From the NCBI GenBank assembly GCA_035708345.1, contig DASSSR010000009.1, positions 25-64,024 of the forward strand: 64,000 nucleotides of DNA, read 5' to 3'. The DNA is from Gaiellaceae bacterium. GTDB taxonomy: Bacteria > Actinomycetota > Thermoleophilia > Gaiellales > Gaiellaceae. The notes under the pieces are model-generated. The model worked only from the letters and a program-made list of their open reading frames with translations, was not told the origin of the DNA and ran no database searches. This document shows positions 1 through 64,000 of this stretch, piece by piece. The first letter of the stretch is position 1. Every line of letters begins with the position of its first letter. The translations under genes and the position numbers were made by a program.

Positions 1-431
1 CCGCGGCGGGCCTCCATCGAGCCGACGTCGAAGGTGAGGTCGGCGAAGCGGAGCAGCTCGGCCGGCGCCTGGTCGGCGCGCCGGAGCAGCGCACGCAGCC
101 GCGCCAGCAGCTCCTCGAGCGCGAACGGCTTCGGCAGGTAGTCGTCTGCGCCGGCGTCGAGCCCCTCAACCCGGTCGCCGACCGCGTCACGGGCCGTCAG
201 CAGCAGGATCGGGATCCGGTTGCCCTCGCGGCGGAGCCGCCGCGTCACGTCGAGGCCGTCGTAGCCGGGCATCATCACGTCGAGGACGAGCGCGTCCGGC
301 GTCCGCTCCGAGGTCGCAGCGAGCGCCTCGTTGCCGTCCGCCGCGAGGGCGACGTCGAAGCCGTTCAGCTGCAGCGCCCGCTCGAGCGCCTCGCGGACCG
401 CACGGTCGTCGTCTGCCACGAGAACGAGCAT
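1..431 (-). CDS. OmpR/PhoB-family response regulator. The receiver domain and the start of the DNA-binding domain are present; the 3' end runs off the window.
   Basis: My own translation from ATG 431..429 gives [109 protein letters not shown], a classic REC domain. It is absent from the ORF track because it has no stop inside the window. Track ORF 187..435 is the wrong frame. Confidence 0.85.
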
Positions 432-463
432 CCATTAAGTGTGCCGCGTCACGTGAGAGACCG

Positions 464-1588
464 CTAAGAGGGTCGCGCCATCGCGAGGTTGTGCCGCACG
501 ATCGCCCGCGTGCGGGCGGCCATGTCGGCGGCGCTGTTCACGAGCGTGGCGCGCGCCGGCGAGTAGAGCGCCCACCACTCGCCGCTCTCCTCCGTGGCGG
601 CGAGGGCGGGATCGGTCACCTCGGCCGGCATCGGCCGCGAGGCGAGCTCGAGCGCCCAGAACGCGTCGCCCGCGACTTCCGGGCTCCGCTGCAGCCGGGC
701 GAGGAACGACGTGAACGAGCGAAGCGTCGGCCAGTTCGTCCGGTCCCAGCCGTACTCGTACGCGATGTAGGGCTTGTGCGCACGGCGGCACCGGTCGATT
801 CGCGGCTGCGCGAAGCCGGCCATCCCCTGATGCCAGTGCGGGTAGATGAACGACACGCACGCGTCGACGTTCCGCAGTCCTGCGTTCGACGCGTCGGAGA
901 GGATCAGGTGATGCCGGTCGATCGAGCGCACGTAGTTCGCGATCGTCTTCGTCCAGCCCGGTGGGCTGCCGCCGCCGTTGATCAGGTCCCAGCCGAGGAT
1001 CGTCGGGTCGTTCTTGTACGCGACGTGCGTGTACGTGTTCACGTGGTTCAGCAGCGCCGCGACGTGCTGCTCGACGTCGGCGATCACCTGCGGGTCGGTG
1101 AAGAACGGATCCATGTGCGCAAGCGAGCAGTCGGGCACGTCGATCCCCCGCCAGCCGAGATAGACGCAGCCGGAGCCGCCGGAGGCGGCGTCGTCGCCGA
1201 CGATCGTCGCGATCAGCCGCAGCCCGCGCTTCTTCGCCGCCGCGATCGCGTAGTCGACGTGACGGAACGCCTCCGCGTTGAACGTCCCGAGCGTCGGCTC
1301 GAGGCAGAGGTCGCAGCCGACCGAGTCGCCGAGCGTCTGGCTGCGCACGACGCGCGCGCCGAGCTTCTTCGCCGTCGCGAGCGCGCGGTCGACCTCGGCG
1401 TGCGTCGGATACCGCGGAGGCGTCGGATACGCCGGGCCGTAGTTCGAGAGCCCGAGCCACTCGATGTTCGCGCCGCCGAAGCGATACGGCTTGCCGCCGA
1501 GCTCGAGGTGTGTACCCGCGCGGACGACGAAGGGATTCGCCAGCGTCAGCGCTGCGAGCGCCACCCCCAGAAGCTGCACGGGCATCAT
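464..1588 (-). CDS. Secreted glycoside hydrolase, GH5 (cellulase/mannanase-like TIM barrel)
   Basis: 374-aa ORF with an N-terminal hydrophobic signal-like segment (MMPVQLLGVALAALTLA). GH5-like blocks are present: GANIEWLG, ...ILGWDLINGG..., IAYEYGW. Confidence 0.75.
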   Translation of the reverse strand: MMPVQLLGVALAALTLANPFVVRAGTHLELGGKPYRFGGANIEWLGLSNYGPAYPTPPRYPTHAEVDRALATAKKLGARVVRSQTLGDSVGCDLCLEPTLGTFNAEAFRHVDYAIAAAKKRGLRLIATIVGDDAASGGSGCVYLGWRGIDVPDCSLAHMDPFFTDPQVIADVEQHVAALLNHVNTYTHVAYKNDPTILGWDLINGGGSPPGWTKTIANYVRSIDRHHLILSDASNAGLRNVDACVSFIYPHWHQGMAGFAQPRIDRCRRAHKPYIAYEYGWDRTNWPTLRSFTSFLARLQRSPEVAGDAFWALELASRPMPAEVTDPALAATEESGEWWALYSPARATLVNSAADMAARTRAIVRHNLAMARPS

Positions 1589-1596
1589 GGTGCCGG

Positions 1597-3537
1597 ATGG
1601 GGGTTCTCGCCACCGCCGCTGCGGCGGCCGCCGTGCTCTTCTCGCAGCAGCACGGGCAGCTCGTCGTCAAGGCTCCCGCGTACCGGCTCGTGCTCAGCGC
1701 CACGAACGGCCGGATCCTCGAGCTCGACGACGCGCGTGGCCGCACGCTGCTCGGCGCCGGCTACGGCTGCCTCTGGTGGCTGAACCCGAACCATCACGCG
1801 ACCTCCCAGGGCGGCTGCGGCGAGCGGCCGGGGCACCGCTGGAACGCGCGCACCTCGACGCTCACGCTCACGTACCCGACGGTGACGGTCACCGTCCACG
1901 CGACGCGCGCGTATGTCGATCTGCGGATGCAGCTGCGCAGCACCGCCGTCGTCCGCGACCAGATCCGCTTCCCGGCCGGGCTCGTCGGCGACACACGCAC
2001 CGTGCAGGCCGGCTACGCACCCGACGTGCTGCCCGGTGTGAGGTTGAGCAAGGCGTTCTTCTCCCGCGTCGGCAACCCGGTGCAGATCTATCCGTCGCGC
2101 TGGGCGTTCGCGGACTGGCTCGCGCTCGACGTGAACGGCGGCCACGTCGCGCTCTACACCGTGAACCGCGGTCCGATCGCGCCCGCCAGCCTCGGCTTCC
2201 TGCACCGTGGAACCGGCTCGCCGTGCTCGAATCGCGTCTTCTGCGTCTTCCACGAGTTCGAGACGTGGGTGAAGCCCGGGACGACCTGGCGGAGCCCGAT
2301 CGTCCGCGTCCGGGTCGGCGAGACGGCGCAGCAGGCGATCCTCGCCTACCGGCACGACAACGGGATCGACGCGTACCCGTCGCTCGCCTCGAAGCTCGGG
2401 GCGGCGCGGCTCGAGGAGCTCGCGCGCGCGCCGCTCGTGAAGGCCGACGTCTCCAAGCTCGGGCTGCCGTTCGCGCAATGGGGGCCGAAGCTCGCGCAGC
2501 TCCCCTCGCCGATCCTGCTGCACCCGGTCGCCTACGAGCCCGGCGGGCACGACGAGAACGACCCGGACTTCCTCCCGCCCGACCCGCGCTGGGGGACGAC
2601 GGCCGATCTCGGCGCGGCGATCGCACAGGCGCACGCCGACGGCGACCTCGTGATGCCGTACGACAACCTGAGCTGGTGGGACCCATCGTCGCCGACGATG
2701 CAGACGACGACGCCGGAGCAGGTCGGCGCGCTCGACGAGAGCGGCACGCCGCAGCGGATCGACTACGGCACGCATACGGGCGTGATCGTCTCGCCGTTCG
2801 CACAGCTCGTCCGGCAGCGCATCGCGCAGGAGCTCGACACGTGGAGCACGCTCGGCGCCGACTGCGTCTTCGTCGACCAGGTCGGCGCGCGACCGTGGCT
2901 GTACGACTTCAACCCGGCCACGCCGTCGCCGCTCGCGTACGACGACGGCTGGCTCGCGCTGCTCGCGCCGTACCGCGACGACTGCGTGATGGCGGAGGAC
3001 GGCTGGGACCGGCTCGCCGCCGACGTCGTCGGCTTCCACGGCGGCCTGCTGATGATGCAGCGCGAGCTCGCGTACGTCGACCACTACTTCGGCGCCGGCA
3101 ACTGGCAGCCGTACCCGCTCGCGACGTGGCTCGTGCACGACAAGGTGCTGATGTACCAGCACGACCTCTTCCCGCTGACGATGGCGCGCGACGCGGAGGT
3201 CCTGACCTGGAACCTCGCGTTCGGGCTCGTCGACTCGTACGAGTGGTGGCTCGGCGACGAGCAGGACACCTGGCTCGAGCTCGCCGCACGGCTGCAGCGG
3301 GACCTCGGCCCGCACTACGCGGGCGTGCCGCTGCGCAGCTACACGACGATCGCCCCGGGCGTGACGCGGAGCGTCTTCGGCGACCTGACCGTCGACGCCA
3401 ACTGGAACGACACCGCGTGGAACGGGATCGCGCCGCACGGCTTCCGCGCGCAGGGGCCGGGCGTGAGCGCGGTCGCGCAGCCGGACGGAAGCTTCGTCGT
3501 CTCGGACGCCGCCGGCACGGCGCAGTTCCGGCCCTAG
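1597..3537 (+). CDS. Hypothetical secreted or membrane-anchored protein, possibly carbohydrate-active (no family recognised with certainty)
   Basis: Track ORF 1510..3537 has non-repetitive, normal composition. ATG 1597 precedes a hydrophobic N-terminus (MGVLATAAAAAAVLF). It is divergent from the GH5 gene. Confidence 0.7.
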   Translation: MGVLATAAAAAAVLFSQQHGQLVVKAPAYRLVLSATNGRILELDDARGRTLLGAGYGCLWWLNPNHHATSQGGCGERPGHRWNARTSTLTLTYPTVTVTVHATRAYVDLRMQLRSTAVVRDQIRFPAGLVGDTRTVQAGYAPDVLPGVRLSKAFFSRVGNPVQIYPSRWAFADWLALDVNGGHVALYTVNRGPIAPASLGFLHRGTGSPCSNRVFCVFHEFETWVKPGTTWRSPIVRVRVGETAQQAILAYRHDNGIDAYPSLASKLGAARLEELARAPLVKADVSKLGLPFAQWGPKLAQLPSPILLHPVAYEPGGHDENDPDFLPPDPRWGTTADLGAAIAQAHADGDLVMPYDNLSWWDPSSPTMQTTTPEQVGALDESGTPQRIDYGTHTGVIVSPFAQLVRQRIAQELDTWSTLGADCVFVDQVGARPWLYDFNPATPSPLAYDDGWLALLAPYRDDCVMAEDGWDRLAADVVGFHGGLLMMQRELAYVDHYFGAGNWQPYPLATWLVHDKVLMYQHDLFPLTMARDAEVLTWNLAFGLVDSYEWWLGDEQDTWLELAARLQRDLGPHYAGVPLRSYTTIAPGVTRSVFGDLTVDANWNDTAWNGIAPHGFRAQGPGVSAVAQPDGSFVVSDAAGTAQFRP

Positions 3538-3950
3538 CGGTGCTGCCGCGCCTCGGGCGAGGCGGGCCAGAACTCGTCGAGCTTCGTCGCGTCCCGCCGC
3601 CCGAGCCGCCGCGACACCGCCCAGAGCTCGACCGGCTCGTCGCCCTCGTTGCGGTGCGAGCGCGGCGTCCGCGGGGCCACCCGGACGACCGTGCCGGGGC
3701 CGACCCGCGCGACGTCGTCGCCGAGCCGGAGCGTCAGCGTGCCGCGGGTGACGAGGTAGAGCTCCTCGATCTCGTCGTGGAAGTGCCCCGTCCCCTGCTC
3801 GAAGTCGGAATGGGGCGGGACCCGGATCAGCGTCACGGCGAGCTGCTCGCAGCCGAGCGCGTCCGTCAGGCGGCGGAACTCGCCCGGGACGTCCGTGCCC
3901 GCGTAGGCGTCCTCGACCTCGTCGGCGCTGACGATCGCGTAGTCGCTCAC
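3534..3950 (-). CDS. Cupin-domain protein
   Basis: 138 aa with the cupin motifs [18 protein letters not shown] and [16 protein letters not shown]. Confidence 0.8.
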
Positions 3951-3973
3951 CGCCCGCCCATTATCGTCGGATC

Positions 3974-4954
<981 letters not shown>

Positions 4955-5003
4955 CGGGTACGCCGGGCGGCGTGACGGGCCGCCGCTTCCAGATCGTCCC
5001 CCG

Positions 5004-6056
5004 GTGAGCCGCCGCGGCGCGATGCTCGCCGCGACGGCCGGCTGCACGGCCGCCGCGGGCGCGCTGAACTACGCGACGAGCGCGCACGTGCTCACGTTCG
5101 TCGTCGCCGGCCTCGCGCTCGCAGGGCTCGCGTGGGTCGTCGGCGTGGGGACGGAGTCGGTCGGCGCGCGCTTCGGGCCGGCGGCGACCGGTGTGCTGCA
5201 GTCGACGCTCGGCAACCTGCCGGAGCTCTTCATCGTCCTCTTCGCGCTCGGCGCCGGCGAGACGGTGGTCGCGCAGACGTCGGTGCTCGGCTCGCTGTTC
5301 GCGAACGGGCTGCTCGTGCTCGGGCTCGCGATCGTCGCGGGGGCGCGGCACGCCGAGGACGGCGTGATGCGGTTCAGCCCCCGCCTGCCGAACGACACGG
5401 CGGTGCTGCTGCTGCTCGCGTCGTTCCTGATCGTGATCCTCGGCGTCGCCGACCGGATGGGCGACCGCGCGAGCCGGCACGAGGTGGCGATCTCCTGCGT
5501 CGGCGCCGTCGTCCTGCTGCTGATCTACGGCGCCTGGCTCGCCAACTACCTGCGCACGGGCGAGGCGGCGGAGGCGAGCCTGGAGGAGTCGGCGCACAAC
5601 CTGAGGTTCGCGCCGGCGCTCGCGCTGCTCGCCGGCGCCGGCGTCGCGGCCGCGTTCGTCTCGGACTGGTTCGTGGCGGCGCTCGACCCCGCGGTGAGGC
5701 AGCTCGGGATCTCGAAGGCGTTCACCGGGCTCGTGGTCGTCGGCATCGCCGGCAACGCGGTCGAGAACGTCGTCGGCGTCACGCTCGCGGCGAAGGGCCA
5801 CTCCGATCTCGCCGTGTCCGTGATCAAGAACTCGGTCGCGCAGATCGCCGTCTTCCTCTTCCCGGCGCTCGTGCTGCTGTCGCTGCTCTTCAACGCGCGG
5901 CTGACCTTCGTGATCAACCCGGTGCTGACGAGCGCCGTCGCGCTCTGCGCGGTCGCGATCTGGGCGATCACCGGCGACGGCCGCGCGCCGGCGTTCGAGG
6001 GCTGGGCGCTCGCCGGCTTCTACGCGATCCTGGCCGCGCTCGTCTGGTTCGAGTAG
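5004..6056 (+). CDS. Ca2+/H+ (cation/proton) antiporter, CaCA family
   Basis: 350-aa polytopic membrane protein with the two alpha-repeat signatures GNLPELFIV and GNAVENVVGV. Confidence 0.85.
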   Translation: MSRRGAMLAATAGCTAAAGALNYATSAHVLTFVVAGLALAGLAWVVGVGTESVGARFGPAATGVLQSTLGNLPELFIVLFALGAGETVVAQTSVLGSLFANGLLVLGLAIVAGARHAEDGVMRFSPRLPNDTAVLLLLASFLIVILGVADRMGDRASRHEVAISCVGAVVLLLIYGAWLANYLRTGEAAEASLEESAHNLRFAPALALLAGAGVAAAFVSDWFVAALDPAVRQLGISKAFTGLVVVGIAGNAVENVVGVTLAAKGHSDLAVSVIKNSVAQIAVFLFPALVLLSLLFNARLTFVINPVLTSAVALCAVAIWAITGDGRAPAFEGWALAGFYAILAALVWFE

Positions 6057-6096
6057 CTCTCAGGCGTTTCTCACGCTTCGGCGGCAGTGTGCACCC

Positions 6097-7023
6097 GTGA
6101 TCGAGGCGCGCGGGCTGACGAAGGTCTACGGCGAGAAGCGCGCCGTCGACGATCTCTCCTTCACGGTGCGGCCGGGCATCGTCACCGGCTTCCTCGGCCC
6201 GAACGGGTCGGGGAAGTCGACGACGATGCGGCTGGTCCTCGGCCTCGACAGGCCGACGGCGGGCAGCGTGATCGTGAACGGGAAGCCCTACCGCGAGCAC
6301 GCGGCGCCGCTGCACGAGGTCGGCGCGCTGCTCGAGGCGCGCTCCGTGCACACGGGCCGCTCGGCGTTCAATCATCTGCTCGCGCTCGCGCAGACGCACG
6401 GGATCCCGCGGCGGCGCGTCGACGAGCTGATCGACCTCGTCGGGCTGCACGACGTCGCGCGCAAGCGCGCCGGTCAGTTCTCGCTCGGCATGGGCCAGCG
6501 GCTCGGGATCGCGGCGGCGCTGCTCGGCGACCCGACCACGGTGATGCTCGACGAGCCGGTGAACGGTCTCGACCCGGAGGGCATCCACTGGATCCGCAAC
6601 CTGCTCAAGCGGCTCGCCGCGGAAGGACGGACGGTGTTCGTCTCGTCGCATCTGATGAGCGAGATGTCGCAGACGGCCGACCACCTGATCGTGATCGGGC
6701 GCGGCCGGCTGATCGCCGACACGGGCGTGCGCGAGTTCGTCGGCCGCGCCTCGAAGCGGCTCGTGCGCGTGCGCACGCCCCAGCCGACGCTGCTCGCCGA
6801 GCAGCTCGCGGCGCCCGAGGTGACGGTCGAGGCGCAGAACGACGGCTCGCTCGAGGTGGCGGGGCTGACCGCGGAGCAGGTGGGCGAGGCGGCCGCCGCG
6901 GCGCGGATCGTCCTGCACGAGCTGACGCCGCACGAGGCCTCGCTCGAGGAGGCGTTCATGGAGCTGACGCGCGACGAGCTCGAGTTCGCCGCCGCCGCGG
7001 AGCGCGAGGAGGTGCCTGCGTGA
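6097..7023 (+). CDS. ABC transporter ATP-binding protein (ABC-2 type exporter)
   Basis: Walker A GPNGSGKST, signature LSLGMGQRL, Walker B VMLDEP. Confidence 0.9.
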   Translation: MIEARGLTKVYGEKRAVDDLSFTVRPGIVTGFLGPNGSGKSTTMRLVLGLDRPTAGSVIVNGKPYREHAAPLHEVGALLEARSVHTGRSAFNHLLALAQTHGIPRRRVDELIDLVGLHDVARKRAGQFSLGMGQRLGIAAALLGDPTTVMLDEPVNGLDPEGIHWIRNLLKRLAAEGRTVFVSSHLMSEMSQTADHLIVIGRGRLIADTGVREFVGRASKRLVRVRTPQPTLLAEQLAAPEVTVEAQNDGSLEVAGLTAEQVGEAAAAARIVLHELTPHEASLEEAFMELTRDELEFAAAAEREEVPA

Positions 7024-7838
7024 GCGCGCTCCCGGTCGCCGCCGCACGTCTGCCGCACACCGGCCGCGTCACGTTGCCGGGCGTGATCCGCTCCGAGTGG
7101 ACGAAGCTGCGCTCCGTGCGCTCGACCCGGTGGGCGCTGTTCGTCGCGTTCCTCTTCACCGTCGGGCTCGCCGCGCTCGCGTGCGCCGTCGTCAGCCATC
7201 ACTTCCCGCGGATGAGCCCGCACGACCGCGCAAACTTCCATCCGCTCGAGGTGAACCTCGCGGGCGTGCAGCTGGCGCAGCTCGCGATCGGCGTGCTCGG
7301 CGTGCTCGTGATCACGGCGGAGTACTCGACCGGGATGATCCGCGCCTCGATGACCGCGGTGCCGAAGCGGCTGCCGGTGCTGTGGTCGAAGGCGATCGTC
7401 TACGGGGCGACGACGCTGCTGTTGATGGTGCCGGCGGCGCTGCTCGCGTTCGCGATCGGCGAGGCGATCTTCTCGCGGCGCCACATCGACATCGCCTTCA
7501 CGCATCCCGGTGTCGCGCGCGCGGTCGTCGGCGCCGGCCTGTACCTGACGGTGATCGGGCTGTTCGGGCTCGGGCTCGGCGCGATCGTGCGCAACACCGC
7601 CGGCGGGATCGCGCTCTTCGCCGGGATCATGTTCGTGCTGCCGCCGCTGATGAACGTCCTGCCCACGAGCTGGAACAACGCGGCCTCGCCGTACCTGCCG
7701 CTGCAGGCTGGTCAGACGATCATGTCGATCACGCCCGGCAACCATCTCTCGCCGTGGGGCGGGTTCGGGCTGCTGTGCGCGTACGCCGCCGCGGCGCTCG
7801 TGATCGCCGCGCTGCTCCTGCGCCGCCGCGACGTCTGA
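7020..7838 (+). CDS. ABC-2 family transporter permease
   Basis: GTG 7020 overlaps the ATPase stop (GTGA). The translation VSALPVAAARL..IRSEWTKLRSVRSTRWALFVAFLF.. has 6 predicted TM segments. It lies in the frame of track ORF 6087..7838. Confidence 0.85.
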   Translation: MSALPVAAARLPHTGRVTLPGVIRSEWTKLRSVRSTRWALFVAFLFTVGLAALACAVVSHHFPRMSPHDRANFHPLEVNLAGVQLAQLAIGVLGVLVITAEYSTGMIRASMTAVPKRLPVLWSKAIVYGATTLLLMVPAALLAFAIGEAIFSRRHIDIAFTHPGVARAVVGAGLYLTVIGLFGLGLGAIVRNTAGGIALFAGIMFVLPPLMNVLPTSWNNAASPYLPLQAGQTIMSITPGNHLSPWGGFGLLCAYAAAALVIAALLLRRRDV

Positions 7839-7876
7839 GGTTTCGGGCCCGGCCGGATCGGGTTAGAGGACCCGCG

Positions 7877-8614
7877 ATGGGTCGCCGCGCCCACGAAACG
7901 GTGTTCGAACGCGGGGATCGGGTGCACGAGTACTGGCTCGCGAACTGCGAGGGGTTCTCGATCGTCCGCGGCAGCGCGCGAGCGCGCGTGACCGGCGTCG
8001 TCGTGGACCCGTCCGACGGGCGGGCGCGCTCGGTGCTCGCCCGGTCCGGCACGCGCGGCAAGGTGCGGGCGGTGCCGGCGGCGCGCGTCGCCGCGGTCGA
8101 CCCGTTCGAGAAGGTCCTGTATCTGGAGCGGCGGGTGCGTCCGGGATCCGTGACGGTGCCGATCGGGCGCGTCGCCGGCGGGGCGTCGGCGCTCGCACGG
8201 GACGGCGCCGTCCGCTGCCGCGGCGGCGCCGCCTGGGCCGCCCCGCGCGTGCGCGCCGGCGGCCGCGCCACCGCCGTCGCCGCGGGCCGCGCCTCGGTGC
8301 TGGGCGCGCAGCGCACCCGGGCCGCCGCCGAGTGGTGCCGGCCGCGGGCGGCCGCGTCCGGCCGTGCCTCGGCGCTCGCCGCGCGCCGCGCCGCGCTCGT
8401 CTCGCGGGACTGGTCGCGGCGGCGTCTCGCCGCCCTGCGGGCGTGGTGGCTCGAGGCGGCCGTCCCGGCCGCCCGGCGCCTGCGGGCGTCGGTCGCGGCC
8501 GCGTCGGTGCGGGCCTGCCGCGCGGTCGGGCGCACGGCCGCGGCCGTCACCCGGATCGCGGCCGAGCGCCGCGAGGCGCGGCGCGGCTCGAGCTCCTCCT
8601 CGGCCGGCGGCTGA
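7877..8614 (+). CDS. Hypothetical protein with a PRC-barrel-like N-terminal domain and an Ala/Arg-rich tail
   Basis: ATG 7877 in the frame of track ORF 7097..8614. The N-terminus MGRRAHETVFERGDRVHEYWLANCEGFSIVRG..VTGVVVDPSDG is ordinary. The C-terminal half is low complexity, so the extent is uncertain. Confidence 0.5.
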   Translation: MGRRAHETVFERGDRVHEYWLANCEGFSIVRGSARARVTGVVVDPSDGRARSVLARSGTRGKVRAVPAARVAAVDPFEKVLYLERRVRPGSVTVPIGRVAGGASALARDGAVRCRGGAAWAAPRVRAGGRATAVAAGRASVLGAQRTRAAAEWCRPRAAASGRASALAARRAALVSRDWSRRRLAALRAWWLEAAVPAARRLRASVAAASVRACRAVGRTAAAVTRIAAERREARRGSSSSSAGG

Positions 8615-8632
8615 GCGCCCGTCGGGCGCCCG

Positions 8633-8649
8633 CTTACGTGCGCCTTACG
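8633..8649 (+). promoter_or_regulatory. Direct repeat CTTACG-N5-CTTACG with 11-bp phasing. Candidate response-regulator binding site upstream of the secreted-protein gene.
   Basis: CTTACG at 8633..8638 and at 8644..8649, which is 71-87 nt upstream of ATG 8720. The same architecture occurs at 18371..18387 and 26376..26392. Confidence 0.3.
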
Positions 8650-8719
8650 TTCCCGTTGCGCGGGCCTGATCGCGGGCCGGAATGCTCCCTTCGTCAACAC
8701 CCATGGGAGGCAAGAGACG

Positions 8720-9454
8720 ATGAAACGCACCCTGGTCGGCGCGGCGGTCGCCGCCGCCGCCCTCGGCGCCGCGGGCATGGCCGTCGCGCACGGGGTCGAG
8801 GGAGGCAAGTCCGTCAAGGCCGTGTCCGGCACGTTCACCGCCACGAGCGTGTCGCGCGTGACGCAGCGCACGTGCACGACGAGCGACGGGAAGACGGTCG
8901 TCACGACCGACGGCACGTACACCGGCACGTCGGCCGGCGACGCCGACCTCGCGGGGCCGGCGACGCTGCGCGCGCGGTCGACGATCAACACGACCGACAA
9001 CGTCGGCGTCGTCAGCGGCACGCTGCGCGTCGACGTCCCGGGTCGCGACACCACGGCGCAGCTCACCGGCGTCTACAGCGGCGGGCACGTCGCCGGTCTC
9101 GCGGTCGGCCACGCCCATTCGCCGGCGGCGCAGCTCGTCGCGAACGTCTCCGCCGACTTCACGGCGACGGGCGGCTTCACGAACGGGAAGCTCGGCGGCA
9201 CGGCGGGCGGCGCGGCGGTCGAGCTCGCACCGGCGGGCTGCAAGGCGGCGAAGGTCGTGAAGGAGCGGAGCGAGGCGCGCGGCAACGTGAGCGCCGTCTC
9301 CTCCACCTCGATCACGGTCGCCGGCCTCACGTGCACGGTGCCGGCGAGCATGCAGTCGAAGGTCGCGGGCATCGCGGTCAACTCGCGGACCGAGATCCAC
9401 TGCCGGCTGCTCAACGGCGTCAACACGCTGACGAGCATCGAGCGGCGGAAGTAG
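8720..9454 (+). CDS. Secreted hypothetical protein (Thr/Gly-rich beta-type)
   Basis: 244 aa with the signal peptide MKRTLVGAAVAAAALGAAGMAVA. A GGGAGG Shine-Dalgarno lies 9 nt upstream of the ATG. Confidence 0.75.
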   Translation: MKRTLVGAAVAAAALGAAGMAVAHGVEGGKSVKAVSGTFTATSVSRVTQRTCTTSDGKTVVTTDGTYTGTSAGDADLAGPATLRARSTINTTDNVGVVSGTLRVDVPGRDTTAQLTGVYSGGHVAGLAVGHAHSPAAQLVANVSADFTATGGFTNGKLGGTAGGAAVELAPAGCKAAKVVKERSEARGNVSAVSSTSITVAGLTCTVPASMQSKVAGIAVNSRTEIHCRLLNGVNTLTSIERRK

Positions 9455-9518
9455 GCGCGGACGGGCGGCGCGGCCTCGGCCGCGCCGCCTGCCGCCGCAG
9501 CTGCCACACTGGGGCGCG

Positions 9519-10832
9519 GTGAGGACGATCGCGGTGCTGTTCGCGGTCGCGCTGCTCTCCGGGGGTCTCGCGTCCGCCGCGGCGCCTCCGGGCGCCGTGC
9601 CGCGCGATTCGAGCCCCTGGTGGGCGCCGAAGGCGACGATGCTCGCGTTCGACCGCTCGTCGCCGGGGCCCGACGACGGCGACCTCCTCTTCACGCCGGC
9701 CGTGCGCGGCCCCGAGGTGGACATCCTCGGCGCCGGCCGCGTTCGCGGGTTCCGGCCGGGGAGCGGCGACCTGCTGCTCGAGACCGGCTCGTCCACGAGC
9801 GTCGTCGACGGCTCCGACCGGGAGCTGGGCCGGATCCCGGGCGTGGACGCGTCCTGGTCGCCCGACGGGTCGCACGTCGCGTTCCTCCAGGGCGACGCGC
9901 TCGCGGTCGCGGAGGCGAGCGGCGCGAACGTCCGTCAGCTCGCGGCGGGGATCGTCCCGCCGGAGCCCGACGTGACGGGGCCGGTGTGGTCGCCCGACGG
10001 GACGGCGGTCGCGATCGCGACCACCACGGCGGCCGGCTCGGCGATCCTCGTCGCGCCCGTCGACGGCACGCCGGCGCATGCCGCCTTCGACGGGCCGGGC
10101 GACAACGCCGACCCGAGCTGGTCGCGCGACGGCGCGACGATCGCGTTCGACCGCGACACGGGCGGGCGCTGGGCGGTCTGGACGGTCGCTCCCGACGGCA
10201 GCGGGGCGCAGGAGGCGGTCGGCGGCGACGCGAACAACCGGCTGCCGCAGTGGAGCCCGACCGACGACCGGCTCGCGTTCCTGAGCGACCGCGCCGGACC
10301 GTTCGGACTGTACGTCGGCACCGTCGGCGGCTCGCCGCTGAAGCTGATCGGCGACGTCGCGTCCGACGCTCCCGCGCGCTGGTCGCCGACGGGCACGGCG
10401 CTCGCGGTGTCGTCGGCGCGCGACTGCAAGCGGTTCGGCATCTACGTGGTGAGTGCGTCGGCACCGGTGCGGGCGGTGCGGCGGTCGAACCAGTGCCGGA
10501 TCGACGGCACGGCGGGCGGCGACCTCATCCACGGGACGCCGTACTACGACGTCGTCTACGGCTACGGCGGCAACGACTCGATCTTCACCGCCGGCGGCGA
10601 CGACGTGATCTACGGCGGACCGGGCAACGACGCGATCGGCGGCGGGCCGGGGAACGACGTCATCTACGGCGGACCGGGGAACGACGTCCTCTCGGGCAGC
10701 ACCGGGAACGACGTCATCTACGGCGGTCCGGGACGCGACAAGATCGGCTGCGGGCCGGGGAACGACACGGCGTACATCGGGCCGGGCGACACCGTGCGCG
10801 ACTGCGAGCACGTGCACCGCGGCCGCCGCTGA
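9519..10832 (+). CDS. Secreted TolB-like beta-propeller protein with C-terminal RTX (hemolysin-type Ca-binding) repeats
   Basis: Signal peptide present. Repeated WSPDG/WSRDG/WSPT..LAF blades (PD40-type). C-terminal nonapeptide repeats GGxGNDxIYGGPGNDxI occur about 6 times. Confidence 0.8.
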   Translation: MRTIAVLFAVALLSGGLASAAAPPGAVPRDSSPWWAPKATMLAFDRSSPGPDDGDLLFTPAVRGPEVDILGAGRVRGFRPGSGDLLLETGSSTSVVDGSDRELGRIPGVDASWSPDGSHVAFLQGDALAVAEASGANVRQLAAGIVPPEPDVTGPVWSPDGTAVAIATTTAAGSAILVAPVDGTPAHAAFDGPGDNADPSWSRDGATIAFDRDTGGRWAVWTVAPDGSGAQEAVGGDANNRLPQWSPTDDRLAFLSDRAGPFGLYVGTVGGSPLKLIGDVASDAPARWSPTGTALAVSSARDCKRFGIYVVSASAPVRAVRRSNQCRIDGTAGGDLIHGTPYYDVVYGYGGNDSIFTAGGDDVIYGGPGNDAIGGGPGNDVIYGGPGNDVLSGSTGNDVIYGGPGRDKIGCGPGNDTAYIGPGDTVRDCEHVHRGRR

Positions 10833-10865
10833 CCGGGCGCGTTCGCGGCGGCTTCGTCGAGAGAG

Positions 10866-10910
10866 AGTGCCCCCGGCAAGAATCGAACTTGCGCACGCGG
10901 TTTAGGAAAC
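10866..10910. repeat. Left att direct repeat (a partial copy of the tRNA-Arg 3' half)
   Basis: agtgcccccggcaagaatcgaacttgcgcacgcggtttaggaaac is identical to 14553..14597. Confidence 0.95.
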
Positions 10911-10996
10911 GCCCCGGTGATGCCGGCGAAAGTCTCGATTAGCTGAATCTTTGTGCCGACGCGTAGCGTCGCGCGACAGTCGGCGCGACAGTCGCG

Positions 10997-11479
10997 TCAG
11001 TCGTCGAGCGTCTCGGGCGGCTCCGCAGGCGACTCAACGAGACCCATCTGCGCCAGTAGGTAGGCGAGAGCTTCCTCCGCGAAGACGTAGCTCGTTGACG
11101 CCCACTCGTCGAAGCGTTCTGCGGCGACCGCGGCGGGAGCATGTCGCTCGGTCCACTCGGAGAACGCCTGCGCCTGCGTCGGCGGCCCCGGTTCCTCGTA
11201 CTCGCCCGTCGAGGCAACCACCGGCGTCTCACCAGGAGCGGCGCCGTGAAGCGTCGCGAGATCGCTGTCGGCGATCAGGAACGTCAGCACCGGTGCTCCC
11301 GCCGACCCTGCTACGTCAGCGGCGAGCTGCCCGAGGTCTCGCTCCCAGTCTTCGGAGAGGATCGCCCGGCTCCATCCGGTGTCAGCGGACCACGGCAACG
11401 TGAAGTCTTCATCACGATCGACGGCAACGTCGTCCGGCAGTTCACCGCGAACGCCGATGGCTTGCACCCACAATCCCAC
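10997..11479 (-). CDS. Hypothetical acidic protein (island cargo)
   Basis: 160-aa ORF with normal composition and no recognised motif. Confidence 0.6.
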   Translation of the reverse strand: MGLWVQAIGVRGELPDDVAVDRDEDFTLPWSADTGWSRAILSEDWERDLGQLAADVAGSAGAPVLTFLIADSDLATLHGAAPGETPVVASTGEYEEPGPPTQAQAFSEWTERHAPAAVAAERFDEWASTSYVFAEEALAYLLAQMGLVESPAEPPETLDD

Positions 11480-11482
11480 CGC

Positions 11483-11998
11483 CTAACCGTAACCGAGTGA
11501 ACGGCGGAGGATCGCGCGCACGGTCGACGGCCACCACCGCGCGCCCCCTTGCGCCGTCGGTACCTGGTCAGTCGTGAGTCGTCGCCCGATCTCGCCGATG
11601 CTTCTGCCGGCGGCGTGTTCGGCTCTGATTCGCTTGACCACATCGGTCGGAACCGTTGCGCGGCGCCCGGGCTGCGCGGGAGGCAGTGCCTGCCGGCGGG
11701 CTGGGCGGCGGCGTTCCGTGGCGACTCGCTCGAGCTCGTCGACGGGAATCAGCCGCGTGCCCCACGGCATCTCGATCGTCTCGACCAGTGGCAGGACGCG
11801 GCGGTCGAAGGTCGAGCGGCTGACGCCGAGCGCCTCCGCAGCCTGCGTGCGCGTGTAGGCGAGGCGCTCAACTCGCGCCGCTTCGCGGATGATCGCCCCC
11901 GGCGACGTACCCGGCTTCGCGTGGGTGGGCCGGTGGCTTGCTTTCCGGCGCCTGTCGCGGCGGCGCGACATTCGTACACCGTACACGAATACTGACAC
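11483..11998 (-). CDS. Helix-turn-helix DNA-binding protein: excisionase/MerR-like HTH plus resolvase-HTH/recombinase-like segment. An alternative start is ATG 11971.
   Basis: YTRTQAAEALGVSRSTFDRRVLP (Xis-type HTH), GRSIGEIGRRL and ..ARWWPSTVRAILRR (the 'Recombinase'-domain signature of serine recombinases). No catalytic domain is present. Confidence 0.65.
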   Translation of the reverse strand: MSVFVYGVRMSRRRDRRRKASHRPTHAKPGTSPGAIIREAARVERLAYTRTQAAEALGVSRSTFDRRVLPLVETIEMPWGTRLIPVDELERVATERRRPARRQALPPAQPGRRATVPTDVVKRIRAEHAAGRSIGEIGRRLTTDQVPTAQGGARWWPSTVRAILRRSLGYG

Positions 11999-12003
11999 GA
12001 TTT

Positions 12004-12017
12004 TGCATCGCGATGCA
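12004..12017. promoter_or_regulatory. Perfect 14-bp palindrome TGCATCGCGATGCA between the divergent HTH and Fic genes. Candidate operator.
   Basis: Read directly from the sequence. It lies in the AT-richer divergent region, next to the tandem heptamer CGTACAC-CGTACAC at 11973..11986. Confidence 0.35.
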
Positions 12018-12522
12018 TCTGCGTCTCGCTGGCTATTCGGCTATCCGAAGCGTCTGGCTCGCGCCTTCTTTGACTCTGTGGCCACGGATAAGAAGTCGAC
12101 CTATGCGCGCCAAAGGAAAGTCCGACAGGTCCAATTGCTAGATTTGACCGAAGCTATGAGCATGAGCGGAGATAGGTCAAATATCGCCTAGAGGCCGCGG
12201 CCGTCCGAGCCGTGCCGATGTACTGCGCGCTCTCGACCGGGCTGTCGAGGATCTGCAGAGCGTCGGTGGCCTTCCGCTCCCGCTTGAGGCGGAGTCGATC
12301 TGGGAGGGGATCTGGCACGAGGAGGCCCACCATTCGACGGCGATTGAGGGCAACACCCTCGTCCTGAGGGAGGTCGAGCGGCTGCTTGCCGAAGGCAAGG
12401 CTGTCGGGAGCAAGGAGCTCGCCGAGTACCTCGAGGTCGAGGGTTACGCAAAGGGGGCGCAATGGGTCTACGCCCAGGCGGTCGAGCAATCCCGTGATTG
12501 GTCCGGCGCGGAGCGGATCAAC

Positions 12523-13179
12523 TTGACCGAATTGCGTCAGATCCACCGGCTCGTTGTCGAGCCGGCATGGCTGCACTCACCGCCGGAGGGGCTGCACCAG
12601 CGCGAAGGCCCGGGTTCGTTTCGGCAGCACGAAATCCGTCCGTTCGCCGGCGGGATGACGCCGCCGGCGTTTCCGGAGGTTCCGGCGCTCGTCACCGACT
12701 GGCTTCGCGACGCCAACCGAGGGCCGACGAGCGATCAACACCCGATGGTGTTCGTCGCCGATGTCCACGCCCGCTTCGAGCGGATCCACCCTTTCCGCGA
12801 CGGGAACGGGCGCGTTGGTCGCCTGGCCACGAACCTTCTTCTGGTTCGGCATGGCTATCCGCCTGCGGTGATCCACAAGCGGGACCGGACGCGCTATCTC
12901 AACGCCCTCAGACGTGCTGATCGGGGCGATCCAGAACCCCTCGCGGAGATGTTCGCGCGTTCCGTAACGGATGGCATCCACCGTTTCCTGCTGCCGGGCT
13001 TGGCCGGACCGCATCGGTTGGTCCCACTGCGGTCGCTTGCTGACGGCGAGCTCTCTGGCAACGCCCTCGCCGTCGCCGCGAAGCGCGGCCGACTCCGCGC
13101 AGTACGGCGGACGGATCAGTGGTACTCGAGCAGGCAGTGGGTCGAGGAGTACAAGCAGCGCCGCTACCAGCGCGGCTGA
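12523..13179 (+). CDS. Fic/Fido-domain protein (AMPylase-type). The homologous reading frame continues upstream to 12166 without an ATG/GTG/TTG.
   Basis: Canonical Fic motif HPFRDGNGRVGR. The in-frame upstream translation ...LRALDRAVEDLQSVGGLPLP..WHEEAHHSTAIEGNTLVLREVERLLAEGK.. is a typical Fic N-terminal region with an S-x-x-x-E-G inhibitory-helix motif. Confidence 0.8.
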   Translation: MTELRQIHRLVVEPAWLHSPPEGLHQREGPGSFRQHEIRPFAGGMTPPAFPEVPALVTDWLRDANRGPTSDQHPMVFVADVHARFERIHPFRDGNGRVGRLATNLLLVRHGYPPAVIHKRDRTRYLNALRRADRGDPEPLAEMFARSVTDGIHRFLLPGLAGPHRLVPLRSLADGELSGNALAVAAKRGRLRAVRRTDQWYSSRQWVEEYKQRRYQRG

Positions 13180-13215
13180 ATTCGACCTACTAGAGCGCTC
13201 GGAAAAGCGAACAGG

Positions 13216-14391
13216 TCAACTTGTCGCCCCGCGAACCTGAGCGATGCGCGAAGCGCTGTCCGCGCGGGTGAGGTACGCGTCGACGAGCGCTGCCGCTTCG
13301 GCCTCCGAACCTGGCATGAGCTTGCCGTAGAGGTCGTACGTCGTCTGGATCGACGCGTGACCCATGTACGTGGTGATCGCCTTTGCGTTCACGCCCGCGG
13401 CGATGAGAATCGACGCGAAGGTGTGTCTCGCCTCGTGGAGTCCGATCGGCTCGACGCCTGCGCGCTTCCATGCGCTCCGGGCGCGGCGCCAGACGTTGGA
13501 CGGCTGGAAGGGAGCGTGACCGCCGAAGACGAGTGTGTCGGCTCGAGCCTGGTTCGCCTTGTGCTCCACGAGGATGTCGCGAAGCGCGCCGACGATCGGG
13601 ATCGTTCGGCGGCCGGCGCGGCTCTTCGGCTCGACCTCGAGGCGGGCCTTCTCGTCGTACGCCCGCTAGACGCGGATTACGCCGTTGGCGAGGTCGACGT
13701 CGTCCCACCGGAGAGCCATGAGTTCGCCACGGCGGAGGCCGGCGTATAACGCGGTCGCCCACACTGGTCGGTCCCGAGCGGGGAGTGCAGCGAGCAGCTG
13801 CTCCGCCTCTTGCGGCGATGCGATCCGTTCCCGACGGCCGCGGACTGCGGGTAGGCGAAGGTGCATGCATGGGTTGACTGCGACGTCGCCATCCTCGACC
13901 GCGCGACGGAAGATCACGCGCAGGGGCATGAGGGCGTTCCGGATGGTCGACGGGTCGCGACCCTCGGCGAGCAAGTCGTCGGCGATCCGCTGGACGTCGC
14001 GATGCTGCACGTCGCCGAGGCGAGTTCGGCCGATCCGCGGAACGACGCGATCGCGGAGCGCGGCCTCGTAGCTCCGGATCGCGCTCGGCTTGTACGGGTC
14101 GCCCGACCGGGTGCGGACGCGGCCCGACTTCATCCCTGCGACGAGCTCCTGCGCCGCCTCGGCGACCGTCGTGTGCGCCGGCGCCCGCAGCGTTCCTCGT
14201 CGGACGCCGGTCTGCGTCTCGGCGCGCCACGCTCGCGCTTCGGCGAGCGTCGCGAACGTCTTTCGGATGCGCTTCGACTCCCGCGCGCTCCAGACGCTCG
14301 CCTGGTACGTCGGGTCGCAGCTGCAGCGAGCGCAGCGGCGCGAGGCGCACGCCTTCTTGTGCCGAACCTCGATGCCCGTTCGCTGCGCCAT
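13216..14391 (-). pseudogene. Tyrosine recombinase/integrase interrupted by one in-frame TAG (13668..13666)
   Basis: Track ORFs 13666..14583 (real start MAQRTG at 14391) and 13216..13569 are in the same frame. The bridging translation ..ANGVIRV*RAYDEKARLEVEPKSRAGRRTIPIVGALRDILVEH.. is continuous integrase sequence. C-terminal catalytic residues are present: HEARHTFAS and Y in GHASIQTTYDLYG. Confidence 0.85.
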
Positions 14392-14552
14392 GACGTGAAC
14401 GCTAGAAGGGGCATCGGACGTTCCGCGCGACAGTCGCGCGACAGGCTCACGGTCCCGCTGGCCGTCTCGGCCGACGACACCGTCCGCCGCCGACAAGTCA
14501 GTAAGAAAGAAAGAATTCCTGCAAACTGGCCGGTTCTTGCAGGACAATCGGA

Positions 14553-14597
14553 AGTGCCCCCGGCAAGAATCGAACTTGCGCACGCGGTTTAGGAAAC
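14553..14597. repeat. Right att direct repeat (inside tRNA-Arg)
   Basis: Identical to 10866..10910. Confidence 0.95.
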
Positions 14598-14626
14598 CGC
14601 TGCTCTATCCACTGAGCTACGGGGGC
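14555..14626 (-). tRNA. tRNA-Arg (anticodon CCT)
   Basis: The minus-strand sequence GCCCCCGTAGCTCAGTGGATAGAGCAGCGGTTTCCTAAACCGCGTGCGCAAGTTCGATTCTTGCCGGGGGCA folds as a 72-nt cloverleaf: 7-bp acceptor stem, anticodon loop TTCCTAA, T-loop TTCGATT. CCA is not encoded. Confidence 0.95.
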
Positions 14627-14665
14627 GCCGCGCGCAGGGTACCGCCACGCCCCCGCGCAGCCTCG

Positions 14666-16318
14666 CTACGCGGCCGGTGAGACATGCAGCGCATACCGCG
14701 GCGTCGTGCGATTCGAGCTGCACTGCTCGACGTCGATCGCGAAGCGCGTCCGCGGCGGCACTCTGAACGAGTACGTCAGCGTCGGCCGGCCGGGCGCGGT
14801 GCAGCCGCCGCCGTTGCCGAGGTAGTTCCGCCCGGGATTGACGGGGTCGAAGTCCTCGGCGTACGCGGCGCTGAACAGCCGCTGCGTCGACGCGGCTCGC
14901 ACGGTCACCGTCACGCACCGCCCGCCGCCGCTCGCGTTCTCGAAGCCGTGCACGGCATACCGGACGGTGCGCACCCGCACGTGCGGCGTCTTCGGCTTCT
15001 TCCTGCAGGAGGACGCCGCCGCCGTCCGGCCCAGCACGTTCGTGTGCACCGGCGCCCCCGGAGCCGACACGCCCGCCGCGGCTGCGCCGATCGCGGCGGC
15101 CGCCGCCGCGACGACGACGGCGACGAGCGCTCGCAGCCGCGCGAAGAGGAGGACGAGCACGAGCGCCGCCAGCACGAGGTCGCGGGCGAGCACGAGCCAC
15201 GACGCGCGCGGGTCGAAGGCGAACGCGAGGTCGAGATACCTGCGCGGGAACCAGAGCTGCGTCAGCACGAGCGAGCAGACGAGCAGCGCCGTCGCGGCGG
15301 CGCCGCGGCGGCCGCGCACGAGCGGCACGAGCGGGATCAACCAGACCAGGTACTGCGGCGACAGCACCTTGCTCAGGACGATGAACGTGCAGACCGCGGC
15401 GGCGGAGAACCGCAGCAGGCGCTCTCGCGTCGCCGGGCCGCGCGCGAACGCGACCCACAGCGCGAGCAGCGCGAGCGGCGCGAGCACACCCTGTGCCGTG
15501 GCGACGGCGTGCGGCAACGAGCCGGCGAGGTTGTCCGACCCGTGCGAGGTGACCTTCGCGATCGGCAGCCCCCACGTCTGGTGCGCCGCGAGCAGGAAGC
15601 CGGAGCCGAGGCTCTCGATCTGCAGCGGCCGGCTGAGCTGCCCCGCGAGGCTCTCCCAGACCCCGTGCGGCGCGAGCGCCACGAACGGCAGGAACACCGC
15701 GACCGCCACGACGGCCGCGATCGCCCCGCAGATCACCGCCTCGCGGCGGCCCCGGCGCCGCCAGACGTAGGCGAGCGCGATCGGCACGAGCACGCCCGGG
15801 TAGATCTTCGCCGCGAAGCCGAGGCCGAGCGCGGCGAGACCGAGCCGCGGCCGTCGCGCGAGCAGCGCCGCGACGCCCGCGACGGTCAACAGCGCCGGCC
15901 ACAGGTCGAACCGCGAGAGCACCACCGAGCCGAGCGCGAGCGGCGCCAGCCCGACGAGCAGCGCCCGCACGAGCCGACGGCGCGGCGGTCCCGGCTCTCG
16001 CAGCAGCACGGCCGCCGCGAGCGCCGTCGCGAGCGCGCCGCATACGAACAGCCCCGCCTCGAAGACGATCCGGTAACGGACGTAGTGGCCGGGGCCCGCG
16101 ACCGCCGAGGGGACGACGAAGAACGGCAGCGCTCCGGGCGGGTACTCGACCGAGAAGTCCCGGTACGGCACGCGATGCCCGCGCACGACGGCGTCGCCGT
16201 ACCGCTCGTACACCGGCAGGTCGGACAGCCGGCTGCGGTTGAAGAAGCCGAGATGCAGGGCCGCGAACGCGACTGCGAACGCGGCGACCGAGACGAGGAT
16301 GAGCTTGGTCGAGGCCAC
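14666..16318 (-). CDS. Polytopic membrane glycosyltransferase (GT87/DUF2029-like, polyprenol-phosphate-sugar dependent type) with a C-terminal extracytoplasmic domain
   Basis: 550 aa with about 10 TM segments. Motifs typical of GT-C mannosyltransferase-like proteins are present (DFSVEYPPGALPFF, AAKIYPGVL, LSPQYLVWL). The soluble tail is about 120 aa. Confidence 0.7.
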   Translation of the reverse strand: MASTKLILVSVAAFAVAFAALHLGFFNRSRLSDLPVYERYGDAVVRGHRVPYRDFSVEYPPGALPFFVVPSAVAGPGHYVRYRIVFEAGLFVCGALATALAAAVLLREPGPPRRRLVRALLVGLAPLALGSVVLSRFDLWPALLTVAGVAALLARRPRLGLAALGLGFAAKIYPGVLVPIALAYVWRRRGRREAVICGAIAAVVAVAVFLPFVALAPHGVWESLAGQLSRPLQIESLGSGFLLAAHQTWGLPIAKVTSHGSDNLAGSLPHAVATAQGVLAPLALLALWVAFARGPATRERLLRFSAAAVCTFIVLSKVLSPQYLVWLIPLVPLVRGRRGAAATALLVCSLVLTQLWFPRRYLDLAFAFDPRASWLVLARDLVLAALVLVLLFARLRALVAVVVAAAAAAIGAAAAGVSAPGAPVHTNVLGRTAAASSCRKKPKTPHVRVRTVRYAVHGFENASGGGRCVTVTVRAASTQRLFSAAYAEDFDPVNPGRNYLGNGGGCTAPGRPTLTYSFRVPPRTRFAIDVEQCSSNRTTPRYALHVSPAA

Positions 16319-16355
16319 GAACGGCGGGCAGCGCCCGCGATCATATTCCGACCGA

Positions 16356-17144
16356 CTACTCGAACGCCTCGCCGCGCTCCCATTCGTGCTCGAACGCGAG
16401 CTTGAGCAGGCGCGCGAGCGCGGGATGCTCGACGACCATGATCGTCAGGTCGGTGGGCCCGGCGACGGGATCCTCCATCGTGAACAGCGAGACCCGCTCG
16501 TCGACGATCACGAGCTTCAGCGGCAGCTCGTCGACGACGCGCGCCTGCTCGCCCGACGCGACGAACGCGTGCACGGCGTCGACCACCGCCTCGTCCTCGT
16601 AGACCGACCGCTCGTACACGCTCCGCGCCTCGACGCCGCGCTCCAGCAGCTCGCGCCCGGCGACGTTCTCCGGCGGCTCGACGGCGTACGGCGGCTTCGT
16701 GAAGACGAGGATCTCCCGCTCCGCCGCCGCCTCCAGCTCGGCGAAGCGCTTCGCGATCGCGCCCGGCTCGCGCAGCACCTCGATGTAGTCGAGCGGATCG
16801 CTCGCGTCGCGGCCCTCGCGGTAGGCCGGGCCGAGCAGGGCCGCCGTCTCGGCCGCCGCCCGCTCGAGCTGCTCGAGCTCCGCACGGCGCTCCGCGAGGA
16901 GCGCGGCGACGGCGTCGTCGGGCGGCGCCGCGCGGTAGCGCGCCGGCCGGCCCGGCTCGACGCTGGCGAGCCCGCGGCGGACGAGACCGTCCAGGACGTC
17001 GTAGATCCGCTGCCGCGGCAGCGAGGCGAGCCGGGCCACCTCGGCCCCCGTCGCCCGCTCGCGGCGCGTCAGGGCGACGTAGGCGCTCGCCTCGTACCCC
17101 GTCAGGCCCAGCTCCGTCAGCGTCCCGGCCGCCAGTTGATCCAC
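16356..17144 (-). CDS. TrmB-family transcriptional regulator
   Basis: The N-terminal wHTH LGLTGYEASAYVALTRRERATGAEVARLASLPRQRIYDVLDGLVRRGL is the TrmB signature. The C-terminal effector-type domain is present. Confidence 0.85.
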   Translation of the reverse strand: MDQLAAGTLTELGLTGYEASAYVALTRRERATGAEVARLASLPRQRIYDVLDGLVRRGLASVEPGRPARYRAAPPDDAVAALLAERRAELEQLERAAAETAALLGPAYREGRDASDPLDYIEVLREPGAIAKRFAELEAAAEREILVFTKPPYAVEPPENVAGRELLERGVEARSVYERSVYEDEAVVDAVHAFVASGEQARVVDELPLKLVIVDERVSLFTMEDPVAGPTDLTIMVVEHPALARLLKLAFEHEWERGEAFE

Positions 17145-17153
17145 CGTTCAAGC

Positions 17154-17178
17154 TTGTCACCACGGAGAGTGGTTACAC
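17154..17178. promoter_or_regulatory. Imperfect palindrome TTGTCACCAC-GGAGA-GTGGTTACAC in the trmB/secreted-protein divergent region. Candidate operator.
   Basis: 8 of 10 arm positions are complementary. It lies 10 nt upstream of the trmB GTG (17144). Confidence 0.25.
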
Positions 17179-17233
17179 AAGCGGCGAACCGGGGTAGGGG
17201 GCGCTCACCTTTGCACCGGACAGGAGGCATCTC

Positions 17234-18289
17234 GTGACCCGCATCACCCTCTCGCTCGCCGTCGCGCTCGCCGCGTGCGCGGTGCTCGGCGCCGCCTCGG
17301 CGTCCGCCGACGTCGGGCCGATCCAGACGTCGGCGAAGCACTTCTTCTGGGCGCCGAACCAGTCGGTCGACGCACAGACGACCGCCGACTCGGCGGCGAA
17401 CGACCTCGTCTGGCACGGCGGCAACGCCGGCGCCGGCGCGATCGGCGTCGAGACGCAGCCCGCGGTCTACCTCGTCTTCTGGGGCCCGCAGTGGGCGACC
17501 GGCTTCCAGACGGCAGACACCGACGGGACGCTCTACTCCTCGAAGACGCTGCAGAGCTACCTCAAGGCGTTCTTCGGCAGCGTCGGCGGCAGCCCGTGGG
17601 CGAACATCCAGACGCAGTACTGCAACGTGCTCCTGCCCGGCTCGTCCTCGTGCGTCGGCGGCTCGGGCTTCGTCACCAACCCGACGAAGCAATTGAAGGG
17701 CGTCTGGACGGATCCGACGCCGGTCCCCGACGACATCATCGCGGCCGGGCTCGCGCAGAACCTGATCGACGACCCGATCGCGCAGGAGGCGATCCGCGCC
17801 TCCGCGCACTTCGGCTACGACGCGCAGGCGACGTACATCGTCTTCACGCCGCCCAGCACGATCGCGACCGGTCAGCCCGTCTACTGCGGCTACCACACGC
17901 AGACGTCGAGCGTCGACGGCCTCGGCAACCCGTACCGGATTCAGTACGCGTTCATCCCGTGGCTGAACGAGAACTGGCCGGTGGTCGGCTCGTCCGGCTG
18001 CGGCATGCACTTCGTCAACGCGACCTCTGACGCCTTCGGGAACGGGATCTTCGACGGCTACTCGATCGTCACCGGGCACGAGTACGCCGAGGCGGTCACC
18101 GACCCCGACAACATCGCGTCGTGGCAGGACGGCTGGCTGGACGCGCAGGGGAACGAGAACGGCGACAAGTGCGCGTGGGCCGCGAACACGCAGAACATCA
18201 CGCTCGGCACGCACCAGTTCGCCGTGCAGCCGCTCTGGAGCAACGAGGCGTACGACGCGACCGGCAACGGCTGCGTCGTCGGCCGTTGA
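17234..18289 (+). CDS. Secreted hypothetical protein (Cys-containing, family not recognised)
   Basis: 351 aa with the signal peptide MTRITLSLAVALAACAVLGAASASA. A GGAGG lies 8 nt upstream of the GTG. Confidence 0.75.
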   Translation: MTRITLSLAVALAACAVLGAASASADVGPIQTSAKHFFWAPNQSVDAQTTADSAANDLVWHGGNAGAGAIGVETQPAVYLVFWGPQWATGFQTADTDGTLYSSKTLQSYLKAFFGSVGGSPWANIQTQYCNVLLPGSSSCVGGSGFVTNPTKQLKGVWTDPTPVPDDIIAAGLAQNLIDDPIAQEAIRASAHFGYDAQATYIVFTPPSTIATGQPVYCGYHTQTSSVDGLGNPYRIQYAFIPWLNENWPVVGSSGCGMHFVNATSDAFGNGIFDGYSIVTGHEYAEAVTDPDNIASWQDGWLDAQGNENGDKCAWAANTQNITLGTHQFAVQPLWSNEAYDATGNGCVVGR

Positions 18290-18312
18290 GGGGACGATCT
18301 GCGGCGGCCGGC

Positions 18313-18344
18313 GGCCGGCGGGCGACGAGCGTCGTCCGCCGGCC
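18313..18344 (+). terminator. GC-rich hairpin downstream of 17234..18289 (no U-tract)
   Basis: ggccggcgggcgacg / cgtcgtccgccggcc arms (one G-T pair) starting 24 nt after the stop codon. Confidence 0.4.
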
Positions 18345-18370
18345 GCGTCCCGGCCCGCTCACGGCGGTTC

Positions 18371-18387
18371 CTTACGCGACGCTTACG
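18371..18387 (+). promoter_or_regulatory. Direct repeat CTTACG-N5-CTTACG upstream of the S1C protease gene
   Basis: CTTACG at 18371..18376 and at 18382..18387, which is 25-41 nt upstream of GTG 18412. Confidence 0.3.
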
Positions 18388-18411
18388 GATCCCCGGTACT
18401 AGTGAAGGCCC

Positions 18412-19419
18412 GTGCGTACGCCTCGCCTGCTCGCCGCCGTCGTCACCGCCTCCGCGCTCGCCGTCGGCGGCGCCTCGACCGCGGCCGCCGCGAAGCCCAA
18501 GCCGAAGCCCGCGCCGAAGCCGTCGCCGACGCGGGGCGTCGTGCTCGTGAACACGAACCTCGCGCTCGAGAACGCGAGCGCCGCGGGCACCGGCATCGTC
18601 CTGACGAAGGACGGCGAGGTGCTGACGAACAACCACGTGATCCGCGGCGCGACGACGATCAAGGTCGCCGTCCCGGCGACGAAGAAGACGTACTCCGCCA
18701 CCGTCGTCGGCTACGACATCGTCGACGACATCGCGCTGCTGAAGCTGCAGGGCGCGACGAATCTCGCCACAGCGACGCGCGGCAACTCGGCGACGCTGAA
18801 GCTCGGCGCGTCGACGACCGCGGTCGGGAACGCGAACGGCGGCGGCAAGCTCGTCGTCACGCACGGCCGCGTCACCGCGCTGAACAAGACGATCTCGGTG
18901 CAGGACGACAACGGCGACGTCCACGCGCTCGCGAACCTGATCCAGACGAGCGCACGGCTCGTGCCCGGGGACTCCGGCGGCCCGCTGCTCGACGCGAAGG
19001 GCCGCGTGATCGGCATCGACGCGGCCGGCTCGCCGACCTTCGCGTTCGACGCGAACGCGCCCGGCTACGCGATCCCGATCAACAAGGCGTGGACGATCGT
19101 CGGCCAGATCCGCGCCGGCCGCTCCTCGGCGACGGTGCACATCGGCGAGACGGCGTTCGTCGGCCTCTTCGTGCAGGCGGGCCCGAGCGGCAGCCTCGTC
19201 GTCCAGGACATCGTCGCCGGCTCGCCCGCGGCGCAGGCGGGGCTCGTCAAGGGCGACACGGTCACGTCGATCGACTCCAGGCCGGTGACGACGTTCGACG
19301 ACGTCCGCGACGTGCTCTTCGCACACCATCCCGGCGACTCGATCACCGTCGGCTACACCGACACGCTCGGCAACCAGACGAGCACGACGATCGTGCTCGC
19401 TAGCGGTCCGCCGCAGTAG
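18412..19419 (+). CDS. Secreted trypsin-like serine protease, S1C (HtrA/DegP-like) with a C-terminal PDZ domain
   Basis: Catalytic triad context TNNHVI / DIALLKL / GDSGGPL. A PDZ-like GLFVQAGPSGSLVVQDIVAGSPAAQAGLVKGDTVTSID is present, together with a signal peptide. Confidence 0.9.
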   Translation: MRTPRLLAAVVTASALAVGGASTAAAAKPKPKPAPKPSPTRGVVLVNTNLALENASAAGTGIVLTKDGEVLTNNHVIRGATTIKVAVPATKKTYSATVVGYDIVDDIALLKLQGATNLATATRGNSATLKLGASTTAVGNANGGGKLVVTHGRVTALNKTISVQDDNGDVHALANLIQTSARLVPGDSGGPLLDAKGRVIGIDAAGSPTFAFDANAPGYAIPINKAWTIVGQIRAGRSSATVHIGETAFVGLFVQAGPSGSLVVQDIVAGSPAAQAGLVKGDTVTSIDSRPVTTFDDVRDVLFAHHPGDSITVGYTDTLGNQTSTTIVLASGPPQ

Positions 19420-19858
19420 CGAGCCCGGTCGGCTCGTACCGCTTCACGCGCACGTCGCCGCCGGTGACCGGGCCGCCGCACGCCGCGCAGGTGTGCTCGA
19501 GCTCGAGCTCGGCGCCGCACTCGTGCTCCCACACGGTCACGCGGGAGCAGGGGGCCCAGCGGTCGCCCCAGCGGGCGAGGCCGAGCAGGATCGGGCGCAG
19601 CTCGCGGCCGGCCTCCGTCAGCCGGTACTCGTGGCGCTGCGGCCGCTCCTGGTAGAGCCGCCGCTCGAGCACGCCGACCTCCTCGAGCCGCCGCAGCCGC
19701 GCCGTCAGCACGTCCCGCGGCGCCCCCGTGTTCCGGCGGATCTCGTCGAAGCGGTGGACGCCGAGCGCGAGCTCCCGGACGACGAGGAACGACCACTTCT
19801 CGCCGAGGAAGGCGAGCGACGAGGCGATCGAGCAGGGCCGGGGATCGACGTCGTCCAC
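19400..19858 (-). CDS. HxlR-family transcriptional regulator with a C-terminal Cys-rich (zinc-ribbon-like) tail
   Basis: CSIASSLAFLGEKWSFLVVRELALGVHRFDEIRRNTGAPRDVLTARLRRLEEVGVLER is the HxlR wHTH. The tail reads HECGAELELEHTCAACG. The start is placed at GTG 19858. Confidence 0.85.
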   Translation of the reverse strand: MDDVDPRPCSIASSLAFLGEKWSFLVVRELALGVHRFDEIRRNTGAPRDVLTARLRRLEEVGVLERRLYQERPQRHEYRLTEAGRELRPILLGLARWGDRWAPCSRVTVWEHECGAELELEHTCAACGGPVTGGDVRVKRYEPTGLATAADR

Positions 19859-19880
19859 GGACGCAGTGTGCCAGAGCGGG

Positions 19881-19910
19881 TTGACTTGTCCAACCCGTAA
19901 CGAGTAGGTT
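19881..19910 (+). promoter_or_regulatory. Candidate sigma-70-type promoter for the GNAT gene: TTGACT, 18 nt, TAGGTT
   Basis: -35 TTGACT at 19881..19886 and -10 TAGGTT at 19905..19910. The ATG lies 15 nt downstream, so the leader is very short. The region overlaps the GGGTTG/CAACCC inverted repeat. Confidence 0.3.
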
Positions 19911-19924
19911 TTTCCAACTGACGT

Positions 19925-20422
19925 ATGCACACCCGGCTGATCACCCCCAGGCGCGGCCCGACCCTCCTCGTCCGGCCGCTCCGCGACGGCGACACCGCCA
20001 CCGTGCTCGCCGTCTTCGAGCGGCTCGGCCCGGAGTCGCGCCGGACGCGCTTCAACGGCCCGAAGCCGTGCCTGAGCGACGTCGAGCTCCGCCACCTCGC
20101 CCGCGTCGACGGCTCCCACCACGCGCTCGTCGCCTGGGTGGAGACCGACCCGGCGCCGGCGGCGATCGCCCGGCTCGCGCGCACGGGCCGCGGCAGCGCC
20201 GAGGTCGCCTTCGCCGTCGCGGACGAGTACCAGGCGCGCGGGATCGGCGCCGCGCTCGCCGCGGAGCTCGTCGCCGACGCGCGCATGGCGGGGATCACGG
20301 AGATCACCGCGCTGACCTCGCCCGACAATCCGGCGGCGCTGGCGGTCGTCCGCCGCATCGGCCGGATCGTCGACGTCTGCTTCGAGGGCCCGGAGCTCTC
20401 TGTCCGCGCGGCGATCGCGTAG
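19925..20422 (+). CDS. GNAT-family N-acetyltransferase
   Basis: 165 aa with the acetyl-CoA binding block VADEYQARGIGAALAAELV. Confidence 0.85.
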   Translation: MHTRLITPRRGPTLLVRPLRDGDTATVLAVFERLGPESRRTRFNGPKPCLSDVELRHLARVDGSHHALVAWVETDPAPAAIARLARTGRGSAEVAFAVADEYQARGIGAALAAELVADARMAGITEITALTSPDNPAALAVVRRIGRIVDVCFEGPELSVRAAIA

Positions 20423-20436
20423 CTACATTCCGCGGC

Positions 20437-21780
20437 ATGGAGCTGCGCGGGCTGATCGAGAACGCCGGCGACGCGCACGAGCTCTGGGCGCGCACGATCA
20501 ATCCGCAGTTCGTGCGCGTGCTGCGCACGATCGGCTTCGACCGCGACTGGGCCCGCAGCGAGGGGGCCTACCTCTACGACGCGAACGGCGACCGCTATCT
20601 CGACATGCTCGGCGGCTTCGGGATGTACAACGTCGGCCGCAACAACGCGCGCATCCGCGCCGCCCTCGTCGAGGCGCTCGAGCTCGACACGCCGGGGATG
20701 CTGGCGATGGGCGTCACGCCGCTCCCGGGCCTGCTCGCCGACGCGCTGCTCCGGCGCACGCCGCCGCGGCTCGAGCGCTGCCTCTTCACGAGCTCCGGCA
20801 CCGAGGCGATCGAGGCGGCGCTGAAGCTCGGCCGCGCCGCGACGAAGCGGCCGCGCGTCCTCTCCGCCGAGCACGGCTTCCACGGGCTGACGCTCGGCTC
20901 GCTGAGCGCGAACGGGAACCCGGAGTTCACGGCGCGGTTCCAGCCGCTGCTGCCCGGCTTCGACCGCGTCCCCTTCGGCGACCTCGACGCGCTCGAGCGC
21001 GAGCTTCGGCGCGAGGACGTTGCGCTCTTCCTCGTCGAGCCGGTCCAGGGGAAGGGCGTCAACCTGCCGCCCGCCGGCTACCTCGAGGGCGCGCAGGAGC
21101 TGTGCCGCCGCTACGGGACGCTCTTCGCCGTCGACGAGATCCAGACGGGCTTCGGCCGCACGGGGACGCTGTTCGCGTTCGAGCACTGGGGGCTCGAGCC
21201 GGATCTCGTGCCGGTCGCGAAGTCGCTCTCGGGCGGCTACGTGCCGGTCGGCGCGCTGCTGATGTCGCGGCGCGTGCACGAGGCCATCTTCGACTCGATG
21301 TCGAACGCGCTCTCGCACGGCTCGACGTTCGCGCCGAACGAGCTGGCGATGGCGGCGGGGCTCGCGACGCTCGAGGAGCTCGACCGCGAACGGCTCGTCG
21401 AGCGCTCCGCCCGGCTCGGCGAGCGCCTGCTCGGGCTGACGCAGCCGCTCGTCGAGGAGTTCGACGTCGTCCGCGAGGTGCGCGGGCTCGGGCTGATGTG
21501 GGCGATCGAGTTCGAGGGCGACAGCCGGATGTACCGGCTGCTCGAGCGCGCGCAGCGCGGCCTCTTCGCGCAGCTCGTCGTCGTGCCGCTCTTCCGCGAC
21601 CACAGGATCCTCACGCAGGTGGCCGGCCACAACATGGCCGTCGTCAAGGTTCTGCCGCCGCTGATGCTCGCGGACGAGGATCTCGAGCAATTCGCCGAGG
21701 CGCTGCGCGAGACGGTCGGGCAGGCGCGGCGGATGCCGAGCTCGCTGACGAAGTTCGCGCTCGCCGCGGCGCGGCGCTGA
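20437..21780 (+). CDS. Class-III (PLP-dependent) aminotransferase, acetylornithine/putrescine/GABA-aminotransferase-like
   Basis: Motifs TSSGTEAIEAALKL, FHGLTLGSLS, VDEIQTGFGRTG and PVAKSLSGG (the PLP lysine). ATG 20437 in the frame of track ORF 20068..21780. Confidence 0.9.
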   Translation: MELRGLIENAGDAHELWARTINPQFVRVLRTIGFDRDWARSEGAYLYDANGDRYLDMLGGFGMYNVGRNNARIRAALVEALELDTPGMLAMGVTPLPGLLADALLRRTPPRLERCLFTSSGTEAIEAALKLGRAATKRPRVLSAEHGFHGLTLGSLSANGNPEFTARFQPLLPGFDRVPFGDLDALERELRREDVALFLVEPVQGKGVNLPPAGYLEGAQELCRRYGTLFAVDEIQTGFGRTGTLFAFEHWGLEPDLVPVAKSLSGGYVPVGALLMSRRVHEAIFDSMSNALSHGSTFAPNELAMAAGLATLEELDRERLVERSARLGERLLGLTQPLVEEFDVVREVRGLGLMWAIEFEGDSRMYRLLERAQRGLFAQLVVVPLFRDHRILTQVAGHNMAVVKVLPPLMLADEDLEQFAEALRETVGQARRMPSSLTKFALAAARR

Positions 21781-21786
21781 GAGCTC

Positions 21787-22152
21787 TCAGAGCTCGGAAC
21801 CGAGCTCGCCGAGGTCGGCGCGGGCGTGGATGCACGCGGTCGCCCAGTCGTTCGCGAGCTCGAGCACCCGGTCGGAGAGCTCGTCGACGTCGAGGCCCGC
21901 GTACTCCGGCGCGACCTCGATCACCACCTGGCGCAGCGACGCCTCGCGGTCGCCGCCGAACTCGTGCCGCTCCTCGGCGACGATCGCGAACGACTCCACC
22001 TCGCCGCGCAGCCGGCGGGCGAGGTCGTCGATCTCCGCCTGCGTCGCGTTCCGGCCGGCGAACACGCCGAAGTTGACGCGGATCTCCAGCGCGACCTCCG
22101 GCGGCTCCGGGGCGCGGAAGACGAGCTCGGTCACGATGCCGTCGGCTCCCAT
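21787..22152 (-). CDS. Small acidic hypothetical protein, last gene of the SixA/ABC-2 operon
   Basis: 121 aa from ATG 22152 (MGADGIVTELVFRAPEPPE..). It overlaps the permease 3' end by 22 nt. Confidence 0.55.
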   Translation of the reverse strand: MGADGIVTELVFRAPEPPEVALEIRVNFGVFAGRNATQAEIDDLARRLRGEVESFAIVAEERHEFGGDREASLRQVVIEVAPEYAGLDVDELSDRVLELANDWATACIHARADLGELGSEL

Positions 22153-22871
22153 CGAAACTTCAACGTCGCGAGCACCAATCCGGCTACGCCCCAGGCGGCG
22201 AGCACGCCGATCGCCTCCGGCCGCGACCAGAAGGAGTGGTGGTGCAGGTAGACGGCGTTCGTCAGGTCGACGAGGTACTTGAGCGGGAGCACGTCGCCGA
22301 TCGCCCGCAGCACCTGTGGATAGTGCTGCGTCGGCCCGAAGGCGCCGGTGAGGAACGCCATCGGCAGCACGATCAGGTTGACGACCGCCGACGAGCCTTC
22401 CGCCGAGCGGACGAGCCCGGAGAGGCCGATCCCGAGCGCCGCGAAGCACGCGATCCCGAAGACGACGACGAGCACGATCGAGCCGACCCGCGACGGGAAC
22501 GGCGTCCCGAACACGGCCCTCCCGAGCAGGAAGAGCGCGACCGTCTGGATCGCGAAGACGACGAGCGTCGACGCGAGCAGCGCGAGCACGTACGTCGGCG
22601 GCGGCAGCGGCGTCGCGCGCAGCCGCTTCAGCAGCGACTGCTCGCGCCGGATCACGAGCGTGATCGCGAGCCCCGCGAAGGCGACCATCGTGCAGCCGTA
22701 CGCGAGCAGCGCCGCCAGCAGCGCCTCGGACGCCGGCACGCCGTAGATCCGCCCCGAGTAGACCGACCCGAGCAGCACGAACAGCAGCAGCGGGAAGATG
22801 AACGTGAAGACCGCCGACTCGCGCGAGCGCCAGTAGAGCAGCTGCTCCGTCCGCAGCTGGTGCAGGAACAT
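22131..22871 (-). CDS. ABC-2 family transporter permease
   Basis: The 246-aa translation MFLHQLRTEQLLYWRSRESAVFTFIFPLLLF.. has 6 TM segments. The ATG lies 2 nt after the ATPase stop. Confidence 0.85.
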   Translation of the reverse strand: MFLHQLRTEQLLYWRSRESAVFTFIFPLLLFVLLGSVYSGRIYGVPASEALLAALLAYGCTMVAFAGLAITLVIRREQSLLKRLRATPLPPPTYVLALLASTLVVFAIQTVALFLLGRAVFGTPFPSRVGSIVLVVVFGIACFAALGIGLSGLVRSAEGSSAVVNLIVLPMAFLTGAFGPTQHYPQVLRAIGDVLPLKYLVDLTNAVYLHHHSFWSRPEAIGVLAAWGVAGLVLATLKFRWEPTAS

Positions 22872-22873
22872 CC

Positions 22874-23755
22874 TCACGCCTCGACCTCCTCGTCCTGGAC
22901 GAGGGCGAGGTAGACCTCCTCGAGCGTCGGCCGCCGCACCTCGAGCCGCTCCAGCTCCCCGCCGCGCGCGAGCGCCTCCGAGGTCAGCTCGTGCAGCACG
23001 CGCGTCGCGTCGGCGGTGCGCAGCAGCACCTCCTCGCCGTCGCGGCGGTAGCGGATCTCCACCTCGACCTCCGCCGAGGTCAGCTCGCGCGGCGTGCCGA
23101 CCCGCACGATCCGGCCCTCGCGCATGACGGCGACGCGGTCGGCGAGCTGCTCCGCCTCGTCGAGGTAGTGCGTCGTCAGCAGGACGGTCTTGCCGAGCGA
23201 GCGCAGCGACCGGATCATCTCCCACGCTGCGCGCCGCGCCGCCGGGTCGAAGCCGGTCGTCGGCTCGTCGAGGAAGACGAGGTCGGGATCGCCGACGAGC
23301 GCGACGCCGAGGTCGAGGCGGCGCTTCTGCCCGCCCGAGAGGGACTTCACCCGCGCGCCCCGCTTCTCGCCGAGGCCGACGAGCTCGATCACCTCGTCGA
23401 CGTCCCGCGGCCGCGCGTAGTAGCCGGCGAACGCCCGGTGCACCTCCTGCACGGTCAGGTTCGGCCAGAGGTCGGACTGCTGCAGGACGACGCCGATCCG
23501 CTGCCGGAACTCGGGCCCCGGGCGCTGCGGGTCGTGCCCGAGCACGGTCACCTCGCCGGCGTCGCGCTCGCGGTAGCCCTCGAGGATCTCCACCGTCGTC
23601 GTCTTGCCGGCGCCGTTCGGGCCGAGCAGCCCGAACACCTCGCCCTCCTCGATCTCGAAGTCGACGCCGCGCACGGCTGCGAGCCCGCCGTACGACTTGC
23701 GGAGCCCGTGGACGGAGATCGCCCTCACGAAAGCTCGACCGTCACGTGTCCGCAC
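22874..23755 (-). CDS. ABC transporter ATP-binding protein (DrrA-like). The alternative GTG 23728 gives a GTGA overlap with the upstream gene.
   Basis: Walker A GPNGAGKTT, signature LSGGQKRRL, Walker B VFLDEPT. Confidence 0.9.
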   Translation of the reverse strand: MRTRDGRAFVRAISVHGLRKSYGGLAAVRGVDFEIEEGEVFGLLGPNGAGKTTTVEILEGYRERDAGEVTVLGHDPQRPGPEFRQRIGVVLQQSDLWPNLTVQEVHRAFAGYYARPRDVDEVIELVGLGEKRGARVKSLSGGQKRRLDLGVALVGDPDLVFLDEPTTGFDPAARRAAWEMIRSLRSLGKTVLLTTHYLDEAEQLADRVAVMREGRIVRVGTPRELTSAEVEVEIRYRRDGEEVLLRTADATRVLHELTSEALARGGELERLEVRRPTLEEVYLALVQDEEVEA

Positions 23756-24105
23756 GGCGGGAAGGCCGGCTCCGGCCCGCCGGTCAGCGCCGCGGCCGCC
23801 CGGCCGCAGTCGGGCTGGTGGCCGACGACGACCACCGTCTCGCCGCGGCCCTCCGCGGCGGCGCGCACGTCGTCGGGCTCCGCGCCCGGCGCGAGCCGCT
23901 CGTCGACCGCCGGCTCGCCGAGGCCGAGCGCCGCAGCCGTCTCGCGGGCGCGCAGCAGCGGGCTGCAGACGACCGCGTCGACGTTTTCCGTCCCCAGCTC
24001 CGCGCCGAGGCGGCGTGCCTGCCTACGGCCCGCCGCGGTCAGCGGACGCAGCTCGTCGGGATGTCCCGACGCCGCTTCCGCATGGCGGACGATCACGAGG
24101 CGCAT
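23725..24105 (-). CDS. Histidine-phosphatase superfamily protein, SixA-like phosphohistidine phosphatase
   Basis: MRLVIVRHAEA (the RHG motif region) ...SPLLRARETA...VVVGHQP. Confidence 0.8.
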   Translation of the reverse strand: MRLVIVRHAEAASGHPDELRPLTAAGRRQARRLGAELGTENVDAVVCSPLLRARETAAALGLGEPAVDERLAPGAEPDDVRAAAEGRGETVVVVGHQPDCGRAAAALTGGPEPAFPPCGHVTVELS

Positions 24106-24419
24106 CGAGGCCAGGATAGTCTCGCGCCATCGGGATCCCGGCTCTCGAAGGCGTCGCGGCATTCCTGCTCGTCGCGGGTCTCGCCGTCGACGACGGCGGC
24201 TTCGACGCGGTCTCGTGGAACCGTGCGCTGCTCGGCCTCGCGCTCGTCCTGCTCGCGTTCGGCGCGCGCCGGAGCACGCGCACGGGCGGGATCGTCGTCT
24301 GCGCGGCGGTCGCGCTGACGGCGTGGACGGCGCTCTCGTACGTCTGGTCCGAGTCGCCGCCGCTCGCGCTCGCGGAGGCGCAGCGCGTCGCCCTGTACGC
24401 CGCGGTCGTCGCGGCGGTC

Positions 24420-25511
24420 GTGCTCGTCGCGCCGCACGTGCCGGTCTGGAGCGTCGTCGCCGGCACGACCGTCGTCGCCGTCTGGAACCTCGTCACGCGC
24501 GCGAACGGGCTCGGCTCCGGCACCGGCGCCGGCTCCGAGCCGGTCGGGTACGCGAACGCGCTCGCGCTTCTCTGCGTGCTCGGGCTCGTGCTGCTGCCGG
24601 CGCTGCCGCGCCTCGCCTGGCCGGCTGCGGCGCCGCTCGTCGCGGTGCTCGTCCTGCAGCACAGCGACGGCGCATACGCGGCGCTCGCCGTCGGCGTCGT
24701 CGCGTACGTCGTCCGCCGCCGCAGCCTGCGCCTCGCGCTCGTCGCCGCCGCGGTCGGGCTGCTGCTCGCCTCGCCCTTCTTCGCCGGCGGCCACGAGCGC
24801 AACCGCTACTGGCGCGTCGCGGCGCGCGAGGCGCACGCGCACCCGCTGCTCGGCTCGGGCGCCGGCACGTACGGGAACTGGTGGGTGCGCGAGCGCACGG
24901 TGCCGCAGCAGACGCAGGAGGCGCACTCGCTCTACGTCGAGACGTGGGCCGAGCTGGGGCCGTTCGGGCTCGCGCTCGTGCTCGTCCTGCTCGCCGTGCC
25001 GCTCGCGGTCACCCGCCGGCCGGAGCTCGCCGCCGGCATCGCCGCCTACGCCGCCGGCGCGGCCGTCGACTTCCACTGGGAGCTCGCCGGCGTGACCGCG
25101 CCGGCGCTGATCCTCGTCGGGCTCGCCGTCGCCGACCCACGCCGGCGGCGGCCGCTGCCCGTGCGCGGCCTCGCGCTCGCCGTCGGCGTCGCGGCGCTGC
25201 TCGCCTACCTCGGCAACGCGCGGCTCTCGGCGGCGCAGGACGCGGCGCAGCGGGGCGACTTCGCCGCCGCGCGGAGCGACGCGCAGGCCGCGCTGCGCTG
25301 GCAGCCGTACTCGCCGGAGCCCTGGCGCCTGCTCGGCGACGTCTCGTCCTCGCGGGCGGAGCGCGTCGACGCCTACCGCCGCGCGACCGAGCTCGATCCC
25401 GCCGACTGGAGCCTCTGGCAGCGGCTCGGCGGCGTCGCGAGGGGGGAGCTGCGCCGCCTCGCCGAGGCGAAGGCGGCGCAGCTGAATCCGCTCGGTGCTA
25501 GCGGATCTTGA
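24420..25511 (+). CDS. O-antigen ligase (Wzy_C)-like membrane protein with a C-terminal TPR-like region. The membrane-like reading frame continues upstream to 24120 without a canonical start.
   Basis: The block AHAHPLLGSGAGTYGNWW..EAHSLYVETWAELG is typical of the O-antigen ligase family. The C-terminus has TPR-like helices. Confidence 0.75.
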   Translation: MLVAPHVPVWSVVAGTTVVAVWNLVTRANGLGSGTGAGSEPVGYANALALLCVLGLVLLPALPRLAWPAAAPLVAVLVLQHSDGAYAALAVGVVAYVVRRRSLRLALVAAAVGLLLASPFFAGGHERNRYWRVAAREAHAHPLLGSGAGTYGNWWVRERTVPQQTQEAHSLYVETWAELGPFGLALVLVLLAVPLAVTRRPELAAGIAAYAAGAAVDFHWELAGVTAPALILVGLAVADPRRRRPLPVRGLALAVGVAALLAYLGNARLSAAQDAAQRGDFAAARSDAQAALRWQPYSPEPWRLLGDVSSSRAERVDAYRRATELDPADWSLWQRLGGVARGELRRLAEAKAAQLNPLGASGS

Positions 25512-26307
25512 CCTGCACGAGCCGGCGCGTCGACGCGCCGACGAGCAGCGGCTGACCCTCGGCGCGCGCCCGCACGAACATCACGAGCGCCGTGCCACGG
25601 CGGGTCGGCATGTTGATCGTCGGGACGACGGTGATCGTCGCCCAACCGTTCATGTCCGTCTTCACCTCGGGGTTGCTGCGGGCCCACGAGTACGGCAGGC
25701 CGGTCAGCTTGACCAGCGCGTCGCGGACGACGTAGCCGCGGGTGTCCACGACGTGCACGCGCTCCGCGAACGGCCGCCGGGAGGCGATCCTCGCCGGCGA
25801 CACGCGGTCGATGATCAGCCGCTCCGGCAGCGCCACGCTCGACGCCGGGATCGACGTCTGGCCCTGCGGCGTCTTGATCGCGCCGGCGGGACCGGGCTGT
25901 CCGACGATCGCCGTCTGCGCGGAGGTCGCCGAGCCGGAGCCGCTCGAGTTCGTCGCCGTGACGACGACGCGGAGCGTCTTGTTGACGTCGTCCGAGGTCA
26001 CCTTGTACGTCTGGCCGGTCGCGCCCGAGATCGCGGCGCAGTTGTTCCCGGCCGTGTCGCAGCGCTGCCACTGGTACGTGTACGTCGGCGTCGTGCTGCT
26101 GTTCCACGTGCCGGTCGTCGCGGTCAGCGTCTGGCCGACCTGAGCGGTGCCGCCGATCGTCGGGGCGGCCGAGTTCGTCGGCGCGTAGTTCGCCTGCGCC
26201 GCCGAGCTCTGCGCGAGGCCGGTGCCGGCGATCGCGGTGAGCGCGACGACGAGCAGGACGAGCGCGGCCGCGCCGCCGAGCAGGCGCGGAAGAGCTTTGC
26301 GAGTCAT
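25498..26307 (-). CDS. Secreted protein with an Ig-like repeat module
   Basis: Signal peptide present. The module PTIGGTAQVGQTLTATTGTWNSSTTPTYTYQWQRCDTAGNNCAAISGATGQTYKVTSDDVNKTLRVVVTATN is a recurrent actinobacterial Ig-like repeat. Confidence 0.75.
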   Translation of the reverse strand: MTRKALPRLLGGAAALVLLVVALTAIAGTGLAQSSAAQANYAPTNSAAPTIGGTAQVGQTLTATTGTWNSSTTPTYTYQWQRCDTAGNNCAAISGATGQTYKVTSDDVNKTLRVVVTATNSSGSGSATSAQTAIVGQPGPAGAIKTPQGQTSIPASSVALPERLIIDRVSPARIASRRPFAERVHVVDTRGYVVRDALVKLTGLPYSWARSNPEVKTDMNGWATITVVPTINMPTRRGTALVMFVRARAEGQPLLVGASTRRLVQVKIR

Positions 26308-26375
26308 CGAACCTCCTCGTTTCTGATGCTTTCGGAGAAGATCGATACCCGTTGAAACGCGGAGGAGAACGTTCT

Positions 26376-26392
26376 TTTACAGGACTCTTACG
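26376..26392 (+). promoter_or_regulatory. Direct repeat TTTACA-N5-CTTACG with 11-bp phasing in the divergent region between 25498..26307 and phzF-like
   Basis: TTTACA at 26376..26381 and CTTACG at 26387..26392. Confidence 0.25.
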
Positions 26393-26463
26393 CCCTCGCC
26401 CGGATCCGCGCGCCCCTCCGCGGGCTGCGCACGCCAGGGCGCGCTCGTGGTTGACTGGTTCGG

Positions 26464-27294
26464 ATGCCGCGCCACCGCTACGTCGTCGTCGACGTCTTCA
26501 CCGACGAGCCGCTGCAGGGCAACCAGCTCGCCGTCTTCACGAACGCGCAGGAGATCCCCGAGGCGCAGCTGCAGCGGCTCGCGCGCGAGGTCAACTTCTC
26601 GGAGACGACCTTCGTCTACCCGGCGGAGGCGGACGGCCACGTGCGCGTGCGCATCTTCACGCCCGCGGCGGAGGTCCCGTTCGCGGGGCACCCGACGCTG
26701 GGGACGGCGTTCGCGCTCGCGGGGCCGCTCCAGCTCGTCGAGATCCAGCTCGAGACCGGGCGCGGCGTCGTCCCGGTCGAGCTGCAGCGGGAGGGCGCGC
26801 AGATCGTCTTCGGCCGCATGCGCCAGCCGGCGCCGGCGATCGAGCCGTTCCCGCGCACCGACGAGCTGCTCGCGGCGCTCGGCGTCGGCGAGTCGCAGCT
26901 GCCGGTCGAGCTGTACGACAACGGCGTCCGGCACGTCTACGTCGCGCTCGGCTCGCGCGCCGAGGTCGCCGCGCTCGACCCCGACCTCGCACGGTTGCGC
27001 GAGCTCGGGCCGATCGGAGTCAACTGCTTCGCCGGCGAGGCGTCGAGCTGGAAGACGCGCATGTTCGCGCCGGCGCTCGGCGTCGCCGAGGACCCGGCCA
27101 CCGGCTCCGCCGCCGGGCCGCTCGCGCTCCACCTCGCCCGCCACGGCCGCATCCCGTTCGGCGACGAGGTGCAGATCGTGCAGGGCGAGGAGATCGGCCG
27201 CAGCTCGCTGCTCTACGCGATCGCCCACGCCGAGGACGACATCCGGGTCGGCGGCTCGGCCGTGATCGTCGCGCGCGGCGAGTTCCAGCTCTGA
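26464..27294 (+). CDS. PhzF-family isomerase (phenazine-biosynthesis-like protein)
   Basis: The N-terminus YVVVDVFTDEPLQGNQLAVF...NFSETTFV is the PhzF signature. Length is 276 aa. Confidence 0.9.
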   Translation: MPRHRYVVVDVFTDEPLQGNQLAVFTNAQEIPEAQLQRLAREVNFSETTFVYPAEADGHVRVRIFTPAAEVPFAGHPTLGTAFALAGPLQLVEIQLETGRGVVPVELQREGAQIVFGRMRQPAPAIEPFPRTDELLAALGVGESQLPVELYDNGVRHVYVALGSRAEVAALDPDLARLRELGPIGVNCFAGEASSWKTRMFAPALGVAEDPATGSAAGPLALHLARHGRIPFGDEVQIVQGEEIGRSSLLYAIAHAEDDIRVGGSAVIVARGEFQL

Positions 27295-27298
27295 GGCT

Positions 27299-27997
27299 TC
27301 AGGCCGCGCGGTGCAACGCGCGCCCGCGGTGCGCGTGCGAGCGGGCGATCGCGCGCAGCACCGCCTCGGTGTCGACGTCTCGGCCGTCGGCGAGGCACTG
27401 CTCGAGCCACGTCGACGCCGGTGCGTTCGCGCGGCCGTGGTTGCACGCCGCGCACGAGAGGACGAGGTTGTCGAGCCCGTCGGCGCCGCCGTGCGAGCGG
27501 CAGCGGACGTGGTCGAGCGTCGCGTGCAGGCTGCGGTACGAGAGCGGCGTCGAGCACCAGACGCAGTGCTCGCCGTCGCGCTCGCCGAGCCGCAGCATCT
27601 TCCGCCGCGTCGTCGAGAGCGACGACTCGAGCCGTTCGCGGTCGTCGGGAGCGGGGAGCAGGACGAGCTTCCGCCGCCCCGTCGCGACGACCGTGACGTC
27701 GTCGGCCGAGGCCAGCCACTCGAGCAGCGTCCGCCGGACGGGCCGGCGGAGGCTGCGCAGCTCGATCCTCGCCTCGCGCCCCCACGGCTTCAGCAGCCAG
27801 CAGGCCTCGCGGACGAGGTGCGTCGCCGGCCCCTGCCGCACCGACTCGAGCTCGCCGAAGCCGATCGAGATCACGCGCTCGCCGCGGTAGGACGCGGCCA
27901 GCGCGAGGGCGGCGTCGTCTCCTTCTTCGGCGCGGGCGAGGCGCCGCACGCGCAGGGCGGGCTCGAAGCAGAGGGTGGTCGCGGCGCCTAGCGCCAA
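27299..27997 (-). CDS. HNH endonuclease-domain protein with an uncharacterised N-terminal domain
   Basis: The C-terminal motif CVWC..LDHVRCRSHGGADGLDNLVLSCAACNHGR is HNH with a Zn-finger Cys pattern. Confidence 0.8.
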   Translation of the reverse strand: MALGAATTLCFEPALRVRRLARAEEGDDAALALAASYRGERVISIGFGELESVRQGPATHLVREACWLLKPWGREARIELRSLRRPVRRTLLEWLASADDVTVVATGRRKLVLLPAPDDRERLESSLSTTRRKMLRLGERDGEHCVWCSTPLSYRSLHATLDHVRCRSHGGADGLDNLVLSCAACNHGRANAPASTWLEQCLADGRDVDTEAVLRAIARSHAHRGRALHRAA

Positions 27998-28027
27998 GAA
28001 CCCAGCGGTCGCACTGCCTCCCCTGTT

Positions 28028-28417
28028 CTAGTCGAGCCAGGCGACTCCTTCGACGTCCGGCAGCTCGAACGGCAGCGCGTGCCAGAAGACGCCGCCGTTG
28101 CGCGAGACGAAGAGGCGGTTGCGGGCGGCGTAGAGCATCCGGTCGGGATCGTCTTCCGCCACCGCGACGGCGAAGCCGGCCGGCAGCCCGCCGCCCGCCT
28201 CCGTCCACGTCGCGCCGCCGTCGCGCGAGATCGCGAGCGGCGGCCGGCGCTCGACGACCGCGACGACCGTCGCGCCCGCGCGCGCCGTCGCGACGACGCG
28301 CGGCAGCTCGACGCCGGGGGCGTCGGCGGCCGGCACCTCCGTCCCCTCGCCGAGCAGCTCCTCCGCCTCGACGTCGACGAGGAAGACGCCCGCGATCGTG
28401 CCGACCGCGGCGATCAC
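28028..28417 (-). CDS. Small BNR/Asp-box repeat protein
   Basis: Two Asp-boxes, SRDGGATW and SRNGGVFW. GTG 28417 overlaps the upstream stop (GTGA). Confidence 0.65.
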   Translation of the reverse strand: MIAAVGTIAGVFLVDVEAEELLGEGTEVPAADAPGVELPRVVATARAGATVVAVVERRPPLAISRDGGATWTEAGGGLPAGFAVAVAEDDPDRMLYAARNRLFVSRNGGVFWHALPFELPDVEGVAWLD

Positions 28418-29199
28418 CGCGCCCGCCCCGCGAGCAGCGCGCCGACGAGCGCCGTCGCCCGGCGCGCCGCGGAGAGCGACGTGTGCCCGTCGGCCCGCGA
28501 CGCGAGGTAGGCGGCGGAGAAGGCGTCGCCGGCGCCGGTCGGGTCGGCGTCGACGGCGCGCGCGGGCACGTCGACCTGCTCCTCCCGGGTGATGATCGTC
28601 GAGCCGACGGGCCCGCGCGTCACCAGCACCTCCGGCACGCCGAGCTCGCGCACGTCGCCGATCGCCGCCGCCTCCTCCTCCGCGAGCTTGAGCACGTCGA
28701 CGTGGCGGAGCACGCCGCGGTCGAGGTCGCCGCTCAGCTCGAGCGGCCCGGTGCGACGCGTGCGCACGAGCCCCTGCCCGTCGAAGAGGATCCGCCGTCC
28801 GCGCGCGAGCCAGGCGAACGCCTCGTCGTCGAAGTCGCCGTGCAGCAGCGCCGGCACGTGCAGCCAGCCGACGCCGCGCAGCAGCGCCTCCGGGATGTCG
28901 CTCACCTGCCACGGCTGGCCGACGGCGTCGACGGCCATCGTCCGCACGCCCGCGTCGTCGTACGAGAACGAGAACGCGGTCGTCTCGCCGCCGCTCTTCA
29001 CCGCGACGGGAAGCCCGAACGCGGCGAGCTTCCGTCCGAACGCGTCGCGGTCGGGCTCGCCGCACTTCGCGACGACGATCGCGCGGTGGCTCAACGCGTG
29101 CAGCGCCCGCGCGGCGTGGAACGGGCCGCCGCCGATCCGCGGCGCCGTGCCGGCGACGACGTCGCGCGCCAGATGTCCGATCACGCAGAGCGAGGCCAC
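28414..29199 (-). CDS. PfkB-family (ribokinase-like) carbohydrate/nucleoside kinase
   Basis: The C-terminal anion-hole motif DPTGAGDAFSAAYL is present. N-terminus VASLCVIGHLARDVV.. Length is 261 aa from GTG 29199. Confidence 0.85.
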   Translation of the reverse strand: MASLCVIGHLARDVVAGTAPRIGGGPFHAARALHALSHRAIVVAKCGEPDRDAFGRKLAAFGLPVAVKSGGETTAFSFSYDDAGVRTMAVDAVGQPWQVSDIPEALLRGVGWLHVPALLHGDFDDEAFAWLARGRRILFDGQGLVRTRRTGPLELSGDLDRGVLRHVDVLKLAEEEAAAIGDVRELGVPEVLVTRGPVGSTIITREEQVDVPARAVDADPTGAGDAFSAAYLASRADGHTSLSAARRATALVGALLAGRAR

Positions 29200-29249
29200 G
29201 GGCGGGAAGCGTACGAGGTCCCCCGGGGACGCCACGCGCCGAGTCGGCG

Positions 29250-30608
29250 CTACCGGCGCGACTGGGAACGCACCCTCGCGCCCGCGAGCGCGGCGAGGCG
29301 GCCCGTGCTCAGGCCGGTGGGGGCCGTCAGCGCCAGGGAGAGCGCGAAGGCCGCGAAGAAGCTCGGCAGCGAGCCGCCGATCGCGCCGAGGCCCGGATGC
29401 GTGTGCTCGACGAGCCGCGTCCACCACGCCGGGCCGACCGGCGACAGCCACTGGTAGAGGCAGAAGCCGGCGAGCCACGCCGCGATCTGCGCGGGGCGGA
29501 CGCGCGGCGCGGCGAACGGGTCGCGGTGCCCCACGAGCCACTGTGCGAGCAGCACGCCGAAGAGCGGGACGAAGAACGACCCGAGCAGCAGCAGGAAGCT
29601 CGCGTACTGGACGAGGTCGATCACGAAGACGCCGACCGTCGCGATCGCGCCCACGAGCACGATCAGCGCGCGCTGCGGTACGCGCGGGACGACGTTCTGC
29701 AGCGACACCGCGGCGGAGTAGACGTTCGCGAACGGCTCCTTCGTCTCGTCGACGCCGAGCGCGACGAGCGCGATCGCCGCCGCGACGCCGCCGCCGGCGA
29801 TCGCCGTCAGCACCGACGGCGCGTCGCTCAGGCCCCGCGTCAGCAGCAGCACGGCTCCGAGCGCGTACAGCCAGACGTTCGGGACGAGGTAGCCGACCGC
29901 CGTCCCCCAGAACGCGCCGCGCCCGTCGCGCGAGAAGCGCGTGTAGTCGGCGGCGAGCGGCAGCCACGACACCGGCATCGCCACCATCAGGTCGACGCCC
30001 TGCCAGAACGACGGGAAGCCGCCCTTGCCCGGCCGCGCCCACAACGTCGACAGGTGCGCCCCCGCCGGCAACCCGTGCAGCGCCCACCAGGTCAGGTACG
30101 CGAGCGACGCGAGCACGACCCAGAGCGCGAACCGCTTCACCCATTCGCGTACGAACCCGACCGGCCCGAGCAGCGCGAGCCCGGTCGCCGCCGCGGCGGC
30201 GGCGAGCTTCCACACCCACATCGGCCCGTGCACGAGCGCGTGCGCCGCGGTCGCGATCACGAGCACCTCGAAGATCGTCCAGCCGAGGTTCTGGAGGACG
30301 TTCAGCGCCGTCGGCAGCCACGACCCCGCCTGCCCGAGCGGCGCGCGCAGCAGCACCATCGCCGGGACGCGGGCCTCCGCGCCGAGCAGCGCCGCGAGCC
30401 CGAGCAGGACGTTGCCGAAGACGCCGCCGACGGCGATCGCGAGCAGCGCCTCGCGCAGCGAGAGCGCCGGCACGAGCACCGTCCCCGCGACGAGCACGAG
30501 CAGGCTCAGCCCGAGGCTGCTCCAGAGCATGCCGTTGTCGAGCCCGCCGAGCGTCCGCAGGCGCGCCGGGACGGGGTCGATGCCCCAGGACGGCGTTCTC
30601 TCCGACAT
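29250..30608 (-). CDS. NCS1-family permease (cytosine/purine/thiamine-precursor type). A CytX-like hydroxymethylpyrimidine transporter is the most likely call given the riboswitch.
   Basis: 452 aa with 12 TM segments, MSERTPSWGIDPVPARLRTLGGLDNGMLWSSLGLSLL.. It is preceded directly by a TPP riboswitch. Confidence 0.8.
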   Translation of the reverse strand: MSERTPSWGIDPVPARLRTLGGLDNGMLWSSLGLSLLVLVAGTVLVPALSLREALLAIAVGGVFGNVLLGLAALLGAEARVPAMVLLRAPLGQAGSWLPTALNVLQNLGWTIFEVLVIATAAHALVHGPMWVWKLAAAAAATGLALLGPVGFVREWVKRFALWVVLASLAYLTWWALHGLPAGAHLSTLWARPGKGGFPSFWQGVDLMVAMPVSWLPLAADYTRFSRDGRGAFWGTAVGYLVPNVWLYALGAVLLLTRGLSDAPSVLTAIAGGGVAAAIALVALGVDETKEPFANVYSAAVSLQNVVPRVPQRALIVLVGAIATVGVFVIDLVQYASFLLLLGSFFVPLFGVLLAQWLVGHRDPFAAPRVRPAQIAAWLAGFCLYQWLSPVGPAWWTRLVEHTHPGLGAIGGSLPSFFAAFALSLALTAPTGLSTGRLAALAGARVRSQSRR

Positions 30609-30611
30609 CGA

Positions 30612-30705
30612 ATCAACTCCCTTCGCCGGTACGAGCCGGATCAGGTTCGACGGGTCTGATCTCAGCCGCGCGTCGGGCGCGGCACCCCGGTAGCAACGAG
30701 CGTAC
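30612..30705 (-). promoter_or_regulatory. TPP (THI-box) riboswitch
   Basis: The minus strand reads CUACCGGGGUGCCGCGCCCGACGCGCGGCUGAGAUCAGACCCGUCGAACCUGAUCCGGCUCGUACCGGCGAAGGGAG. All conserved THI-box blocks are present: GGGGUGC, GCUGAGA, ACCC, GAACCUGAUCCGG, UACCGGCG, AGGGA. The 3' GGGAG doubles as the Shine-Dalgarno 8 nt before AUG 30608. Confidence 0.9.
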
Positions 30706-30731
30706 CGCGATACTCTGTACCCGGGATCGCG

Positions 30732-31253
30732 ATGGGGATGCTGCTGGAGATCTCGGGGGTGTCGGCGCTCGCGCTGCTCGTGGGCATGCCGCTGCTGACG
30801 CTCGTGCACGAGCTCGGGCACGGGCTCGTGGCGGCGGTCGCCGTCGGCGGTCGCGTGACGATCGTGCAGGGGCCCGCGCCGGCGAGGCTCCGCGTCCGGG
30901 TCTGGCGGCTCGACCTGCGCCTGCGCGGGCCGGTCGCCCCGCACCGGGTGATGGTCGGCTGGGCCTTCTGGGGGCCGCACTCCGACCCGCGCCGGCACGC
31001 GCTCGCGAACGCCGCCGGCCCGCTCACCTCCGCGCTCTCCGCGGCCGCGTGCGGCGCCGGCGCCTACCTCACGGGCGGGCTCGGCCAGCTGCTGCTCCTG
31101 CTGCTCGGGCTCGCGGCGACGCTGCAGACGCTGAGCACGAGCGTCCCCTGCCGCTACGGCCGCTGGTTCGGCAGCTACGCCGGCGAGGCGAGCGACGGCC
31201 TCCGGATCGCCCGCGCGCTGCGCGGGCGCCGCGGGCCGGCAGCCACCGCCTAG
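30732..31253 (+). CDS. Small M50-like (site-2-protease-type) membrane metalloprotease homolog
   Basis: The HELGH zinc motif sits inside the first TM region (LLTLVHELGHGLVAAV). Length is 173 aa. Confidence 0.65.
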   Translation: MGMLLEISGVSALALLVGMPLLTLVHELGHGLVAAVAVGGRVTIVQGPAPARLRVRVWRLDLRLRGPVAPHRVMVGWAFWGPHSDPRRHALANAAGPLTSALSAAACGAGAYLTGGLGQLLLLLLGLAATLQTLSTSVPCRYGRWFGSYAGEASDGLRIARALRGRRGPAATA

Positions 31254-32305
31254 AACCGCCCGCCGGCGGCGTGGATCGCCGCGTCCTCGTCCTGGGCCGC
31301 ACGGTCGGTCTCGCCGAGCTCCTCCTGCAGCCGGCGCGCGCGGGGCAGCAGCGCGAGCGCGGGCAGCAGCGGCAGCCAGAAGTTGACGGCGCGGTACGTC
31401 ACGGCCGCCGGCAGCGCCTCGGCGAACGGGACGCCCATCACGTGCAGCATCCCGGCCATCGACGCCTCGGCGACGCCGGAGCCCCCGCCGGGCAGCGGCA
31501 CGAAGCTGAGCACCCAGGCGGTCGCCTCCGCCAGCACCAGCCGCGCCGGGTCGAGATGGACGCCGAAGGCGACGAGCGCGACCCAGAGGATGAAGAAGTC
31601 GCCGATCCAGAAGAGCGGATAGCCGGCGACGCCGCCGAGGTAGCGGAGCGGGTGCGAGACGACGTGGCGGACGACGACGACGCCGCCGATCGTGTCCGCG
31701 AAGAGCTTGCGCGCCTTCCGCACCCAGCGGTTGCCGCCCTCGGGCACGTCGAGGATCCGCGGCGCGAGCCGCTCGCCCGAGACGACGGCGGCGGCCGCGG
31801 TCGCCGCCGGCACGACGGCGAGCCAGACGATCGCGAGCGCGAGCGCCCAGCCCGAGGCGCCGAGGATCAGCACGACGAGCCCCGCGAGCGCGGCGAGCGT
31901 CGTCAGCCCCGCCGCCTGCAGCGTGTTGAGCGCCAGCGTGCGCCGGGCCGCCTCGTGCGTCGTGGCGCCCGCCTTGCGCATCGCCCAGTAGTCGACGGTC
32001 AGCCCGCCGGCGCCCGACCCGATCACGTACGCGCCGAGCCCGAGCGTGATCACCTGCGCCGCCTCGCGGTACGGCAGCTTCGGCCCGCCGTCCGCGGCGG
32101 CGACCGAGCGGTACGCGACGACGTAGCCGAGGTAGGCCGCGACCTCGCCGAGCAGGCAGAGCGGCAGCCACCGCTTGTCCGCCCGGCGCACCGCGTCGGC
32201 GAGCTCGCCGTAGCTCGTGAGCTGGCCGAGCAGCGCCACCGCACCGACGGTGAGCGCGAGCGCCACGACGACGCCGATCAGCGCCTTCCGCCGGTCGACG
32301 TTCAC
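31250..32305 (-). CDS. Flippase-like membrane protein (LPG-synthase TM / UPF0104-type domain), copy 1
   Basis: 351 aa from GTG 32305 (GTGA overlap). Polytopic, with architecture and N-terminal pattern (RRKALIGVVVALAL..ADKRWLPLCLLGEVAAYLGY) like MprF flippase-domain proteins. Confidence 0.65.
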   Translation of the reverse strand: MNVDRRKALIGVVVALALTVGAVALLGQLTSYGELADAVRRADKRWLPLCLLGEVAAYLGYVVAYRSVAAADGGPKLPYREAAQVITLGLGAYVIGSGAGGLTVDYWAMRKAGATTHEAARRTLALNTLQAAGLTTLAALAGLVVLILGASGWALALAIVWLAVVPAATAAAAVVSGERLAPRILDVPEGGNRWVRKARKLFADTIGGVVVVRHVVSHPLRYLGGVAGYPLFWIGDFFILWVALVAFGVHLDPARLVLAEATAWVLSFVPLPGGGSGVAEASMAGMLHVMGVPFAEALPAAVTYRAVNFWLPLLPALALLPRARRLQEELGETDRAAQDEDAAIHAAGGRF

Positions 32306-33588
32306 GGCCGGGCCTTCCGCCGCGCGTGCGACGTCACCGCGACGCCGAAGAGCGCGAGCGCGACCGCGACGACCGCCGTGAGCGCCTGCGCCGCGACCGC
32401 GAGCGCGATCGCGGGCTCCGCGTCGATGCCGGCGCCCGCGAGCACGGCTGCGCCGACGCCGGCCTGCGTCGCCGCCCCCGCCGGCCCGATCGGCAGCGCG
32501 GAGGCGCCGGCCGCCGCGACGACGTACGCCGTCGCGACCGCGAACGACGAGCGCAGCCCGACCGCGTCGAGGAGCATGTACAGGCCGCCGGCGCGCGTCA
32601 CCCAGGAGCCGGCGACGAGCAGGACGGCCCAGACCGCCTCGCGGTACGACGCGGGAGCGTGCGCCGCGAGCCAGCGGCCGAGGCGGTAGCGCGCGATGCG
32701 GCCGCTGCCGCGGATCGACGGGAGCGCGGCGGTGAGCAGCGCGGCGCCGACGCCGACGCCGGTGAGGGCGAGCATCGGCACGCGGACGGCGTACGACGCC
32801 CGGACGAAGCCCGCGGCGAATGCGGCGAACGGCGTCAGCGCCGCCATGTCGAGCAGGCCGAGCAGGAAGAGCGAGAGCGCGAGCGTCCCGACCGACGGCG
32901 CCCGCCGGCCGACCTTCCGGAGCACGGCGATCGCGATCGCGTCGTCGATCCGCGAGGGCAGCGCGATCGCGGCGACCGCGGCCGTCGCGTTCGAGGTGAC
33001 GAGCGCGAGCGAGCGCGGCCGCTCGTACGGCCGGAAGAGGCGCTGCCAGGCGAGCGCCCGCAACGCGAACGTCGCGATGAAGAGTGCGGCCGCGGCCGCC
33101 GTCAGCCGCGGGTCGGCGCGATGCAGCCCCCAGCCGCGCGACCTGAGGCGCTGCACGACGAGCACGACGAGCGCCGTCGCCGCGACGACGAAGACGAGCT
33201 CGACGACGTGCCTCGTCCGCCGGCCGCGCACGATCCGCAGCGGCCAGCGCAGCAGCAGCAGCCAGCCGCGCGCGGCGACGCCGAAGGCGCGCTCCGGCTC
33301 CGGCAGCAGCACGTGCTCGTGCCGGCGCGCCGGCGGTGGGGCGAAGCGCGAGAGCCGCCACGCGCGACGGACGGGGGCCGTGGCGCGCCGCCAGGAGCCG
33401 GGCGAGAGCTCGCGCGCACCCCAGAGGGCGAAGAACACCGTCGGCAGCACGTAGAAGAAGAGGACGCCCCACGCGGGGACGATCCGCACGAGCGCGAGCG
33501 ACGCGATCGCGAGCGCGCCGATCCCGAGCGTGGCGGCGGCGACGTAGAGGCGCGCGGCCGGGGACACACCGTCCGCTTCCCCCGGCAT
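32302..33588 (-). CDS. Flippase-like membrane protein (LPG-synthase TM / UPF0104-type domain), copy 2, with extra N-terminal TM segments
   Basis: 428 aa from ATG 33588. Polytopic, with ..LRALAWQRLFRP..LPSRIDDAIAIAVLRK.. typical of the family. Confidence 0.65.
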   Translation of the reverse strand: MPGEADGVSPAARLYVAAATLGIGALAIASLALVRIVPAWGVLFFYVLPTVFFALWGARELSPGSWRRATAPVRRAWRLSRFAPPPARRHEHVLLPEPERAFGVAARGWLLLLRWPLRIVRGRRTRHVVELVFVVAATALVVLVVQRLRSRGWGLHRADPRLTAAAAALFIATFALRALAWQRLFRPYERPRSLALVTSNATAAVAAIALPSRIDDAIAIAVLRKVGRRAPSVGTLALSLFLLGLLDMAALTPFAAFAAGFVRASYAVRVPMLALTGVGVGAALLTAALPSIRGSGRIARYRLGRWLAAHAPASYREAVWAVLLVAGSWVTRAGGLYMLLDAVGLRSSFAVATAYVVAAAGASALPIGPAGAATQAGVGAAVLAGAGIDAEPAIALAVAAQALTAVVAVALALFGVAVTSHARRKARP

Positions 33589-33636
33589 CCCTCGGGGTAA
33601 CGGTTTCGGGCGCGGCCGGCGCGGCACGACACGGGG

Positions 33637-34494
33637 GTGGACCGCGAGGTCGAGCTCCCCGGCGGAGACCGCGTCGCCTACGCGATCTACGGCCGGGAGG
33701 ACGGGCGGCCCGTCCTGCTGCTGCACGGCTTCTCGGACTCCCGTCTCACCGGCCGGGCGTTCGAGGCGGCGGCCCGCAGGACCGGCGTCCGGCTGATCGT
33801 CCCCGACCGTCCGGGGATCGGCGGGTCGACGGGCAGCTTCGAGTCGCTCGCCGACGTCGCCGGCTGGCTCTCCGAGCTCGCCGACGTGCTCGGGCTGCCG
33901 CGCGTGCCCGTGGTGGGGATCTCGGGCGGCGGCCCGTTCACCCTGGCCGCCGCCCGGTTCGCGCCGCAGCGGGTCGAACGGGCGGTGGTCGTCTCCGGGC
34001 TCGGACCGCCGGAGCTCGGCTACGCGGAGATGCCGGCGGGGCAGCGGCTGTCGATCGCGGTCGCGTCGCGGGCGCCGGCGCTGGCGGGCCGGGTGCTCGG
34101 CCTCGTCGCCCGCCTCGGCCGGGTCTCGCCCGCGCTCTTCCTGCGGCTCGTCGGCTCGAGCCCGAGCCCGGCCGACGCCGAAGCCGTGCGCGACCCCGGC
34201 TCCGTCGAGACGATCGTCCGGCCCTTCGTGGAGGCGTACCGGCAGGGCAGCGCCGGCGTCGCCGGCGAGCTGCGCCTGCTGCTGCGCCCGTGGGGCTTCG
34301 CGCCGGCGGAGGTGTCGGTTCCCGTCCGCTTCGAGCACGGGGCCGACGACGCGACGGTTCCGCCTGCGGCCGCGCGGGCGCTGGCCCGCGCCGTGCCGGG
34401 CGGCCGCCTCTCGATCCGCGACGGCGTCGGGCACTTCACGATCGTCCCGCGGTACGGGGACGAGCTCCTCCGCGCCGCGCTCGGCGAGGCCTGA
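33637..34494 (+). CDS. Alpha/beta-fold hydrolase
   Basis: HG oxyanion motif (LLLHGFSDS), nucleophile elbow GISGGG, and C-terminal GHF. Confidence 0.85.
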   Translation: MDREVELPGGDRVAYAIYGREDGRPVLLLHGFSDSRLTGRAFEAAARRTGVRLIVPDRPGIGGSTGSFESLADVAGWLSELADVLGLPRVPVVGISGGGPFTLAAARFAPQRVERAVVVSGLGPPELGYAEMPAGQRLSIAVASRAPALAGRVLGLVARLGRVSPALFLRLVGSSPSPADAEAVRDPGSVETIVRPFVEAYRQGSAGVAGELRLLLRPWGFAPAEVSVPVRFEHGADDATVPPAAARALARAVPGGRLSIRDGVGHFTIVPRYGDELLRAALGEA

Positions 34495-34526
34495 GGCCGG
34501 CGAAGGGCACGCCGGCGGCCACGGCG

Positions 34527-35663
34527 TCAGTCCCCGAGGCCGAAGCCGTCGTAGTGCATCGACGGCCGCCAGAGCGGCCACGCCTGCCGGAAGACGTCGC
34601 GGCGGCGCATGCCCGGCGGCAGCGACACGCTCGGGTGCATCGCCTCCCAGAGCCGGTTCAGCTCGCCGACGATCCAGCGCATCTCGACGCCCGACCGCGC
34701 CACGATCGTCTCCTCGGGCTCGTGCCCCTCGAACGAGCGCGCCGCGACCAGCGGCAGGTCGGCTCCCGCGAGCGCGGTCAGCGGCAGCCAGCCGTAGACG
34801 CGCGCGCCGAGCTCCATCAGCCGCGGCGTCCCTTCCGCGTCGATGTGGTACTGCAGGTCGCCGAGCCCCTCGAAGCCGATCTCGCCGAAGAAGCGGAGCA
34901 CGTCGGCGATCCCGGGCTCCGCCGGCCCGACCGTCCGCCGCCAGACCGCGACGCCGCCGGCGATCGGCCACTGCCGGTACGCCTCGCGCGCGCCCCAGGC
35001 GAGGATCCGGCCCCCGCGGACGACGACGCCGACGCCGATCGACCGCCCGGGTGTCCACGCCTGCACGATCGGCAGCTCCCAGCCGCGGGCGAGATAGCGC
35101 TCGACGGCGGCGCGCGTCTCCTCGGGCGAGTGGACGACCGTGTGCCGCGCGTACGGCCGCGTGTCGCCGAGCCGGCCGTACGAGCGGCGCGGCTTGACCG
35201 CGCACGGGAAGCCGATGTCGCGCGCGGCCGCGACGGCCTCGGCGACGTCCTCCGGGACGACGGAGCGGGGCGTGGGGAAGCCGTGCTCCCGGGCGGCGGC
35301 GAGCGTCTTCACCTTGTCGGTCGCGAGCGCCGCCGACGGCTCGTCGCCGCCGAGCACCCGTGCGCCCTGCAGCAGCCCCGGCGTCTCGTACAGGAGCTCG
35401 AGCGACGCGTCCTCGGCCGGCGAGACGAGGGTCACGCCCCGGCGGTCGATCGTCTCCGCCACCGTTGCGGCGAACGCCGACGCGTGCTTCCTGTAGTCCG
35501 GGAGCCGGACGACCTCGGAGCAGTAGCGGGAGCGCGCCGCCTTCGTGTGCGCGGGCGCGATCACGCGCCAGCCGGCCGACCCGAGCGAGCGGGCGACGAC
35601 GCGGCTCGGCCAGCCGTTCCCGTCGAGGACGAGCGCCACGCGGCGCGGGAGCTCAGCGGCCAC
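34527..35663 (-). CDS. ATP-grasp domain protein (carboxylate-amine ligase type)
   Basis: 378 aa from GTG 35663. ATP-grasp core: DKVKTLAAAREHGFPTP..FPCAVKPRRSYG..IVQAW..LQYHIDAEGTPRLMELGARV. Confidence 0.8.
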   Translation of the reverse strand: MAAELPRRVALVLDGNGWPSRVVARSLGSAGWRVIAPAHTKAARSRYCSEVVRLPDYRKHASAFAATVAETIDRRGVTLVSPAEDASLELLYETPGLLQGARVLGGDEPSAALATDKVKTLAAAREHGFPTPRSVVPEDVAEAVAAARDIGFPCAVKPRRSYGRLGDTRPYARHTVVHSPEETRAAVERYLARGWELPIVQAWTPGRSIGVGVVVRGGRILAWGAREAYRQWPIAGGVAVWRRTVGPAEPGIADVLRFFGEIGFEGLGDLQYHIDAEGTPRLMELGARVYGWLPLTALAGADLPLVAARSFEGHEPEETIVARSGVEMRWIVGELNRLWEAMHPSVSLPPGMRRRDVFRQAWPLWRPSMHYDGFGLGD

Positions 35664-36861
35664 GCGCGCTGCGGTAGGCGGCGAGGAGGCGGGGCAGCCG
35701 CTCCGGGCGTGCGCGCGCGGCCGCGAGGGCCTCCGCGACGCGCAGTGCGCGGACCGCGGGGTCGTGCAGCTCGGGCGGCACCGGGCGTCGCTCGGCCGCC
35801 GCGCGATCGACCTCGCGCGCCAGCCGCTCGGCGGCCGTGCGCCCCTCGCCGTCGGCGAGCGCGGCGGCGACGACCTGCCCGACCGTGAGCGGGACGGTGT
35901 GCGCGAGCAGCGCCCGCACGAAGGCATCGGCGTTCCGCCGCGGCGGCGGCACGGCCGCGCCGACGCCGACGTACGCGCGGCTGCGGCCGCGCACGAGCGG
36001 GTCGTACGCGATCCCGAGCGGCTGCACGACGCGCGGGCGGGCGATGCGGACGAGCGCCCCGACGCCCGCCTTCAGCGGCTGGAGCGACCCGTCGGGGGAC
36101 GAGCGCCCCTCCGGTGAGATGAGCACGACGCCGCCGCCGCGGATGATCTCCACGAAGCGGCGGAAGTCCGCCCGTGCCGCGGCCGAGCGCTCCGCGAACA
36201 GGTTCTCGGCGAGCGAGCCCGCGACGTCCTCCGCGCGCACCACCCACCAGAGGAGATCGGCGTACACGCCCGCGAGCGCGTCGCGCGCCCGCCGCGGCGC
36301 CGGGCGGCCGAGCTCGGACGCGCGCGCGTGCAGCCGGTGCACGAGCTCGGCGGGCAGCAGCTCGTCGAGCTCTGCGTCCGGCTCCGCGCGAAGCAGGTCG
36401 ACCACGAGCATCCGGTGCGCGCTCCGCAGCGCCGGACAGGGAAGCGGGCCGTCGAGCACCCGGGCGAGCCCGATCGGGAAGAGCAGCCGCCGGGCGAGGA
36501 GCGGCAGGCGGAGCGGATACCCGGCGAGGAAGCCGCGGGCGTGCAGGTCGTCCCGGAGCGTGAAGTGGACGAGCAGCTCCTTCCGCCACGGGCGGTAGAG
36601 CCGCGGGTACAGCGCCGCGACCGCGACCGCCGGATCGGCCTCCTGCGGATGGTTCGCGACGAGCAGCGTCGACGGCTCGAGGCGGGCGGCCGCCGGCCCG
36701 AGCGCCTGCACGCGGTACCGGGAGCGCGCCGCCGCGGTCAGGATCAGCGCGGCCGCGTGGTAGAGCGGCGCGCGGCGCCGCTCCGGCGCGCGGGCGACGA
36801 GCGTGTCGAGCGGGGGCGCGCCGAGGGCCGCGCGCTCGGTGGTGGACGCCGTCGCCGTCAT
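35653..36861 (-). CDS. PlsC-like (lysophospholipid/glycerolipid) acyltransferase-family protein
   Basis: The HX4D motif occurs in LLVANHPQEADP, and the downstream ISPEGRSSPDG block (the family's PEGT-type motif) is present. Length is 402 aa. Confidence 0.7.
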   Translation of the reverse strand: MTATASTTERAALGAPPLDTLVARAPERRRAPLYHAAALILTAAARSRYRVQALGPAAARLEPSTLLVANHPQEADPAVAVAALYPRLYRPWRKELLVHFTLRDDLHARGFLAGYPLRLPLLARRLLFPIGLARVLDGPLPCPALRSAHRMLVVDLLRAEPDAELDELLPAELVHRLHARASELGRPAPRRARDALAGVYADLLWWVVRAEDVAGSLAENLFAERSAAARADFRRFVEIIRGGGVVLISPEGRSSPDGSLQPLKAGVGALVRIARPRVVQPLGIAYDPLVRGRSRAYVGVGAAVPPPRRNADAFVRALLAHTVPLTVGQVVAAALADGEGRTAAERLAREVDRAAAERRPVPPELHDPAVRALRVAEALAAARARPERLPRLLAAYRSARGR

Positions 36862-36961
36862 GAACGTGTGATTTCGCCGCGCTGTCGGCCGAAACGACGA
36901 GAACCTCCACATCGCCTCACGATTTGTTTGCCCGCCCGTCCGCGGCGGGCAGAGCCGGAGA

Positions 36962-38113
36962 GTGGGGATCGAGAGCACGGCGCGGGCGGACGTCCTGCCG
37001 CGGGCGCACGCGGTCGCAGGGCTGCGGGAGGTCGACGCGGAGGAGTGGGACGCGCTCGTGCCGCCGGGCCGCGGCGGCCTCAGGCGCGCCCAGCTGCTCG
37101 CGTGGCAGGAGTGCGAGCTTGCCGCGCTCCGCTCCCGTCCGCTCGTCGTGCGCGGGCGGTCCGGCGAGCTGCTCGCCGCGGCGCCCGGGTATCTGTACGA
37201 GCTCGACGTCGTCGCCGTGCAGGAGAGCTGGGTCGCGCGGCTGCTGCAGGCGCTGCGCGTCGTCCGGCCACGGCTGCTGACGATGCGTGTGCTCGAGCTC
37301 GGCTGCGCCGTGCCGGATTCGCCGCCGTTCCTGCACGCGCCGTGGGTCGACACGGTCGAGGCGGCGGAACGGCTGCTCGACGGCGCGCTCCGCGAGGCCG
37401 ACGCCGAGCAGGTCGACATGCTGATCGTGCAGGATTTCCCCGACGACGCCCCGTGGCGGCGCGCATTCCGCGAGCGCGGCTTCTCGCGCATCCCGATGCA
37501 CCCGACGATCGTCGTCGACGTCGTCTGGGACTCGTTCGACGAGTATCTCGCCGCGATGCGCGCCAACTACCGCCGCCGGGCGCGGACGGTGCTGAAGCGC
37601 TCGGCGCACCTGACGCCGGAGCTCGTCGAGGACTTCTCGCCGCTCGCCGACGAGCTCTCGCGCCTGTGGCGTTGCGTGTTCGACCGGGCGACGGAGTACC
37701 GCCGCGAGCTGCTCCCGCCCGCGTACTTCGCGGCGGCCGCCGCCGACGACGCCACCCGCGTCCTGCTCCTGCGCCGCGACGACGCCAGCATCGCGTCGTT
37801 CGCCGTGCTCTACGACGACGCGCCCGTCCTGCACTTCTTCTCCTGCGGCTTCGAGGCGGCGGCCGGACAGGAGGAGGGGGCGTACTTCCGCCTGCTCTAC
37901 GAGATCGTGCGGGTCGGCATCGAGGAGGGGTACGAGGAGATCAACCTCGGCATGACGACGGCCGAGCCGAAGTACGACGTCGGCGGGCGCCCGCTGCCCG
38001 TCGCGTCGTGGATGCGCCATCGCAGCCGGCTGCTGCACCGGTCGTTCGCAGCGCTCGGCGCGGGGCCGTTCGCGCCCGAGGCGCCCGAGCCGCGGCACGT
38101 CTTCAAGGACTGA
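36962..38113 (+). CDS. FemAB-like / GNAT-fold acyl- or aminoacyl-transferase (DUF482 / Acetyltransf_6-type)
   Basis: 383 aa. The overall pattern (..WDALV....QLLAWQECEL..FDEYLAAMRANYRRRARTVLKR..FFSCGFE..YFRLLYEIVRVGIEEGYEEINLG) matches the FemAB-like family. Confidence 0.7.
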   Translation: MGIESTARADVLPRAHAVAGLREVDAEEWDALVPPGRGGLRRAQLLAWQECELAALRSRPLVVRGRSGELLAAAPGYLYELDVVAVQESWVARLLQALRVVRPRLLTMRVLELGCAVPDSPPFLHAPWVDTVEAAERLLDGALREADAEQVDMLIVQDFPDDAPWRRAFRERGFSRIPMHPTIVVDVVWDSFDEYLAAMRANYRRRARTVLKRSAHLTPELVEDFSPLADELSRLWRCVFDRATEYRRELLPPAYFAAAAADDATRVLLLRRDDASIASFAVLYDDAPVLHFFSCGFEAAAGQEEGAYFRLLYEIVRVGIEEGYEEINLGMTTAEPKYDVGGRPLPVASWMRHRSRLLHRSFAALGAGPFAPEAPEPRHVFKD

Positions 38114-38151
38114 CCTCGTACCGGTTCGCGAGCCCGTGCCGTTGGCCGACC

Positions 38152-39390
38152 GTGAGCCTCGACGCGGTCAGGGAGCTCGGCCAGAAGCTGACCCCGGCGG
38201 CGGAGGACGCGGGCGAGCGGAGGCTGATCGGCGTGCTCGGCCTCGGCGTCGTCGGCCTCACCTGGTCGCTGACGACCGTCGCCGCGTACCTGCCGGAGAT
38301 CCTGCACCGCTTCACCTCGTCGCGCACGGTCGTCGGCGGCATCCTCGGCGGCGAGGGGCTCGTGGCGATCGCGGCGCCGCTCGTGTTCGGGCCGCTCTCC
38401 GACCGGCTGCGGACCCGCCACGGCCGGCGGCGCCCGTTCATGGCGGTCGGCGCGCCGCTGATGGTCGCCGCGCTCGCCGTCGTCGCGCTGATGCCGGGGC
38501 TCGTCTGGACGGCGATCGTGCTCGGCTGCTTCTTCGTCGCGTACTACGTCTACGAGACGCCGTACCGCAGCCTCTACGCCGACTGCCTGCCGCGCGGGGT
38601 CGAGTCGGAGGCGCAGTCGGTGCAGCACCTCTTCCGCGGCGTCGCGATCGGGCTCTCGCTCGTGCTCGGCGGCGTCCTGCTCTCGCTCGCGCGGCCGCTG
38701 CCGTTCCTGCTCTCCGCGGGGATCGTCGCCGCGAGCGCGTTCGTGGTCATCCGCGGCGTGCACGAGCGGAGCGGCCGCGACCGTCAGCGCGGGCGCGCGA
38801 CCGAGCCCTTCCGGCTCGCGCTCCGCAGCGGGCCGCTGCGCCGCTTCCTCGTCGCCAACACGGCCTGGGAGACGACGTTCGCCGGGATGCGGACGTTCGT
38901 CGTCCTCTACATCGTGCAGGGGCTGAAGCAGCCGCTGTACGTGTCGTCGGTCGTGCTGGCCGTCGTCGCCGCGGGCTACATCGTCGCGGCCGCGACGGTC
39001 GGGCGGCTCGCGTCGGCGGCCGGCACCGCGCGCGTGATCTTCGGCGCGGCGGTCGTGTACGGCGGGCTGCTCTGGGTCGGGGTCTTCCCGAGCCACTGGC
39101 ACTGGTACTACCTCGCGCTCGTCTTCGTCGTCGCGCTCGCAGCGGGCGCGGTGATGACGCTCGCGTGGAGCCTGCTCTACGAGGTGATGCCGGAGGGCGA
39201 GCGCGGCTCCAGCGCCGGCCTCGGCGACGCGACGAAGGGCGCCGGCCTGCTGATCGGGCCCGCGCTGACCGGGCTCGCGATCGACCTGGCCCACGACTGG
39301 CTCTCGACGACGGACGGCTACGCGATCATGTGGCCGGTGCTCGCGCTGCCGATCGTCCTGACGCTGCCGGTCGTGCGGTCGCTGCGGTGA
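38152..39390 (+). CDS. MFS transporter
   Basis: 412 aa from GTG 38152 with 12 TM segments. The loop 2-3 motif GPLSDRLRTRHGRRRPF is present. Confidence 0.85.
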   Translation: MSLDAVRELGQKLTPAAEDAGERRLIGVLGLGVVGLTWSLTTVAAYLPEILHRFTSSRTVVGGILGGEGLVAIAAPLVFGPLSDRLRTRHGRRRPFMAVGAPLMVAALAVVALMPGLVWTAIVLGCFFVAYYVYETPYRSLYADCLPRGVESEAQSVQHLFRGVAIGLSLVLGGVLLSLARPLPFLLSAGIVAASAFVVIRGVHERSGRDRQRGRATEPFRLALRSGPLRRFLVANTAWETTFAGMRTFVVLYIVQGLKQPLYVSSVVLAVVAAGYIVAAATVGRLASAAGTARVIFGAAVVYGGLLWVGVFPSHWHWYYLALVFVVALAAGAVMTLAWSLLYEVMPEGERGSSAGLGDATKGAGLLIGPALTGLAIDLAHDWLSTTDGYAIMWPVLALPIVLTLPVVRSLR

Positions 39391-40703
39391 CGAGCCTCGA
39401 CGCGCGGGCGCGCGCGGTGCTGGAGCGGAACACGCGCACGGCGGTGCGCGACGGGCGGACGTTCCGCTTCTCGATCCCGGCGGAGGGCTCGTACCCGTTC
39501 CAGTGGTTCTGGGACTCCTGCTTCCACGCGATCGTCTGGTCGCGCTTCGACCGCGAGCGCGCCGCCGACGAGCTCCGCTCGCTGCTCGCCTGGCAGCGGC
39601 CGAACGGGATGATCCCGCACGTCGTCTTCTGGGACCGCTCCGCGATCACCGTCAAGAAGTTCTGGCACCACGCCGAGAGCCGCGGCGTCCCGTTCCTGCG
39701 CACGCCGTGGACGAGCGAGCTCGTGCAGCCTCCCGTGCTCGCGCAGGCGGTGGAGCGGATCGGCGGCGCCGTCGTCGACGAGCTGCTCGAGCCGGTCGCC
39801 CGCTTCCACGGCTACCTCGCGCGCGAGCGCGACCCCGACGGCGACGGGCTCGTCTCGATCGTCAACCGGTTCGAGAGCGGGCTCGACTACAGCCCGATCT
39901 TCGACGACGGCGTCCGCTACCGGAGCCCGGTCGCGCTCTTCCTCGCCGCCCGCCGCGGCGAGGTCGTCAACAAGCTGCTCGGCTTCGACCTCGAGCGCAT
40001 CTTCCGCCACACCGACCACCACTTCGAGGGCGTGCTCTTCAACACGCTGCACGCGGACGGGCTCGCGGCGCTCGCGCGGCTCGCGCGCGGACGCGACGAC
40101 GAGCTCGCGGGCTGGGCGGCGGCGCAGGCGGCGCGGGTGACGTCGGCGCTGCTCGAGCGGTGCTGGGACGAGCGGCGGGGGCTCTTCTTCAACCTCCGCG
40201 GCCGCGGCGAGGCGCGGACGACGCAACGGTCGATCGTCTCGCTGCTGCCGCTCGTGCTCGCCGACCTGCCGCGGGAGGTCTCGGAGGCGCTCGTCGAGCA
40301 CCTGCTCGACCCGGCCACGTTCTGGACGCCCCATCCCGTCCCCTCGGTGCCGCGCGACGACCCGGCGTTCCTGCGCCGCAGCCGCCTGCGCCGCGTGCGC
40401 TTCATCTGGCGCGGGCCGACGTCCGCCAACACGAACTGGCTCCTCTGGCGGGGGCTGCGCAGGCACGGCTACGCGCGCGAGGCGGACGAGCTGGCCGAGC
40501 GGTCGCGCGCGCTCGCCGAGCGCGGCTTCAACGAGTTCTACGACCCGCTCGACGGCACGCCCTGCGGCGCCAGGGACTTCGGCTGGTCGACGCTCGCGGT
40601 CGAGCTGGACTCCGGCTGCAGCTCTCGCCAGAGCAGCCACGCGACGAGCGAGATCATCACGAACGAGCCCTCGAGCAGCATGATCCCGCCGCCGACGCGC
40701 TGA
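39387..40703 (+). CDS. GH63-like (alpha/alpha)6 glycoside hydrolase, glucosylglycerate/mannosylglycerate-hydrolase-like
   Basis: Blocks YPFQWFWDSCFHAIVW, RFESGLDYSP, ANTNWLLWRGL and FNEFYDPLDGTPCGARDFGWS. GTG 39387 overlaps the MFS stop (GTGA). Confidence 0.8.
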   Translation: MTSLDARARAVLERNTRTAVRDGRTFRFSIPAEGSYPFQWFWDSCFHAIVWSRFDRERAADELRSLLAWQRPNGMIPHVVFWDRSAITVKKFWHHAESRGVPFLRTPWTSELVQPPVLAQAVERIGGAVVDELLEPVARFHGYLARERDPDGDGLVSIVNRFESGLDYSPIFDDGVRYRSPVALFLAARRGEVVNKLLGFDLERIFRHTDHHFEGVLFNTLHADGLAALARLARGRDDELAGWAAAQAARVTSALLERCWDERRGLFFNLRGRGEARTTQRSIVSLLPLVLADLPREVSEALVEHLLDPATFWTPHPVPSVPRDDPAFLRRSRLRRVRFIWRGPTSANTNWLLWRGLRRHGYAREADELAERSRALAERGFNEFYDPLDGTPCGARDFGWSTLAVELDSGCSSRQSSHATSEIITNEPSSSMIPPPTR

Positions 40704-41311
40704 TCGTCGAGCCGGTCGCCGTAGCGCGCGTAGTACACGTGCCCGGACCACATGAAGATCTGCGAGAGCGTCAGCGAGACGAGCCACATCACGCCGACGT
40801 AGGCGAGCCGGTGCGGCAGCCGGAACCAGCGCGGCCCGGGCAGCAGCTCGAGCAGAGCCGCCCAGAGCAGCGCGCCGCACGTGAAGAAGAGCAGGTGCTG
40901 GAGCGCGTGCACCGCGTCGTGGTCGAGCGCCGCGTCGTAGAGCGGCGCGACGTGCCAGAGGCAGATGTCGACGGCCCAGAGCGGCAGCGCGACGAGCGGG
41001 TGCGCGAGCACGCGCAGCGTGCGCACGGGCCGCAGCGCGAGCGCCGGCCGCAGCAGCGGCCCGTTCAGGCCGAGCACGCAGAAGAGCGGCGCGAGGTCGC
41101 CGATCAGCAAATGCTGAGCCATGTGGGCGGAGAAGTAGCGCTCCTCGCCGAGCCGGTCGAGCGGTGAGAGGAAGGCGACGAGCAGCAGGGCGATCCCGGT
41201 AGCGAACGAGACGGCGCGCAGGACGTCGACCGTGCCCCGCCGGCGCCGGACGCGCAGCACCGCCGCGGCGTAGAGCGCCGCCGCGAGCAGGGTGAGCGCG
41301 AGCTGGGACAT
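40538..41311 (-). CDS. ctaG: Cytochrome c oxidase assembly factor CtaG (Bacillus caa3_CtaG type)
   Basis: 257 aa with 6-7 TM segments. The blocks FSAHMAQHLLIGDLAPLF and HALQHLLFF are characteristic. It is divergent from ctaC. Confidence 0.8.
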   Translation of the reverse strand: MSQLALTLLAAALYAAAVLRVRRRRGTVDVLRAVSFATGIALLLVAFLSPLDRLGEERYFSAHMAQHLLIGDLAPLFCVLGLNGPLLRPALALRPVRTLRVLAHPLVALPLWAVDICLWHVAPLYDAALDHDAVHALQHLLFFTCGALLWAALLELLPGPRWFRLPHRLAYVGVMWLVSLTLSQIFMWSGHVYYARYGDRLDDQRVGGGIMLLEGSFVMISLVAWLLWRELQPESSSTASVDQPKSLAPQGVPSSGS

Positions 41312-41364
41312 CGGGGTACGAACCGTTTTACCCGGTCACCCCCGGGTAGCCCGCATCCCGTACC

Positions 41365-42354
41365 GTGAAACAGTCGGGGGACAGGATCCGGGGGGCGCGG
41401 CTCGCCGTGCTGGGCGGCGGAGTCGTCTTCGTCCTCGCCGGCTGCGGCAACGGCCAGAACACGCTCCAGCCGAAGAGCCCGCAGGCCGGCTCGATCGCGA
41501 CGCTCTGGTGGATCATGCTCGGCGTCTCGACGTTCGGGCTCGCCGTGATCGTCGGGATGCTCGTCGTCTCCTGGTTCAAGCGCGGCGGCGTCGGCCGCGA
41601 GCGTCCGGCGACGATCACCGTCCTCGTGCTCGGGATCGCGACGCCGATCCTCGTGATCGCCGCGCTCTTCTCCTACTCCGACATCTTCCTGATCCGCGGC
41701 ACGTCCGCACCGCCGCCGACCTCGCTCGTCGCGAAGCGCGCGCTCGACATCACGGTGATCGGCCATCAGTTCTGGTGGGAGGTGCACTACCCGAAGGGGA
41801 AGGTCGTGACCGCGAACGAGATCCACATCCCGGTGCGCACCCCGGTCGTCGTCTCGGTCACCTCGCGCGACGTCATCCACAGCTTCTGGGTGCCGGAGCT
41901 GAACCGGAAGATGGACCTCGAGCCGGGGCGGACGAACCAGGTCGAGATCTACGCGAGCAAGGTGGGCAAGTACCGCGGCCAGTGCGCCGAGTTCTGCGGG
42001 CTGCAGCACGCGCACATGGCGTTCTACGTCTTCGCCGACCCGCCGCCGGTCTTCGCGCGCTGGCTGAAGCGGGAGGCGAAGCCGGCGACGCGCACGCTGC
42101 CGCTGTTCCAGAGCACGTGCTCGAACTGCCACGCGATCCAGGGGACGCCCGCGAACGCGCACGTCGGCCCCGACCTCACGCACGTCGGCTCCCGCACGAC
42201 GATCGCCGCCGGGACGCTGACGAACACGCTCGCGAACATGGAGCAGTGGATCGCGCACCCGCAGGAGGTCAAGCCGGGTAACCAGATGCCCGACCTGAAG
42301 CTGACCGGCGCGCAGGTCCACGAGCTCGCCGCGTATCTGGAGAGCCTGAAGTGA
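41365..42354 (+). CDS. ctaC: Cytochrome c oxidase subunit II with a fused C-terminal cytochrome c domain (caa3 type). Lipoprotein-like signal.
   Basis: CuA site HSFWVPEL..CAEFCGLQHAHM. C-terminal CSNCH heme-c motif plus GNQMP. Lipobox LAGC. Confidence 0.95.
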   Translation: MKQSGDRIRGARLAVLGGGVVFVLAGCGNGQNTLQPKSPQAGSIATLWWIMLGVSTFGLAVIVGMLVVSWFKRGGVGRERPATITVLVLGIATPILVIAALFSYSDIFLIRGTSAPPPTSLVAKRALDITVIGHQFWWEVHYPKGKVVTANEIHIPVRTPVVVSVTSRDVIHSFWVPELNRKMDLEPGRTNQVEIYASKVGKYRGQCAEFCGLQHAHMAFYVFADPPPVFARWLKREAKPATRTLPLFQSTCSNCHAIQGTPANAHVGPDLTHVGSRTTIAAGTLTNTLANMEQWIAHPQEVKPGNQMPDLKLTGAQVHELAAYLESLK

Positions 42355-42421
42355 GCGTAGGCTCGACGGAGCTCACCAGAGAGCGGAGGCGTCAGCTTCG
42401 CCGGCGCCGGGAGCGGGTCAC

Positions 42422-44317
42422 GTGAGCACGACGACCGTCACCGAGCGCGTCGACCGGCTCGACCGGATGTGGACCGCGCGGCCGGGCCTGCTCGGCTGGC
42501 TGACGACGACCGACCACAAGCGGATCGGGCTGCTCTACTTCTGGACGACGCTCGTCTTCTTCGGCGCCGGCGGCGTCGAGGCGCTGACGATGCGCACGCA
42601 GCTGATCGAGCCGAACAGCCACCTCGTCGGCCCGGAGCTCTACAACCAGCTGTTCACCGTGCACGGGATGACGATGATCTTCTGGTTCATCATCCCGATG
42701 ACGACCGGGGCGTTCGGGAACTACCTCGTCCCGTTGATGGTGGGCGCGCGGGATCTCGCCTTCCCGCGGCTGAACGCGCTCAGCTTCTGGATCTTCGTCG
42801 CGTCCGGGATCTTCCTCTACATCGGCCTCTTCAGCGGCTTCGGGCCCGACGCCGGCTGGTTCGACTACGTCCCGCTCGCGTCGAAGCTGTACGACCCCGG
42901 CCGGAACATCGAGTTCTACACGCTCGCGGTGATCTTCAACGGCATGTCGTCGACGCTGACGGCGGCGAACCTGATCGTGACGATCCTGAAGCTGCGCGCG
43001 CCCGGGATGTCGTTCAACCGGATGCCGCTCTTCTGCTTCGCGTTCCTCGCGGCGTCGCTCGGCCTCCTGTTCGCGCTGCCGTCGCTGACGGCCGACACGA
43101 TCTTCCTCTACCTCGACCGCAACGTCGGCACGCACTTCTTCGACCCGTCGCACGGAGGGTCGACGCTGCTCTGGCAGCACCTCTTCTGGTTCTTCGGCCA
43201 TCCGGAGGTGTACATCCTCATCGTCCCTGCGTTCGGGATCGCGACGGAGATCATCCCTGCGTTCACGCAGCGCAAGATGATCGCCTTCCCGCTCGTCGCG
43301 ATCGCCGAGCTGCTCGTCGTCTTCATCGGCTTCGGCGTCTGGGCGCACCACATGTTCGCGACGGGCATCCCGACGACGACGCTGATCTTCTTCGCGGGCG
43401 CGACGGCGATGGTGGTGATCCCGTCGACGATCCAGGTGTTCGCGTGGTCGACGTCGATCCTCGTCGGCCGACCGCAGTTCAAGACGCCGCTGCTGTTCAT
43501 CGTCGGCTTCATCTTCATGTTCGTCGTCGGCGGCCTGACCGGGATCATGTTCCTGGCGATCCCGTTCGACCAGCAGACGACGGACACGTACTTCGTGATC
43601 GCCCACTTCCACTACATCATCTTCGGAGCCGCCGTCTTCCCGATCTTCGGCGGCATGTACTACTGGTTCCCGAAGGTCACCGGGAAGCTGTACTTCGAGC
43701 TGCCGGGGCAGATCTCGTTCTGGATCCTGATGGTCGGGACGAACCTGCTCTTCTTCCCGATGCACATCGTCGGGCTGCTCGGGATGCCGCGCCGGGTCTA
43801 CACGTACCCGGCGAACATGGGCTGGGGCAGCTACAACCTGGCCGAGACGATCGGCGGCTACATCACGGGGATCGGGATCCTCGTGCTGTTCGCGAACCTC
43901 GTCGTCTCGTACTTCCGCGGCGCGCCCGCCGGGCCCGACCCGTGGCACGGGCCGACGCTCGAGTGGAGCATCCCGTCGCCGCCGCCCGAGTACAACTTCG
44001 CCGTCCTCCCGGTCGTCTCGAGCCCGTACCCGAACTGGGACCACGACGACCGCGAGCTGGACGGGCGGCGCCTCGAGGCGGGCGAAGGCCTCCTCGACCA
44101 GGGCCACCAGCAGCGCGTGTCGGCGCTGATCGACGGCTGGCGCGTCGGCATCGCGGACATGCCGCACTCGTCGCCGTGGCCGATCGTCTCCGCGTTCGTG
44201 CTGACGCTGATGTTCACCGTCCTCGTCGTCGAGAAGTTCGTCGTCGCTGCGTTCCTCGCGATCGTGCTGCTGGCGACATTCCTCGGCTGGCATTCGAAGG
44301 AGCCGCAGGAGCATTGA
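42422..44317 (+). CDS. ctaD: Cytochrome c oxidase subunit I
   Basis: 631 aa with the canonical blocks WFFGHPEVYILI, GFGVWAHHMF and HFHY. Confidence 0.97.
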   Translation: MSTTTVTERVDRLDRMWTARPGLLGWLTTTDHKRIGLLYFWTTLVFFGAGGVEALTMRTQLIEPNSHLVGPELYNQLFTVHGMTMIFWFIIPMTTGAFGNYLVPLMVGARDLAFPRLNALSFWIFVASGIFLYIGLFSGFGPDAGWFDYVPLASKLYDPGRNIEFYTLAVIFNGMSSTLTAANLIVTILKLRAPGMSFNRMPLFCFAFLAASLGLLFALPSLTADTIFLYLDRNVGTHFFDPSHGGSTLLWQHLFWFFGHPEVYILIVPAFGIATEIIPAFTQRKMIAFPLVAIAELLVVFIGFGVWAHHMFATGIPTTTLIFFAGATAMVVIPSTIQVFAWSTSILVGRPQFKTPLLFIVGFIFMFVVGGLTGIMFLAIPFDQQTTDTYFVIAHFHYIIFGAAVFPIFGGMYYWFPKVTGKLYFELPGQISFWILMVGTNLLFFPMHIVGLLGMPRRVYTYPANMGWGSYNLAETIGGYITGIGILVLFANLVVSYFRGAPAGPDPWHGPTLEWSIPSPPPEYNFAVLPVVSSPYPNWDHDDRELDGRRLEAGEGLLDQGHQQRVSALIDGWRVGIADMPHSSPWPIVSAFVLTLMFTVLVVEKFVVAAFLAIVLLATFLGWHSKEPQEH

Positions 44318-44910
44318 CAGAGATCACTGCAGAGACGCTGGACCCGCGGGCGCGCGAGCGCTTCCCGATCGGCTGGTGGGGCATGGCGATCGTCGTCGCG
44401 AGCGAGGGGACGTTGTTCGCGATGATGGTCGGCACGTACTTCTACCTGCGCTTCCGCACCCCGGTCTGGCCGCCGGCGGGCGTGCCGAAGCCGCACGTGC
44501 TCGTCCCCGCCGTCGTGCTCGGCTGCCTCGTGCTGACGGCGATCCCGATGCGGCTGGCGTCGGTCGCCGGCCAGGCGGGCAGGCTGCGCGCGACGCGGTG
44601 GCTGCTCGTCCTCGCGACGCTCGTGCAGGCCGGCTACTTCTGGGTCGAGGTCTGGAGCTACCTCGAGGACCTCGAGAAGTCGACGCCGCAGCGCGACGCC
44701 TACGACTCGATCTACTACACGCTGCTCGGCGCCGACCACGCGCACATCGCGATCGGCGTGCTGCTGAACCTCTGGCTGCTCTGGAAGCTGCGCTACGGCT
44801 TCACGCAGTACCGGACGACGGCGCTGCGCGCGATCAGCTTCTTCTGGCTCGCGGTGATCGTCATGACGGTCGTCGTGATCCTCACCACCCTCTCCCCGTC
44901 CTTCACGTGA
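44314..44910 (+). CDS. ctaE: Cytochrome c oxidase subunit III
   Basis: TTG 44314 (TTGA overlap, GAAGGAG 11 nt upstream). The translation WWGMAIVVASEGTLFAMMVGTYFYLR...YYTLLGADHAHIAIGVL is subunit-III-like. Confidence 0.85.
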   Translation: MTEITAETLDPRARERFPIGWWGMAIVVASEGTLFAMMVGTYFYLRFRTPVWPPAGVPKPHVLVPAVVLGCLVLTAIPMRLASVAGQAGRLRATRWLLVLATLVQAGYFWVEVWSYLEDLEKSTPQRDAYDSIYYTLLGADHAHIAIGVLLNLWLLWKLRYGFTQYRTTALRAISFFWLAVIVMTVVVILTTLSPSFT

Positions 44911-45281
44911 GCCTGCGCCGACTCTCCCAGCTGCAGTGGGTCGGCTTCCTCGCCGGCGGGACGATCTGGTTCCTCGAGTACCTCGCCGGGATCGCGGAGT
45001 CCCAGGCGAAGTGCAACGTCGCGAGCAGCCGCTGGAACCTGCCGCACGACGCGATCCAGATCGGCTTCGGCGCCTTCGCCGGCGTGATCGTGCTGATCGC
45101 GCTGGCGGCGTCGGCGGTCGTCTTCCGCGAGACGCGCCACCACGAGGAGTACGACGCGCCGCCGCAGGGCCGCCTGCACTTCTTCTCGGCCGCCGCGCTC
45201 GGCGGCAACGTCATCTTCCTGATGATCATCATCCTCACGACGGTCGCGACCGTCGTCGACCGGACGTGCCACGTCGCATGA
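44907..45281 (+). CDS. Small 3-4 TM membrane protein embedded between ctaE and qcrC. Possible oxidase/supercomplex accessory subunit (subunit-IV-like position).
   Basis: 124 aa from GTG 44907 (GTGA overlap). Its stop overlaps the qcrC ATG (ATGA). No family was recognised. Confidence 0.6.
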   Translation: MSLRRLSQLQWVGFLAGGTIWFLEYLAGIAESQAKCNVASSRWNLPHDAIQIGFGAFAGVIVLIALAASAVVFRETRHHEEYDAPPQGRLHFFSAAALGGNVIFLMIIILTTVATVVDRTCHVA

Positions 45282-46030
45282 GGCCGATCGTCGCCCTGCT
45301 CGCCGCCGCGCTCGTGCTCGCGCTGCCCGCGTCCGCCGCGAACGTGCAGCACGGCAAGCAGCTCTTCGGCGAGTACTGCGTCTCGTGCCACGGGCCGAAC
45401 GCGGAGGGGTCGCTCGGCCAGCGCTACGGCGGCGGCAAGGGCCGCGACAACCAGATCCTCACCGGGCTCGCGCCGAGCCTGCACGGCGTCGGCGCGCTCG
45501 CCGCCGACTTCTACCTGACGACCGGCTACATGCCGCTGCGGCGCAACGGGATCCAGCCGCGGCGCTCGAGCCTCATCTTCGGCCGGCGCGACATCGCCGA
45601 CCTGACCGCGTACATCGCCTCGCTCGGCAAGGGCCCGGCGATCCCGAAGCCCGACCCGGCGAAGGGCAACCTCGCCGAGGGCATGCACCTGTTCACCGAC
45701 CACTGCGCCGGCTGCCACCAGGTCGTCGCGGAGGGCGGCTTCGTCACCGGCGCCGTGCCGCCACCGCTCGAGGACGACTCGTCGACGCAGATCGCCGAGG
45801 CGGTGCGGATCGGCCCCTACGTGATGCCGAAGTTCACGAAGAAGGCGATCAGCGACGCACAGCTGAACTCGATCATCGCCTACGTCCAGTACGCGAAGCA
45901 CCCGGACGACCGCGGCGGCTGGTCGCTCGGCCACATCGGCCCCGTCCCGGAGGGGCTCGTCGCCTGGTTCATCGCCGCGGCCGCGCTCGTCGCCGTCTGC
46001 ATGGTGATCGGAAAGAGGCTGCGTGGCTAG
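45278..46030 (+). CDS. qcrC: Diheme cytochrome c subunit of the bc1 complex
   Basis: Two heme-c motifs, CVSCH and CAGCH. Signal peptide and C-terminal TM anchor are present. Confidence 0.9.
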   Translation: MRPIVALLAAALVLALPASAANVQHGKQLFGEYCVSCHGPNAEGSLGQRYGGGKGRDNQILTGLAPSLHGVGALAADFYLTTGYMPLRRNGIQPRRSSLIFGRRDIADLTAYIASLGKGPAIPKPDPAKGNLAEGMHLFTDHCAGCHQVVAEGGFVTGAVPPPLEDDSSTQIAEAVRIGPYVMPKFTKKAISDAQLNSIIAYVQYAKHPDDRGGWSLGHIGPVPEGLVAWFIAAAALVAVCMVIGKRLRG

Positions 46031-47018
46031 AGCGAAGGACCTGCTGCTCTCCGGGCTCGTGCTCGTCGTCTCGCGCGGGCGGCGCAAGCCGCGCAAGAGC
46101 GCGCTGCGGACGGTCCCCGACTACGGCCCGAACCCCGGCGCCGAGACGGCGGCGATCGTGCTCCTCTTCCTCTCCGCGCTGTGCGGCGCCGCCTTCGTCG
46201 GCGTCTACGCCGTCGACCGGATCCCCGACCAGACGCAGTACCTCGGGCTCTCGATGGGGCTCTGCTGCGGCTTCCTCGCGGCGGCGCTGATCGTCACGGC
46301 GCTGAAGCTCGTCGTGACCGAGGAGATCGCCGAGGAGTACCCGCCGAACGAGCATCCGCACGAGCAGGCGCTGATCGCCGAGGTCGTGGAGGAGTCCGCG
46401 AGCCGGCTGACGCGGGCGCGCCTCTTCAAGCTCGGCCTCGCGGCCGCGGGCGGCGGCCTCACCGCCGCGGCGCTGACGCCCGCCGTCTCGTTCGGCCCCT
46501 TCCTGCGGATCAAGTACTTCTTCGGCACTCCCTGGCGCGCCGGCCGCCGGCTCGTGGACGAGAACGGCCGTCCCTGGAAGGCGTCCGACATCGAGGAGAA
46601 GAACTTCTACACCGCCTTCCCCGAGGACGATCCCGACCTCGAGGCGATCGGCGCGCCGCTCGTCGTGATCCGGCTGCCGAAGTCGGCTCTGCGCCTGCCG
46701 CCGGAGGTGCACGGCTACGACGCGGACGGGATCCTCGCGTTCTCGAAGATCTGCACGCACGCGGGCTGCGCGATCTCGCTCTACCGCGCGCCGCTCTTCG
46801 AGGCGACCGACCCGCACCCGGCGCTCGTCTGCCCGTGCCACTACTCGACCTTCGACCCCTCCACGGGCGGCCAGGTGATCTTCGGGCCGGCGCCGCGGCC
46901 GCTGCCGATGCTGCCGCTGATGATCGACAGGAAGGGCTACCTGCGCGCGCGCGGCAACTTCGACGCGGCGCTCGGGCCGTCGTGGTGGGGCGTCCGGAAC
47001 AGGAAGCCGAGCTCGTGA
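46023..47018 (+). CDS. qcrA: Rieske 2Fe-2S subunit of the bc1 complex
   Basis: CTHAGC...CPCHYSTF Rieske boxes and three N-terminal TM segments, as in actinobacterial QcrA. Confidence 0.9.
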   Translation: MARAKDLLLSGLVLVVSRGRRKPRKSALRTVPDYGPNPGAETAAIVLLFLSALCGAAFVGVYAVDRIPDQTQYLGLSMGLCCGFLAAALIVTALKLVVTEEIAEEYPPNEHPHEQALIAEVVEESASRLTRARLFKLGLAAAGGGLTAAALTPAVSFGPFLRIKYFFGTPWRAGRRLVDENGRPWKASDIEEKNFYTAFPEDDPDLEAIGAPLVVIRLPKSALRLPPEVHGYDADGILAFSKICTHAGCAISLYRAPLFEATDPHPALVCPCHYSTFDPSTGGQVIFGPAPRPLPMLPLMIDRKGYLRARGNFDAALGPSWWGVRNRKPSS

Positions 47019-48406
47019 GCCTGACGCGGAGGGCGGTCAGGTTCGTCGACCAGCGGAGCGCGAGCGCGCCGCTGCTGCGCAAGGTCGCGCGGTACCTCTT
47101 CCCGGACCACTGGTCGTTCCTGCTCGGCGAGGTCGCGCTCTACGCGTTCATGGTCCTCGTCGCGACGGGGATCTATCTGACGTTCTTCTTCGTCGACTCG
47201 ACGAAGGACACGGTCTACCACGGCCCGTACGTGCCGCTCCAGGGCCAGCACATGTCCGAGGCCTACAAGTCGGTGGTCGACATCTCGATGACGGTGAAGG
47301 CGGGCCTGCTGATCCGCCAGACGCACCACTGGGCGGCCGACGTCTTCGTCGCGGCGATCATCCTGCACCTCTTCCGCGTCTTCTTCACGGGCGCGTTCCG
47401 CAAGCCGCGCGGGCTGACGTGGATGTTCGGCGTGACGATGCTCATGCTGACGCTGCTCGAGGCGTACATGGGCTACTCGATGGTCGACGACCTGCTCTCG
47501 GGGATGGGGCTCGTGATCGGCTACTCGGTCGGGATGTCGATCCCCTTCATCGGCGCGAACCTGATGGAGTGGCTGTTCAAGGGGCCCTTCCCCGGGCAGC
47601 ACGCGTTCTGGCCGCGCATGTACATCGCGCACGTCCTGATCTTCCCGGTGCTGATCGGAATGCTGCTCTCCGTGCACCTGCTGCTCGTCGCGATGCGGCA
47701 TCACACGCAGTTCAAGCGGATGCGGGCGCAGAGCAACCACACGATCGTCGGCGTGCCGATGTACCCGGGACAGGCGCCGCGCTCGCTCGGGCTGCTCTTC
47801 GCCGTCGTCGCGATGCTCTTCCTGCTCGGGGGGCTCGTGCAGATCAACCCGATCTGGCTGTGGGGGCCGTACCACACGTACTCCTCGACGAACGGCGCGC
47901 AGCCGGACTGGTATCTCGGCTGGCTGATCGGCGGCCTGCGGCTGATGCCCGGCTTCGACGTCGTGATCGGCAAGTACACGCTCGTCCCGAACCCGTTCTG
48001 GGGCGGCGCCGCCTTCCCGATGATCGTCTTCGGGTTTCTCTACTTCTGGCCGTGGCTGGAGCGGCGGATCACCGGCGACCTGGGCTTCCACAACCTCGCG
48101 CAGCGCCCGCGCGACAACCCGATGCGCACCGGCGTCGGCGTCTGGATGATCACGTGGGTGCTGATCGTGTTCATCGCGGGCTCGTCCGACCGCGTCGAGG
48201 TGCTCTTCGACATCCCCTACGTGGGCCAGATCTGGTTCTACCGCTTCTTCAACCTCTTCTTCCCGATCGTCGCCGGCTTCGTCGCCTGGTGGGTCTGCAG
48301 GCAGCTGCAGAAGGGCGAGCCGGTCGAGGAGGATCGCCACAGGGCGGAGGCGGAAGCTAGGCTCGCCGCATGGTCGTCCGCACGGAGGCAGAGCTCCGAG
48401 ACCTGA
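47015..48406 (+). CDS. qcrB: Cytochrome b subunit of the bc1 complex
   Basis: GTG 47015 (GTGA overlap). The blocks FPDHWSFLLGEVALYAF.. and RQTHHWAADVFVAAIILHLFRVFFTGAFRKPR are typical actinobacterial QcrB. Confidence 0.95.
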   Translation: MSLTRRAVRFVDQRSASAPLLRKVARYLFPDHWSFLLGEVALYAFMVLVATGIYLTFFFVDSTKDTVYHGPYVPLQGQHMSEAYKSVVDISMTVKAGLLIRQTHHWAADVFVAAIILHLFRVFFTGAFRKPRGLTWMFGVTMLMLTLLEAYMGYSMVDDLLSGMGLVIGYSVGMSIPFIGANLMEWLFKGPFPGQHAFWPRMYIAHVLIFPVLIGMLLSVHLLLVAMRHHTQFKRMRAQSNHTIVGVPMYPGQAPRSLGLLFAVVAMLFLLGGLVQINPIWLWGPYHTYSSTNGAQPDWYLGWLIGGLRLMPGFDVVIGKYTLVPNPFWGGAAFPMIVFGFLYFWPWLERRITGDLGFHNLAQRPRDNPMRTGVGVWMITWVLIVFIAGSSDRVEVLFDIPYVGQIWFYRFFNLFFPIVAGFVAWWVCRQLQKGEPVEEDRHRAEAEARLAAWSSARRQSSET

Positions 48407-48987
48407 TCGGCTCGCCGAACGAGCTCGTGCAGGCGAAGGTCGCCGACCGATTGAACGAGCTGTCGCGGCGGTGGATCGAGCGCTCGCCGTTCGTGTGCGT
48501 CGCGACGGCGCGGCCGGACGGCGGACTGGACGTCTCGCCGCGCGGCGACCCGCCCGGCTTCGTGCGCGTCCTCGACGAGCGGACGCTGCTGCTGCCCGAG
48601 CGGCCCGGCAACAAGCTCGCCGACACGCTGACGAACCTGCTCGGCGACCCGCGGATCGCCCTGCTCTTCCTCGTGCCGGGCATCGGCGACACGTTCCGCG
48701 TCAACGGCCGCGCCCGGCTCGTCGACGACGCGGAGCTGCTGGAGCCGTGCGCGGTCGAGGGCAAGGTGCCGAGGCTCGGCATCCTCGTCGAGGTCGAGCA
48801 GGCGTACACGCAGTGCCCGAAGGCGCTGCTGCGCTCGGAGCTCTGGAACCCGGAGAAGCACGCCGACCCGTCCGAGCTGCCGAAGGCGTCGGAGATCCTC
48901 AAGGCGGTCGGCGCGCCCGAGCTCGACGTCGCCGAGTACGAGCGCGCGCGGGCCGGCCGCTACGCCCGCCGCGAAGGCTTCTACTAG
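48370..48987 (+). CDS. PPOX-class (pyridoxamine-5'-phosphate-oxidase-like) FMN/F420-binding flavoprotein
   Basis: 205 aa with SPFVCVATARPDGGLDVSPRGDPPGFV...PERPGNKLADTL..IALLFLVPGIGDTFRVNGRA. It overlaps the qcrB 3' end by 37 nt. Confidence 0.8.
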   Translation: MVVRTEAELRDLIGSPNELVQAKVADRLNELSRRWIERSPFVCVATARPDGGLDVSPRGDPPGFVRVLDERTLLLPERPGNKLADTLTNLLGDPRIALLFLVPGIGDTFRVNGRARLVDDAELLEPCAVEGKVPRLGILVEVEQAYTQCPKALLRSELWNPEKHADPSELPKASEILKAVGAPELDVAEYERARAGRYARREGFY

Positions 48988-49015
48988 CCGGCCCGCGCGC
49001 CGGCGGCGCCGCCGA

Positions 49016-49161
49016 GGCCGGTACTACTTACCGTCACGAAACCGTCAAAAAGAGGCGGCTGCCGCGCGTGCAGGCATTTCGTCGTCGGCGGTGACGGTGT
49101 CGTGACGAAGCGGCGAGGGTTCCGTTTGCGTACTACGTACCCGCAGGAGAGCGTCACGCGT
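49016..49161. repeat. Copy A of a tandemly duplicated ~146-nt structured element (unclassified)
   Basis: About 92% identical to 49204..49350. The core 49063..49135 is 73/73 identical to 49252..49324. Confidence 0.9.
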
Positions 49162-49203
49162 CGCCGGGCCGGAGGGCGCGGGGCTCGTACGAGCCGGCCA
49201 TAC

Positions 49204-49350
49204 GGCCGGTACTAAAGTACCGTCACGGAACCGTCACGGAGCGGCGGCTGTCGCGCGTGCAGGCATTTCGTCGTCGGCGGTGACGGTGTCGTGACGAAGC
49301 GGCGAGGGTTCCGTTTGCGTACTAGGTACCCGCCGGAGAGGGTCACGCGT
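49204..49350. repeat. Copy B of the same element. Its last 8 nt are the final codons and stop of the CMD-family gene.
   Basis: See copy A. The offset between copies is 188-189 nt. Confidence 0.9.
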
Positions 49351-49900
49351 AGCCGAGCTCGAAGAACCGCCCCTCGTGGGCGATCGCCTGCTCCCGGGTC
49401 AGGCCCTGCTCCGAGTGCGGCTTCGCGCCGAGCGTGTCGGCGTAGCGCGTGATCAGGTCGAAGGCCGCCTTCACCTCGACCGCCTCGCGCAGCGCCTCGC
49501 GCGTCACGCCCGCGGCGAGCGCGCGCGACGGGTCGAGCGTCGCGAGGAAGTGCAGCGTCCCGCGCAGCCGTTCGTCGACCGGCGCCGTCTCGTAGTCGCG
49601 CAGCACCCCGTCCACGAGCTCTGCGTCACCGAAGGCGTACGACGCGACCGCGCCGTGGGCCTCCGTTCAGAACGGACACTGGTTCTGCGCGGACACGAAG
49701 GCGGCGAAGAGCTCCCGCTCCGCCTCGCTCCACGCGGAGGGGCCCTTCATGATCTCCTGCATCAGCGCCCCGAACGGGCGTCCGAAGAGCTCCGGCCGGT
49801 AGCGCAGCGCGACCGAGATGTCCGAGACGTAGCCGTCGCGCTCGCGTAGCTCCGCGATCTGCGCGGCGGCGCTCGGGTCATGACGCAGCTCGAGCCTCAC
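49343..49900 (-). CDS. AhpD/carboxymuconolactone-decarboxylase (CMD)-family peroxidase-related protein with an in-frame TGA at the second active-site Cys position. Candidate selenoprotein (C-P-F-U-T-E-A-H).
   Basis: Track ORFs 49667..49900 and 49343..49615 are in the same frame. The read-through translation ..AFVSAQNQCPF[TGA]TEAHGAVASYAFGDAELVDGVLRDYE.. recreates the family motif CxxCxxxH. A hairpin follows the TGA. Confidence 0.7.
49639..49656 (-). promoter_or_regulatory. SECIS-like hairpin 10 nt downstream of the in-frame UGA
   Basis: ACGGCGC-GGUC-GCGUCGU forms a 7-bp stem (one G-U pair) with a GGUC apical loop. Confidence 0.45.
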
Positions 49901-50154
49901 GCGAGCGCCGCCAAAGCGCGTCGCCGCTCCGCCAGCGCGACGCCGAGCGCCGCCGCGAGCGCCGCCTCGACCACCACGTCGGCCTCGAGCCCGGCGACGT
50001 CCGCGTCGACGATCCGGTACGCGTGCCGCCGCACCTTCTCGAGCAGCGGCGCCAGCTCGGGCGGGTCGTCCCCCGCGAAGATCGCGCAGCGCTGCAGAGG
50101 CGTCAGCACTCCGGCGCCGCCGAGCGTCGCCTCACAGACCCCCTGCCAGCCCAC
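49897..50154 (-). CDS. Small hypothetical protein translationally coupled (GTGA) to the CMD-family gene
   Basis: 85-aa ORF whose stop overlaps GTG 49900. No motif was recognised. Confidence 0.45.
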   Translation of the reverse strand: MGWQGVCEATLGGAGVLTPLQRCAIFAGDDPPELAPLLEKVRRHAYRIVDADVAGLEADVVVEAALAAALGVALAERRRALAALA

Positions 50155-50209
50155 GCACCGACCCTACCGCAGCGAAACCGGCGGCACGACCCGCCCGTTG
50201 TCCCTGTAG

Positions 50210-52383
50210 ATGACCGGCCTCGACCCGATCGAGGCAGTCGTCGAGGCGCGCCGGGGACGCCGGCGCCGGGGGAAGCGTCCGCGGCGGCTGCTGCTCCTGA
50301 CCCTCCTGCTCGTCGTCGGCTCGGCGGTGGTCGTCGCGGCCGCCGCGGGCGGCGCGCGCTGGTATCTCTCCCGCTGCACGCTCGACGGGCGCACGGCGGC
50401 CCCGCTCGGCCGCACCTCCGTCGTCTACGCCGCCGACGGGACGTACCTCGGCGCGATCCACGCGGACACCTATCGCCGCGTCGTCCCGGACTCGAGGATC
50501 TCTCCCTGGCTGAAGAAGGCGACGGTCGCGATCGAGGACCGCCGCTTCTGGACGAACCCGGGCGTCGACTACCGCGGCCTCGCGCGCGCGGCCGTGCAGG
50601 ACGTGCTCGCCGGTCACATCGTCCAGGGCGGCTCGACGATCACGCAGCAGCTCGTGCGCAGCATGTACCTCGACGACTCGCGCACCTTCGCGCGAAAGCG
50701 GCTCGAAGCGTGCCTCGCGCTGAAGCTGACGCGGCGCTGGCCGAAGGAGCGGATCCTGACGACCTACCTGAACCGGGCGCCCTACGGCCACCGCGCGTAC
50801 GGCGTCGAGGCGGCCGCGTGGACGTACTTCGACCGTCCCGCCGCGAAGCTCGGGCCTGCGCAGGCGGCGCTGATCGCCGGGCTGCCGCAGGCGCCGTCGC
50901 GCTACGACCCGCTCGTCCATCCCGCGCAGGCGCTCGCGCGGCGCAACGAGGTGCTGCGGGCGCTCGTCGGCGCCGGCGCGCTGACCCGGGCGCGCTACCG
51001 GCGACTCGTCGCGCGGCCGCTCGGCCTGCACCCGGGCCGCGTCTACACGCTCCGCCGCGCGCCGACGTTCTTCTCGTACGTTCGCAGCGAACTGGTGCGC
51101 GTCTACGGCGAGCAGCGCGTGCGACAGGGCGGCCTCCGCGTCTACACGACGCTCGTCCCACGCGACCAGCGCGCCGCGCGCAGCGCGATCCGCTCGGTGC
51201 TGAACCGGAAGCACGACCCGGCCGGCGCGGTCGCGTCCGTCGACCCGCGCACGGGGGCGATCCGGGCGCTCGTCGGCGTCGTGCACGGCAGGCGGCTCGA
51301 CTTCGACCTCGCCGTCTCGGGCCGCCGGCAGGCAGGCTCCGCGTTCAAGACGTTCGTGCTGGCGGCCGCGATCGCGCGCGGCGCGAATCCCTACTCGACG
51401 AAGTACCTGTCGGCGCCGTTCTCCGTCGCGCTGGCGAACGGGACGACCTGGAGGCCGCACACCTACGAGAACGCGTTCTTCGGCGTCGAGAACCTCGTGC
51501 GGGCGACGCTCCTCTCCGACAACGTCGTCTACGCGAAGCTGACGCTCGACGTCGGCGCGCAGCACGTCGCGCAGATGGCGCACCGCCTCGGCGTGCGCTC
51601 GCCGCTCGACCCGGTCGCCTCGATCGGCCTCGGCGCGGACGCCGTCTCGCCGCTCGACATGGCGTCCGCGTACGCGACGCTCGCCGCCGGCGGCGTCTAC
51701 CGCGCACCGCACGCGATCCGCAAGGTCGTGCTCCCGGACGGGGCGGTCGACACGAGCCACCGCTGGACGGCGCCGCCGAAGCACGCCGTCCCGCGCAACG
51801 TCGCCTACTGGGTGACGCGCGTCCTGCAGGCGAACGTCGAGCGCGGCACCGGCACGGCGGCCCGGCTGCCGCGTCGCGCCGTCGCGGGCAAGACCGGCAC
51901 GACGAGCGACTGGACGGACGGCTGGTTCGTCGGCTACACGCGCCGCCTCGCCGCGGCGGCATGGGTCGGCTACCCGCACCGAACGGTGCCGATGACGGAC
52001 GTGCACGGCATCCACGTCACCGGCGGCAGCCTCCCGGCGCAGATCTGGGCGCGCTACGCGAAGGCGTCGCTCCGCGGCAAGCCCGCCGCCGGCTGGCTGC
52101 AGCCGCTGCGGCCGATGCGCTGGCGGCCGTGGCACGGCGAGCGCCGCTACGTTCCGCGCAGGCCGAAGGCGAAGCCGGGCAGCTACGTGCTCGTGCTGAG
52201 CTCGTTCCGGCCGACGCACCTGCACGAGGCCCAGAGCCGCGCGCACGCGATCGGTGCGAAGGTCACGCGCTCCGGCCGGATTCCGGGCCTGCGGCCGGGC
52301 TGGGTCGTCGTCTACGCCGGCCCGTTCGCGACCGAGAGCGCCGCGCGGGCCGCGCGCGACCGCTTCGCCCGCGGCATCGTCCG

Positions 52384-52387
<4 letters not shown>
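50210..52387 (+). CDS. Class A penicillin-binding protein (GT51 transglycosylase plus transpeptidase) with a C-terminal SPOR domain
   Basis: GT51 block [30 protein letters not shown]. Transpeptidase motifs SAFK, SDN and KTGTT. SPOR-like tail YVLVLSSFR...[19 protein letters not shown]. Confidence 0.95.
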
Positions 52388-55101
<2,714 letters not shown>

Positions 55102-55109
55102 AGCTCGAT

Positions 55110-55892
55110 TCAAGCAGAAGCTTCGCCGTTGCCCGCGCGCCCTTGGGTGAAGCGGTTCAGCGTGATCAGCCCCATCCCGCCGAGCATGTTCCCGGCGGCG
55201 GCGAGGGCGAAGTTGCCGACGATGAACGCCCAGTCGAACCGGGCGCCGAAGCGGTAGCCGAAGATCAGCTCGATCGTGTCCACGATCACGTGGTCGAACT
55301 GGCCGAGGACGATGATCGCGCCGACGATCCACGCGACGACGATCCGGACGAGGACCGACTCCTGGCCCTCGACGAACCAGGTCATCGCCGTGATCAGGGC
55401 CCCTGCGAAGACGGCGCTGACGAAGAGGGCGAGCACGCCGTTCGCGTGGATCCGCTCGGAGGCGTGGACGAGCGCGGCGCCGGAGCCGTACGGGAGCACG
55501 CTGTGCACCGTCAGCAGCAGGACGACGACCAGCCCGCCGAGGATGTTGAAGAGCGGTGAGACCGTCCAGAGCTTCAGCAGCTTCCTCCACGCGCCGCCGT
55601 GCTCCTCGACGCCGGCGAGCGGGACGAGGAAGTTCTCGGTGAAGAGCTCGCCCCGCCCGATGACGAGGAAGACGAACGAGACGCCGAAGCCCGCCGAGGC
55701 GACGACGTGCGCGGCGTCGCCGCCGAGCGCGTGCTGGAGCTGCGATTGCAGCAGCGCGAACACGGCGAGCCCCGCGACGATGTCGAAGCCGGCGGCGAGC
55801 GCGGTCGACATCTCCTCGAGGAAGGGGCGCTCGAGCCGGCGCCTGCCCTCCTCCTTCGTGCGCGCGTAGATCTCCTCCGGCGTCGGCGCCAC
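55110..55892 (-). CDS. Formate/nitrite transporter (FNT) family channel
   Basis: 260 aa with 6 TM segments and the signature [12 protein letters not shown]. Confidence 0.85.
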
Positions 55893-55900
55893 GACGGCCC

Positions 55901-56842
55901 TCAGGCCTTCGGGAGCAGCTCGCGCGCCGCCCAGCTGCAGAACTCCTGCTGGTTCTCGCTGATCTGGTGGACGTACACGTGGGTGAAGCCCGCGTCGCCG
56001 AACTTCCCGATCTGCTCCAGGTACGGGCCGGGGTCGGAGCCGTGCGGGACGAGCTCGGCGACGTCCTCGGGCGAGATCATCGGCGCCGCGCCCGCGAAGT
56101 CGGACGGCGTCGGCAGCTCCTGCCCGAGCGAGCCCTGCATGGCGAGGTTCGGCCAGAGCTCGTGCGCCCGCTTCAGCCCCGCCGCGGCGTCCGTGTCGTA
56201 GGCGACGTGCATCATCCCGACCTTCGGCTTGTCCTGGCCGAACTTCTGCACGACCTCCTCGTCCGGCGACGTCGAGATCAGCCCGTCGCCGATGAGGCCG
56301 GCGAGCTCCGCCGCGTTCGGCTGCGCGGCGGCGACGTAGACGTCGATCGGGTCGTCGGGCAGGTCGAAGACGCGCGCGTGGTCGACGGTGTAGTGCTTGC
56401 CGCGGTGCGTCTGCTCGCCTCCCTGCCAGAGCAGTCGGATCACCTCCACGGCCTCCTCAAGCATCTCGAGCCGCTCGTCGGGCAGCGGCCAGCGGTCGCC
56501 GAGCACGTGCTCGTTCAGGTTCTCGCCGCTGCCGACGCCGAGGAAGAAGCGCCCCTCGAACATGCAGGCGACCGTCGCCGCCGCCTGCGCGACGAGCGCC
56601 GGGTGCTGGCGGATCAGCGGGCACGTGACGCCGGTGCCGACGCGGATCGTCTTCGTCGCGTGGGCGATCCCGCCGAGCGTCGACCAGACGAACGACGCGT
56701 GCCCCTGCCGCTCGATCCAGGGGTGGTAGTGGTCGGAGATGAGGCAGAAGCCGAAGCCGGTCCGCTCCGCCAGCGCCGCCTGCTCGACGAGGTCGTTCGG
56801 GGGATGGTCCTCGGACGAGAGGGCGAAGCCGAGCTCGGGCAT
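55901..56842 (-). CDS. LLM-class F420-dependent oxidoreductase (G6PDH-family subgroup)
   Basis: [42 protein letters not shown]... and [11 protein letters not shown]. Length is 313 aa. Confidence 0.85.
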
Positions 56843-56886
56843 GGCACCCGCGTTTCCGCGCCGAATACGCCGGAAACACGGCACTT

Positions 56887-57192
56887 GTGGATCCTGCGAC
56901 GGCAGCCGAGCTGAAGACGGTGCTGGTGGGCGTCCGCCTGCCGGCAGAGCGCTCCGACCTGCTCGAGTACGCGGTCCGGCAGCATGCCGAGCCGCAGCTG
57001 CTCGACGGCCTCCGCTCGCTTTCGAGCGGCCGGCAGTACCAGAGCCTCGACGAGGTGGTCGACGAGCTGCTGCAGGTGCAGCCGGAGCGCGGCAAGCCCG
57101 TGCCCCACGAGCCGAAGGAAGAGGCCGGCCGGCCGCCGGGCGGCGACGCGTACACGGAGCAGGACCCGCGGTCCGGCGCGGTTCGGCTGTAG
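56887..57192 (+). CDS. DUF2795-like small protein
   Basis: ERSDLLEYAVRQHAEPQLLDGLRSLSSGRQYQSLDEVVDEL matches the DUF2795 pattern. Confidence 0.7.
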   Translation: MDPATAAELKTVLVGVRLPAERSDLLEYAVRQHAEPQLLDGLRSLSSGRQYQSLDEVVDELLQVQPERGKPVPHEPKEEAGRPPGGDAYTEQDPRSGAVRL

Positions 57193-57239
57193 CGGCGCCG
57201 GGCGGCTCACGTTTTGCCCCGGAACCCGTCGGCAAGGAC

Positions 57240-58232
57240 GTGACGGTGGGGAAGATCGCCGTCGTCACCGGCGGGAGCGCGGGCGTCGGCCGTGAAGTCG
57301 TGCGCCAGCTCGCGCGGCGCGGCTGGGACGTCGCCGTCCTGGCGCGCGGGCGCGCAGGCGCCGAAGCTGCGGCACGAGACGTCGAGGCCGCGGGCCGCCG
57401 CGGCCTCGCCGTCGTCACCGACGTCGCCGACCTCGAGCAGGTCGAGGCCGCGGCCGAACGGGTCGAGCAGGAGCTCGGGCCGATCGACGCCTGGGTGAAC
57501 GTCGCGTTCGTCGGCGCCCTCCGCTTCTTCTGGGACACCGACATGGAGACCTACAAGCGCATCACCGACGTCAGCTACCTGGGCCAGGTCCACGGCGTGC
57601 AGACGGCGCTGAAGCGGATGCGCCCGCGCGACCACGGCGTCGTCGTCAACGTCGGCTCCGCGCTCGCGTTCCGCGGGATCCCGCTCCAGGCCGCCTACTG
57701 CGGCGCGAAGCACGCGGTCAAGGGCTTCACCGAGTCGGTGATCACGGAGCTGAAGCACGAGGGCAGCAACGTGCAGCTGTGCATGGTGCAGCTGCCCGGC
57801 CTGAACACGGTGCAGTTCGACTGGAACGACAACGAGTTCGACGAGCACCCGCAGCCGGTCGCGCCGATCTTCCAGCCCGAGCTCGCGGGCCGCGCGATCG
57901 CGTACGTCGTCGAGCACCCGCGCCGCAACATGTGGGTCGGCGTCTCGACCGCCTACACGATCCTCGGCAACCGGTTCGCGCCCTGGCTCGTCGACTGGTA
58001 CCTCGCGAAGACCGGCGTCAACGGGCAGCTCTCGCAGCAGGACGGCCCGCGCTTCGGCTCGAACGTCTTCGAGCCGAAGGACGAAGACGCAGACCGCGGC
58101 TCGCACGGGATGTTCGACGAGCAGGCACACGGCTCCGACCCGTGGTCGTGGGCGTCGATGCACCGCAAGCAGATCGCCGGCGGCGCGCTCGCGGGCGTCG
58201 CCGCCGTGGCGGCGCTGCTCAGCCGGGACTAG
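57240..58232 (+). CDS. SDR-family oxidoreductase with a C-terminal hydrophobic tail
   Basis: TGGSAGVG cofactor motif, the catalytic YCGAKHAV, and NVGS. Confidence 0.9.
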   Translation: MTVGKIAVVTGGSAGVGREVVRQLARRGWDVAVLARGRAGAEAAARDVEAAGRRGLAVVTDVADLEQVEAAAERVEQELGPIDAWVNVAFVGALRFFWDTDMETYKRITDVSYLGQVHGVQTALKRMRPRDHGVVVNVGSALAFRGIPLQAAYCGAKHAVKGFTESVITELKHEGSNVQLCMVQLPGLNTVQFDWNDNEFDEHPQPVAPIFQPELAGRAIAYVVEHPRRNMWVGVSTAYTILGNRFAPWLVDWYLAKTGVNGQLSQQDGPRFGSNVFEPKDEDADRGSHGMFDEQAHGSDPWSWASMHRKQIAGGALAGVAAVAALLSRD

Positions 58233-58903
58233 AGATTCTTCCGCACGCCGGCCTCGTTCTCGAGGGCGACGACCTGCTCGTCGAGCGGAGCGGTCAGCCC
58301 GCGGCGGGAATCGACGCCGCGGAAGGTCGGCAGCATCCCCCTGCTGCGCGAGCCCTCGACCTCGAGCGCGAGCGCCGCGTAGAGCGCCGCCGCCGCGACG
58401 GCGCAGCCGACGACGCCGGTGGCCGTCTTCAGCCCGCCCGAGTGCGTCAGCCCGGTGATCCCCGTCAGGACGAAGCGGCACGCGGCGAACGCGAGCACGC
58501 CGGCGGGGAGCAGGCTGCCGCCGTGCGCGTCCGAGAGGGCGGGCACGAGCAGCGCCGCGCCGACGCCGAAGGCGAGCATCGCCGTCGCCTGCGACGGCAC
58601 CGGCTCGCCCGGGTGCGCGTTGATCAGCGCGAGCGCCGTGCCGAGCCAGGCGGCCGCGAGCACGCTCGAGCCGGTCGCCGCCGACGCGCTCCGCCCGTGG
58701 AAGCCGAAGACCGCCGCCACGAGCTGCAGCGGGATCGGCACCGCGATCAGCACCCAGCCCGTCTCGTGCACCTGCGACTTCGGGATCCAGCCGAGCTCGA
58801 GCCCGCTCAGCACCGTCGACGCGAGCAGCAGCCCGACGAACGTGAGCGGGAGCGGCGTCGCGATCGGCGTCAGGACGACGCGCGCGCGGTCGTCCCCGCG
58901 CAC
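58229..58903 (-). CDS. Six-TM membrane protein, tentatively a GPR1/FUN34/YaaH (acetate/succinate channel)-like protein
   Basis: 224 aa. The topology and the N-terminal P-x-PL motif region (TPIATPLPLTFVG) resemble the actinobacterial YaaH-like family. The assignment is tentative. Confidence 0.5.
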   Translation of the reverse strand: MRGDDRARVVLTPIATPLPLTFVGLLLASTVLSGLELGWIPKSQVHETGWVLIAVPIPLQLVAAVFGFHGRSASAATGSSVLAAAWLGTALALINAHPGEPVPSQATAMLAFGVGAALLVPALSDAHGGSLLPAGVLAFAACRFVLTGITGLTHSGGLKTATGVVGCAVAAAALYAALALEVEGSRSRGMLPTFRGVDSRRGLTAPLDEQVVALENEAGVRKNL

Positions 58904-58904
58904 C

Positions 58905-59846
58905 TCAGGCGCCGCGGCCGGCCGGTGCGGCGGGCTCGCCGGGGAAGGTGGTCGCCTTCGAGCCGCCGTTGCGGTCCGCGCGCTCGCGCTGCGGCTTCAC
59001 CGTGTACTTCGGGTCCCGTGCCGACTGGACGCCGGCCTTGAACACCGCCCAGCGGAGGCAGAGCTCGCCGGCGCAGACCATCGCGCCGCCGAGCGTCGCC
59101 GCGGCGCGGCTCCTGCGGCCCTTCGTCGCGAGCAGCGCGGCGCCGCCGCCCGCCAGCACCTTCGCGGCGAGCGAGAACTTCCCGGCGGCGCCCTGGTGGT
59201 AGACCTCGCCGACCTCGCCGAGCCGGAGCTCCATCGCGTGCACGAGCGTGCCCTCGGCGATCACGCCGCCGATCGCGAGCCGCCGCGCCGGGCCGGCGTC
59301 GCCGGGGTCCATGAACATGGTCGAGGCGGCGCCGGCGCTCGCCGTCGCGCTCGCGCCGAAGAGCCACGGCAGCTCGTGCCGTCCCTCGTGCCACGCCGGC
59401 ACCGCCGTGTCGGCGACGAGCACGCCCGTGTACGTCGCGAGCGGCGGGCCGAAGAAGGTCGCGACGAGCTCGGCGAGCAGCTTGACCGGCTTGAGGATCC
59501 CGAGCAGCTCGAGCACGGCGGCGGTGTTGGAGGCGCCGCCGTTGACGAGCAGCACCCAGGCGCCGACGTTCATCGGCGACGTCACCTTGAAGACGCGCAG
59601 CATGTGGTGGAAGCGCTCCGGCCGGCCGAGGTCGGAGATCAGCAGCAGCGGCGAGACCGCGTCGAACGCCGCGCCGATGTAGAGCGCGCGCTTCGACAGC
59701 TTCTCGTTCCCGAACAGCTTCGCCGACAGCGACAGCACCGACGACGCCCCGGAGACGCCGCCCGTGAAGAAGTACGTCGGGATCTCCCACGTCCACACCG
59801 GCTCCTTGATCACGGGCCGGCCGTAGTACGACCGCACCTCGCTCAC
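58905..59846 (-). CDS. NrfD/PsrC-type integral membrane (quinone-interacting) subunit of the formate dehydrogenase complex
   Basis: 313 aa from GTG 59846 (GTGA overlap with the Fe-S subunit). The N-terminus YYGRPVIKEPVWTWEIPTYFFTGG is the NrfD-family signature. Confidence 0.85.
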   Translation of the reverse strand: MSEVRSYYGRPVIKEPVWTWEIPTYFFTGGVSGASSVLSLSAKLFGNEKLSKRALYIGAAFDAVSPLLLISDLGRPERFHHMLRVFKVTSPMNVGAWVLLVNGGASNTAAVLELLGILKPVKLLAELVATFFGPPLATYTGVLVADTAVPAWHEGRHELPWLFGASATASAGAASTMFMDPGDAGPARRLAIGGVIAEGTLVHAMELRLGEVGEVYHQGAAGKFSLAAKVLAGGGAALLATKGRRSRAAATLGGAMVCAGELCLRWAVFKAGVQSARDPKYTVKPQRERADRNGGSKATTFPGEPAAPAGRGA

Positions 59847-60823
59847 CTGCGTCCTCCGAGCGCGACGACGCCGACGACGCCGACCATCAACGCGGCGGCG
59901 GCCGTCGCCATGTTCAGCCACATCTCGCCGAGCTTCGCCGTCGGCACGACCGGGTCGGGCGGGAGGCCGTACACCTCCGGGTCGTCGAGCAGCAGGAAGA
60001 AGGCGCCGAAGCCGCCGACGCCGTCGTCGGGGTTGCGGCCGTACAGCTGCGCGCCGTTCCAGCCCTCCGACTCGAGCTTCGCGAGCCGAGCGTCGGCGCG
60101 CTGCCGCAGCTCCTCGAGCGGGCCGAACTGGATCGACTTCGTCGGGCACGCCTTCGCGCACGCGGGCTCGTGGCCGCCGCGCAGCCGGTCGTAGCAGAGC
60201 GTGCACTTCCAGACGCGCCCGTCCTTCTGTTTCCCGAGGAACGACGGCAGGTCGGGCTTGTAGCCGGAGTCCTGCGTCGACGGGATCTCGCGCTTGTCGA
60301 GCACCCCGAACGGGCACGCGGGCACGCAGTAGCCGCAGCCGTTGCAGATGTCCGCCTGGATGACGACGGTGCCGAACTCGGTGCGGAAGAGCGAGCCGGT
60401 GGGGCAGACGTCGAGGCAGCCCGCGTGCGTGCAGTGCTTGCAGACGTCCGACTCCATCAGCCAGCGCAGGCCCGTCCCGCCGTCGCCGTTCCCAGTCGCC
60501 GAAGGCGACGGTTTTCCGCCGGGCGCCGACGGCTCTGCCGTCGGCGCTTCCAGCGTCCTGTACAGCGGCTTCTCCTGCTCGACGAAGGCGACGTGCCGCC
60601 AGGTGTTCGCGTCGAGCTCGCCGGTGTTGTCGTACGAGTGCCCCGTCCACTCCTGGCCGTCCTGCGGGATCAGGTTCCACTCCTTGCACGCGACCTCGCA
60701 CGCCTTGCAGCCGATGCACACCGACGTGTCGGTGAAGAAGCCGACGCGCTCGTGCTTGTCGTCGCCGTACGCCTCCCAGCCGGCCGGCTCGCCGGTCGGC
60801 TGCATCGGCAAGACGGCGCTCAT
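59843..60823 (-). CDS. Formate dehydrogenase iron-sulfur (4x[4Fe-4S]) subunit with a C-terminal TM anchor
   Basis: Ferredoxin motifs CIGCKACEVACKEWN, CKHCTHAGCLDVCP, CNGCGYCVPACP and CTLCYDR..AC..ACP. Confidence 0.9.
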   Translation of the reverse strand: MSAVLPMQPTGEPAGWEAYGDDKHERVGFFTDTSVCIGCKACEVACKEWNLIPQDGQEWTGHSYDNTGELDANTWRHVAFVEQEKPLYRTLEAPTAEPSAPGGKPSPSATGNGDGGTGLRWLMESDVCKHCTHAGCLDVCPTGSLFRTEFGTVVIQADICNGCGYCVPACPFGVLDKREIPSTQDSGYKPDLPSFLGKQKDGRVWKCTLCYDRLRGGHEPACAKACPTKSIQFGPLEELRQRADARLAKLESEGWNGAQLYGRNPDDGVGGFGAFFLLLDDPEVYGLPPDPVVPTAKLGEMWLNMATAAAALMVGVVGVVALGGRR

Positions 60824-60887
60824 GCCCGCTCCCGGCGCCGGCCGAGCCGGCGCCTCCGCTCTCTGATGAGCTCCGTCGAGCCTACGC

Positions 60888-63800
60888 TCATGTCTGCCGC
60901 ACCTCTTCGGGCTCCGTGCGCTCCTCGGTCGCGTACGAGCGCAGCTCCTCGACGAACCGCTCGTACGCCTTCCCGCGCGGGCGGCGGCCGGGGCGGATCC
61001 CGCACGTCGACGCCTTCGTCTCCATGATGTGCACGTTCGGGTCGAGCGCCGCGTGGATCAGGTCGTTCGCGCTGTCGCCCGACGTGAGCAGGCGCACCCC
61101 CCAGTGGTACGGCAGGCCGACCTGGTGGACGGTGCGGCCGCGCACGACGACCGGCGGGATCCGGTTCGTCACGAGCACGCGTGCCTCGATCGCCGCGCGC
61201 GTCGTGTAGATCGTCGCCCAGCCGCCGTGCTCGAGGCCCTCGAGCCCGGCGAGCTCGGGCGAGACTTCGCAGAACATCTGCGGCTGCAGCTCCGCGAGAT
61301 ACGGGACGGAGCGCGTCATGCCGCCGGCCGTGTGATGCTCGGTCAGGCGGTACGTCGTGACGACGTGCGGGAAGCGCTCCGCGCCGGGCTCGCCGGCGAT
61401 CGGGTTGTACGGGTCCCACCAGGCGTCCTTGTGCTGCTGGCGGCGCGGGTTCGCGCGCTGCGAGTAGAGCGGGTTGTCGAACGGCGACTCGTGCGGCTCG
61501 TAGTGCGTCGGCAGCGGCCCGTCCTCGAGACCCTGCGGGACGAACAGCCAGGAGCGGCCGTCCGACTGCATGATGAACGGGTGGTCGCCGGCGATCGCGT
61601 CGGGGCCCTCGGCGTCGTCGGGCGGCACGTAGTCCGGCGGCTTCGTCTCGTCGAAGTCGGGCGTGTCGACGCCCTGCCACTGCTCCTGCTCGCCGTCCCA
61701 CCAGACGTACTTCTTGCGCTCGGACCACGGCTTGCCGTCGGGGTCGGCGGAGGCGCGGTTGTAGATGATGTGCCGGTTCGCCGGCCACGCCCACGCCCAC
61801 TCCGGGGCGACGTACGTGTCCTGCTCCCAGTGCGCCTTCTTGCGCGCCGCCTGGTTGATCCCGTCCGCGTAGACGCCTGAGTAGATCCAGCAGCCGCACG
61901 CGGTCGAGCCGTCCTTCGTCAGCTCCTTGTAGCTCGACAGCGGCTCGCGCGTCTTCGTCTTGTAGCCGCTGATCTCCTTCAGGATCGCGTCCGCGCTCGG
62001 CTCCTCGATCTGCGCGTGCACCGGGTAGTCCCAGTTGAGGAGGTTGACGAGCTTGTCGCGCTCCTCCTCGGAGTCCTGCAGCATCGACTTGATCCGCTTG
62101 CCGAGGTGGAAGTAGAACCAGAGCTCCGAGCGGCAGTCCTCCTTCGGCTCGACCGCCTGGAAGTGCCACTGCAGCAGCCGCTGCGTGTTCGTGAAGGAGC
62201 CGTCCTTCTCCGTGTGCGACGCGGCCGGCATGAAGAAGACCTCCGTCGCGATCTCGTCGGTCTTCAGCTCGCCCGACTCGATCTCGGGGCTGTCGTACCA
62301 GAACGACGCCGACTCGATCTCGACGACGTCGCGCACGACGAGCCAGTCGAGCTTCGCGAGCGCGAGCCGGTGCGCCTTGCCGTTCGCGTTCCCGACGGCC
62401 GGGTTCTCGCCGGCGATGATGTAGCCCTTGACGTTGCCCTCGAGCATCTGCTCGAGCGTCCAGTAGACGGAGTTGTCCTGGTCGATGCGCGGCAGGTGCT
62501 CGAACAGCCACTCGTTCTCCTCGGTGGCGTTCGGGCCGAAGTACGCGCACATCAGGCTGACCCAGTACTCCTCGAAGTTCCCCCACCAGCCGGTCGGCGC
62601 GACGTTCGCCTGGACGTAGTTGTCGAAGCTGCCGTACTCCTCCGTGTGCGGCATCGGCAGGTAGCCGGGGAGGATGTTGTAGAGCGTCGGGATGTCGGTC
62701 GAGCCCTGGATGGACGCGTGCCCGCGCAGCGCCATGATCCCGCCGCCCGGCCGGCCGATGTTCCCCAGCAGCTGCTGCACGATCGCGCAGGTGCGGATGA
62801 TCTGGACGCCGACGGTGTGCTGCGTCCAGCCGACGGCGTAGCAGAACGCACTCGTGCGCTCGCGGCCGGAGTTCTGCGCGAGCGCCTCGGCGACGTAGAC
62901 GAAGTCGTCGACCGAGACGCCGCACGTGTCGGCGACGAACTCCGGCGTGTAGCGCGCGTAGTGGCGCTTGAGGATCTGGAAGACGCAGCGCGGATGGGCG
63001 AGGTCGGGGTCCTCGGACGGCGGCTCGCCGTGCGAGAGGCCGCCGCCGTGGCCGCCGTGGCCGGACTGCTCGCCCTTCGCCGAGTAGCCCTCCTCGCGCT
63101 GGCCCGCGGCGCCGTGCGTCTCCATCCCCTCGTACGCCCACGTCGTCGTGTCGTACTCGCCCTGCTCGGGGTCCCAGCCGGAGAAGAGCCCGTCGCCGTC
63201 CTCCGTGTCGGCGAACGCCTCGTCGATGATCACCGGCGCGTTCGTGTAGTGCTTGACGTACTCCTCGAAGTAGAGGTCGTTCTGCAGCAGGTAGTTGACG
63301 ATCCCGCCGAGGAAGGCGATGTCGGTGCCGGCGCGGATGCCGACCCACTTCGTCGCCATCGCGCTCGTGCGCGTGAAGCGCGGGTCGACGTGGATCACCT
63401 TCGCTCCCCGCTCGCGCGCCTCCATCACCCACTGGAAGCCGACCGGGTGGTTCTCGGCCATGTTCGAGCCCATAATCACGATGCAGTCGGAGTTCTGCAG
63501 GTCCTGCTGGAACGTCGTCGCACCGCCTCGCCCGAACGAGGTCCCCAGACTGGGGACCGTGGAGCTGTGTCATATGCGCGCCTGGTTCTCGACCTGCACG
63601 ACGCCGAGCGCGGTGAAGAGCTTCTTCATCACGTAGTTCTCTTCATTGTCCAGCGTCGCCCCGCCGAGGTTGCCGATCGCGAGCGTGCGGTTCGCCGGCG
63701 CGCCGTCTCCCGTCTTCTCCTGCCAGGTCTCGGCGCGCTTGTCGACGACGCGCTTCGCGATCATGTCCATCGCGTCCTCGAGCGACAGCTCCTCCCACTG

Positions 63801-64000
63801 CGTCCCGTACGGGCGCCGGTACTTGACCTTGTACTCCCGCAACGGGCTCGCCGCGTAGCTCCTGGACGCCTGCCCCTTCGGGCAGAGCCGGCCGCGGGAA
63901 ACTGGGCTCGCCGGGTCGCCCTCGATGTGCGTGACCTCGCCGTCCTTCACGTAGACGAGCTGCGCGCAACCGACCGCGCAGTAGGGGCAGATCGACTGGA
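60888..64000 (-). CDS. Formate dehydrogenase catalytic (molybdopterin) subunit. It contains selenocysteine (in-frame TGA at 63572..63570). The 5' end lies beyond the window.
   Basis: Track ORFs 60888..63479 and 63570..63950 are in the same frame. The read-through ..VQVENQARI[TGA]HSSTVPSLGTSFGRGGATTFQQDLQNSDCIVIMGSNMAENHP matches the FdnG/FdoG Sec site (ARxUH). Upstream, ..SICPYCAVGCAQLVYVKDGE.. is the N-terminal Fe-S motif and continues to position 64000. Confidence 0.92.
63540..63558 (-). promoter_or_regulatory. SECIS hairpin 11 nt downstream of the formate dehydrogenase UGA
   Basis: GGUCCCC-AGUCU-GGGGACC forms a perfect 7-bp stem with a 5-nt loop containing G and U. Confidence 0.6.

Follow-up and report, generated by a model that had tools for sequence, protein, structure and literature searches.

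On the minus strand of the 64-kb window, by which we mean the whole stretch of DNA that was analysed, an AhpD-like gene with an in-frame TGA follows a small gene for an 85-aa protein, and a formate dehydrogenase gene carries a second such codon. The features are listed below, where Sec denotes selenocysteine.

49343..49900, minus strand: AhpD-like (peroxidase-related, CMD-fold) gene with a predicted Sec residue, 185 codons plus stop, from the read-through translation
49667..49669, minus strand: predicted UGA Sec codon, residue 78, in place of the second Cys in C75-P-F-U78-T-E-A-H82
49630..49665, minus strand: SECIS-type hairpin within the coding sequence, from the MFE fold and comparative data
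49897..50154, minus strand: 85-aa partner gene upstream of the predicted Sec gene, with a GTGA stop/start overlap at 49900..49897
63570..63572, minus strand: predicted Sec codon of an FdnG-type formate dehydrogenase catalytic subunit, ..ENQARI-TGA-HSSTVPSLGTSFGRGGAT..

The AhpD-like gene starts with GTG at 49900 and ends with its own stop, TGA, at 49345..49343. Its N-terminal portion is an ORF of 77 aa (49900..49667) with the C-terminus ..NQCPF, followed by TGA 49669..49667. The frame is open again after this codon (49666..49343) and contains an ORF with a GTG start at 49615..49343, just the TGA and 17 sense codons lying between the two ORFs. The first-pass annotation had described this arrangement and the 185-residue product of read-through, and all of its elements were found where it had placed them. 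The 107 codons downstream of the TGA have a GC3 of 0.97, a full coding signature and protein conservation; at the other end, the N-terminus MRL.. is common to this ORF and its homologs.

The read-through protein scored above threshold with the Pfam model CMD (PF02627; 35.3 bits against a cutoff of 23) and with TIGR00778 (ahpD_dom; 33.2 bits against 27.8), while TIGR00777 (ahpD) gave an E value of only 0.16. The match to TIGR01926 extends over model positions 16-176 of 178 with 60.7 bits (E 1.5e-16), which is under the curated cutoff of 81.8 bits, and this was the top NCBIfam model for 17 of 17 aligned AhpD-like members (best E 3.5e-28). The protein is a member of a diverged sister clade of TIGR01926, strict membership failing at the NCBI threshold. 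Sequence matches in the PDB were 6k40 (from D. radiodurans), 3c1l, 2oyo, 2pfx and 2prr, with E values from 1e-22 to 4e-30 over about 120-150 residues, and the CxxCxxxH motif of these proteins aligned in the search with the motif around the TGA, ..NQ-C-P-F-[TGA]-T-E-A-H... These nearest solved relatives by sequence are uncharacterized peroxidase-related or AhpD proteins; all are Cys forms, and no small partner subunit is described for any of them. In the AhpD-like alignment R62, E63, C75 and H82 are invariant, with the Glu 12 residues ahead of the first Cys.

The TGA had been proposed to occupy the position of the second Cys in the CxxCxxxH motif. When Cys-form homologs were aligned, their Cys coincided exactly with the TGA, as the second Cys of E-x11-C-x-x-C-x-x-x-H; it is the more distant homologs that carry Cys there. 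We collected 162 related loci, consisting of the 80 best genomic and 80 best metagenomic ones and two look-ups, with protein identities from 84% down to about 44% and contig labels from four phyla (Gaiellales/Thermoleophilia, Chloroflexota, Gemmatimonadota and Phycisphaerae). Since the query had Cys at position 78, TGA-bearing loci were not favoured in the search. All 169 homologous sites at these loci have TGA, with no TAA, TAG or sense codon, and in 160 of them at least 100 sense codons follow before the next stop. The Sec form is universal among the 160 closest loci, that is, the 80 best of either kind. The expectation that annotation pipelines would split such a gene was borne out by database relatives, which are cut at ..NQCPF, begin after the TGA or are given a W at the site; where JGI protein calls have this W (P0001 and P0003), the DNA has TGA.

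Downstream of the UGA, the RNA is predicted to fold into a hairpin of two stems (49665..49630). The lower stem begins 4 nt after the UGA and pairs 49665..49659 with 49636..49630 over 7 bp. Beyond a 2x2 internal loop, the upper stem begins 10 nt after the UGA and pairs 49656..49650 with 49645..49639, again over 7 bp, around the apical loop GGUC (49649..49646). This upper hairpin (ACGGCGC-GGUC-GCGUCGU, 49656..49639) is the one given in the first-pass annotation, which was correct as to its length, loop and distance from the TGA and short of the full extent of the structure. With an MFE of -23.7 kcal/mol, which 4 of 200 shuffled sequences match (z = -2.2), the hairpin taken as a single sequence is only modestly unusual in window DNA of 73% G+C.

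Far more could be learned from the related loci, where the 18-nt core CAC GGC GCG GUC GCG UCG is nearly invariant, wobble positions included. The third-position entropy of codons +4 to +9 is 0-0.3 bits, compared with 1.1-1.8 bits in flanking four-fold-degenerate codons, and synonymous choice is frozen within this stretch (GGC in 158 of 158, GCG in 165 of 165 and GUC in 160 of 165). In the aligned homologs, 86% of the cells for hairpin pairs were paired, as opposed to 33-53% in slid controls. Pair 17-28 changes from G-U to C-G in six sequences and is kept by a joint Gly-to-Ala and Ser-to-Ala change (HGAVAS to HAAVAA); pair 21-24 changes from G-C to A-U in five and is unpaired in none, although these covariation counts come largely from related sequences and are not a tally of independent events. 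The apical G22 and U23 are invariant across 150 aligned sequences, the loop being GGUC in 153 sequences and AGUU in five. MFE folding of 158 unique homologs recovered the upper stem-loop in 119, whereas the lower stem is poorly kept, with pairs 9-36 and 10-35 unpaired in about half of the sequences. Distant Cys forms lack the hairpin and two closer ones have a weakened remnant of it. Since the peptide HGAVAS is also partly conserved in Cys forms, some of which have these remnants, part of the nucleotide conservation is attributed to constraint on the protein. Loci L167 and L168 look like forms that turned to Cys recently and still carry a relict of the hairpin. Searches of Rfam at gathering and E-value thresholds returned nothing for the SECIS and only spurious miRNA hairpin matches. 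The near-absence of synonymous variation over 18 nt, the compensatory changes and the invariant GU of the loop uphold the earlier suggestion of a SECIS and strongly support selection on the RNA hairpin as expected of a bacterial SECIS, whose recognition by SelB is a prediction. As the TGA, synonymous-site and covariation evidence is far beyond chance, it is the comparative data that carry the case and not the modestly unusual single hairpin. With the TGA kept at every site and the downstream ORF conserved, the first reading of the gene as a selenoprotein gene is sustained, and, judging from these comparisons, the apparent stop inside it almost certainly encodes the active-site Sec of a small AhpD-type protein with an antioxidant or redox role.

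Exactly two in-frame TGAs in the window have strong coding signal on both sides, the one in the AhpD-like gene and the one in the formate dehydrogenase gene. The Sec codon that had been claimed for the latter is real: the FdnG-type protein has a Molybdop_Fe4S4 domain ahead of the TGA (63572..63570) and Molybdopterin and Molydop_binding domains behind it. A hairpin, GGUCCCCA-GUC-UGGGGACC, begins 14 nt past this UGA. Judged from this FdnG-type codon, the organism appears to decode Sec. A Pfam search over the roughly 37 annotated ORFs of the 64-kb window, which leave stretches of it uncovered, found no selA, selB, selC or selD, and the single tRNA in the window is for Arg. Nor was an AhpC recognised in these annotated ORFs.

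The 85-aa ORF (50154..49897) was confirmed to overlap the start of the AhpD-like gene by GTGA, as had been noted earlier. At 127 of 168 related sites, the partner gene immediately precedes the AhpD-like gene in the same orientation. A homologous small gene also precedes the M. marinum Cys form (39% identity, E 7e-11), and small unnamed genes adjoin three other Cys forms on their upstream side. By its recurrence at these loci, the 85-aa gene is a conserved partner of AhpD-like genes, Cys forms included. In some relatives the partner is fused in frame to the AhpD-like protein, and the C-terminal fusion at locus L165 was verified on the DNA. The automated DNA locus scan assigned no loci to its fused-partner class despite the fused protein calls P0011, P0014 and P0015, and at least some of these are probably read-through gene calls. 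No Pfam match was obtained for the partner or for its mycobacterial and fused homologs. Three signals, each weak individually, point to its homology with the AhpD fold. An hhalign comparison of the partner with the AhpD-like profile, built without P0015, gave a probability of 82% (E 1e-5) with the CxxU..H segment skipped; an earlier value of 99.7% was discarded because alignment A1 had contained P0015, a natural fusion that carries the partner. TIGR01926 is matched by 11 of 24 partner members, at best with E 7.6e-6. The AF2 model of the partner has a pLDDT of 95, and its top six Foldseek matches are to 2oyo, 6k40 and 2prr with TMq of 0.61-0.71. Searching PDB sequences with the profile of the partner yielded non-significant matches only, two of which lie where expected, on C-terminal helices of 6k40 and 2oyo. 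The 85-aa protein probably represents a shortened paralog of AhpD from which the active site is missing.

The tandem element reported directly 3' of the AhpD-like gene does exist, as two copies (49029-49188 and 49218-49377) that are 88% identical. Rfam gave nothing for it at gathering and E-value thresholds. It was rejected as part of the selenoprotein unit, being absent from all related loci.

The UGA could be decoded as something other than Sec, either as a sense codon (Trp or Gly, as in codes 4 and 25) or through hairpin-stimulated read-through by a near-cognate tRNA for Trp, Cys or Arg. Such decoding would agree with the W that some gene callers give at the codon, with the capacity of stable downstream structures to promote read-through and with the absence of sel genes from the annotated window ORFs. 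However, TGA terminates 19 of 30 Pfam-confirmed ORFs in the window, including the AhpD-like gene itself and its partner, and is otherwise an ordinary stop codon there. Homologs have Cys at the site and never Trp from TGG, and the same window holds the classical FdnG site. By the criteria of PMC1088965, moreover, the hairpin is Sec-specific in its position and in its small loop with an invariant G-U, and AhpD-like proteins with CxxU are an accepted selenoprotein family. Decoding by another amino acid is thus highly unlikely. It is extremely unlikely that the UGA terminates translation and that the 77-aa N-terminal piece assembles non-covalently with a separately started C-terminal fragment. The ORF with the GTG start at 49615 could supply that fragment, and the family tolerates division and re-fusion, as the partner gene illustrates. 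Yet the split would lose the catalytic residue, cut the active-site helix between C-x-x and x-x-x-H and leave untranslated 17 codons (TEAHGAVASYAF..) that are conserved more strongly than the rest of the gene; the internal start is not conserved, and the calls in relatives begin at varied places. Finally, a nonsense mutation or miscall of a Cys codon is effectively refuted and has next to no probability, for although one substitution separates TGA from TGC or TGT and broken copies such as L016, with an additional TAG two codons on, do exist, the TGA recurs in different assemblies and phyla, the downstream codons keep their coding signature and conservation, and the hairpin is under selection.

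The reading of the UGA as Sec agrees with what has been reported for the family, as the first-pass annotation had noted. AhpD-like proteins of COG2128/TIGR01926 with CxxU are a selenoprotein family that was initially reported in data from the Sargasso Sea metagenome, has been catalogued since 2005 (PMC1088965, Tables 1 and 3) and recurs in later selenoproteome surveys (PMC1794560; PMC2398784, Table 2; PMC9312934; PMC13188914, table), TIGR01926 being the model cited for "AhpD-like protein" (PMC13188914). The bacterial SECIS is characterized in PMC1088965 by a small apical loop with a conserved guanosine just 3' of the UGA. The window gene adds a member to this already known family (COG2128 YciW-type/TIGR01926), with which it shares the fold family, CxxU with Sec for the second Cys, a SECIS right after the UGA whose small apical loop contains a G, and widespread Cys homologs. 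It belongs to a diverged clade mainly of soil Gaiellales/Thermoleophilia, unlike the published marine and Firmicutes examples, and this clade also differs in its conserved upstream partner gene, of which we found no mention in the accessible parts of the published accounts of the family. Literature searches on selenocysteine in Gaiella and on SECIS elements with a GGUC loop and SelB returned nothing useful.

Comparison with better-known systems provides some insights into possible function. The bacterial SECIS elements of E. coli fdhF and Moorella fdhA are recognised by SelB; the apical loop of fdhF is also GGUC, and its G23 and U24 contact SelB. The hairpins in the window likewise lie within the reading frame, directly behind the UGA, and have a small loop with a conserved G, which is GGUC with an invariant GU about 18-20 nt past the UGA in the AhpD-like gene and GUC at a similar distance in the formate dehydrogenase gene. 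What sets the AhpD-like core apart is that its primary sequence hardly varies from phylum to phylum, which is unusual. In AhpD (alkylhydroperoxidase D) of Mycobacterium tuberculosis (Mtb), the attack on AhpC is made by Cys133, and the Sec of the window protein would by analogy be the nucleophile. The catalytic residues of the Mtb enzyme are Glu118, Cys130, His132, Cys133 and His137 (PMC3141380). The two proteins have in common the constellation E-x11-C-x-x-(C/U)-x-x-x-H, the all-helical CMD fold and an expected thiol-based redox activity. Glu118, Cys130, Cys133 and His137 of Mtb AhpD, which include its proton relay, correspond to E63, C75, U78 and H82; the sequence similarity is only distant and His132 is replaced by Phe. 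The CMD and AhpD-domain proteins TIGR04029 (CMD_Avi_7170) and TIGR04030 (perox_Avi_7169), which to judge from their consecutive locus tags are neighbours, offer an analogy only: TIGR04030 is weakly matched by 17 of 17 AhpD-like members and TIGR04029 by five, the scores being far under the cutoffs (24 against 233 bits), and only one of 24 partner members matched TIGR04029 with E 0.036.

We propose that the locus very probably is a two-gene redox unit in which UGA 49669..49667 is read as Sec through the hairpin acting as a SECIS and the coupled paralog lacks an active site. During translation the UGA would specify actual insertion of Sec instead of a stop, as the hairpin (49665..49630) would place its apical G-GU-C loop some 18 nt past the UGA and recruit SelB-GTP-Sec-tRNA(Sec), SelB presumably binding as it does to a bacterial SECIS. 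One Sec system would serve both the AhpD-like and the formate dehydrogenase codons. The E63/C75/U78/H82 constellation makes it most likely that the product alternates between a selenol/thiol pair and a selenenylsulfide state. As for its redox chemistry and physiological substrate, it would most likely act as a thiol(selenol)-dependent oxidoreductase, for example a hydroperoxide or peroxiredoxin reductase. The 85-aa gene is translationally coupled to the Sec gene through the GTGA overlap, and its product probably binds the selenoprotein and serves as an adaptor or a subunit with no catalytic role. It is conceivable, if rather doubtful, that the two proteins form an obligate coupled two-subunit selenoenzyme, an undescribed subfamily abundant in soil Gaiellales; as a near-identical SECIS core occurs on contigs of four phyla, such a cassette could spread horizontally among Sec-decoding bacteria.

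The current understanding of selenoproteins is unchanged by these findings. They correct a systematic annotation error that is routine for soil Actinomycetota (Gaiellales): in the inspected soil metagenome contigs and the Gaiellaceae MAG, the gene is split, truncated or given a spurious Trp. Because such genes are mis-called, redox capacity and selenium use would be under-counted in an abundant and poorly studied soil lineage. The set of 160 loci is an unusually clean natural case of a SECIS limiting the choice of codons and amino acids (HGAVAS to HAAVAA), and the conserved partner gene offers a tangible starting point for working out what the "peroxidase-related" AhpD-like proteins do.

The UGA at 49669..49667 very probably encodes selenocysteine (Sec) in an AhpD-like protein. 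The gene runs on the minus strand for 77 codons from the GTG at 49900 to ..AQNQCPF, where this TGA follows, and the same frame is then free of stops for 107 more codons, to the TGA at 49345..49343. The first-pass annotation had described two same-frame ORFs split by a TGA and 17 sense codons, with a read-through product of 185 residues, and all of this was reproduced; the second ORF (GTG 49615) starts 17 codons past the TGA. An 85-aa ORF upstream, here called the partner, had been described as coupled to the gene by GTGA, and indeed it ends in GCGTGAGG, where its TGA stop shares bases with the GTG at which the AhpD-like gene begins.

Features discussed (coordinates, strand, description)
30601-30699, minus: TPP riboswitch (RF00059, 67.8 bits, above the gathering threshold)
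49029-49188 and 49218-49377: tandem 160-nt unit (88% identity, 189-nt period)
49900..49343, minus: AhpD-like gene with in-frame TGA
50154..49897, minus: partner ORF
59843-63998, minus: FdnG-type formate dehydrogenase (FDH) catalytic subunit, followed by a 4Fe-4S subunit gene (at 59843..61057)

The tandem element reported directly 3' of the gene is present at 49029-49377, between the AhpD-like gene and a convergent PNPOx-like gene (48370..48987, plus strand). Each copy contains a long hairpin, and the gene-proximal copy takes in the final ~35 nt of the coding sequence and the stop codon. The unit matched no Rfam family, had no further copy in the window and was missing downstream of the gene at 160 related loci. 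In appearance the element is a recent local duplication that took in the 3' end of the gene with its terminator region.

Family searches were run with Cys in place of the TGA-encoded residue. The protein scored above threshold against Pfam CMD (35.3 bits, threshold 23) and NCBIfam ahpD_dom (33.2 bits, threshold 27.8). The best full-length model was TIGR01926, 'peroxidase-related enzyme' (E 1.5e-16); at 60.7 bits, under the 81.8 cutoff, the protein is not a strict member by the NCBI threshold. Among solved structures, the family profile hit the peroxidase-related/AhpD entries 6k40, 3c1l, 2oyo, 2pfx and 2prr (E 4e-30 to 1.5e-22), and the CxxCxxxH motif lined up in these matches. C75, H82, R62 and E63 did not vary across the 17 database homologs aligned with the protein. 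In consequence, the TGA takes the place of the residue equivalent to Cys133 of M. tuberculosis AhpD.

In the SECIS of E. coli fdhF, the apical loop is GGUC, and its G and U contact SelB. The first-pass annotation had pointed to a hairpin with such a loop, ACGGCGC/GGUC/GCGUCGU at 49656..49639, and its 7-bp stem, loop and 10-nt distance from the TGA all stood; folding extended it to a two-stem structure in which it forms the upper part: 4 nt past the UGA comes a 7-bp stem, then an internal loop (2x2), a second 7-bp stem and the GGUC loop. The two-stem hairpin folds at -23.7 kcal/mol (z = -2.2), and 4 of 200 dinucleotide shuffles fold as well. The FDH gene of this window also carries a hairpin, starting 14 nt past its UGA, whose GUC loop lies at a similar distance from the codon.

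Over 165 unique homologous segments, codons +4 to +9 (His-Gly-Ala-Val-Ala-Ser) use practically one codon each (CAC 162/165, GGC 158/158, GCG 160/165, GUC 160/165, GCG 165/165, UCG 140/146). As third-position entropy is 0-0.3 bits here versus 1.1-1.8 bits in adjacent four-fold-degenerate codons, this synonymous-site freeze reflects selection on the RNA, beyond the peptide alone. When 150 distinct sequences were aligned without gaps, the two-stem model paired 86% of cells, compared with 33-53% when partners were slid by 1-3 columns. None of 500 shuffles reached the observed covariation score, which is to be weighted cautiously as the sequences are related. At pair 17-28, G-U has given way to C-G in six sequences, a switch that requires joint Gly to Ala and Ser to Ala replacements (HGAVAS to HAAVAA). 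Five sequences have A..U instead of G..C as the first and last loop bases, which changed jointly, and no sequence shows the two unpaired; the G22 and U23 that they enclose were invariant. Pair 8-37 was A-U in 56 sequences, and 45 had G-C there. The upper stem-loop was in the minimum free energy fold of 119/158 homologs, and nine HGAVATV sequences can keep its 7 bp only via a bulged A. The lower stem is loosely conserved, with pairs 9-36 and 10-35 unpaired in about half of the sequences. The hairpin is absent from the distant Cys forms L163 (M. marinum) and L169, and the closer Cys forms L167:1001-1582 and L168:1001-1558 keep a weakened upper stem (e.g. CAC AGC GCA GUU GCG UCG), which may be left over as a fossil from a recent switch between Sec and Cys, or may be due in part to constraint on the peptide. 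The likeness to bacterial SECIS elements in spacing and loop is borne out by the invariant GU, the covariation and the agreement of the hairpin at 49665..49630 with the published bacterial criteria, which include a conserved guanosine in a small apical loop (PMC1088965). Near-cognate read-through of the UGA would also join the two ORFs, and a genuinely split gene would leave them separate; both fit poorly with the Sec-specific RNA features and with the position of the TGA in the active-site helix.

Relatives found by protein search were of three kinds: Cys forms at no more than 48% identity (CPFC, CEFC, CQFC ...H), many close relatives that end exactly at ..NQCPF or start just past it, and several with 'CPFW'. 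In the DNA of two of the last, W is an in-frame stop, namely TGA. Related loci were then collected from two sources, species-representative genomes and metagenomes, with the 80 best kept from each; since the query carried Cys at the site, the search did not favour TGA. TGA stood at every one of the 169 homologous sites, which came from 162 loci, and none had TAA, TAG or a sense codon, over protein identities from 84% down to ~44%. The frame was open for at least 100 codons past the TGA at 160/169 sites. Contig labels were mostly Gaiellaceae, Gaiellales and Thermoleophilia, with some Ktedonobacteraceae/Chloroflexota and Gemmatimonadota and one Phycisphaerae. The Cys forms align their Cys with this codon, and the comparative data exclude a pseudogene or sequencing error as the source of the TGA.

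Among the relatives inspected, standard annotation splits or truncates the gene, as had been foreseen. Gene callers cut it at ..NQCPF, begin past the TGA or join it out of frame with neighbours such as aconitase (database protein P0032). JGI calls show the Sec codon as Trp (L001:590-1117, L002:53-646; P0001, P0003 and similar), presumably from a TGA=Trp translation table applied to short contigs. Tandem Sec-AhpD paralogs, each with TGA, occur in L032, L033, L121, L123, L127 and L128. One Gaiellaceae MAG (L016:6232-6243) has a TAG two codons past the conserved TGA (F*L*AH), probably a pseudogene or assembly error.

TGA is not a general sense codon in this organism, because it terminates 19/30 Pfam-confirmed ORFs in the window; this usage and the Cys correspondence exclude a sense-codon reading. 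A scan of the window for in-frame TGA flanked on either side by strong coding signal gave two sites only, 49669..49667 and 63572. The second is the FDH Sec codon (63572..63570; ..ENQARI-U-HSSTVPSLGTSFGRGGAT.., i.e. ..ENQARI-U-HSSTVPSLG..), which the first-pass annotation had recognized and which the flanking domains confirm, Molybdop_Fe4S4 ahead of it and Molybdopterin and Molydop_binding past it; the catalytic gene extends beyond the window end. This gives the organism at least one selenoprotein of the classical kind. Neither selA, selB, selD nor tRNA-Sec was found among the annotated ORFs, which cover the 64-kb window in part. Genes for a caa3-type cytochrome c oxidase (40538-44317; CtaG assembly factor, COX2 with cytochrome c domain, COX1) and a Rieske protein (46008-47018) indicate an aerobic lifestyle of this Sec-using, 72.7% G+C organism.

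At 127/168 related sites a partner homolog immediately precedes the AhpD-like gene in the same orientation, and most sites without one are contig ends, second tandem copies or divergence past detection. The M. marinum Cys-form operon has a homologous 103-aa gene (39% identity, E 7e-11) overlapping the AhpD-like gene by 4 nt, so the pair arose no later than the Sec/Cys difference that separates these lineages. Three more Cys-form loci have a small gene upstream, seen by position rather than homology. Some relatives have the partner as a fusion. In another Gaiellaceae MAG (L165:2665-3961) the order is aconitase, a Sec-AhpD gene fused in frame to the partner, and a second Sec-AhpD gene, with TGA in both copies; in the window aconitase (~52384..55590, minus) is also near the pair, but a PBP1-type gene (50210..52387, plus) intervenes. 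More than 3,600 database proteins belong to the partner family, all 'hypothetical' and none with a Pfam domain. Comparison of the partner and AhpD-like profiles by hhalign gave a probability of 82% (E 1e-5) with a ~38-residue gap at the CxxU..H segment, and 11/24 partner members matched TIGR01926 (best E 7.6e-6). The six best PDB matches of the AF2 model (pLDDT 95) were to 2oyo, 6k40 and 2prr (TMq 0.61-0.71, probability 0.66-0.98, E 0.3-1.8). These three weak, concordant results indicate that the partner is probably a truncated AhpD-like paralog without the active-site segment, and we infer that it would act as a non-catalytic subunit or adaptor.

Earlier surveys first describe 'AhpD-like protein, COG2128, CxxU', then a new family of selenoproteins, in Sargasso Sea data in 2005 (27 sequences; PMC1088965), report it in genomes in 2006 (PMC1794560) and place it among the most abundant selenoprotein families in the GOS data, with 299 sequences of AhpD-like 1 and 70 of AhpD-like 2 (pfam02627), the latter commoner in non-marine samples (PMC2398784). 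A 2026 review lists the family with model TIGR01926 (PMC13188914). Our literature search turned up no publication about Sec in Gaiellales, and the consulted passages of the published AhpD-like selenoprotein surveys did not mention the partner gene. Since the selenoprotein family is already known, the gene adds a new, diverged member to it, and Sec use in Gaiellales and the partner gene are modest additions rather than surprises.
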